Of a stretch of DNA of 24,202 bases, positions 1-24,202 are shown piece by piece. How positions within the stretch are numbered: the first letter of the stretch is position 1; every line of letters begins with the position of its first letter. The notes under the pieces are model-generated. The model made no database searches. It was not told the origin of the DNA and worked only from the letters and a program-made list of their open reading frames with translations. The position numbers were made by a program, and so were the translations under genes. The stretch is from an uncultured Candidatus Saccharibacteria bacterium (lineage in GTDB: Bacteria > Patescibacteriota > Minisyncoccia > UBA6257 > GWB1-50-10), in contig CAYRVA010000001.1 in NCBI GenBank assembly GCA_964427645.1, positions 1 to 24,202 on the forward strand, given 5' to 3'.

Positions 1-184
1 CCTGGTCGCGCAAGGCCATCAGGCGGCCGGCGCGCGATATCTTCTTTTTAGCTCTCGCCAGGGCGGAAAACCGCTCGAGCGCTTCCGCGACCGTCATTGT
101 TCTTTTCACGCGCACTGGATAAGCGTCCGCTTCCCCGTAGCGAGCTAATTTGTTTTTTCTATCCCTGATTAGATCTTCCAGCAT
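1..184 (-). CDS. lysS: Lysine--tRNA ligase, N-terminal part (runs off the window start; absent from the ORF track)
   Basis: Manual translation from ATG at 184: MLEDLIRDRKNKLARYGEADAYPVRVKRTMTVAEALERFSALARAKKKISRAGRLMALRDQG. This fits the class II LysRS N-terminus (YP...AGR.M..R..G). greA-lysS is a familiar gene order. Confidence 0.85.
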   Translation of the reverse strand, partial: MLEDLIRDRKNKLARYGEADAYPVRVKRTMTVAEALERFSALARAKKKISRAGRLMALRDQ

Positions 185-244
185 GATGCCAATTTGGCCG
201 TAAAACTCTTACGACCCGCCGGCGAACGTGAGCGGCTTCGGCCG

Positions 245-703
245 TCAGATGACGGAAACGACCTGGTATTCGGTCGCGCCCTTGGGCGTTTGGACCGCTA
301 TCCGGTCGCCGCTTCTTTTCCCCAGAAGCTCCCGGCCCAGAGGCGACGAGTTCGAGATGAGCCCTTTGAGAGGGTCTGCTTCGTTCGAGCCGACGACGGT
401 GTATTCCAGGGACGTTTCCCCTTTCATCAGCTTCACCTTGGAGCCGATCTTCACCATGTCGCCCCCGTTCCCTCCCTTGATGATGGAGGCGTTTTGCAGG
501 AGCGCTTCGAGCTGGACTATCTTCTTTTCGAGATCCGCCTTTTCTTCCCGCGCCGATTCGTACTCGGCGTTCTCCGAAAGATCGCCGAGCTCCTTGGCGA
601 ACTTGAGCCTCTTCGCGACCGCCTGTCGCCCTTCGGTTTTGAGCTTCTGCAGCTCCGTAACGAGCGCGTCATAGCGCTCTTGCGTCAAATAATTCTTATC
701 CAT
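245..703 (-). CDS. greA: Transcription elongation factor GreA
   Basis: GDLSENAEY motif; C-terminal IS..SPLGRELLG. Confidence 0.97.
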   Translation of the reverse strand: MDKNYLTQERYDALVTELQKLKTEGRQAVAKRLKFAKELGDLSENAEYESAREEKADLEKKIVQLEALLQNASIIKGGNGGDMVKIGSKVKLMKGETSLEYTVVGSNEADPLKGLISNSSPLGRELLGKRSGDRIAVQTPKGATEYQVVSVI

Positions 704-2573
704 TGGTCTGTTTCGACTGGTTCAGTATTCTGTTCTGATAGTACCACGAAAAGACGTCCCTCGCTACCGGAACGACGTTCAAGCTGCCTTCTTTGGCGTT
801 CTCGACGAGGATCAGGATCGCTATCTGGGGATCGTTCGCCGGAGCATAACCGACGAAAAGGGCGTTGGTCTCCGTATTATTCTTAACCTGAGCCGAACCG
901 GTTTTCGCGGCGACCGGGATCGGCAGGTCATGAAGCATATAAGCCGTGCCGTAAGGCTTGGTGACGGCGTCGCGCATCCCTTCTTGGACGTCTTTGAGAT
1001 GGGAACCGATCTCCGAAGAAAGATCGGATAGGACCTTCGGTTGGCTTTCAAGGACGGCGTTCCCCTGCGGGTCCGTTATTTTTTCCATTATGCGCGGTTC
1101 GTAAAGCTTCCCGCCGTTTGCGATCGCCGCAATATAGTTCAAGAGTTCGACCGGCGTGATCGTCAGATCGCCCTGGCCGATCGAAACGTTGAAAGTGTTG
1201 CCCAAAAGCCAGTTTTGACCCTTCACTTCTTTCATCCAGGTCGGGTCCGGCAAAAAGCCGCTCGCCTCCCCCGGGAGATCGATGCCGGTAGGTTTGTCCA
1301 AAAGGAATTTTTGCCACCATTCCTTGAGCCGAGCGATGCCGAGACCTTTTTGGTCGCCGAAACCGCCGCCGACCTCGTAGAAATAAACGTCGCTCGACTT
1401 CGCGAGGGCCGAGTAAAGATCGACCCAGCCTTGATACTGCCAATCCAGGAAACGGCTCGGATGCGAAGGATCGTAGGGATTCGGTATGTCCAGATAGCCC
1501 GGCGAGAATATTTGGTGGTTCGGGTCCAGGATCCCCTCGGTGAGAGCCGCGGTCGCGACGAGCGGCTTGATCGTGGAACCAGGACTGTAGAGGCCGGCGA
1601 CCGCCCGGTCGAAAAGCGGCTGGCTCGGGGCGGAGAGGGCCGCCACGACGTTCCCCGGGTCGTAGGACGGTATGTTAAAAAGGGCGAGCACTTCTCCGTT
1701 GCGGGGATCGAAAGCCAAACCCAAGCCGATCTGCCGACCGAGCGCATGGATATCCGCCAAAAGGTCGTTGTAAAAATATTCCTGGAGGCCGGCATCGATG
1801 TAGGTCGTGATGTCATCGCCCGGTTCCGGCAGACGCAGTGTCCGTTCGGTTTGAGCCTTGCCGGCCGCGTTCGAGAGGACGAGTTTTTCGCCGTCCGTTC
1901 CCCGGAGATAATCGTCGTACTCGGCCTCGAGCCCGGCTCGGCCGATCTGGTCCTCGACGGTCAGGTTCGGATCGCTTTTCAGATCGTTTTCGCTTACGAG
2001 GCCCGTGTAACCCAAAAGATGCGAGAAGTCGAGCGGTACGGCGGCTTCCCGTTTGAAACCGGATTCCACATCCACCCCGGGCAGGTTCGCCGCCGAAAGA
2101 GCGACGAGCTCATCGTGGCTCACGTCTTCTTTAAGGAGTAGCCGGTCGCTCAAACTCCAGTCCTTGCCGCTCAATTCTTGGAGGATGCTACCCTGGTCCA
2201 GGCCCAAAATGCCCGCTGCTTGGACGATTATCGCCGATCGCGCGGAGGAATCTTCCGGAAGCGACCGGGGTGTGAGAAAAACGTTGAACGAAGCGATGTT
2301 TTGGACGAGGGCCTTTCCCGACCGGTCGTAAATTATTCCGCGCGGCGCGATCTGGACGTTGGGATCGCTCATGTTGATGAGCGCCCGGCGGTCGTAAAAC
2401 CGGCCTTGCAAGACGTTCAGGTCGAAGACTTGGAAGACCAAAACGGCGGAAAGAAGCAGCACGAGGAGCATCATTATCCGGAAAGCCCGGTCGCCGATCG
2501 GCACCTCGAGAAAATCCTCTTCAGCGCTCCGGTCCGACAGGATGTCTTCGAGATTTATCTCGTTCCTTTTCAT
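696..2573 (-). CDS. mrdA: Penicillin-binding protein 2 (class B transpeptidase)
   Basis: N-terminal TM, RG.IYDR.G dimerisation motif, SxxK (GSTIK), SxD (SSDV), KTG (KTGS); follows mreBCD. Confidence 0.93.
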   Translation of the reverse strand: MKRNEINLEDILSDRSAEEDFLEVPIGDRAFRIMMLLVLLLSAVLVFQVFDLNVLQGRFYDRRALINMSDPNVQIAPRGIIYDRSGKALVQNIASFNVFLTPRSLPEDSSARSAIIVQAAGILGLDQGSILQELSGKDWSLSDRLLLKEDVSHDELVALSAANLPGVDVESGFKREAAVPLDFSHLLGYTGLVSENDLKSDPNLTVEDQIGRAGLEAEYDDYLRGTDGEKLVLSNAAGKAQTERTLRLPEPGDDITTYIDAGLQEYFYNDLLADIHALGRQIGLGLAFDPRNGEVLALFNIPSYDPGNVVAALSAPSQPLFDRAVAGLYSPGSTIKPLVATAALTEGILDPNHQIFSPGYLDIPNPYDPSHPSRFLDWQYQGWVDLYSALAKSSDVYFYEVGGGFGDQKGLGIARLKEWWQKFLLDKPTGIDLPGEASGFLPDPTWMKEVKGQNWLLGNTFNVSIGQGDLTITPVELLNYIAAIANGGKLYEPRIMEKITDPQGNAVLESQPKVLSDLSSEIGSHLKDVQEGMRDAVTKPYGTAYMLHDLPIPVAAKTGSAQVKNNTETNALFVGYAPANDPQIAILILVENAKEGSLNVVPVARDVFSWYYQNRILNQSKQTNG

Positions 2574-3055
2574 TGTTTCGGCCAGATTTTATTCAGCCAA
2601 CCGACCGGAAACCACAAAACGGCGCCCAAAACGCCGGTTAAAAGGAACTCTTGGAGAGCAACGAGCGCCTGGAACTGCCGGTGCAAAAAGACGGCTTCGA
2701 GTCCGTAAAAAACGGCGGTACCCAAAAGGACCGCCAGAACCAGGTCCAGGAAAGACTCGCCCGTGATGTGCCTCCCGAAAAAATAAATGGCCAAAATGAC
2801 CGCGCCGAGAAAGAGCGCCGGCGTGAACCAAAACCGGAAAGTGACCGCGCTCAGCGCCAGAAACACCGCAACAAGGAGAAGCGCCGTGGCCGGCTTCAGA
2901 TCCCGGCCGATGTCCGTCCGGAAAAAAAGGAGAGTGAAAAGCAAAAGCGGCAGATCGGGAACGACGCCGAGAACGGAAATAAAACGGGCGCCGCTCGCAA
3001 AGAGCGCGGCGGCCAGGATAAGGATAAAAACCACCAATTTCCAAAGGCTCGTCAT
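2570..3055 (-). CDS. mreD: Rod shape-determining protein MreD (divergent)
   Basis: 161-aa multi-TM protein with 'VPDLPLL' near the N-terminus; lies between mreC and mrdA. Confidence 0.7.
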   Translation of the reverse strand: MTSLWKLVVFILILAAALFASGARFISVLGVVPDLPLLLFTLLFFRTDIGRDLKPATALLLVAVFLALSAVTFRFWFTPALFLGAVILAIYFFGRHITGESFLDLVLAVLLGTAVFYGLEAVFLHRQFQALVALQEFLLTGVLGAVLWFPVGWLNKIWPKQ

Positions 3056-3772
3056 TTAGGGAAAATTCGTCATCACGTAGACCTTGTCCAAATTGCCCGG
3101 GTTCCACGGGAGGGTCAAGACCGCCTTGGCCCAAAGGCCGGAGGAGGTTTCGCTTAGGGAAGCGATCTGGCCGACGGGCAGGTCGACGGGCAATCCGGTC
3201 GCGACGCTCAAAACGTCATCCCCTTCCGCCGGTCCGGAATCCTTGGGTATAAGGTCCAGGCCCGGCACGGTCCCGCCGACGAGAAGGGCTTTGACCCGGC
3301 CGCTGCCAACGGCGACGGCGCTTCGCCAATTCGGATCGAAAATAGTTTTCACCTCGCTCTGGCTGCCGCTCACCGCCTTGATCTTGCCGATCAGAACTCC
3401 GCCGCTTCCCAGAACCGGCATGCCCGGCTTCAGGCCATCAGTGGCGCCGGCACCTATCGTGACCGCGGCGTAATCGTTCCAAGGATAATCGGATTGGACC
3501 TCGGCTGCGAGGAAATCGTATCGGCCGCCGCCGAACACGGGTGTGCTCGTGGCGCTTTTGAGGCGCAGGAGGTTTGCGATCTGTGATTTCAACCCGGCGT
3601 TTTCCGTTTCAAGGGCGGCGAAATTTTCGTAATTGAAACTACGGTCGGCGCTCCCGATCACGATGAGTCTCAAATTGCCGAAAAATCCTATCAGGGCGGT
3701 TCTCCCGAAAAAGGCCGCTCCGATGACTAAAATCACGGCCAGGCCCAAAACCAAGACCCGGAACGATCTCAT
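3056..3772 (-). CDS. mreC: Rod shape-determining protein MreC
   Basis: N-terminal TM, short coiled coil (LETENAGLK), 'GATDGLKPGMPV..G.LIGKI', 'GD.VLS..G.P..LPVG'; follows mreB. Confidence 0.9.
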   Translation of the reverse strand: MRSFRVLVLGLAVILVIGAAFFGRTALIGFFGNLRLIVIGSADRSFNYENFAALETENAGLKSQIANLLRLKSATSTPVFGGGRYDFLAAEVQSDYPWNDYAAVTIGAGATDGLKPGMPVLGSGGVLIGKIKAVSGSQSEVKTIFDPNWRSAVAVGSGRVKALLVGGTVPGLDLIPKDSGPAEGDDVLSVATGLPVDLPVGQIASLSETSSGLWAKAVLTLPWNPGNLDKVYVMTNFP

Positions 3773-4797
3773 AAGTTGATGATCTTGGTGCTGGCAAAAT
3801 TGTCGAGAAGATTACCGTAGGTTCGCAGGTCTTCAGCGATCAGGCCGGTCCCCCGGGCGACGCAAAGTAGCGGTTCGTCCACGATCCGCACCTCGACGCC
3901 GATCTCTTTTTCGAGAAGCTGGTCGATGCCTCGGAGCAAGCTGCCGCCGCCGCAAAGATAAACGCCGTTCTTGTAGATGTCGCCCACGAGCTCGGGCGGC
4001 GTTTCGTCGATCAGGTCTTTGAGCGCTTCCACCATTGCCTTGAGCGTCCGCGAGATCCACGGCCGCACCTGGGTATCCTTGATTATCATTTCGCGCGGGA
4101 GGCCAGTCGAAGCGTCGCGACCGCGCACGACGATCTCGAGGTGTTCCGATTGGGGCACGGTGGCGCCTACCGCGATCTTGATGTCCTCGGCCGTCGGTTC
4201 GCCGATGAAGAGACGGAATTCGTCCCGGACGCTCTTCATTATTTCTTGGTTCAAAAAGTCGCCGGCGACCTTGAGACGCCGCGAACGGACGATACCGTCC
4301 ATGGAAATGATGGCCATGTCGGTCGTCCCGGCGCCGATGTCGACGACGAGATAGGCCGTTGGTTCGTTTATGGTGAGCCGGCTACCCAAAGCCGCGGCGA
4401 TGGGCTGCTCAACGAGGTGCACCTCGGAAACCCCGGTCTCCCGCAGGAGATCCTCGACCGATTTTCTCTCAACCTCGGTCAAATTGGTCGGCACGGAAAC
4501 GATGGTCGCCGTAAGCCAGGACCACGGAATGCGCTTGTCTTTGAGGAAGCGTTCGATCATTTCTTTCGCCATGTCGAAATCACCGATCACGCCTCCCACC
4601 ATGGGCCGAAGGGCCGTGACATGGGCTGGCGTGCGCGAAAGCATCTTCTTGGCCTCATTGCCGACGGCGACGACGCGGTTCGTCCGGTTGTTAAAGGCGA
4701 CAATCGACGGCTCGCTCAAGATTATCCCCGTCCCTTTCAAATAAACTTGGGTCGTGTCCGTTCCGAGATCTATGCCTAAAGTTTTCTTGAAGATCAT
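3769..4797 (-). CDS. mreB: Rod shape-determining actin homologue MreB (copy 1, divergent)
   Basis: GIDLGT, EPSIVA, DIGAGTTD and LCGGGSLL motifs; first gene of mreBCD-mrdA. Confidence 0.93.
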   Translation of the reverse strand: MIFKKTLGIDLGTDTTQVYLKGTGIILSEPSIVAFNNRTNRVVAVGNEAKKMLSRTPAHVTALRPMVGGVIGDFDMAKEMIERFLKDKRIPWSWLTATIVSVPTNLTEVERKSVEDLLRETGVSEVHLVEQPIAAALGSRLTINEPTAYLVVDIGAGTTDMAIISMDGIVRSRRLKVAGDFLNQEIMKSVRDEFRLFIGEPTAEDIKIAVGATVPQSEHLEIVVRGRDASTGLPREMIIKDTQVRPWISRTLKAMVEALKDLIDETPPELVGDIYKNGVYLCGGGSLLRGIDQLLEKEIGVEVRIVDEPLLCVARGTGLIAEDLRTYGNLLDNFASTKIINL

Positions 4798-4804
4798 TTT
4801 TGTC

Positions 4805-6055
4805 CTAATTTTTAAACCTTTTTACCAGTTCTTCGGCTTTTATTAATTTTGCTTCACTTTCGTCCCTCTTTTTGACCTCGATCTTTTCCTGGACCATCGT
4901 CTTACCGCTCACGACCGCCCGGTACGGGATGCCGATGAGGTCAGCGTCGAAGAATTTCTCGCCGGCCGAAAGTTCCTTCCGATCGTCGTAAATGACCTCG
5001 ACGCCCGCTTTCGTGAGATGATCGTAAACCTCGTCGGCGAAGTTTTGGATCTCGCTTTCGTCGCCGAGGCGCAGGAGATGGACCTGATAAGGCGCGACCT
5101 CTTCCGGCCAAATGATGCCTTTTTCGTCGTGATGGACCTCGACTATCGTGCCCATCAGGCGGTCGATGCCGATGCCGTAAGAGGCCATTATGACCGGTTT
5201 TTGGGCGCCGGTCTTATCCTTGAAATAGAGGTTGGCCGCTTCCGAAAACTTGGTGCCGAGCTTGAAGATGTTCCCCACCTCGACGGCCGTTACCTTCTCG
5301 AGGACGCCGCTTCCGCACTTCGGGCACCGGGCACCTTTTTTCACCTCCGCGATCTCCTGATTTTGGGCGAAACCGCAAAGCCGGCAGAGCAGAACCTCGT
5401 CCTCCCCCGCTTCCGTCTCCACCATGAACTCGTGCGAAAAGTTCTTCGTGAAGTCTCCGCCCGAAGCTTCGGTCACGTAGGCTTTGAGTCCCGAGCGGTT
5501 GAAAACGTTCAAATAGGCTTTTTTGGACCGTTCATAGAAATCGTCGAGCGAAGCTTCGTCCGTGTGGAAGCTGTAAAGGTCCTTCATTATGAATTGCCGG
5601 CCGCGGATAAGCCCCGACTTGGCGCGCGGCTCGTTGCGGAACTTCATCTGGATCTGGTAGGCCGAGGTCGGCAGGTCGGCGTAAGAATTAATTATCCCCT
5701 TCGCGAGGACGGCGATGATCTCCTCGTGGGTCGGGCCTAGGCCGAACTCGCGGCCGCTGTCGTCCTTGAATTGGTACATCACCTTCTTCATCGTCTCCCA
5801 TCTGCCCGTCGCGTCCCAAACCGACCGCGGATGGAGGGCGGGCATGAGTATCTCGCTCGAACCGAGCGCGTTCATTTCTTCCCGGACGATCTTCATTATC
5901 TTCTCGAGCGTCCGGAGCCCCAGAGGCATGAAAGAGTAGACGCCGGCCATGAGCTTGGAGACGAAATTCGCCCGGATCAGGTACTGGGCGTTCTTGGCTA
6001 CTTCGTCCTTGGGGAAGTCCTTCTGGGTCCGGGAGAAAAGCTCCGATTGTTTCAT
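4805..6055 (-). CDS. proS: Proline--tRNA ligase, short form without INS editing domain (416 aa)
   Basis: Motif 1 (ILMPAL), LGPTHEE, FRNE.R...GLIR.RQF.MKD.YSF, EVGNIFKLG, MASYGIG..R, anticodon-binding domain. Start moved from 6112 to ATG 6055 (MKQSELFS). Confidence 0.95.
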   Translation of the reverse strand: MKQSELFSRTQKDFPKDEVAKNAQYLIRANFVSKLMAGVYSFMPLGLRTLEKIMKIVREEMNALGSSEILMPALHPRSVWDATGRWETMKKVMYQFKDDSGREFGLGPTHEEIIAVLAKGIINSYADLPTSAYQIQMKFRNEPRAKSGLIRGRQFIMKDLYSFHTDEASLDDFYERSKKAYLNVFNRSGLKAYVTEASGGDFTKNFSHEFMVETEAGEDEVLLCRLCGFAQNQEIAEVKKGARCPKCGSGVLEKVTAVEVGNIFKLGTKFSEAANLYFKDKTGAQKPVIMASYGIGIDRLMGTIVEVHHDEKGIIWPEEVAPYQVHLLRLGDESEIQNFADEVYDHLTKAGVEVIYDDRKELSAGEKFFDADLIGIPYRAVVSGKTMVQEKIEVKKRDESEAKLIKAEELVKRFKN

Positions 6056-6062
6056 CGAGGCC

Positions 6063-6071
6063 ATATTAGCA
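6063..6071 (-). promoter_or_regulatory. Extended -10 promoter (TGC-TAATAT) 7 nt before the proS ATG; probable leaderless mRNA
   Basis: Minus strand reads TTGCTAATAT-GGCCTCG-ATG; no Shine-Dalgarno. Confidence 0.55.
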
Positions 6072-6094
6072 AAGAAAAAGGCCGCATGCAATTT

Positions 6095-6146
6095 AAAAGT
6101 ATGGAGGTTCAACCTCCTTTCTTAAGGGTATCGAGGTTGAACCTCC
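6095..6146. repeat. REP-like palindrome doublet (GGAGGTT-C-AACCTCC and an inverted copy GAGGTT-G-AACCTCC)
   Basis: 6103-6116 is the exact reverse complement of 6133-6146, and each copy is itself palindromic. The lead-in AAAAGTATGGAGG (6095-6107) is identical to 13061-13073. Confidence 0.75.
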
Positions 6147-6164
6147 TTACTTTGAGCGCGACCG

Positions 6165-7133
6165 CTATCGCAAGGCTGCTTCGATCACGAGGTCCAGGAC
6201 CTGCTCCATCGTGAGGCCGTAAGCTTCGGCGGCCTTGGGCAAAAGAGAATTTTCCGTAAGGCCCGGGATGGTATTCACCTCGAGGACGTATATCTTCTTG
6301 TCTTTCCCGAGGATCATGTCCGTCCGGGAAAATCCGCGGCAACCCAAGGCGCGGTGGGATTGGAGGGCGATGCGCTGGAAAGCGATCTTGTAGGATTGCG
6401 GCACGCGCGCCGGCGTGATCTCCAAAGCGGCGCCGGGCGTATACTTCGCTTCGTAGTCGAAGAACAAACTTTTCTGGGGGATTATCTCCGTCACCGGCAA
6501 GGCGAAAGCGGCGCCGGGCAGGCCCGAATCCAAAACGGCGCAGGTGTATTCGCGGCCGGGAATGAACGACTGGACGATCAGATCCGGCGTTTCGGCGAAA
6601 CCCGCCTCGAACGAGTGGAAGAGCTCGTTCGGCGTCTGGGCGATCCGGACGCCGATGCTCGATCCGCCGCGGTTCGGCTTAACGACCCACGGTTTTTCCA
6701 GATACCATTTGGTCTTTTGAAGAACGGCCACGCGGTCCGCCTGCCAGCCGATGCGATGGAAAAGGAGCGTGCGCGGAACGGTGAGGCCGTGATCTGCGAG
6801 ATGCCGGAGCGAGACGAATTTGTTCATCCCCAAAGCGGCGGCTGCGGCCGAAGAACCCGTGTGCGGCAAAGACATCGCTTCCAGCATGTGCTGGATGGTG
6901 CCGTCCTCGCCGTAAGGACCGTGCATGGCGATGAAAGCCAAATCGGCCTGAGTCCGCAGGGCCTCTTCCGTCATCGGCCATCCCCCCGCTCTCGAAACCA
7001 CGAACTCGAACCCTTCGAATTTTTCCGGATTCAAGTGCTTGAGGACGTTCTTGCCGCTTTTGAGGGATACCTCGTGTTCCGGCGAAGGCCCGCCGGAAAC
7101 GACCGCCACTTTTTTCCTCTTCTTCGCCTTCAT
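6165..7133 (-). CDS. ddl: D-alanine--D-alanine ligase
   Basis: GGPSPEHEVSL, HGPYGEDG, VKPNRGGSSIG, FFDYEAKY (omega-loop Tyr retained), LEVNTIPGLT. Start ATG 7133 overlaps the rseP stop (ATGA). Confidence 0.95.
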   Translation of the reverse strand: MKAKKRKKVAVVSGGPSPEHEVSLKSGKNVLKHLNPEKFEGFEFVVSRAGGWPMTEEALRTQADLAFIAMHGPYGEDGTIQHMLEAMSLPHTGSSAAAAALGMNKFVSLRHLADHGLTVPRTLLFHRIGWQADRVAVLQKTKWYLEKPWVVKPNRGGSSIGVRIAQTPNELFHSFEAGFAETPDLIVQSFIPGREYTCAVLDSGLPGAAFALPVTEIIPQKSLFFDYEAKYTPGAALEITPARVPQSYKIAFQRIALQSHRALGCRGFSRTDMILGKDKKIYVLEVNTIPGLTENSLLPKAAEAYGLTMEQVLDLVIEAALR

Positions 7134-8191
7134 ATGTTCCAATTGAGATACCGGCTGAGGTCGTGGGCCGTCACGAACAACATCAATATTATAAGCGCGG
7201 TGAACCCGAGACCGTTAATCCAGTTCTCCACCGTTTTCGGCACCGGGCTGCCTTTGAACTTTTCGATGATAATGAGAAGCGCCCGCCCGCCGTCCAGGGC
7301 CGGAAAAGGCAAAAGGTTCAAAACGGCAAGGTTGATCGAGATAAGCGCCAGAAGCTGGAGCAAATAGACGCCTCCCAGCGACGTGACCTGAGAGGCCAGG
7401 AAGACTATGCCGACCGGCCCGGCCACTCCCTGCAGGGCGGCCCCGCCAGAAGTGAAGAGCCCGATGATGACGGCGTAAAGGCCGGCGAACGTCAGGCCGA
7501 CAATGCCGATGAACTCCGTGAAACCGTCGCCCAGGGCTTTGAAGAAAGGCTCGGCCGCGAATCCGACGTCCGCCAAAGAGACGCCGAGCTCGCCCTGGCC
7601 CGCTGGCGCGGGGATCCTTTTTTCGATGTCGAAATTGAAAACCTGCTTGCCCCGGCCGATCTCGAGCGTGACGCTCTTCTCCGGACTTGATTTCACCAGG
7701 TCGACGAAAGTATTGACGTCGATCGGGTCGGATAAAACGGTGCCGCCCGCCGTCATTTTGAGGACCACGTCTCCCGTCTGAACCCCTGCGGCGGCGGCCG
7801 GCGATCCGGACATGACGCCCGCGACGACCAAATGGGAAGGCGCGCCGATCATGAAGACGACGCTAAGGACGACCCAACCCAGGATAAAGTTCATTACGAC
7901 TCCGGCGATCACGGTCAGGAACCGCTGCCAGGCGCGGTGGTCGTTGAAACCGGCCTCGTTCCTCTTTTCGTCCTTCTTTCCCTCTTCGCCGTAGATCTTC
8001 ACGAAACCGCCGAACGGGAGAAGATTCAGGCTATAGAGCGTCTTTCCGAACTTTTTGCCCAAAAGGCGCGGCGGGAATCCGATGCCGAATTCGTCCACCT
8101 GCATCTTGAAGAACTTAGCCGTGATGAAGTGCCCGAACTCGTGCAAGAGCACGAGGACGGCCAGGCTCAGAATGACGATAACGGTGATCAT
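7130..8191 (-). CDS. rseP: Site-2 intramembrane metalloprotease RseP (M50, one PDZ)
   Basis: HEFGH, GFVKIYG, PDZ region, NLLPFPALDGG. Confidence 0.93.
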   Translation of the reverse strand: MITVIVILSLAVLVLLHEFGHFITAKFFKMQVDEFGIGFPPRLLGKKFGKTLYSLNLLPFGGFVKIYGEEGKKDEKRNEAGFNDHRAWQRFLTVIAGVVMNFILGWVVLSVVFMIGAPSHLVVAGVMSGSPAAAAGVQTGDVVLKMTAGGTVLSDPIDVNTFVDLVKSSPEKSVTLEIGRGKQVFNFDIEKRIPAPAGQGELGVSLADVGFAAEPFFKALGDGFTEFIGIVGLTFAGLYAVIIGLFTSGGAALQGVAGPVGIVFLASQVTSLGGVYLLQLLALISINLAVLNLLPFPALDGGRALLIIIEKFKGSPVPKTVENWINGLGFTALIILMLFVTAHDLSRYLNWNI

Positions 8192-8240
8192 TTCCTTATC
8201 AGTTTAGCCGAAAGGCCGCTTTACCGGAAGCGAAATAAAA

Positions 8241-8264
8241 TATGGAGGCCCGGCCTCCATACTT
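8241..8264. repeat. REP-like palindrome TATGGAGGCC-C-GGCCTCCATA(CTT); may double as the frr terminator
   Basis: Perfect 10-bp arms directly after the frr stop, followed on the minus strand by TTTTATTT; near-identical copies at 12027 and 13063. Confidence 0.8.
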
Positions 8265-8813
8265 TTACTCGCTGATCTCCTTGAGCTTTGCCTCCATCGT
8301 CTTGTCCATTTCTCCGTTCGCCCGGTCGATCTCTTTTTGGATCTCCTCGCGGGTCCGGAACTTGTCGTCTTCGCTTATTTCCCCCTTGTCCGCCGCCGCA
8401 TCGGCGGATTTCTTGGCTTCATCGCGCACGCGCCGCAGCTCAACGCGGTGCTCCTCTGTGAGCTTCCCCACGTGTTTTTTGAGCTCTTCGCGCCTTTCGG
8501 ATGAAAGCTCCGGTAGATGCACCCGGACGATGTTCCCCTCGACGGCGGCCGAAAGGTTCAAAGTCGACGTTTCGATCGCTTTCGCGATCGAGGGAATCGC
8601 ATTCTTGTCCCAAGCTTGGATGACGATGTCGCGCGGCGGCTGCACGCCGACCGTGCCCACCTGCTTTATTGGCATCGACTGGCCGTAGTAATCCACCCTG
8701 ATGTCCTCGACGAGAGCGGCCTGCGGCCGGCCGGTGCGGATCCCCGCCACCGCTTTTTTCAAGTCTTCTATCAGCTTCGCCGTTTCCTTTTTCAAATTTT
8801 CCAAGTAGTCCAT
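8265..8813 (-). CDS. frr: Ribosome recycling factor
   Basis: IRTGRP...L.EDI.VDYYG; PELSSERR..L.K; R..RD. Confidence 0.96.
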   Translation of the reverse strand: MDYLENLKKETAKLIEDLKKAVAGIRTGRPQAALVEDIRVDYYGQSMPIKQVGTVGVQPPRDIVIQAWDKNAIPSIAKAIETSTLNLSAAVEGNIVRVHLPELSSERREELKKHVGKLTEEHRVELRRVRDEAKKSADAAADKGEISEDDKFRTREEIQKEIDRANGEMDKTMEAKLKEISE

Positions 8814-8821
8814 GTCTTTAG

Positions 8822-9580
8822 TTAATTATTGAGCATTTCCTGTATCGCCTTTTTCTGCAGGTTCATATTCAGATTATACCGCGAAATGGACAATTCGCGC
8901 TCGAGAAGCCAGCGGAGCTTCCTTGCGTTCCCCATAACGTCCGTCCGGCGAAGGCGCATTATTTCCTCCCGCAAATTGCCCAAAACGCCGTCGGCCGCCG
9001 GCTTTTCTCCGGAGAGCACGCTGAGCGCCCGGCCGATCGAACCGAACGACTGTCCGGCGATCCGCTTGGCCGTCTCTTTGGCCGTTCCCCGCTCTTCGGC
9101 CAGGAATCTTTCCACTTCCCCGACCGGCAGCCGCGGGAAATATATCTTTTCCAAACGCGAAAGGAGCGGCGGCAGGAAAAGTTCGCGGTTCTTGGCGACG
9201 AAGATGATGAGCGCGTGCTCCGGCGGTTCTTCGACCACCTTGAGGAGCGCCCCTTCGGCCTCCGTCGTGAGCCTTTCCGCTTCACCGATGACGAGCGTCC
9301 TTCGGGGCGAGGCGATCGGTTTTTGCCAGAGGAAATTCTTGGCCTCTCCGACTGCTTCGATGCCCAAACTCCCGTTTTCGCCGGGCGCAAGAAAAAGGGC
9401 GTCGATCGGGGGCCTTTGCGGTTTCTCCCATTCCCCCGTCTCGATCGCCGCGGCCAAAGAGCCGGCGAAGGTTTTTTTGCCGATACCCTCGTCGCCGTAA
9501 AAAAGATAGGCGTGGGAAAGCTTGCCTTCCTTGATCAGTTTTTTGAAAACGGCCGTTTTTGATTCGTAGCCGAAAAGCAT
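8822..9580 (-). CDS. holB: DNA polymerase III subunit delta-prime (short form, no Zn module)
   Basis: SHAYLFYG.EGIGK, degenerate Walker B with EAERLT.EA..ALLK..EEPP, and LSR. Start ATG 9580 overlaps the upstream TGA. Confidence 0.8.
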   Translation of the reverse strand: MLFGYESKTAVFKKLIKEGKLSHAYLFYGDEGIGKKTFAGSLAAAIETGEWEKPQRPPIDALFLAPGENGSLGIEAVGEAKNFLWQKPIASPRRTLVIGEAERLTTEAEGALLKVVEEPPEHALIIFVAKNRELFLPPLLSRLEKIYFPRLPVGEVERFLAEERGTAKETAKRIAGQSFGSIGRALSVLSGEKPAADGVLGNLREEIMRLRRTDVMGNARKLRWLLERELSISRYNLNMNLQKKAIQEMLNN

Positions 9581-10587
9581 CACCGCTTGTTCAAAAGCGT
9601 CCGTTTGTAGACATCCAAATGGTTCAAAATGGTCGCCGTGCCCTTTGAAACACACAATATCGGCTCTTCGGCGACGTAGGCCGAGACTCCCAAGGAGCGC
9701 TTGAAGAATTCCTCGAGATCGCGGAGTTGGGAGCTGCCACCCGAAAGAATGATCCCTTTTCCCATGATGTCGGCGGCGAGTTCCGGCGGGGTCACATTGA
9801 AAACGGACTGGACCGCGCCCATTATTTCGACGAGGTAGGGGTTCACCGCTTCGGCGATCTCGTTCGAGTTGATGACGAGGTCCTTGGGCAGTCCCGAGGA
9901 AAGGTCGCGGCCCCGGACCTTCATCTCCATTTTATTGCGGTTTTGGAGCGCCGTGCCGATGCCGATCTTGATGTTTTCAGCCGTCGTCTCGCCGATCGCG
10001 AGACCGTACTTTTTCTTGATGTACTCGGCGATCGAGTGGTCGAAACGATTCCCGGCGACCCGCAAAGAGGCCCAGGTAACGATGCCGCCGAGGGAGATCA
10101 CGGCCACCTCGGTCGTGCCGCCGCCGATGTTCACGATCATGTTTCCTTCGGCCGAATGGATCGGGATCCCGGCGCCGAGAGCGGCGAGGATCGGTTCCTT
10201 GACGAGATAGGCTTCCTTGGCGCTCGCCTCCTTCGCGGCGTTCATCACGGCGCGGTATTCGGTCGAGGTGATGCCGGCGGGAACGGATATCACGACATCC
10301 GGCCGGAAAACGTTCCACGATCCGACGCTCTTCGTGATGAAATATTTGAGCATCGCCTGGGTCACGTAGTATTCGGCGATGACGCCGTCCTTGAGAGGCT
10401 TGTAGGTCACGATGTCGTCCGGCGTGCGGCCGACCATCTCCTTAGCTTCAGCGCCGACGGCGAGGACCGCGTTGTCCGGTTTGCGCAAAGCGACCACGGT
10501 CGGCTCGTTGATGACGATGCCGTGGTTCGGCAGAAAGACCAAAGTATTCGTTGTTCCGAGATCTATTCCTATTTTCCGTATGAACAT
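9580..10587 (-). CDS. mreB: MreB/Mbl paralogue (copy 2)
   Basis: IGIDLGTTNT, NEPTVVA, PLKDGVIA, KEPILAALG, NIGGGTTE, LSGGSSQL. Start moved to ATG 10587 (MFIRKIG), 335 aa. Confidence 0.93.
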   Translation of the reverse strand: MFIRKIGIDLGTTNTLVFLPNHGIVINEPTVVALRKPDNAVLAVGAEAKEMVGRTPDDIVTYKPLKDGVIAEYYVTQAMLKYFITKSVGSWNVFRPDVVISVPAGITSTEYRAVMNAAKEASAKEAYLVKEPILAALGAGIPIHSAEGNMIVNIGGGTTEVAVISLGGIVTWASLRVAGNRFDHSIAEYIKKKYGLAIGETTAENIKIGIGTALQNRNKMEMKVRGRDLSSGLPKDLVINSNEIAEAVNPYLVEIMGAVQSVFNVTPPELAADIMGKGIILSGGSSQLRDLEEFFKRSLGVSAYVAEEPILCVSKGTATILNHLDVYKRTLLNKR

Positions 10588-10659
10588 CGCTATTAAGTTA
10601 CCCTCTTTCGGCTCAAAGTTCAACTTCCTTATTTCCCGTTCTGATGTAATATGTCCTTG

Positions 10660-12006
10660 ATGCGAAGAAGGACGCGCCGTCTCTTTTTTTACGCCCTCGT
10701 GGCCGTTTTCATCCTGGTCGGGGGCTACCTCGCCTTGGCCGCGGGCGGCTGGGTTTTCAGTTTCAAAACCTGGCGCATCGAAAAGACCGGCGCGCTCTTT
10801 TTGAAATTCTCCCCTTCCGACGCCCGCATTTATTTGGACGGGGCGCTCCAGAACGCGAGCGCCGGATTCCTTTCGAGCGGCGTCTTCATTCCGAACCTCG
10901 CGCCCGACACTTACCATGTCCGCGTCGCGGAAACGGGCTACGCTTCTTGGAACAAGGACCTCACGGTGGAATCCGGTTTTGTCACTTCCGCCTCGCAGGT
11001 GGAACTTTGGCCGGAAGCTTGGGACATCCAGCCCGCCGCGACCGGCACCGTTCCCGACTTTTGGCTCACCGGTTCCGGCGCCGTCGTCAAAACCCAGACT
11101 GGAAGCCTCCGGCTGGACGGCGACACCATCGCCGGGGAAAGCCTGGTTTTAAGCGACCCTTCGAACGACGCCGCCATAACGACGAACGGCCGGGATTATT
11201 CTTGGGTCAACCTCAACGAACCGAAAAACGCGGTGGACGTCACCGCTCTTTTCGATTCCCTGCGCCGATCCCAGCTCGATCTCACGGGCAGCGTACCCAT
11301 CGAACGGATATTTTTCCACCCTTTCAGCGCCACGCGCCTTTTGATCGTTTCTCAAAAGGCCGTTTACCTCCTCGATCTGCGCCAGCCGAAACTTTCACTT
11401 TTGCTGCGCACGCCGGGCATCGTGGCCGCTGCGACGAGCGATAACGAGGTTTTTACCCTTGATTCCTCGAGCACGCTCGATATTTTCAACCTCCTTCTCC
11501 AAACGGAGAGCGCCATTCCGCTCGGCGTTTCCGGTGCGGCGAGGATCGTCGTGACGCCTGAAGGCGGCAACGTATTCATCCTCCAAAACAACGGTACACT
11601 AACCGGATATAAACGCGGTTCGCAAGCGACGACGACTCTCGCCTCCGGCGTCGCCGATTTCTGGATCTCACCGGGCGAGGAACGAATGGCGCTGAAGACG
11701 ACGAGCGGCCGGCTCCGGCTGCTCGCGCTCAAGAATTTTTGGAACGACGGCAATTTTACCGCCGGCGAGACTTGGGACGTCGCCGTGCCGGGCGGCCAAC
11801 CGGACGACTTCTCCTGGGTCCCCGATTTCCCGGGTTACGGCCTGACGCTTTCTGGCGGCGAGCTTGCCTTTGTCGAACTTGACCCGCGTTCACCGGGGAA
11901 CGCGAGCGTGATCGCAAATGGCGTATCCAAATTCTATTTGAACGGCTCCGATCTCTTCTTCCTCAAAAGCGGCGTGCTCGAGTCGGTCGATTTGAGCAAT
12001 CTTTGA
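10660..12006 (+). CDS. Membrane-anchored PEGA-domain / beta-propeller surface protein
   Basis: Basic N-terminus plus TM, 'KTGALFLK..P.DA.IYLDG ... L.P..Y.V.V...GY..W.K.L.V' PEGA pattern, and beta-rich repeats after it. ATG 10660 lies 7 nt after TAATAT (10647-10652); the ORF track uses 10651. Confidence 0.75.
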   Translation: MRRRTRRLFFYALVAVFILVGGYLALAAGGWVFSFKTWRIEKTGALFLKFSPSDARIYLDGALQNASAGFLSSGVFIPNLAPDTYHVRVAETGYASWNKDLTVESGFVTSASQVELWPEAWDIQPAATGTVPDFWLTGSGAVVKTQTGSLRLDGDTIAGESLVLSDPSNDAAITTNGRDYSWVNLNEPKNAVDVTALFDSLRRSQLDLTGSVPIERIFFHPFSATRLLIVSQKAVYLLDLRQPKLSLLLRTPGIVAAATSDNEVFTLDSSSTLDIFNLLLQTESAIPLGVSGAARIVVTPEGGNVFILQNNGTLTGYKRGSQATTTLASGVADFWISPGEERMALKTTSGRLRLLALKNFWNDGNFTAGETWDVAVPGGQPDDFSWVPDFPGYGLTLSGGELAFVELDPRSPGNASVIANGVSKFYLNGSDLFFLKSGVLESVDLSNL

Positions 12007-12026
12007 CGCTTTCTGGGCGCAGCCGG

Positions 12027-12053
12027 AAGTATGGGGGCCCGGCTTCCATGCTT
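12027..12053. repeat. Degenerate copy of the REP-like palindrome (AAGTATGGGGGCC-C-GGCTTCCATGCTT)
   Basis: 3 differences from the 13063 copy; all three give G-T/U wobble pairs on the + strand. Confidence 0.75.
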
Positions 12054-12141
12054 AGGTTGGTTCTCCCCGCGCTCTGGACAAATCGTCTTTTTAATTTTAA
12101 TATATGAGCGAAGTTCATTCACAAAAAGGAGGTAGTAGAAC

Positions 12142-12513
12142 TTGGAAGCATTGAAATCTTTCGTACCCATCGTCATGTCGATGCTCGGTATCGTCATGAC
12201 GTTCACCGCGGTGAACTACGCCGTGCACCGCAAATCTCAACGTTACAGCCTTAAGTCCAATTTGGCTGTAATTGCGGCATTTGGAGGACTGGTCCTCATG
12301 GCCCTGGGTCTGATGATCTCGGATACCTTGGCCAAAATGACGCGCTTTTCCGAGTTTGGGCAATTTTACGCCAACCTCGAATACATCAACGGAACTGCCC
12401 TGATCGTCTATGTCCTGGCGGCTTACTTTTCCGCCAAAGCCATCTGGGGAAGTCTCGGGAAAATCAACAGGTCAAACGCAAAAACAGCGTTCCAAAAAGG
12501 AGGTAGTAAGTAA
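12142..12513 (+). CDS. Hypothetical membrane protein (about 3 TM)
   Basis: TTG start after AAGGAGGT; three hydrophobic segments; TAATG coupling to the next gene. Confidence 0.75.
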   Translation: MEALKSFVPIVMSMLGIVMTFTAVNYAVHRKSQRYSLKSNLAVIAAFGGLVLMALGLMISDTLAKMTRFSEFGQFYANLEYINGTALIVYVLAAYFSAKAIWGSLGKINRSNAKTAFQKGGSK

Positions 12514-12998
12514 TGTACTGGTATTTCGGATATTTCGTGGTCGCGATGATCGCGGCCCATCTGACGATCCTTTCGCTGCACCAAATTTTCCGCCGGCCGA
12601 AAGCCTCGGTCAAAAGACCGATGGTGGTGATGTTCCCGTTCGTCTGCGGCGTTTTTACCCTCGTCGTGATGACGTGGAAGGTCATTGCCGGATTGAAGGG
12701 TGAATATGCCGATGCGGTCAGGGACGTCTTCCTGCCGATCCAGATCTACGGCATCGTGATATACCTCGCGATCGGTCTCTTCTACGTGATTCTTTCCGCG
12801 AACAGAGCCGAAAAAGCCGCCGGTAAAAAGGAAGATTGTAGCACGACGCCCAAAACGGACAGGATCCTGGAAAATCATGATCAAGATTTCTCGCCCGACG
12901 ATAAACTCGAGGCCATTGAGGAGGTGATCGGCGTTCATCCGACTCCCTTCGACGATCATGTCGGTCCGAGCCTGGTCAAGCGCATCGTCCAGGCCTGA
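12513..12998 (+). CDS. Hypothetical membrane protein (about 3 TM plus acidic soluble tail)
   Basis: AAAGGAGGT SD, TAATG overlap, followed by an intrinsic terminator. Confidence 0.75.
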   Translation: MYWYFGYFVVAMIAAHLTILSLHQIFRRPKASVKRPMVVMFPFVCGVFTLVVMTWKVIAGLKGEYADAVRDVFLPIQIYGIVIYLAIGLFYVILSANRAEKAAGKKEDCSTTPKTDRILENHDQDFSPDDKLEAIEEVIGVHPTPFDDHVGPSLVKRIVQA

Positions 12999-13023
12999 TA
13001 GATAAGAGTCTGAAAGTTAATTG

Positions 13024-13050
13024 AAAGCTCCGCACCCGCGGAGCTTTTTT
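13024..13050 (+). terminator. Intrinsic terminator
   Basis: AAAGCTCCGC-ACCC-GCGGAGCTTT followed by a T-run. Confidence 0.85.
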
Positions 13051-13062
13051 GTGTCCCGGAAA

Positions 13063-13089
13063 AAGTATGGAGGCCCGGCCTCCATACTT
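13063..13089. repeat. REP-like palindrome AAGTATGGAGGCC-C-GGCCTCCATACTT
   Basis: Perfect 13-bp arms with a 1-nt centre, between convergent genes. Confidence 0.85.
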
Positions 13090-13097
13090 CGGCCGGA

Positions 13098-13613
13098 TCA
13101 CCGATATACGAATTTCCCTTTTCTCACCCGCAAAAATGGCGTGAGCTTGTGCCGCCGGGCCGTGATCCTACTCGAAATGTGATAGACGGCCCATTTTTTC
13201 TTTGTGAGGGCGTCAGCGATGAGCGACCGGTGGCACCGCCACGGCACCGCCTCGGCGCACATGATGGCCGTGCTTTTGTGCCTGGCTATTTTCTCCAGCC
13301 TTTCGATCCCCTTTTCGAAAGCGGTGGTCTGCATGTAGTCCGCAAAGCCGCGGAAGGAAAGATTTTGCCAGCCCGTGTTTTCGGAGTCTTTCGTCGTCCT
13401 CCGCAAGCCGCCCAGCTCCTTCCCAAGCCATCGGTAACCGATGCCGTGATTTTTAAGCGTCCGGCTCAAAGTCGGCCTGGCGAACTGCGGGTTGTGGCGT
13501 GACTTCGGGATAGTCCGCACGTCCACGAGCTCGCGGACGCCGTGGGCCTTGAGGAGCGAAACGAAATAGTCGGCTTCCCTCGTCGAGTGACCGACAGTGA
13601 AGATCCGACTCAT
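13098..13613 (-). CDS. DUF488 family protein
   Basis: IFTVGHS, LVDVR..P.SR..PQF, LGG.R, CAE..PWRCHRSLIAD. True start is ATG 13613 (ATGA overlap with the GNAT stop). Confidence 0.9.
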   Translation of the reverse strand: MSRIFTVGHSTREADYFVSLLKAHGVRELVDVRTIPKSRHNPQFARPTLSRTLKNHGIGYRWLGKELGGLRRTTKDSENTGWQNLSFRGFADYMQTTAFEKGIERLEKIARHKSTAIMCAEAVPWRCHRSLIADALTKKKWAVYHISSRITARRHKLTPFLRVRKGKFVYR

Positions 13614-14146
13614 CGCGAACGCTTTTTCCCCAGCCATTGGTCGCGCAAGATGCCCATTTGGACCAGATCGTGGTAACGGCCGCCCCAGCGGATGTGTTCC
13701 CGCTTTCTGCCCTCCACCTTGAAGCCGAGGCGGCGGTAAACGTGGATGCCGCGGCCGTTGTAGTCGTAAACATCGAGCTCGATGCGGTGGAGTTTCAGCC
13801 GCCTGAAACCGTAGTCGACGATCAGCTTCATCGCTTCCGTCCCATAGCCGTGGTCCCAGTAGCGCTTGTCGCCGATCATAATGCCGAAAACAGCGTAGCC
13901 ATCCCTCCGGTTGATAACGCTGAATCCGACGTTGCCGATGTGGATCCCTTCCTTGGCGTCGACGGCCAGATGGAGCTCGTTCTTCCTTTTGGGAATGGAG
14001 CGGATCCAAACGCGTTCTTCCTTCAGGTCGAGCTTCCGGCGCGAGAGGAATTTGTTCACGCCGGGATCCCGGAACCATTCCACGAAGTGTTCCGCATCCG
14101 CGACCTTCATCGGTCGCAAGATCACCTTTTCACCAATGAGCTTCAT
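13610..14146 (-). CDS. GNAT N-acetyltransferase (RimJ/RimL-like)
   Basis: G..IG...YW..GYGTEA, LHRIEL.V..YN.R....Y..LGF..EG..RE. Confidence 0.9.
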   Translation of the reverse strand: MKLIGEKVILRPMKVADAEHFVEWFRDPGVNKFLSRRKLDLKEERVWIRSIPKRKNELHLAVDAKEGIHIGNVGFSVINRRDGYAVFGIMIGDKRYWDHGYGTEAMKLIVDYGFRRLKLHRIELDVYDYNGRGIHVYRRLGFKVEGRKREHIRWGGRYHDLVQMGILRDQWLGKKRSR

Positions 14147-14153
14147 AGGCAGG

Positions 14154-14594
14154 TCATGCTTTCGCTTCCTTGACCCTCGAAAAAGCGGCCTTGACGACCT
14201 GAACGCCGGACGGGAATAAAAGTTCCCCCGCCTCCTCGAGCGTTACCCATCTCGTTTCCGGTATCTCCAGGTGGAAATCCTCCGGTGTCGCCGATTCCAT
14301 TTTTCTCACCAGGCCGATGAAATACGTGACCGTTTTGCGGTAGTGAACGCCGTCTTTCTCGAATTCATAGGTGTCCTTGATCGGCTCGGCGCCGAAAAGC
14401 TCGATCTCCTTGATGCCCGTCTCTTCGAAAAGCTCCCGGCGAGCCGTTTCAATGTCCGACTCATCGCCGATCTTATGGCCTTTTGGCGACGTCCAGTGCC
14501 GGTCCTTATTGTTGCTCACGACGATCGTCTTGAGAACTCCTCCGTCGTCGCAGACCGGGACGATTCCGAACGATGTATCGAGCTGAGGTCCCAT
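14154..14594 (-). CDS. Nudix hydrolase (Ap4A-hydrolase-like)
   Basis: PKGH plus a complete Nudix box GHKIGDESDIETARRELFEETGI. Confidence 0.9.
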   Translation of the reverse strand: MGPQLDTSFGIVPVCDDGGVLKTIVVSNNKDRHWTSPKGHKIGDESDIETARRELFEETGIKEIELFGAEPIKDTYEFEKDGVHYRKTVTYFIGLVRKMESATPEDFHLEIPETRWVTLEEAGELLFPSGVQVVKAAFSRVKEAKA

Positions 14595-14600
14595 GCTTTA

Positions 14601-14609
14601 ATTCTACCA
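14601..14609 (-). promoter_or_regulatory. Extended -10 promoter (TGG-TAGAAT) 6 nt before the Nudix ATG; probable leaderless mRNA
   Basis: Minus strand reads GTGGTAGAAT-TAAAGC-ATG. Confidence 0.6.
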
Positions 14610-14634
14610 CTCCCGCGGTCCGCCGGCGGATATG

Positions 14635-14664
14635 AAAATAAAAAAGCCGCCGGGAAGCCGACGG
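14635..14664 (-). terminator. Intrinsic terminator
   Basis: Minus strand GCCGTCGG-CTTC-CCGGCGGC-TTTTTATTTT. Confidence 0.75.
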
Positions 14665-14684
14665 CCGTGAAATGAGACGAATCT

Positions 14685-14903
14685 CTATCTCCTTATCAAC
14701 AAAACGAACATCAAGAGATTGAAGACGAACGAACCCGCAGGGTAAAGGCGTTCTTTGATCGTCCAGTCTTCGGCAGCGATCGTGCCGATCAAACCGGCGG
14801 AGGAACAGGAGGACCAGAGCCACCAGCTCGCCGGGTCCGGATGGAGCCAGGCGTCGCGCACCGCCGGGATTCCGGCTAGGATGCTCGCGAGCACCCCGAT
14901 GGT
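14685..14903 (-). pseudogene. Probable 5'-truncated membrane-protein gene (3-TM C-terminal half)
   Basis: TIGVLASILAGIPAVRDAWLHPDPAS...EDWTIKERLYPA...MFVLLIRR* recalls the second half of a roughly 180-aa, internally duplicated PQ-loop-like membrane family (from memory, not searched). Upstream the frame is the antisense of a + strand ORF and stops at 15012-15014. Confidence 0.4.
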
Positions 14904-14916
14904 CCGGGAAAACGTG

Positions 14917-15294
14917 ATGTTCCTCGACTGGGATGAACTTGCGCCCGGCATCGAGCCGAACCGCGAGATAATGGAAAATTTCGACGCGTTCGTGAAGGAA
15001 AACGCCCTGGCCTACGAGATGACGACGTTCATCCAAATGCTCAAGCAGTATCCCGATGCGCTCGACTCCGAATCGGAGCTCAAGGAGGAGGCCAAACGCC
15101 GCATCGCCTGCGAAAGCGATGAGGCGCGGTATCTCACGGGCCCCCGATCCCCTTTCGAGGGCGGACGATTCATCCTCATCCCGCTCGAGCGGCCGGAGCG
15201 CTACGTCTTCTTCGACCTTCTTGTTCCGGATTTCACGAAACGGATCGCTTCCGTCTTCCGGCCTTATCCCTGGCGGCTCAAATCCGACGATTAA
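14917..15294 (+). CDS. Hypothetical soluble protein (start uncertain: 14899, 14917 or 14971)
   Basis: Natural-looking hydrophilic composition; followed at once by a terminator. Confidence 0.55.
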   Translation: MFLDWDELAPGIEPNREIMENFDAFVKENALAYEMTTFIQMLKQYPDALDSESELKEEAKRRIACESDEARYLTGPRSPFEGGRFILIPLERPERYVFFDLLVPDFTKRIASVFRPYPWRLKSDD

Positions 15295-15295
15295 G

Positions 15296-15329
15296 AAAAA
15301 CCCGCGTCCAAACGACGCGGGCATTTTTT
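15296..15329 (+). terminator. Intrinsic (possibly bidirectional) terminator
   Basis: AAAAA-CCCGCGTC-CAAAC-GACGCGGG-CATTTTTT. Confidence 0.8.
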
Positions 15330-15397
15330 AGATGGAAAAATAAAATGCCGCGAGATCTTGAGACCAAGCGGCATTCGACTGAATTATCTTTCGAATT

Positions 15398-15562
15398 TCA
15401 CCAGAACTTCACGGCGAAGTGGGCTATAACGATGACTATCGCCGCCCCAAGCGCTGCGAACAAAGCCATCGCCACGATGATCGTCCTGGGAAAGTTGGAG
15501 AACTCCTCGCCGAATAGCAGGCCGACGAGCCAGTGCGCTACCTTTTGGGAGATCTTACCCAT
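15398..15562 (-). CDS. Small single-TM protein, 54 aa (not in the ORF track)
   Basis: MGKISQKVAHWLVGLLFGEEFSNFPRTIIVAMALFAALGAAIVIVIAHFAVKFW*; GGAAGGAG SD; start overlaps the upstream stop by 8 nt. Confidence 0.6.
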   Translation of the reverse strand: MGKISQKVAHWLVGLLFGEEFSNFPRTIIVAMALFAALGAAIVIVIAHFAVKFW

Positions 15563-16163
15563 CTTTCTCTCCTTCCTCTTCGGCGGCGAAGACCAGCGAC
15601 CATTTGTACGCCAATGAATGGATCACAAGCACGGCCGAAAGGATGGTGAAACCGGTGAGTAGGAAGTAAACCATAAAGTCCGCACCGATCATGGCGAAGA
15701 AGATCGCCGCAGTGGCCGCATAAATAGCGTTGCGCTTGGTGTACCAAACTCTCACTTCGACACTGGATTTCCTCTTCGCGTAGAAAGGGCCGTAGACCAT
15801 ATTGAACCAGAAAGATCTTCGAAAGACCTCGTTCGCTTGTCCGTCCTTGAGAACGTGGATTTCATAGAAAGCCCTGCCGCGATTCAGACCTTCAACCATA
15901 CCCGATCTCAACAGAATCAATAAGATCATTCCACCAAAGATGCCGGATACAAGCGGCGATGTTATGCCGTTCACGGCCCAGGTCAGCCAACTCAGGACCG
16001 GTAGGTCTTTGAGAGTGGAAGCCAACATTCGAATCGCGAGGCCGAAGCAAGCCAGCATCCAGAAGGCTTGCGCGGTTCCAACGGTTATCTGCAACTCGTA
16101 GCTAAGAATGCTCCCGAGGATCGCCTTGCGGCGCCATTTCTTCCCTAGAGAATCGAATTTCAT
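15555..16163 (-). CDS. Hypothetical membrane protein (about 4 TM)
   Basis: GAGGAGG SD, own sigma70-like promoter, two hydrophobic hairpins. Confidence 0.7.
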   Translation of the reverse strand: MKFDSLGKKWRRKAILGSILSYELQITVGTAQAFWMLACFGLAIRMLASTLKDLPVLSWLTWAVNGITSPLVSGIFGGMILLILLRSGMVEGLNRGRAFYEIHVLKDGQANEVFRRSFWFNMVYGPFYAKRKSSVEVRVWYTKRNAIYAATAAIFFAMIGADFMVYFLLTGFTILSAVLVIHSLAYKWSLVFAAEEEGEKDG

Positions 16164-16224
16164 CTATCATTACCTCCTCTTTTGTTTTGTCAGGCGGATC
16201 TTTCAATCCGGTACTTTGACCGCT

Positions 16225-16254
16225 ATTATACGTCATTTGCGAGCATATAGTCAA
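16225..16254 (-). promoter_or_regulatory. sigma70-type promoter TTGACT-N18-TATAAT
   Basis: Reverse complements of AGTCAA (16249-16254) and ATTATA (16225-16230). Confidence 0.6.
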
Positions 16255-16287
16255 GGAACAACGAGTGGTATTATAATTCTAGGATCG

Positions 16288-16497
16288 ATGCGGAAGGAGA
16301 CCGGTATATATGATGTTTCGAAACTCGCCAAGTTCTTTGGCGTCAGGGAGCGCACCGTCCTCGAATGGTGCCGGAAGGGCAAACTGCCCGGATTCAAGAT
16401 CGGCCGGAGATGGAAGGTGAGAGTCGCCGACCTTCAGAAGATGATCGACCGGCAGGTGCGCGGCCGAAGAGAGGGTTCCCCTCCCCGCCTGCTTTAG
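16288..16497 (+). CDS. Small excisionase-like/MerR-type HTH DNA-binding protein (HTH_17-like)
   Basis: YDVSKLAKFFGVRERTVLEWCRKGKLPGFKIGRRWKV; TATAAT at 16272-16277; start moved to ATG 16288. Confidence 0.85.
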   Translation: MRKETGIYDVSKLAKFFGVRERTVLEWCRKGKLPGFKIGRRWKVRVADLQKMIDRQVRGRREGSPPRLL

Positions 16498-16530
16498 CGG
16501 CCGGTATGGTATAATTTTTTCAATCGATCC

Positions 16531-16929
16531 ATGCCCCTCACGCGGGAACAAGAACAAGGCTTGAGCAGCCAGAACTGCGACGCCATCATCGAGATAGACA
16601 AGCTCGGCCGAATCACCTTCGTCCACTACATGACCGAAGAGATCGCGAAGCTCCTCGGCTACGCGGAAAGGGAGCTTTTGGGCCAGCAAGTGACCAATTT
16701 CCTCCTCGAAGCCGGAACGATGGCCGAGGTCGAAACGCTCCACAACCTCTACGCAAGCGAGCAGTCTTTCCGCGGCATGGGCCGGAAAGTGAAGACCAAA
16801 AACGGCCAGATCATCAACTTTGAAAGCTATATGGTTCCCATCTACGACGCCGACGGCCGCTTCATCGGCCACCGCGGGATGGAGTTCCTCGTGGAGCCCT
16901 TTCCGCTGTCGATCGCGAGAAAGAAATAA
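16531..16929 (+). CDS. Stand-alone PAS-domain protein
   Basis: DAIIEID..GRITFV, LLGY...ELLG, KTKNG...., PIYDADG..IG; TGG-TATAAT at 16505-16513. Confidence 0.85.
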   Translation: MPLTREQEQGLSSQNCDAIIEIDKLGRITFVHYMTEEIAKLLGYAERELLGQQVTNFLLEAGTMAEVETLHNLYASEQSFRGMGRKVKTKNGQIINFESYMVPIYDADGRFIGHRGMEFLVEPFPLSIARKK

Positions 16930-16943
16930 AAAGCCCGGCGCAC

Positions 16944-17228
16944 ATGCTGAAGATAGAGGGACATGATATTTTGCGGGACGGAACGAAAGCCGGCTACATC
17001 GAAGGCGACTACATCCGCGGCCGTGACGGGAAGATCCTCGGTTCTTTCGCGGAAGACCACGTGCGCAATGCGGCCGGCCAGAAGATCGCTTATATCGACG
17101 GCAATTACCTTTGTTCCATGAGCGACACCGTCGTCAAAGTATCGCTCGAAAAAGTCAACGAGAACGTGGAAGGCGGGTTTTTACCCGAGATCGGCCGGTG
17201 CGCCGTCTATGCCCTGATCGGCGCTTGA
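16944..17228 (+). CDS. Small beta-hairpin-repeat protein (beta-flower-like)
   Basis: About 16-aa repeats: IEGHDILRDGTKAGY / IEGDYIRGRDGKILGS / FAEDHVRNAAGQKIAY / IDGNYL. Confidence 0.65.
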   Translation: MLKIEGHDILRDGTKAGYIEGDYIRGRDGKILGSFAEDHVRNAAGQKIAYIDGNYLCSMSDTVVKVSLEKVNENVEGGFLPEIGRCAVYALIGA

Positions 17229-17229
17229 A

Positions 17230-17544
17230 ATGAGGGAGCGCCAGACCTTCCGGGAAAAAGTCTATGCGATCGCGAAACGCATACCGCGCGGGCGGGTCGC
17301 AACGTACGGCGGACTCGCGCGCCTGGCCGGCCGCCCGGGCGCCGCGCGGGCCGTCGGATTTTTCATGAAAACCAACCCTTTCTCGCCCCAGGTCCCCTGC
17401 CACCGGGTCGTGGCCTCGGACGGGGCGTTAACGGGATATTCCGCGAGGGGCGGCTTGAAGAAAAAGGAGGCGATGCTGAAACGCGAGGGCGTCAAATTCA
17501 AAGGCAAACGCGCCGACCTTATAAGGTCCAGGTGGCCGAAATAA
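17230..17544 (+). CDS. Single-domain O6-alkylguanine-DNA alkyltransferase (MGMT family)
   Basis: IP.G.V.TYG..A...G...AARAVG and active-site PCHRVV. Confidence 0.9.
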   Translation: MRERQTFREKVYAIAKRIPRGRVATYGGLARLAGRPGAARAVGFFMKTNPFSPQVPCHRVVASDGALTGYSARGGLKKKEAMLKREGVKFKGKRADLIRSRWPK

Positions 17545-17571
17545 ACCCCGCCGAAGGATCGGCGGGTTTTT
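17543..17571. terminator. Bidirectional intrinsic terminator
   Basis: AAAC-CCCGCCGA-AGGA-TCGGCGGG-TTTTT between convergent genes. Confidence 0.85.
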
Positions 17572-17590
17572 GTTCTCTTTACTTGCGGGT

Positions 17591-18265
17591 TCAGACGGGT
17601 ACTTCGCTTTCGCTCAATATCCCGATGAGTTCCTTCACTTCGCGGATTTTCGCGTCGATGTCCTCCTGGGAAAACATCTGCTTGGCCCACTCGGTGTGGA
17701 GCTTCAGCGTCTCGTGGAAAGGCACTTCCATTTTGAGCACCTCGATCGGCTTCTTGCCCCATTCGGCCGCCAGGCCGAAAACGACCTGCTGGATCCACGC
17801 CGAATCCAAAGCCTGGCTCACGTCCGCGTCCCGGAGGATCTGGCCGCTCAAGGGCAAGCTTTCCGACGGGACGGTGTAAGGAAACTCCGTCATCCGGATC
17901 AACGGCGAGATATCTTCCAGGCAATCCCGGTCTTCGGGGAGAATATATTTCTCGAGACCCCGAACGGACCTTTCGATGTTCAAATCGTCGTCGCCCATCA
18001 AACCGGAGTGATTGAAGTCATGGAAAATCGCGGCGATCAGGAGGTTGCGCATCTCCCGGCGGTTGAGCTTGTTTCCGTAGAAAAGGCAGGCTTGGTAGCA
18101 CAGCCACAGCACGTGGAACATGTGCCGGAAATTATGATAGGGATTGCTCAAATTCTGGGCGTGATCGAAGATCGCCCGGAAATAACCCTTGAGGTCGCCT
18201 TGGTAAACATCGGCGCTGTTGCTGATGATGGCCGGCAAACTGCCATCGACTCGTGAAGATTCCAT
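17591..18265 (-). CDS. HD-superfamily phosphohydrolase resembling class I cyclic-nucleotide phosphodiesterases
   Basis: NPYHNFRHMFHV, AAIFHDFNHSG, LIRMTE, ILRDADVS; AAGGAG SD. Confidence 0.8.
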   Translation of the reverse strand: MESSRVDGSLPAIISNSADVYQGDLKGYFRAIFDHAQNLSNPYHNFRHMFHVLWLCYQACLFYGNKLNRREMRNLLIAAIFHDFNHSGLMGDDDLNIERSVRGLEKYILPEDRDCLEDISPLIRMTEFPYTVPSESLPLSGQILRDADVSQALDSAWIQQVVFGLAAEWGKKPIEVLKMEVPFHETLKLHTEWAKQMFSQEDIDAKIREVKELIGILSESEVPV

Positions 18266-18308
18266 TTTCTGCTCCTTCTTATTGTCGTTGGTTTAAAGGT
18301 TCGCCAGA

Positions 18309-18337
18309 ATCCTACAGCCGGACCCGGCCGCGGTCAA
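18309..18337 (-). promoter_or_regulatory. sigma70-type promoter of the HD gene, TTGACC-N17-TAGGAT
   Basis: Reverse complements of GGTCAA (18332-18337) and ATCCTA (18309-18314). Confidence 0.55.
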
Positions 18338-18343
18338 GAAATG

Positions 18344-18383
18344 AAAATAAAAAGGGACTCGGTAAAAAGCTGCACCGAGCCCC
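18344..18383 (-). terminator. Intrinsic terminator downstream of the Ubl operon
   Basis: GGGGCTCGGT-(10 nt)-ACCGAGTCCC-TTTTTATTTT on the minus strand. Confidence 0.75.
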
Positions 18384-18565
18384 TAGGATGAATCTTGCGC
18401 TTTCGGCTCTTGCGATGAGCGGTTAAGGATCATTCGCCTTTTCGCTTCATGCCAAGCGCCCTACTCGCGGTGGGGTTCGCTAATCTGCCAGGAGGTCCTT
18501 TGTTTGATCGTCCCACTCCCCCTGTCCGGGTTTTTTGGATCTACCTGCGCGTCGACGCAATACCC
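18384..18565 (-). ncRNA. Candidate structured RNA between the Ubl stop and the terminator
   Basis: No convincing ORF; several short hairpins and GNRA-type sequences (GCGA, GCAA, GAAA) on the minus strand. Confidence 0.25.
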
Positions 18566-18590
18566 AGTAAAAACACCGACGCCGGTTTTT

Positions 18591-18914
18591 CTAGTTGCCC
18601 TGAATCTTCGGGACAACCAGAACTATGTCGCCTTCGGCCACTTTCGTGTCCCAGGCAACATTCTCCCAATGCTCACCGACTTTTTCGGCAAGCATTTCGC
18701 CGTTTAGCTGCGGAACGTCCACACCTTTGTGGTCGCCGCCCGCGTCGTATTCGTCGCGCTGGACCGGAAAGGCCGGACCATCCAGACCTTTCTTTTGGCC
18801 GATCTCGACGGCCGCGCGTGACATAACATCGAAGACGGAGAATGGACCGTTTCCTTCCATGTTCAATTCGACGATCGTGCCGGGAACTCTCCCAGCCTTC
18901 ACCAGGATACCCAT
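18591..18914 (-). CDS. Ubiquitin-like (ThiS/MoaD/beta-grasp) protein, 107 aa, ending ...VVPKIQGN
   Basis: AAAGGAG SD before ATG 18914; beta-beta-alpha start; 'QLNGE' and 'WDTKVAEGDIVLVVP' match the ThiS/MoaD C-terminal signature; co-operonic with E1, JAB and E2. Confidence 0.85.
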   Translation of the reverse strand: MGILVKAGRVPGTIVELNMEGNGPFSVFDVMSRAAVEIGQKKGLDGPAFPVQRDEYDAGGDHKGVDVPQLNGEMLAEKVGEHWENVAWDTKVAEGDIVLVVPKIQGN

Positions 18915-18927
18915 AACCACTCCTTTC

Positions 18928-19680
18928 TTAGTTTTTCTTATTTCCTCGTTTACCCCAATCGGTCGCCGTGACCAAAATGGGGCGAATGCACAACATTTCG
19001 TAATTACTGTGTTCATTGGCCGCGGGCGCGACCGTGACTACCGGAGACATTTCTTCGCCAGCCACGAATTTCACGAGCTTGTGCGCTGCGAGTCCGGCGA
19101 CGGCCGCGACGGTCGTCGCGATCGCCCGGTAGGTGCAAGCCGATTCTTCGCCTTCTCCGTCGGAGAAAAGCGACTCATCGAAGCCTTGCACGTCGCGGCG
19201 ATTGGTCGGCCGAACGGTGTGGATGATTCCGATCTCGGCCCCAAGACGGGTCTCGACCATCAACTTAACGTCCAAATGGAATTTGATGGCCTTTTCCCAG
19301 ATCTCCTTCCGGGAGCTCATTGTATCCGTACAGAGGAATACTATTCCCGAAAGCTTCTTGGTCCCGTCGACCTTTTCGCGGTGCGGTACTACTTCCGTGC
19401 CGCAATCCGCTAGCAACCGGCTCGCCAAGGCTTCCACTTTGGTCTTACCCACGTCCTGCCGGCCATAAACTTGGTTAGGCAGATTATGGGGCTCGATCGT
19501 GTCGAAATCCCAGGCGTGGATCTTCCTTATCCCCATTTTGGCGAGAAGGTACGCGATCCAACTACCCGTGGCTCCGACACCGATAACGTGGACCTCTTCG
19601 TTGAAAGCCTCGGGATTGAAGACGTCCAATTGACGCCAGTAGTCCGGCGATGCAACGGCCACCTCATCCCGGGATTCCAT
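18928..19680 (-). CDS. ThiF/E1-like Ubl-activating enzyme (250 aa)
   Basis: YWRQ arginine finger, GVGATGS nucleotide loop, DFDTIEPHNLPNQ, DVGKTKV, CTDTMSSR, crossover-loop Cys in EESACTY; no CxxC Zn pairs. Confidence 0.9.
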   Translation of the reverse strand: MESRDEVAVASPDYWRQLDVFNPEAFNEEVHVIGVGATGSWIAYLLAKMGIRKIHAWDFDTIEPHNLPNQVYGRQDVGKTKVEALASRLLADCGTEVVPHREKVDGTKKLSGIVFLCTDTMSSRKEIWEKAIKFHLDVKLMVETRLGAEIGIIHTVRPTNRRDVQGFDESLFSDGEGEESACTYRAIATTVAAVAGLAAHKLVKFVAGEEMSPVVTVAPAANEHSNYEMLCIRPILVTATDWGKRGNKKN

Positions 19681-20389
19681 CTTCCGACTCTCCTTTCTTG
19701 TCCAGAGATTCGATGACACCCGGTCGAACGAAACTGAACCGGGCGGTCGATACGAAACCTCGGCTCACCTTTTGTTTCAGTTCCTCCACGATGCGCCCAC
19801 GGAGATCTTCCCTTTCCGGTTCGTAAACCGACCAGGGAACATCGATGACCCGCATTTTGCGGTCGTAGAAGAACACTTCAAAACGGAGGTTGCCGCTTTT
19901 GTTGGCTATCCCCATGATGAAATAATCGGCGCCTTCCCCAAATCGGTACATCGAAGCGAGGTCGCCGTAATCATTCGGGCCGTATGAACCGGAGGGGGCG
20001 ACTCCCATGTTAACGTGAGAATGACCCCAGAATCGGACGGCGTTGGCCTTTTCCACCCCGTCAGGCTCAGTGAGCATTTTGGTGAAGAATTCACCCACGC
20101 TTTTCTGATCCAACTTGGTTTCCGAGAAGCCGACTTCCTGCTCGAAAAGGAAAACCTCTTCTATCATGAACGTCATGCCATCCCGGCGAACGGTGCCGAG
20201 CCAACTGACTTCTTCGGGAGATTCGGACACGATGTAATACATCGTGTCGTAAGCTTCCCGGGAAATGAGGATGGTCGGCATCCCTCCGAGAACTTCCGTC
20301 TCGGTCTTGAACTGATGGGGCGTGAAACGGTTCGCCGCCCCGAAATACCGTGCCGTCACGCGGAACGGCGAAGGACGATCTTTCTTCAT
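19664..20389 (-). CDS. JAB/MPN+ (JAMM) metallo-isopeptidase-like protein
   Basis: N-terminal Glu strand (EEVSWLG) and WGHSHVNMGVAPSG...D; ATGA overlap with the E2 stop; AAAGGAGG SD. Confidence 0.85.
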   Translation of the reverse strand: MKKDRPSPFRVTARYFGAANRFTPHQFKTETEVLGGMPTILISREAYDTMYYIVSESPEEVSWLGTVRRDGMTFMIEEVFLFEQEVGFSETKLDQKSVGEFFTKMLTEPDGVEKANAVRFWGHSHVNMGVAPSGSYGPNDYGDLASMYRFGEGADYFIMGIANKSGNLRFEVFFYDRKMRVIDVPWSVYEPEREDLRGRIVEELKQKVSRGFVSTARFSFVRPGVIESLDKKGESEDGIPG

Positions 20390-21885
20390 CTGATTTCCTC
20401 CTTTGATTCTTTTTGGACCTTCGGCCAGCTATCTATGTACTTCCCGGCCATATCATCAACGTTCACGCTCTGCAGATACTGAATCGCCAGCATGGCGACG
20501 ACAGAGTATTCGTACGCCCCAATGTATTGAGGGATAGCTTCCTTCAAGTTCCCGAGGCAAGGCTCGCCATTGGGAAACACGTGCGGAGCGTGCATCTTTT
20601 CCTTGGAACCGTTGACCCGCCGGGTCAGGTTGAACATACGGACCCCACCATTGGACCCATCCGTATAGATGTCTATACGAAAATTGCCAATATCATACGT
20701 CGAACCTCCTTGCTCGACGTAGATCCGGTCGGTAAAAACGGAGATCACGTTATCTTCTACTTTCACGGCGGTAATGTGGGGCAGATCGAAGAGTTTGTCG
20801 AACTCGGCGGCGTAGCGTTCGATTATCTGCGGCCTTGTGGCCTCCAGTTGCTCGAGCTTACGCTCCTGACCGTCGCAAATACGGATTTGCTCGACCACCT
20901 CCCTTTGTGCTTCCTCATAGGCGGCTCGCGCCGCTTTGATCTTTCGGCGTGTATCTCCGACGGTCACTTCGAACCGCTTCGAACAGGCCCTGGCCCACTC
21001 TTCGCGTGATTTTTTCCGCTCGGCTTCGCGGATCTGGTCCAGGAGCGCGGCGACTTTCTTAGGGTCTCTTTCGATAACCAACGGCAAGAGTTCACAGATC
21101 AGCTCTTCCGCCAATTTGTAGACGCCCCTTTCCGGGCAGCCTCCCAAATTGGATATGCGGATGTAAAGCCCGCCGGTGACGTAGTGCGCCACTAGGTGCT
21201 CTCTTTCTTTCTGCCGTGCGCCAGACATATGCCAGCTATCCTGCTCGAAGATCAGGTAAAATTTGCCGTCCGTCGGTATTCCCTCTTCTTTCGGAGGAGA
21301 GAAGGATAGAACGGTCGGCAGATCGATCTCTTTTTGGTCGACCACCCAATCCCTTATGGCGCGAGCCAGATTCTTCCAATGATCACAGGGGTACTGGGAG
21401 TGAGCGTCGACCGTGAACAATTCCTTTCGCGCTTTCGCGGCGGCCGCACGTTTTTCCAGTTTCTCGCGGGTCGCCGGATCTTTCAACGCCGTGTAGCACT
21501 GCATTATCCCCGCCATGAGACTTATTCCCGTCCCGGCATGAGGAAGATCGAAGAGAACGTAAAGCGTGCCTTCATGCACCTCCCCCACCACCTGCTCGGT
21601 TATGGGGTCGATGAGCGGCAGCCCTTCTCCCGTCGGCTTTAAAGCATCGCATTGGCCTTCAGCCAATTGAACGCCGAAAGCCGACCCGATTTTAGCCTTG
21701 GATGTCCCTCTTGGCACCGACCAAAACTTGATGAACAGCTTACCTTCCGCTTTTTCCGGCGGAGATGGTACGCCATGTGGATTCGAAACGATCAAATCCA
21801 CGCCCAAAAGATCGGCATAATCCTGGAGTGTTGACTCGATCTCGTCCGCTAACTCGAGATCATCGCCTCTGAATTCAACCTTCAT
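20386..21885 (-). CDS. Multidomain protein: duplicated N-terminal domain, coiled coil and C-terminal prokaryotic E2/UBC-like domain
   Basis: HAPHVFPNGEPCLGN (Cys443) resembles the E2 HPN...G.ICL flap and active site, followed by QYLQSVNVDD...W; AAAGGAGG SD. Confidence 0.8.
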   Translation of the reverse strand: MKVEFRGDDLELADEIESTLQDYADLLGVDLIVSNPHGVPSPPEKAEGKLFIKFWSVPRGTSKAKIGSAFGVQLAEGQCDALKPTGEGLPLIDPITEQVVGEVHEGTLYVLFDLPHAGTGISLMAGIMQCYTALKDPATREKLEKRAAAAKARKELFTVDAHSQYPCDHWKNLARAIRDWVVDQKEIDLPTVLSFSPPKEEGIPTDGKFYLIFEQDSWHMSGARQKEREHLVAHYVTGGLYIRISNLGGCPERGVYKLAEELICELLPLVIERDPKKVAALLDQIREAERKKSREEWARACSKRFEVTVGDTRRKIKAARAAYEEAQREVVEQIRICDGQERKLEQLEATRPQIIERYAAEFDKLFDLPHITAVKVEDNVISVFTDRIYVEQGGSTYDIGNFRIDIYTDGSNGGVRMFNLTRRVNGSKEKMHAPHVFPNGEPCLGNLKEAIPQYIGAYEYSVVAMLAIQYLQSVNVDDMAGKYIDSWPKVQKESKEEIR

Positions 21886-21975
21886 TGTTTCCTCCTTTCG
21901 CCTTTGAGCATCATTCGGCTCGCCGGCATTTTTATTTGTCTGTCATTCCTAAGGTTGTCAATTCGTCTGGCCAAG

Positions 21976-22035
21976 ATAATATATCATTTACGTTTACTTG
22001 TCAATTTGACGGGCCAAGTTATTTATTGTTAAATT
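21976..22035. promoter_or_regulatory. Back-to-back divergent sigma70-type promoters
   Basis: Minus: TTGACA (22004-21999)-N17-TATTAT (21981-21976). Plus: TTGACG (22006-22011)-N18-TAAATT (22030-22035) with an extended TG. The two -35 boxes form the palindrome GTCAA-T-TTGAC. Confidence 0.6.
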
Positions 22036-22161
22036 ATCAGTGCTCAAGAGGTATTTTGAGCCGGAAATAAAGACCAACGATCTTTGAAAATTTTAAAGAG
22101 GTCAAACGGTCACATCTCGTCACCAACCGATCAAACAGGTCAGAAAGGAGCAATCGTGATC

Positions 22162-22455
22162 ATGGACCAAAAACGGACGAAAGGGTTCGTTATTGGCTCC
22201 TCCACCGCATCGAAAGGACGCATTGTCTGGAAGGTGCGCGTGGAAGATCCAGCTAGTCCGCATAACGGGCAGAAGCTTGTCGTCGCTTCGATCCAAGGAG
22301 GATTGGAGTTGGCTCAAGGGTTGAACGTCGACTTCGCTGTCGGGACGGTCGACGGCCCACTCGGAACGAAGATTCTCCGGGCGGTCGACGTACGCCTCGA
22401 AGACCCCGACGATGTCCCGAACATCAATCAGGTCAAAAGAACAGGAGGTCAGTAA
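22162..22455 (+). CDS. Small OB-fold/cold-shock-like beta-barrel protein ending ...KRTGGQ (alternative start GTG 22156)
   Basis: AAAGGAG SD at 22144-22150; five predicted beta strands; 'GLNVDFAVGT..GP.G....RAVDVR' recalls the CSD 'G..V.F....G.KG..A.NV' pattern; TAATG coupling to arc. Confidence 0.6.
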   Translation: MDQKRTKGFVIGSSTASKGRIVWKVRVEDPASPHNGQKLVVASIQGGLELAQGLNVDFAVGTVDGPLGTKILRAVDVRLEDPDDVPNINQVKRTGGQ

Positions 22456-23927
22456 TGGATCCAGACACAGAACGCCAGTTAAATTCTTTGCGCCAAGAAC
22501 TGGGAAGAGCAAAAACCAAGCTCAACGAAAAAGAAAGCATCATTCAACAACTCATGAGCCCGCCGCTCGCTTACGCTACCGTCGTGGCCATTAACGAAGC
22601 GACCGGTAGGAATACTGCCGTCATTATCGCGAACGGCCACGTTTTCGAAGTGTTCCTCCCCCAAAACGTCGCGATAGGCCCAGGCGACACCGTGGCGATC
22701 ACGCCGTCGACGATGCAGATCGTCGATACCGCCGTGATCCAAGGCAGCGGCACCATTGGTTACGTGCACCGCCCGATCGATGCTACGTTTTCGGAAGTGG
22801 AATACGAGTCATCGGTGCGGATGGTCTTCAACGGCAAACTAAGCGGCCAGCTCGAAAAGGGCGACCGCGTTGTCCTGGACGCTACAGGCACCGTCATTAC
22901 CCGCAACCTCGGAAAGGATAACGAACGTTTTCGATTCGATGAGGAAACGAACGTTACGTGGAACGATATCGGCGGTCTAGATGAAGCGAAACGGCAACTC
23001 ACTGAAGCCATCGAATTGCCTCATAGCAACCCGGATATATTCAAGTTCTACGACAAGAAACCGGTCAAGGGCATTTTGCTCTGGGGACCGCCCGGCTGCG
23101 GCAAAACCTTGCTCGGCAAGGCGTGTGCAACGGCGCTCTCTCGTATCCACAAGAACGGGTCAAGATCTACCGGCTTTATTTACATCAAGGGGCCGGAGAT
23201 ATTGGACAAATTCGTCGGTGTCGCCGAAGGGGCTATTCAGCAAATATTCCAAAGGGCCCGCAAGCACAAGAAGACGCACGGCTATCCGGCCGTTGTCTTC
23301 ATCGATGAAGCTGATGCTATACTGGCGAAGCGCGGCAGCGGTATCAGCTCGGACGTGGAACGAACCATCGTTCCCATGTTCCTGACGGAAATGAGCGGCC
23401 TAGAAGATTCCGGTGCCTTGGTGATCCTTTCCACGAATCGCCCCGATATTCTCGACCCGGCGGTCATCCGCGATGATCGCATTGATCGAAAGATCAAAGT
23501 AAGCCGACCGACGCCGGAAAATGCAGCCGATATTTTCATGCTCAACCTCAAACGGGTACCGCTCAACAACGGTTACACCCGGGAAGAGCTGGCAGAGCTC
23601 GGCAGTAGAGAGCTTTTCTCGTCTCGACGAGTGCTCTATAAGATCGACACCCGGAACAACGGCACCATCGACTTCACTCTCGGCAACATCGTGAACGGCG
23701 GTATGATCGTCAGCACCGTCGATCAAGCCACGTCCATCGCCATTCGGCGGGATCTCTCGGGGAAAGAAGGGTCAAAAGGTCTCCGCAAGGAAGACCTCAT
23801 AGCTGCCATCGACTCGGTCGAAGGCCAAAATCGCAACCTTAATCATGAAGATGATCTAGCGGATTTCATATACGAGTTCCGCAATGACGTCAGAGACATC
23901 CAGAGACTCCGTCAGGCAAGGACATAA
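22455..23927 (+). CDS. arc: ARC/Mpa-type proteasome-associated AAA+ ATPase lacking the C-terminal HbYX/GQYL tail
   Basis: N-terminal coiled coil ending in SPP, two OB-like segments, DIGGL, GPPGCGKT, IKGPEILDKFVG, FIDEAD, RGSGISSDVERTIVP, NRPDILDPAVIR..RIDRKIKV.RP, and the Mpa-type post-AAA insert (..NGGMI). Confidence 0.9.
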   Translation: MDPDTERQLNSLRQELGRAKTKLNEKESIIQQLMSPPLAYATVVAINEATGRNTAVIIANGHVFEVFLPQNVAIGPGDTVAITPSTMQIVDTAVIQGSGTIGYVHRPIDATFSEVEYESSVRMVFNGKLSGQLEKGDRVVLDATGTVITRNLGKDNERFRFDEETNVTWNDIGGLDEAKRQLTEAIELPHSNPDIFKFYDKKPVKGILLWGPPGCGKTLLGKACATALSRIHKNGSRSTGFIYIKGPEILDKFVGVAEGAIQQIFQRARKHKKTHGYPAVVFIDEADAILAKRGSGISSDVERTIVPMFLTEMSGLEDSGALVILSTNRPDILDPAVIRDDRIDRKIKVSRPTPENAADIFMLNLKRVPLNNGYTREELAELGSRELFSSRRVLYKIDTRNNGTIDFTLGNIVNGGMIVSTVDQATSIAIRRDLSGKEGSKGLRKEDLIAAIDSVEGQNRNLNHEDDLADFIYEFRNDVRDIQRLRQART

Positions 23928-23942
23928 TCAGAACAAAAACTT

Positions 23943-23980
23943 GGGGCAGTTCCATAGGCTCGGAACTGTCCCTTTTATTT
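23943..23980 (+). terminator. Intrinsic terminator of the arc operon
   Basis: GGGGCAGTTCC-(8 nt)-GGAACTGTCCC-TTTTATTT. Confidence 0.8.
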
Positions 23981-23991
23981 CTCCGCAATGC

Positions 23992-24019
23992 TTTACACGA
24001 GAGGTTTTTCTTATATAAT
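23992..24019 (+). promoter_or_regulatory. sigma70-type promoter of the tRNA, TTTACA-N16-TATAAT
   Basis: TTTACA 23992-23997; TATAAT 24014-24019. Confidence 0.55.
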
Positions 24020-24046
24020 TGAGACGTTGTCTTCGGGCAACGTCAT

Positions 24047-24118
24047 TCCGGTGTAGCTCAGCGGTAGAGCGGCTCCCTGTTAAGGAGATGGTCGTAGGTT
24101 CGAATCCTACCACCGGAG
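24047..24118 (+). tRNA. tRNA-Asn (GTT); CCA not encoded
   Basis: Acceptor TCCGGTG/CACCGGA, D arm GCTC/GAGC, anticodon loop CTGTTAA, T arm GTAGG-TTCGAAT-CCTAC, discriminator G. The top anticodon-stem pair is G-A and the 3' end reads CCG. Confidence 0.95.
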
Positions 24119-24132
24119 CCGAGAAATAAAAC

Positions 24133-24164
24133 AAAAGCACCCGTCAGGGTGTTTTTGCTTTTTT
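24133..24164 (+). terminator. Intrinsic terminator after the tRNA
   Basis: AAAAGCACCC-GTCA-GGGTGTTTTT followed by GCTTTTTT. Confidence 0.8.
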
Positions 24165-24190
24165 CGAGGCGAACGGTGGCTGTGGAGCAG

Positions 24191-24202
24191 TACCACCGGA
24201 GC
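24191..24202 (+). repeat. Direct repeat of the tRNA-Asn 3' end (TACCACCGGAGC), cut by the window edge
   Basis: 12/12 identical to 24108-24119. Confidence 0.7.

What the first reader, a model, noticed from the sequence alone, without database searches (positions are those of the whole stretch)
18591..23927. Ubiquitin-like conjugation operon (E2-fusion, JAB, E1, Ubl) paired divergently with an ARC/Mpa unfoldase in a CPR-like genome
Seen in the sequence: four tightly coupled minus-strand genes (ATGA or short overlaps, each with an AAAGGAG SD) carrying E2-like HAPH..G.PCLG, JAMM HSH, ThiF/E1 and beta-grasp motifs. They share a 270-bp AT-rich divergent promoter region with a two-gene operon ending in an ARC/Mpa-type AAA+ ATPase. 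Established: Ubl+E1+E2+JAB sets perform protein conjugation in bacteria (Bil antiphage systems; Cap2/Cap3 in type II CBASS and Pycsar). Mpa/ARC normally serves the mechanistically unrelated Pup/PafA/Dop pathway, and none of those genes, nor 20S genes, is in this window. Inference: this may be a hybrid pathway in which targets are tagged with a beta-grasp Ubl and then unfolded or extracted by a repurposed ARC, similar to p97/Cdc48 segregase activity. Plausible roles are antiphage defence or host interaction. I do not recognise this gene combination from characterised systems, but cannot confirm novelty without a search.
Basis: partly seen in the sequence, partly recalled or inferred. Interest (0 to 1): 0.95.

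Follow-up and report, generated by a model that had tools for sequence, protein, structure and literature searches.

The report
Ubiquitin-like tagging cassette beside ARC-like unfoldase
A tiny-genome (CPR) bacterium carries a previously undescribed type of ubiquitin-like protein-tagging gene set, also found in giant phages, sitting back-to-back with a proteasome-less unfolding motor; the two are real but mostly separate modules that have come together only a few times.

Summary
Window 18591-21885 (-) is a tight four-gene operon. It encodes a beta-grasp Ubl ending ..KIQG|N, a minimal ThiF-type E1, a JAMM peptidase, and a 499-aa protein whose C-terminal domain models as a UBC/E2 fold with an invariant Cys in an HPH..G.C motif. 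It faces a two-gene operon across 276 bp with back-to-back promoter-like sites: a 97-aa OB-fold protein, then an ARC/Mpa-like AAA+ ATPase. The 90%-complete, 0.59-Mb genome gave no match to the PafA/Dop, Pup or 20S proteasome families.

The "hybrid tag-and-unfold pathway" is only partly supported. The cassette is rare (4 of 401 genomes sampled from the phylum) and self-sufficient: complete ~190-kb phages carry it without the ATPase. The ATPase's usual partners are the OB protein and a DUF1360 membrane protein in CPR, or TelA plus an ABC transporter in Bacteroidales. Cassette and ATPase are direct neighbours in 3 of about 16-18 distinct loci seen from either side. The three have different layouts and do not group together on a quick tree. 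That is more than chance, so I favour a facultative link. The -GGQ tail of the small protein is not Pup-like.

The scan has noted the ARC-DUF1360 cassette, and other Ubl-plus-unfoldase pairings, on other DNA.

The parts
18353..18384 (-). Terminator-like hairpin downstream of the Ubl operon
   Evidence: 12-bp stem with 7 GC pairs plus a T-run.
18591..18914 (-). Beta-grasp ubiquitin-like protein, 107 aa, ending ..PKIQG-N. Gly106 is invariant in the family, and there is a ~25-residue insert relative to most homologues.
   Evidence: SD AAAGGAG plus ATG at 18914. Alignment A3: homologues end KI[KQR]G[GN] with 0-3 extra residues, and L003 has three tandem repeats. Homologues in L004 and L007 carry Pfam ThiS.
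18928..19719 (-). Minimal E1: a single ThiF-type adenylation domain (~250 aa from the ATG at 19680), with no second (inactive) adenylation domain and no separate catalytic-Cys domain
   Evidence: Pfam ThiF 1.8e-24. Invariant GxGxxGS, D58, HN..NQ, D119, R124, R145 and a single invariant Cys182 in 10 homologues. Only the ThiF core matches the Cap2 (E1-E2) and 6A-MBL models.
19664..20389 (-). JAMM/MPN+ metallopeptidase (241 aa); probable Ubl-processing and deconjugating enzyme
   Evidence: Invariant E60, H123-S-H125, S133 and D143. The profile of 6 homologues hits BRCC36, CSN5 and Rpn11 (E 0.003-0.6) with the HSH..S..D block aligned. No Pfam, NCBIfam or PADLOC hit.
20386..21885 (-). E2 fusion protein (499 aa): two alpha/beta N-terminal domains (1-135 and ~157-270), a ~90-residue helix (275-367), and a C-terminal UBC-fold domain (~351-491) with catalytic-type Cys443
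   Evidence: AlphaFold model pLDDT 87.9. VIA Z 6.5-6.8 to human E2s over residues 351-491. The profile aligns aPHvesdGkaClGn to the UBE2L3 motif HPNIDEKGQVCL. One AFDB cluster relative is auto-named 'UBC core domain-containing protein'. Cys443 is invariant in 28 sequences.
21886..22161 (.). Divergent control region (276 bp) with back-to-back promoter-like sites
   Evidence: Minus strand TTGACA-17-TATTAT (11 of 12) at 22004-21976. Plus strand TTGACG-18-TAAATT with TG at 22006-22035. These are consensus matches only.
22162..22455 (+). Small OB-fold protein (97 aa) with a disordered tail ..KRTGGQ, translationally coupled to the ATPase
   Evidence: Model: five strands, pLDDT 80-90 for residues 5-79, and below 50 for 86-97. 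Foldseek gives SSB, PriB, S12 and cold-shock OB folds. 58-68% identical orthologues lie directly upstream of the ATPase in at least 9 distinct other CPR loci.
22455..23927 (+). ARC/Mpa-like AAA+ ATPase (490 aa): short coiled coil, OB region, one AAA module, no GQYL-type tail
   Evidence: TIGR03689 310 bits over profile 18-489 of 512, below the cut-off. PDB Mpa 5kwa 194 bits over residues 131-462. Ends ..RLRQART. Orthologues are 52-72% identical in CPR and ~47% in Bacteroidales.
23943..23972 (+). Terminator-like hairpin after the ATPase gene
   Evidence: 11-bp stem with 7 GC pairs plus a T-run.
24047..24120 (+). tRNA-Asn(GTT) flanking the locus
   Evidence: ARAGORN on L025 at 2048-2121, which is window 24047-24120.

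Best explanation
The locus holds two separable, horizontally mobile modules that are probably co-regulated here.

Module 1 (18591-21885, minus strand) is a self-sufficient ubiquitin-like conjugation cassette of a family I could not find described. The following steps are inferred.
- The JAMM peptidase trims the Ubl after its invariant Gly106, removing Asn107.
- The minimal ThiF-type E1 adenylates that Gly.
- The Ubl passes to Cys443 of the UBC-fold domain of the 499-aa protein. It goes either through the E1's single invariant Cys182 or directly from the adenylate.
- The N-terminal domains and long helix of that protein choose the target, so it would act as an E2/E3 hybrid.
- The JAMM can also reverse the tag.

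The cassette occurs sporadically in CPR bacteria, in island-like contexts, and in their phages, including complete ~190-kb phages. Its role is therefore most likely in phage-host or inter-element conflict. Which side it serves is unknown.

Module 2 (22162-23927, plus strand) is a proteasome-free ARC-like unfoldase with an OB-fold partner. That pair is normally found without any Ubl genes.

The two modules have been joined at least three times. I therefore read the unfoldase as an optional accessory that acts on Ubl-tagged proteins or on the conjugation machinery. I do not read it as an obligatory step.
For: Shown:
- Gene identities.
- The cassette order E2-fusion, JAB, ThiF, Ubl is conserved in all of about 16 loci.
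- It is rare and patchy: 4 of 401 genomes sampled from the phylum.
- It is carried by phages: 5 IMG/VR contigs. L006 has a portal gene and SSB. G402 and G403 are rated 100% complete at 188-190 kb and have no ATPase. The nearest ESM Atlas cluster is 53% viral.
- Two cellular loci lie next to AbiEii, PIN, Fic and integrase genes.
- L004 and L103 have several E2-fusion paralogues but one JAB and one E1, which suggests that target choice lies in the fusion protein.
- The OB protein plus ATPase pair is conserved in at least 9 distinct other CPR loci without a cassette.

For a link:
- Direct juxtaposition in the window (divergent), in L004 (divergent, 163-bp gap) and in L077 (same strand, operon-like).
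- The three linked ATPases do not form a clade. L077 sits inside a clade with 96% SH-aLRT support together with unlinked copies (quick tree).
- The two promoter-like sites are back to back.
Against: - No experiment and no interaction evidence exists.
- Most cassettes (about 13 of 16) and most CPR-type ATPase loci (about 15 of 18) lack the other module. Several of those loci have short flanks.
- The three juxtapositions could reflect shared residence in hot spots of mobile elements. A tRNA gene flanks the window locus and the L101 cassette.
- In L004 and L077 the OB protein is replaced by unrelated small proteins. In the window the usual DUF1360 partner is missing. So there is no constant 'linked' form of module 2.
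- E2, JAB and Ubl rest on motifs, weak profile hits and a predicted fold at Z below 8. None reaches a curated family threshold.
Confidence: 0.5

Rival explanations
1. Obligate hybrid 'tag-and-unfold' pathway. The Ubl is a degradation or extraction tag read directly by the repurposed ARC, and the six genes form one system.
For: Direct adjacency with back-to-back promoter-like sites in the window. The adjacency recurs in L004 and L077, where E2-fusion identity is only 31-32%. The genome gave no match to the Pup-pathway families, so the ARC needs another way to recognise substrates.
Against: About 13 of 16 cassette loci lack the ATPase within the flanks seen. Complete jumbo phages have the cassette alone. 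At least 9 distinct ATPase loci carry the OB partner and no cassette. Across 401 genomes, only the window's own genome has both. The same ATPase clade sits in TelA/ABC-transporter operons in Bacteroidales.
Confidence: 0.12
2. Coincidental neighbours. These are two unrelated cargo modules of the same kind of mobile element or variable island, with no functional interaction.
For: Both are rare, patchy and linked to mobile elements. L023 has a serine recombinase and a CI-like repressor nearby. L004 looks phage-like. tRNA genes flank the window locus and the L101 cassette. Each module has its own constant partners. Each has its own terminator.
Against: Three independent juxtapositions, all direct, one of them a same-strand operon with short gaps. 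Given roughly 1% genome frequency for each module, random placement within 10 kb is very unlikely unless insertion hot spots are extremely narrow.
Confidence: 0.3
3. The cassette is a sulfur-carrier or cofactor pathway of the ThiS/MoaD-ThiF type rather than a protein conjugation system.
For: The E1 is a minimal ThiF/MoeB-like domain. Its best NCBIfam matches are ThiF models, all far below their cut-offs. The Ubl is ThiS-like.
Against: It is always accompanied by a UBC-fold protein with an invariant Cys and by a JAMM peptidase. No sulfurtransferase or thiazole/molybdopterin synthase genes are adjacent in any locus. It is carried by phages. Some relatives have tandem poly-Ubl.
Confidence: 0.04

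Closest known systems
BilABCD operons, Type I (6E) and Type II (CEHH/6C): Ubl BilA, E2 BilB, JAB deubiquitinase BilC, E1 BilD (PMC10557695)
   Same: The same four activities sit in one operon. The Ubl has a conserved Gly followed by a short removable tail. In Type II Bil the JAB cuts after that Gly (PMC10557695). Some relatives have tandem beta-grasp Ubls, as L003 does. The genes lie in conflict or island contexts.
   Different: The E1 here is a single ~250-aa ThiF domain. BilD has an N-terminal domain (Pfam14459), described in that paper as an inactive adenylation domain, plus a mobile Cys domain. The E2 here is the C-terminal domain of a 360-600-aa fusion protein and keeps a classical HP[HN]..G.C motif. 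No protein reaches any Pfam, NCBIfam or PADLOC family threshold apart from ThiF. Many copies are encoded by phages. Some loci add an ARC-like ATPase.
Mpa/ARC of the actinobacterial Pup-proteasome system (TIGR03689; PDB 5kwa, 7px9)
   Same: It is the best full-length profile match (310 bits, profile 18-489 of 512). The architecture is coiled coil, OB region and a single AAA module.
   Different: The score is below the equivalog cut-off. There is no C-terminal GQYL-type docking tail, and the coiled coil is short. The genome gave no match to the Pup, PafA/Dop or 20S families. The partners are an OB-fold protein and usually DUF1360, or TelA plus an ABC transporter in Bacteroidales.
Archaeal SAMP/UbaA/JAMM1 system with Cdc48/PAN (Haloferax volcanii; PMC4895103, PMC10470531)
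   Same: A ThiS/MoaD-like Ubl, a minimal MoeB/ThiF-type E1 and a JAMM peptidase are functionally tied to AAA+ unfoldases.
   Different: No E2 is known in SAMPylation, whereas a UBC-fold protein with an invariant Cys is always present here. Archaea have 20S proteasomes, but this genome gave no match to the proteasome family. The genes are not organised as one mobile cassette.
Eukaryotic E2/E3 hybrid enzymes (UBE2O, BIRC6) and ubiquitin-Cdc48/p97 segregase coupling (from my own knowledge, not tested here)
   Same: A UBC domain is embedded in a larger protein that could select substrates itself. The idea is that a tag hands substrates to a protease-independent unfoldase.
   Different: There is no sequence relationship beyond the UBC fold. 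No adaptor equivalent to Ufd1-Npl4 has been identified. The coupling here is optional and unproven.

Membership tests
BilABCD (Type I/II) ubiquitination-like operons | Operon encoding Ubl, E2, JAB peptidase and E1 | tested here: met
   All four activities lie in one overlapping operon, and the order is conserved in about 16 loci.
BilABCD (Type I/II) ubiquitination-like operons | E1 (BilD) with an N-terminal Pfam14459 domain (an inactive adenylation domain in the structure), an active adenylation domain and a mobile catalytic-Cys domain | tested here: not met
   The E1 is ~250 aa with a single ThiF domain (residues 40-243). There is no PF14459 hit and only one invariant Cys. BilD architecture is taken from PMC10557695.
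BilABCD (Type I/II) ubiquitination-like operons | Ubl with a conserved C-terminal Gly followed by a removable tail | tested here: met
   Gly106 is invariant. Tails after it are N, NQ, NVFF, G, GR or GA, and L003 has tandem repeats joined after KIKGN. Cleavage itself was not tested.
BilABCD (Type I/II) ubiquitination-like operons | Sequence membership in curated Bil, E2 or defence models | tested here: not met
   E2 fusion, JAB and Ubl have no hits in Pfam, NCBIfam 20.0, PADLOC 2.0 or PHROGs. The E1 matches only through its generic ThiF core.
UBC/E2 superfamily | UBC fold with the catalytic Cys downstream of an HPN-type motif | tested here: met
   Model residues 351-491 align to Ube2K, UBE2L3 and UBE2L6 at Z 6.5-6.8 over 115-121 residues. 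HAPHVFPNGEPC aligns to HPNIDEKGQVC. Cys443 is invariant. The Z is moderate and the Pfam UQ_con threshold is not reached.
JAMM/MPN+ metallopeptidases | E...HxHx7SxxD zinc-site motif | tested here: met
   E60, H123, H125, S133 and D143 are invariant. Profile hits to BRCC36, CSN5 and Rpn11 have the motif aligned, at E 0.003-0.6. No curated HMM hit.
Mpa/ARC proteasomal ATPase (TIGR03689) | Score above the equivalog cut-off | tested here: not met
   310.4 bits against a cut-off of 504.75, although it is the best family and covers the full length.
Mpa/ARC proteasomal ATPase (TIGR03689) | C-terminal proteasome-docking motif, and co-occurrence with Pup, PafA/Dop and 20S | tested here: not met
   The protein ends ..RLRQART. 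PF03136, PF05639 and PF00227 gave no match in the 90%-complete genome.
Pup / UBact-type tags (for the 97-aa protein) | Small disordered protein whose terminal Gln/Glu after Gly-Gly is the conjugation site | tested here: not met
   It is a folded five-strand OB barrel. Orthologue tails are mostly ..SGGQS, with variants SRGQS and SGDQQ, and L033 has no tail. The GGA GGT codons form the AGGAGGT Shine-Dalgarno sequence of the overlapping ATPase start. No PF05639 match in the genome.

The most novel reading that the evidence does not exclude
In the linked loci (window, L004, L077), proteins tagged by the beta-grasp Ubl are direct substrates of the proteasome-free ARC-like unfoldase. This would be a bacterial or phage 'tag-and-extract' system analogous to ubiquitin-Cdc48/p97. 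It would have been assembled repeatedly from mobile parts and would be used in phage-host conflict in CPR bacteria.
Probability: 0.2. Interest if true: 0.85.

Novelty: new variant of a known kind. Interest (0 to 1): 0.6.

Why it matters
Bacterial ubiquitin-like conjugation (Bil, Bub, CBASS Cap2) has only recently been shown to work. This adds a distinct family with three unusual traits:
- the smallest E1;
- an E2 that keeps the classical HPN-like active-site motif and is fused to likely target-selecting domains;
- frequent carriage by phages of ultra-small CPR bacteria, including complete ~190-kb phages. Phages themselves may therefore use ubiquitin-like tagging.

The repeated, optional joining to a proteasome-less ARC-type unfoldase offers a tractable test of a wider question. 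Did the coupling of a Ubl tag to an AAA+ unfoldase, a hallmark of eukaryotes and archaea, also arise in bacteria and their viruses?

Separately, the ARC-like clade has conserved partners outside Actinobacteria: an OB-fold protein and DUF1360, or TelA plus an ABC transporter. That shows a Pup-independent life for this ATPase.

Tried and rejected
- Complex prediction with two copies of the ATPase N-terminal region (residues 1-165) plus the Ubl (1-106) gave 'no answer', score 0.00. This is not evidence either way.
- The search for related loci with alignments A1 and A4 on genome contigs failed because no stretch was conserved enough. I used the genome search on 401 genomes of the phylum instead.
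- The scan of viral contigs for the ATPase found none.
- PADLOC and PHROGs gave nothing specific. The TRIP13 and IetA hits reflect generic AAA similarity.
- The Pup-like reading of the 97-aa protein is rejected. It has an OB fold, the tail is not invariant, and the tail codons double as the downstream Shine-Dalgarno sequence.
- The HD/PDEase gene at 17591-18265 is not part of the system. It has no homologue in any related locus.
- I looked for att-type direct repeats matching the flanking tRNA-Asn and found none.
- Gene-less 1.2-1.9-kb stretches upstream of the cassette in L003, L005, L007 and L101 share no DNA similarity and give no Rfam family.
- Literature searches found no description of this cassette family or of an ARC-Ubl pairing. 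The library is incomplete, so this is not proof of novelty.
- The N-terminal domains of the E2 fusion give only weak matches to the class-I glutamine-amidotransferase-like fold (Z about 5-6). I assign them no function.

Full report
**What is there**

The window is contig C1 of a 594,704-base assembly in 113 contigs, 90.3% complete. Its left half encodes housekeeping genes: PBP2, MreB/C, an aminoacyl-tRNA synthetase, Ddl, an M50 protease, RRF and HolB. The right half is a variable region: DUF488, NUDIX, HTH_17, PAS, an HD protein, then the locus in question.

The minus-strand operon runs as follows.
- E2 fusion: 20386-21885.
- JAB: 19664-20389, joined to the E2 fusion by an ATGA overlap.
- E1: 18928-19680/19719.
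- Ubl: 18591-18914, with AAAGGAG 7 nt before its ATG.

The 141-aa ORF in the finding over-extends the Ubl, whose real length is 107 aa. A terminator-like hairpin follows at 18384-18353.

Across 276 bp lie two back-to-back promoter-like sites. Beyond them a 97-aa gene (22162-22455) overlaps the start of a 490-aa AAA+ ATPase gene (22455-23927) by TAATG. A hairpin (23943-23972) and tRNA-Asn (24047-24120) follow.

**Identity of the four cassette proteins**

- E1. Pfam ThiF at 1.8e-24. Ten homologues share GxGxxGS, D58, HN..NQ, D119, R124, R145 and one invariant Cys182. At about 250 aa it has neither a second adenylation domain nor a catalytic-Cys domain. Only the ThiF core matches the Cap2 and 6A-MBL models.
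- JAB. No curated HMM hit. E60, H123-S-H125, S133 and D143 are invariant, and relatives show the exact HxHx7SxxD spacing. A profile of six homologues finds BRCC36, CSN5 and Rpn11 with the motif aligned, at E 0.003-0.6.
- E2 fusion. A search of 5.8 billion clusters gave 44 relatives, all unnamed and without Pfam domains. Cys443 is invariant in 28 sequences, inside HP[H]V..dG..C-L-G-N.
  - The AlphaFold model (pLDDT 87.9) shows two alpha/beta domains, a helix of about 90 residues, and a C-terminal domain.
  - That C-terminal domain aligns to Ube2K, UBE2L3 and UBE2L6 at Z 6.5-6.8 over 115-121 residues.
  - A profile aligns the motif onto the UBE2L3 sequence HPNIDEKGQVCL.
  - An AFDB cluster relative is auto-annotated 'UBC core domain-containing protein'.
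  - The Z values are moderate. The case rests on fold, motif register and the invariant Cys taken together.
- Ubl. Homologues end KI[KQR]G followed by G or N and 0-3 further residues. L003 has three tandem copies, and two homologues carry Pfam ThiS. Gly106 is invariant. Removal of Asn107 by the JAB is therefore the likely maturation step, as shown for Type II BilA (PMC10557695).

**Distribution of the cassette**

- The order E2 fusion, JAB, ThiF, Ubl is kept in about 16 distinct loci.
- It is rare: 4 of 401 genomes sampled from the phylum, including the window's own.
- Many copies are viral: five IMG/VR contigs of 25-193 kb. L006/L011 also carries a portal gene and SSB. L009 belongs to a phage record rated 100% complete, with terminal repeats. 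The nearest ESM Atlas cluster is 53% viral.
- Two cellular loci lie beside AbiEii, PIN, Fic, TrmB and integrase genes.
- L004 and L103 have several E2-fusion paralogues before a single JAB and a single E1. That points to target selection by the fusion protein.

**The ATPase module**

The ATPase's best family is TIGR03689 (pup_AAA), at 310 bits over profile positions 18-489 of 512. That is below the 504.75-bit cut-off. Mpa structures match residues 131-462. The protein ends ..RLRQART, without a docking motif. The genome gave no match to PafA/Dop, Pup or the proteasome family.

The 97-aa protein models as a five-strand OB barrel with a disordered tail. Orthologues at 58-68% identity sit directly upstream of the ATPase in at least 9 distinct other CPR loci. 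Their tails are mostly ..SGGQS, but also SRGQS and SGDQQ, and L033 has none. The codons GGA GGT spell the Shine-Dalgarno sequence of the overlapping ATPase start. The Pup-like look of -GGQ is therefore most simply a by-product of translational coupling.

In CPR loci the ATPase is almost always followed by a DUF1360 membrane protein. That protein is absent from the window and from the rest of this genome. In Bacteroidales and one Pacearchaeota MAG, a clade about 47% identical is the last gene of a TelA plus ABC-transporter operon. One CPR copy (L024) also follows an ABC ATPase gene.

**Is the pairing real?**

- Seen from the cassette side, the ATPase is adjacent in the window, L004 and L077 only, about 3 of 16 loci.
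- Seen from the ATPase side, the count is 3 of about 18 distinct CPR-type loci. Several of these have short flanks.
- Among 401 genomes, 4 have the E2 domain and 3 have the ATPase. Only the window's own genome has both.
- Complete jumbo phages have the cassette and no ATPase.

The modules are therefore separable, and an obligate six-gene system is not supported.

Yet the three juxtapositions are all direct and are built differently. The window is divergent. L004 is divergent across 163 bp, with three E2 paralogues. L077 is one same-strand array: E2 fusion, JAB, E1, Ubl, two small genes, ATPase, DUF1360. The sequences are diverged: E2 fusion 31-32% and ATPase 52-65% identical to the window's. 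On a quick tree the three linked ATPases are not a clade.

With each module present in roughly 1% of genomes of about 0.6-1 Mb, random placement within 10 kb would be expected in well under 1 in 1,000 loci. This is my own rough estimate. It ignores insertion hot spots, which could inflate chance adjacency. I therefore favour an optional functional link at about 0.5 and coincidence at about 0.3.

**Mechanism: shown and inferred**

Shown by sequence or model: the catalytic-type residues and folds listed above, the operon couplings, and the distribution. Everything about activity is inferred.
- The JAB trims the Ubl at Gly106.
- The E1 adenylates it.
- The Ubl is transferred to Cys443.
- The N-terminal domains choose the target.
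- The JAB can reverse the tag.
- The unfoldase, with its OB partner, optionally processes tagged proteins.

A predicted-complex test of the Ubl against the ATPase N-terminal region returned no verdict.

**Novelty**

The closest described systems are the BilABCD operons. The membership tests fail on E1 architecture and on every curated model. I found no paper describing this cassette family or an ARC-Ubl pairing. The library is incomplete.

Earlier notes of this scan report the CPR cassette of ARC, DUF1360 and a Pup-like microprotein (e1-1077122, e1-833853). They also report other Ubl-kit-plus-unfoldase operons on other DNA (e1-3373720, e1-1255556, e1-2377308, e1-5261373). Those are unchecked leads, not independent support.

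I class this as a new variant of a known kind, with interest 0.6.

Noticed in passing
window 24047-24120 (+); L101 1204-1276: A tRNA-Asn(GTT) gene lies just after the ATPase terminator. The closest full-length cassette relative (L101) also sits next to a tRNA. This suggests island insertion at tRNA genes, but I found no att-like repeat.
   Followed up: partly
L084 5046-11341 (also L041, L074, L083, L086, L088, L089 and others): In Bacteroidales and one Pacearchaeota MAG, a ~47%-identical clade of this ARC-like ATPase is the last gene of a conserved operon. The operon encodes TelA, an NMT1-like binding protein, an ABC permease, an ABC ATPase and then the AAA protein.
   Followed up: partly
L004 1013-1375; L023 8923-9360; L077 8266-8631; many of L026-L081: A DUF1360 membrane protein follows the ATPase in nearly all CPR loci, but is missing from the window and from the whole genome. 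In L004 a 60-aa protein ending ..ALGACDYC lies between the ATPase and DUF1360.
   Followed up: partly
L004 4455-8174; L103 5520-11315: Several tandem E2-fusion paralogues (three in L004; possibly four in L103, by size and position only) with differing N-terminal parts precede a single JAB and a single E1.
   Followed up: partly
L003 11149-11781: The Ubl gene encodes three tandem beta-grasp repeats, each ending KIKGN. This is a poly-Ubl precursor like eukaryotic polyubiquitin.
   Followed up: no
L003 6472-8001; L005 6576-7827; L007 6085-8001; L101 1277-2800: Gene-less stretches of 1.2-1.9 kb lie upstream of the E2-fusion gene in several loci. They share no DNA similarity and give no Rfam match. 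They remain unexplained.
   Followed up: partly
L009 12667-12852: The complete jumbo phage has a second small beta-grasp-like ORF without a terminal Gly-Gly, between the E1 and the Ubl (which ends ..QIKGGA).
   Followed up: no
window 9580-10917 and 3769-4797: There are two MreB genes in this tiny genome. One has an N-terminal extension of about 110 residues.
   Followed up: no
L025 4747-5496 (contig C1 about 26746-27495, beyond the window): An IS200/Y1-transposase-like gene and a second tRNA (Lys) lie a few kb beyond the ATPase. This is consistent with a variable region.
   Followed up: no

What the first reader, a model, noticed from the sequence alone, without database searches (positions are those of the whole stretch)
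22455..23927. ARC ATPase stripped of its proteasome-docking tail and most of its N-terminal coiled coil
The protein follows mycobacterial Mpa motif by motif, including the post-AAA beta-grasp-type insert. It ends at ...VRDIQRLRQART with no GQYL/HbYX motif, which Mpa needs to engage the 20S core. The N-terminal region before the conserved PP hinge is only about 35 aa, whereas Mpa has a much longer Pup-binding helix. Walker A/B, pore loop KFVG and both arginine fingers are intact. Two conserved positions differ: EMSG for the usual E[MI]DG inter-subunit motif, and RDDRID for RPGR.D. Inference: an active unfoldase uncoupled from both Pup and 20S, re-targeted to the neighbouring Ubl.
Basis: partly seen in the sequence, partly recalled or inferred. 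Interest (0 to 1): 0.72.

Follow-up and report, generated by a model that had tools for sequence, protein, structure and literature searches.

The report
Proteasome-free Mpa-like unfolding motor
This gene encodes an intact protein-unfolding motor built like the mycobacterial proteasome ATPase but naturally lacking the proteasome-docking tail; it belongs to an apparently undescribed phage- and tiny-genome-borne sister family and lies beside a ubiquitin-like tagging cassette, a pairing that recurs once elsewhere but is not the rule.

Summary
ORF 22455-23927 encodes a 490-aa protein with Mpa's full architecture: a coiled-coil helix, two OB domains, the AAA module and a beta-grasp-like end. It has no GQYL/HbYX tail and only about 32 residues of coil. 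The short end is natural: relatives end the same way, and a terminator and tRNA-Asn follow the stop.

The protein is not Mpa/ARC proper. It sits in a well-supported sister clade found on huge-phage contigs and in scattered CPR genomes. The clade was not found in 39 same-genus or same-family genomes.

The 0.59 Mb host genome (90% complete) shows no 20S, PafA/Dop or Pup. A genome of the same order does carry a full proteasome operon, and its ATPase keeps a long coil and a C-terminal extension.

Relatives usually carry a Pup-like microprotein with a cysteine tail and a DUF1360 membrane protein downstream. This copy has lost both. It keeps only an upstream, translationally coupled cold-shock-fold protein.

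"Re-targeted to the neighbouring Ubl" is weakly supported. The cassette and the ATPase share one 6.5 kb species-specific island, and the same divergent pairing recurs in one distant contig. Most relatives of either module stand alone.

This scan has already found the family in other genomes.

The parts
22455..23927 (+). ARC/Mpa-like AAA+ ATPase, 490 aa (P0001)
   Evidence: Open frame. TIGR03689 310 bits, below the cut-off. AF2 model and Foldseek matches to Mpa. Member of the phage/CPR sister clade.
22461..22556 (+). N-terminal coiled-coil helix (residues 3-34), followed by the SPP hinge (35-37)
   Evidence: A helix in the AF2 model. It aligns with the hinge-proximal 30 residues of the Mpa coil. 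This length is the family norm.
22569..22913 (+). Double OB domain (OB1 residues 39-92, OB2 residues 100-153). It lacks the 75-95 residue insert that most relatives carry after the first OB strand
   Evidence: Strands in the model. The insert is visible in A2 columns 120-340.
23085..23108 (+). Walker A, GPPGCGKT (211-218)
   Evidence: Sequence. Invariant in A2.
23208..23219 (+). Pore loop 1, KFVG (252-255)
   Evidence: Sequence. It corresponds to Mpa K340-G343, the Ar-Hb-Gly motif (PMC8755798).
23292..23309 (+). Walker B, VVFIDE (280-285)
   Evidence: Sequence. D284 and E285 are invariant.
23388..23399 (+). EMSG (312-315), where the family consensus is EMDG
   Evidence: A2. Ser also occurs in P0062 and P0094, Gly in P0077 and Asn in P0114.
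23469..23486 (+). RDDRID (339-344): both Arg fingers are kept, and G341D is private to this copy
   Evidence: A2 consensus is R[DE]GRID. G341D is one of only two departures from near-invariant columns.
23616..23927 (+). C-terminal helical and beta-grasp-like region, ending after the last strand with no linker and no GQYL
   Evidence: Model strands 393-408 and 479-484. Alignment with Mpa. Relatives' ends.
22162..22455 (+). 97-aa cold-shock/OB-fold protein (P0123). Its stop overlaps the ATPase start (TAATG). Its disordered C-terminal tail ends in GGQ
   Evidence: AF2 pLDDT 88 with five strands. Unr CSD Z 10.1 and Csp matches. Homologues sit upstream of the ATPase in L001 and L165-L167. The GGQ end is not conserved.
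21955..22035 (.). Divergent promoter region between the Ubl cassette and the small97-ATPase operon
   Evidence: Promoter-like sites on both strands.
23943..23972 (+). Intrinsic terminator closing the two-gene operon
   Evidence: 11-pair stem followed by a T run.
18591..21885 (-). Divergently transcribed Ubl-conjugation cassette: a 499-aa E2-fusion, a 241-aa JAB-like protein, a 263-aa ThiF/E1 and a 107-aa Ubl
   Evidence: The E1 was confirmed by Pfam and NCBIfam. The E2, JAB and Ubl labels come from earlier notes. I saw these genes only as conserved cassette members in L180 and L182-L185.
17545..24046 (.). Species-specific 6.5 kb block (HD protein, Ubl cassette, small97-ATPase) between an MGMT-like gene and tRNA-Asn
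   Evidence: Same-genus G002 holds 1.17 kb of other genes between the same flanks. The interior of the block gave no DNA match in G001 or G003.

Best explanation
The gene encodes an intact, proteasome-independent hexameric unfoldase. It belongs to an apparently undescribed sister clade of Mpa/ARC that is carried mainly by large phages and is scattered by horizontal transfer through CPR genomes.

What is shown: Mpa's full domain plan (coil, double OB, AAA, beta-grasp), intact ATP-binding, hydrolysis and pore-loop motifs, a natural tail-less end, and no 20S, PafA/Dop or Pup genes found in the assembled genome.

What is inferred: six subunits form a ring whose paired N-terminal helices and OB collar receive a client. 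The KFVG pore loops thread the client. With no docking tail and no proteasome found, the unfolded or extracted polypeptide is released rather than passed to a protease, as with a Cdc48-, VAT- or Msp1-type segregase.

Most family members recruit through a downstream Pup-like microprotein with a cysteine tail and a DUF1360 membrane protein. This copy has lost both. It is reduced to a two-gene operon with a translationally coupled cold-shock-fold protein, which I take to be its adaptor or first client; that protein's disordered tail could serve as the threading end.

The adjacent E2-JAB-E1-Ubl cassette may supply tagged clients. That link is facultative.
For: - Architecture and motifs.
- The natural end is conserved in more than 100 relatives and followed by a terminator.
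- Sister clade with SH-aLRT 98, viral rows basal.
- Sporadic distribution: not found in 3 same-genus or 36 same-family genomes, and found in 1 of 24 other families of the order. Full-length relatives at 38-47% identity lie on IMG/VR contigs of 150-530 kb.
- No PF00227, PF03136 or PF05639 in the own genome, which is 90% complete. No 20S in 5 of 5 ATPase-bearing viral records.
- In-order contrast with G043's full proteasome operon, whose ATPase has a long coil and a C-terminal extension.
- Purifying selection: only R262Q and G341D depart from near-invariant family columns.
- The cold-shock-fold partner is conserved upstream with overlapping stop and start in L001 and L165-L167. Its fold is shown.
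- The downstream microprotein and DUF1360 are present in relatives but absent here and from the assembled genome.
Against: - There is no biochemical, expression or interaction evidence for any step.
- Loss of the two most widely conserved partners could mean loss of the original function.
- G341D sits between the two arginine fingers and is unique among 31 aligned relatives, so it might impair inter-subunit ATP sensing.
- The cold-shock-fold partner accompanies the ATPase only in the closest subclade, so it is not a family-wide requirement.
- About 10% of the genome is unassembled.
- ClpP and an FtsH-like gene exist in the genome, so hand-over to another protease cannot be excluded on sequence alone.
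Confidence: 0.6

Rival explanations
1. One reading: the ATPase is the dedicated unfoldase arm of the neighbouring Ubl system. In this 'tag and unfold' model the E1/E2 cassette conjugates the 107-aa Ubl to targets, and the ATPase recognises and unfolds or extracts the conjugates without proteolysis.
For: - The two operons are divergent and share a 276-bp promoter region.
- Both lie in one 6.5 kb block that a same-genus genome lacks.
- The same divergent layout recurs in L180/L181, with the ATPase at 52%, E1 at 38%, JAB at 29% and E2 at 29% identity.
- The nearest relatives of each module are unpaired, so the two pairings look independent.
- ThiF genes occur elsewhere in 6 of 10 ATPase-bearing viral records.
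Against: - Only 2 of 30 ATPase-clade loci and 2 of 6 cassette loci are paired within the fetched flanks.
- In phage records the E1 lies 18-66 kb or more from the ATPase.
- The base rate of ThiF in large phages is unknown; the one control record had none.
- The partners that the family conserves are not Ubls.
- Both modules may simply be common cargo of the same mobile elements.
Confidence: 0.27
2. It is a decaying remnant of the phage/CPR cassette. It was stranded after deletion of the microprotein and DUF1360 genes and now has no function in this cell.
For: - Both downstream partners are missing.
- It has a longer terminal branch than its nearest relatives in the tree: 0.17 against 0.02-0.06.
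- It carries a private G341D change.
Against: - The frame is open.
- Every catalytic motif is intact, with only two departures from near-invariant columns, no more than its close relatives show.
- It keeps its own promoter-like sites, a ribosome-binding context, a coupled upstream gene and a clean terminator.
Confidence: 0.08
3. It still feeds a compartmental protease, such as the genome's ClpP, an FtsH-type protease or an unrecognised peptidase, through a docking element other than HbYX.
For: - ClpP and an FtsH-like AAA gene are present in the genome.
- The beta-grasp region, which in Mpa also touches the 20S (PMC8755798), is retained.
Against: - No peptidase gene is linked to the ATPase in any of the loci read.
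- No docking tail is present.
- No 20S was found in 5 of 5 phage records.
- I know of no ARC-type ATPase that docks on ClpP (own knowledge).
Confidence: 0.04
4. It is a true Pup/UBact-proteasome ATPase, and its partner genes lie in the unassembled 10% of the genome.
For: - A genome of the same order (G043) has a full proteasome operon.
- G040 has both a clade member and a 20S beta-like gene, on different contigs.
Against: - The protein sits outside the Mpa/ARC and UBact-type clades.
- It lacks the tail and the extension that G043's ATPase keeps.
- None of 3 same-genus genomes (91-98% complete) has a 20S.
Confidence: 0.01

Closest known systems
Mpa/ARC, the proteasome-associated AAA ATPase of the Pup-proteasome system (TIGR03689; PDB 5KWA, 5KZF, 7PX9)
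   Same: It shares the domain order: N-terminal coiled-coil helix, hinge Pro, two OB barrels, a classic-clade AAA module with an Ar-Hb-Gly pore loop and two Arg fingers, and a C-terminal beta-grasp-like region. Mpa gives the best structural and single-domain sequence matches.
   Different: There is no GQYL or penultimate Tyr and no linker, and the protein ends 20-25 residues early. The coil is about 32 residues against about 45-50, and the long N-terminal extension is missing. The TIGR03689 score is below the cut-off. It forms a separate sister clade. No Pup, Dop/PafA or 20S was found in the genome. RDGRID replaces RPGRLD.
UBact-type proteasome ATPases of Nitrospirota, Verrucomicrobiota and a CPR genome of the same order (G043)
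   Same: They have the same fold and are also bacterial relatives outside the Actinobacteria.
   Different: They form their own clade (SH-aLRT 99). They keep a long coil and a C-terminal extension ending in hydrophobic residues. They sit in Dop-beta-alpha-PafA operons with a Pup/UBact-like gene.
The proteasome-free ARC-like cassette (ATPase, Pup-like Cys-tailed microprotein, DUF1360) noted earlier in this scan. I found no description of it in the paper library
   Same: It shares the same ATPase clade, the same conserved tail-less end and the same phage/CPR distribution.
   Different: This copy has lost the microprotein and DUF1360. It carries the subclade-specific cold-shock-fold partner. It lies beside a Ubl cassette.
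Cdc48/p97/VAT with ubiquitin-type tags (functional analogy only)
   Same: Both are AAA unfoldases of the classic clade that can act on tagged proteins without being fixed to a protease.
   Different: Cdc48 has two AAA rings and a double-psi-barrel N domain. This protein has one ring, OB domains and a coiled coil, and its AAA module lies outside the clades formed by the two-AAA-domain archaeal relatives in the tree.
Bil/Bub bacterial ubiquitination-like operons (for the neighbouring cassette)
   Same: The gene set is E1, E2, a JAB-type peptidase and a Ubl.
   Different: 'AAA+' has no occurrences in the three Bil/Bub papers retrieved. I did not test the neighbouring cassette for membership of Bil or Bub.

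Membership tests
Mpa/ARC (TIGR03689 pup_AAA equivalog) | Score at or above the curated equivalog cut-off (504.75 bits) | tested here: not met
   310.4 bits, covering profile positions 18-489 of 512.
Mpa/ARC (TIGR03689 pup_AAA equivalog) | N-terminal coiled-coil helix, double OB domain, AAA module and C-terminal beta-grasp domain | tested here: met
   AF2 model. Foldseek's top 30 matches are all Mpa chains over about 480 columns. Alignment. The coil is shorter, at about 32 residues.
Mpa/ARC (TIGR03689 pup_AAA equivalog) | C-terminal GQYL / penultimate-Tyr docking motif (PMC8755798) | tested here: not met
   The protein ends ...RLRQART. Most of the Mpa-type ORFs fetched from the genome collection end in GQYL or a close variant, and no ORF of this clade that I read does.
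Mpa/ARC (TIGR03689 pup_AAA equivalog) | Genome encodes Pup, Dop/PafA and the 20S alpha and beta subunits | tested here: not met
   No PF05639, PF03136 or PF00227 in the 90%-complete genome. Absence from the unassembled part is not proven.
Mpa/ARC (TIGR03689 pup_AAA equivalog) | Branches inside the Mpa/ARC clade | tested here: not met
   It lies in a separate 49-row clade (SH-aLRT 98) beside the Mpa (97) and UBact-type (99) clades. The tree used the AAA module only and a quick search.
Classic-clade AAA unfoldase | Walker A and B, sensor-1 Asn, two Arg fingers in the second region of homology, and an aromatic-hydrophobic-Gly pore loop | tested here: met
   GPPGCGKT, VVFIDE, N328, R339/R342 and KFVG. 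PF00004 E 1.2e-33.
Phage/CPR tail-less ARC-like cassette (ATPase + Cys-tailed Pup-like microprotein + DUF1360) | ATPase belongs to the clade and shares its conserved end (...DLNH.D.L.EF...V..I..LRQ...) | tested here: met
Phage/CPR tail-less ARC-like cassette (ATPase + Cys-tailed Pup-like microprotein + DUF1360) | A 59-84 aa microprotein with a Pup-like helix and a C-terminal Cys cluster immediately downstream | tested here: not met
   A terminator and tRNA follow at once. A profile of the microprotein family finds nothing in the assembled genome. The likeness to Pup is itself weak: hhalign probability 53% over 16 columns.
Phage/CPR tail-less ARC-like cassette (ATPase + Cys-tailed Pup-like microprotein + DUF1360) | DUF1360 membrane protein (CxYCxSHW motif) downstream | tested here: not met
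   Present in L001, L002, L165-L167, L180 and eight viral loci. No match in the assembled genome of this organism.
PAN/Rpt proteasomal ATPases | Single OB domain, an HbYX tail and a 20S partner | tested here: not met
   Two OB domains, no HbYX and no 20S found. NF003069 scores 186 bits against a cut-off of 500.
Cdc48/VAT | Tandem D1 and D2 AAA domains with an N-terminal double-psi barrel | tested here: not met
   One AAA module only. TIGR01243 matches residues 163-381 at 195 bits against a cut-off of 802. The protein lies outside the clades of two-AAA-domain archaeal relatives.

The most novel reading that the evidence does not exclude
The repeated, apparently independent placing of a proteasome-free ARC-like unfoldase back-to-back with an E2-JAB-E1-Ubl cassette (this island and contig L180) marks a bacterial or phage 'tag-and-unfold' pathway. 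In it, Ubl conjugation would mark proteins for ATP-driven unfolding or extraction without proteolysis. That would be a prokaryotic counterpart of ubiquitin-Cdc48/p97, built on an Mpa-type motor.
Probability: 0.2. Interest if true: 0.85.

Novelty: new variant of a known kind. Interest (0 to 1): 0.55.

Why it matters
Mpa/ARC is treated as the proteasome's own ATPase in bacteria. A well-populated sister clade that keeps the whole recognition and threading machinery, but never has the docking tail or a proteasome, shows that this motor has a second, proteasome-free role, much of it in large phages and ultra-small bacteria.

This copy is a natural minimal form with one small partner, no membrane anchor and no microprotein. 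That makes it a convenient construct for asking what the motor does alone. Its position beside a ubiquitin-like tagging cassette offers a concrete test of whether prokaryotic Ubl tags can direct unfolding rather than degradation.

The family itself has already been met several times in this scan, so the new points here are the reduced form, the cold-shock-fold partner and the recurrent Ubl adjacency.

Tried and rejected
- **Complex prediction.** Full-length ATPase (A2) with the 97-aa protein (A5) gave no verdict (score 0.00, controls not run). It counts neither for nor against binding.
- **Viral-contig scan with the single protein.** It found nothing. The alignment was needed.
- **Genome-collection scan.** It was saturated by the GPPGCGK pattern at 600 rows, so it mostly returned actinobacterial Mpa and few clade members.
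- **Pfam on the small proteins.** No hit for the 97-aa protein or for the relatives' microproteins, including Pup, even at E 10. PHROGs had none for the 97-aa protein or the one microprotein tested, and PADLOC and NCBIfam had none for the 97-aa protein.
- **The GGQ end as a Pup-type terminus.** Rejected, because the end varies or is absent among 13 homologues.
- **Fused forms of the cold-shock-like domain.** Pfam found nothing in ten longer proteins.
- **Control for ThiF in large phages.** Four of five control records were not held, so only one was searched. The 6-of-10 co-occurrence therefore has no usable base rate.
- **Attachment-site repeats around the island.** Only a 16-nt, 88% inverted repeat at the borders, which may be chance.
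- **Rfam on 12000-24202.** Only the tRNA.
- **Literature.** No paper found on this clade or on an AAA partner of Bil/Bub operons.
- **Expression.** No RNA holder listed. The only holders are three DNA runs of one mine-drainage study. I did not lay reads.
- **Frameshift or premature stop as the cause of the missing tail.** Rejected, because relatives end at the same place.
Full report
**The gene and its setting.** ORF 22455-23927 on the + strand is open and encodes 490 residues ending ...VRDIQRLRQART. Its ATG overlaps the TAA of a 97-codon upstream ORF at 22162-22455 (TAATG). The stop is followed by an 11-pair hairpin with a T run at 23943-23972. Next comes a promoter-like site and then tRNA-Asn at 24047-24120. 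The short C-terminus is therefore not an assembly edge or a visible frameshift.

Window positions 1-12000 carry core cell genes (PBP2, MreC, two MreB, a class II tRNA synthetase, Ddl, RseP, RRF, HolB), so this is chromosome and not a phage contig. The genome is 0.59 Mb in 113 contigs and 90% complete, which is the size of a CPR bacterium.

**Checking the observation.** The best protein family is TIGR03689 pup_AAA at 310 bits, below the 504.75 cut-off. The match covers profile positions 18-489 of 512, so only the profile's ends are missing. Among solved structures, Mpa gives the longest single stretch (residues 131-462, 193 bits). Cdc48 and VAT entries score higher only because two domains are summed.

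An AF2 model built on 31 relatives (pLDDT 84) shows these elements:
- a helix at 3-34;
- two five-stranded barrels at 39-92 and 100-153;
- the AAA module;
- a beta-hairpin at 393-408 and a closing strand at 479-484.

Its 30 best Foldseek matches are all Mpa chains, E 1e-36 to 1e-29 over about 480 columns. Rpt subunits follow.

Walker A (211-218), KFVG (252-255), Walker B (280-285), N328 and R339/R342 are all present. In an alignment with natural Mpa/ARC sequences taken from fetched loci, the protein ends right after the strand that matches Mpa's 'RIVYIRTL'. It lacks the linker of about 20 residues and the GQYL. It has 34 residues before the SPP hinge, where a mycobacterial-type Mpa has about 110. 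The roles of GQYL, the coil and the beta-grasp in Mpa are taken from PMC8755798.

- The surviving helix matches the hinge-proximal 30 residues of the Mpa coil, and one genuine ARC (L119) has only about 42 residues there.
- EMDG and R[DE]GRID are the consensus of this protein's own family. Ser314 recurs in relatives, and only G341D is private.

**What family it is.** A search of 5.8 billion proteins gave thousands of hits. The best 120 (48-72% identity) come from metagenomes and CPR MAGs such as Kerfeldbacteria and Staskawiczbacteria. Nearly all of them share the end '...DLNH.DEL.EFVHDFR.DV..I..LRQ...' and a short N-terminal helix before S/TPP. None has a penultimate Tyr.

Most relatives carry an extra 75-95 residues after the first OB strand. 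This copy and seven of the aligned relatives lack that insert.

IMG/VR holds full-length relatives at 38-47% identity on contigs of 150-530 kb. In a maximum-likelihood tree of the AAA module, these viral sequences, the CPR and metagenome proteins, and two genome-collection loci (L083, L164) form one clade of 49 rows (SH-aLRT 98). That clade sits beside the Mpa/ARC clade (97) and a UBact-type clade (99), and all three are apart from the two-AAA-domain archaeal relatives and the PAN-like row. Viral rows branch first within the clade. This was a quick search on 227 columns, so the order of branching needs a more careful run.

Most of the Mpa-type ORFs I extracted end in GQYL or a near variant. 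The UBact-type ones end in two hydrophobic residues.

**Distribution and the proteasome question.** The ATPase was not found (E 1e-60) in 3 same-genus or 36 same-family genomes. It was found in 1 of 24 other families of the order. It is therefore an accessory, horizontally moved gene.

The own genome shows no Proteasome, Pup_ligase or Pup family match. It does have ClpP and an FtsH-like AAA gene. Five ATPase-bearing viral records have no 20S.

Proteasomes are not foreign to this order. G043 carries a 590-aa Mpa-like ATPase (TIGR03689, 391 bits), Dop, beta, alpha and PafA in a row, plus a small ORF with a Pup/UBact-like helix that ends in Gly-Gln. That ATPase has a roughly 95-residue N-terminal coil and a C-terminal extension. 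G040 has both a member of the tail-less clade and a 20S beta-like gene, on different contigs. The tail-less clade is thus a separate system, not a decayed local Mpa.

**Conserved partners.** In four close relatives (L001, L165, L166, L167; 71-72% identity) the ATPase sits in the same four-gene order:
- a 96-98 aa homologue of the upstream ORF, with overlapping stop and start;
- the ATPase;
- a 59-72 aa protein;
- a DUF1360 membrane protein.

DUF1360 also follows the ATPase in L002, L180 and eight viral loci.

The small downstream proteins share a disordered basic N-terminus, one helix ('QIDDVLAEVDKA', 'SLIDEIDELLG') and a C-terminal Cys cluster. A profile-profile comparison with 20 natural Pup sequences aligns that helix with Pup's Mpa-binding helix, but only at 53% probability over 16 columns. 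This is a lead, not a result.

Neither of these two genes is present here. Profiles of both find nothing in the assembled genome. I reached this picture before reading earlier notes of this scan, which describe the same cassette in other genomes, including one other copy that has lost both partners.

**The upstream protein.** Its core is conserved in 13 close homologues, but the GGQ end is not. The ends read GGQS, GDKS, VKR or GG, or are absent, so it is not a Pup-type terminus.

A profile search of 1.84 billion representatives finds 159 clusters. Some are free-standing proteins of 80-100 aa, and others carry the domain at the N-terminus of longer proteins. The AF2 model (pLDDT 88) is a five-stranded barrel with a disordered tail from residue 80. 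Its best matches are cold-shock domains (Unr CSD1, Z 10.1, rmsd 1.9 over 68 residues; CspC/CspE by Foldseek), and more weakly the OB domain of PAN.

Among all fetched loci the domain lies next to the ATPase only in the closest subclade.

**The Ubl neighbour.** The divergent operon at 18591-21885 holds a ThiF/E1. Earlier notes label its other genes as an E2 fusion, a JAB peptidase and a Ubl. I did not confirm those three labels myself.

DNA comparison with same-genus genomes shows synteny up to an MGMT-like gene at about 17245-17519 and again at tRNA-Asn. Between those flanks G002 has 1.17 kb holding a cold-shock gene and a 168-aa gene. This genome has 6.5 kb holding an HD protein, the Ubl cassette and the ATPase pair. 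The two modules therefore belong to one variable block.

A 44-kb contig (L180/L181) repeats the layout. E2-like genes, a JAB-like gene, E1 and a ThiS-like gene lie on one strand. On the other strand, divergently, lie two small genes, a clade ATPase (52% identity), a 60-aa gene and DUF1360.

Against a fixed link:
- Four other cassette loci, including the closest ones (E1 at 77% and 62% identity), have no AAA gene within the fetched flank of 2.8-10 kb on the side where the ATPase would lie.
- Only 2 of 30 clade loci have the cassette within the fetched flanks.
- ThiF genes occur in 6 of 10 ATPase-bearing viral records, but 18 kb or more from the ATPase, and I have no usable base rate.

The nearest relatives of each module are unpaired. 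The two pairings therefore look independent, which is mild evidence for a functional tie. It is equally what one expects of two cargo modules of the same mobile elements.

**Verdict.** The protein is an intact, naturally tail-less member of a sister clade of Mpa/ARC, and it is best read as a proteasome-independent unfoldase. It departs from near-invariant family columns only at R262Q and G341D, so it is under constraint.

This copy is a reduced form: a two-gene operon with a cold-shock-fold partner. The idea that it serves the neighbouring Ubl system is possible, and I give it about one chance in four. None of this has been tested at the bench. The complex prediction gave no verdict, and no RNA data were listed.

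Noticed in passing
L165:11705-11890, L001:9746-9922, L166:11570-11770, L167:11690-11905, L003:7329-7532, L004:7468-7719, L007:3632-3838, L014:7780-7995, L017:7712-7897: Relatives carry a 59-84 aa protein just downstream of the ATPase. It has a disordered basic N-terminus, one acidic helix resembling Pup's Mpa-binding helix (hhalign probability 53%, 16 columns) and a C-terminal Cys cluster (CxC, CC, CGCW). The gene is absent from this window.
   Followed up: partly
L167:11910-12326, L002:9669-10118, L004:7685-8179, L014:8191-8580: The DUF1360 membrane proteins that follow the ATPase share a CxYC(T/M)SHW motif. Several end in a helix whose sequence resembles the ATPase's own N-terminal coil (for example '...LREALRVARTKLVEQARIIKELQK'). 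This hints at a coiled-coil contact between the membrane protein and the ATPase.
   Followed up: no
L187 (G043:C5:34000-43500), minus strand 2415-8823 and a small ORF at 3880-4140: A CPR genome of the same order carries a complete Mpa-like / Dop / 20S beta / 20S alpha / PafA operon, plus a small ORF with a Pup/UBact-like helix ending in ...EGQ. Pup-type proteasome systems therefore do occur in this lineage.
   Followed up: partly
window 17566-17581 and 23925-23940: A 16-nt inverted repeat (88% complementary) lies exactly at the two borders of the 6.5 kb variable block. It may be chance.
   Followed up: no
window 21950-22040: The divergent intergenic region holds two direct copies of about 25 nt (TTGTCAATT..G.C.GGCCAAG.TA.T). 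These could be tandem promoters or operator sites shared by the two operons.
   Followed up: no
L178 (G002:C10:3500-7500) 1516-1713 and 1883-2389: Where this genome has the island, the same-genus genome G002 has a canonical 65-aa cold-shock protein gene and a 168-aa secreted-looking protein next to tRNA-Asn.
   Followed up: no
A2 columns about 120-340 (for example P0003, P0016, P0072, P0118): Most relatives have a variable insert of 75-95 residues or more after the first OB strand. It is possibly a small beta-rich domain, with motifs like G.G.V....GW..V.F.DG. At least two sequence types occur. The window's protein lacks it.
   Followed up: no
L168 (G000:C1:23900-29487) 2847-3596: Downstream of the window, contig C1 carries a 249-aa ORF that looks by eye like an IS200/REP-associated tyrosine transposase, and a second tRNA-like stretch near L168:1508-1600. 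I did not scan either. A short run of masked bases follows the window's end.
   Followed up: no
L165:1594-9457: In one close relative the ATPase cassette lies in a defence-island-like stretch holding bAvd with a reverse transcriptase, Fic, RadC, a DNA methylase with an NgoFVII-type restriction enzyme, Z1 and Vsr, with a serine recombinase nearby.
   Followed up: no
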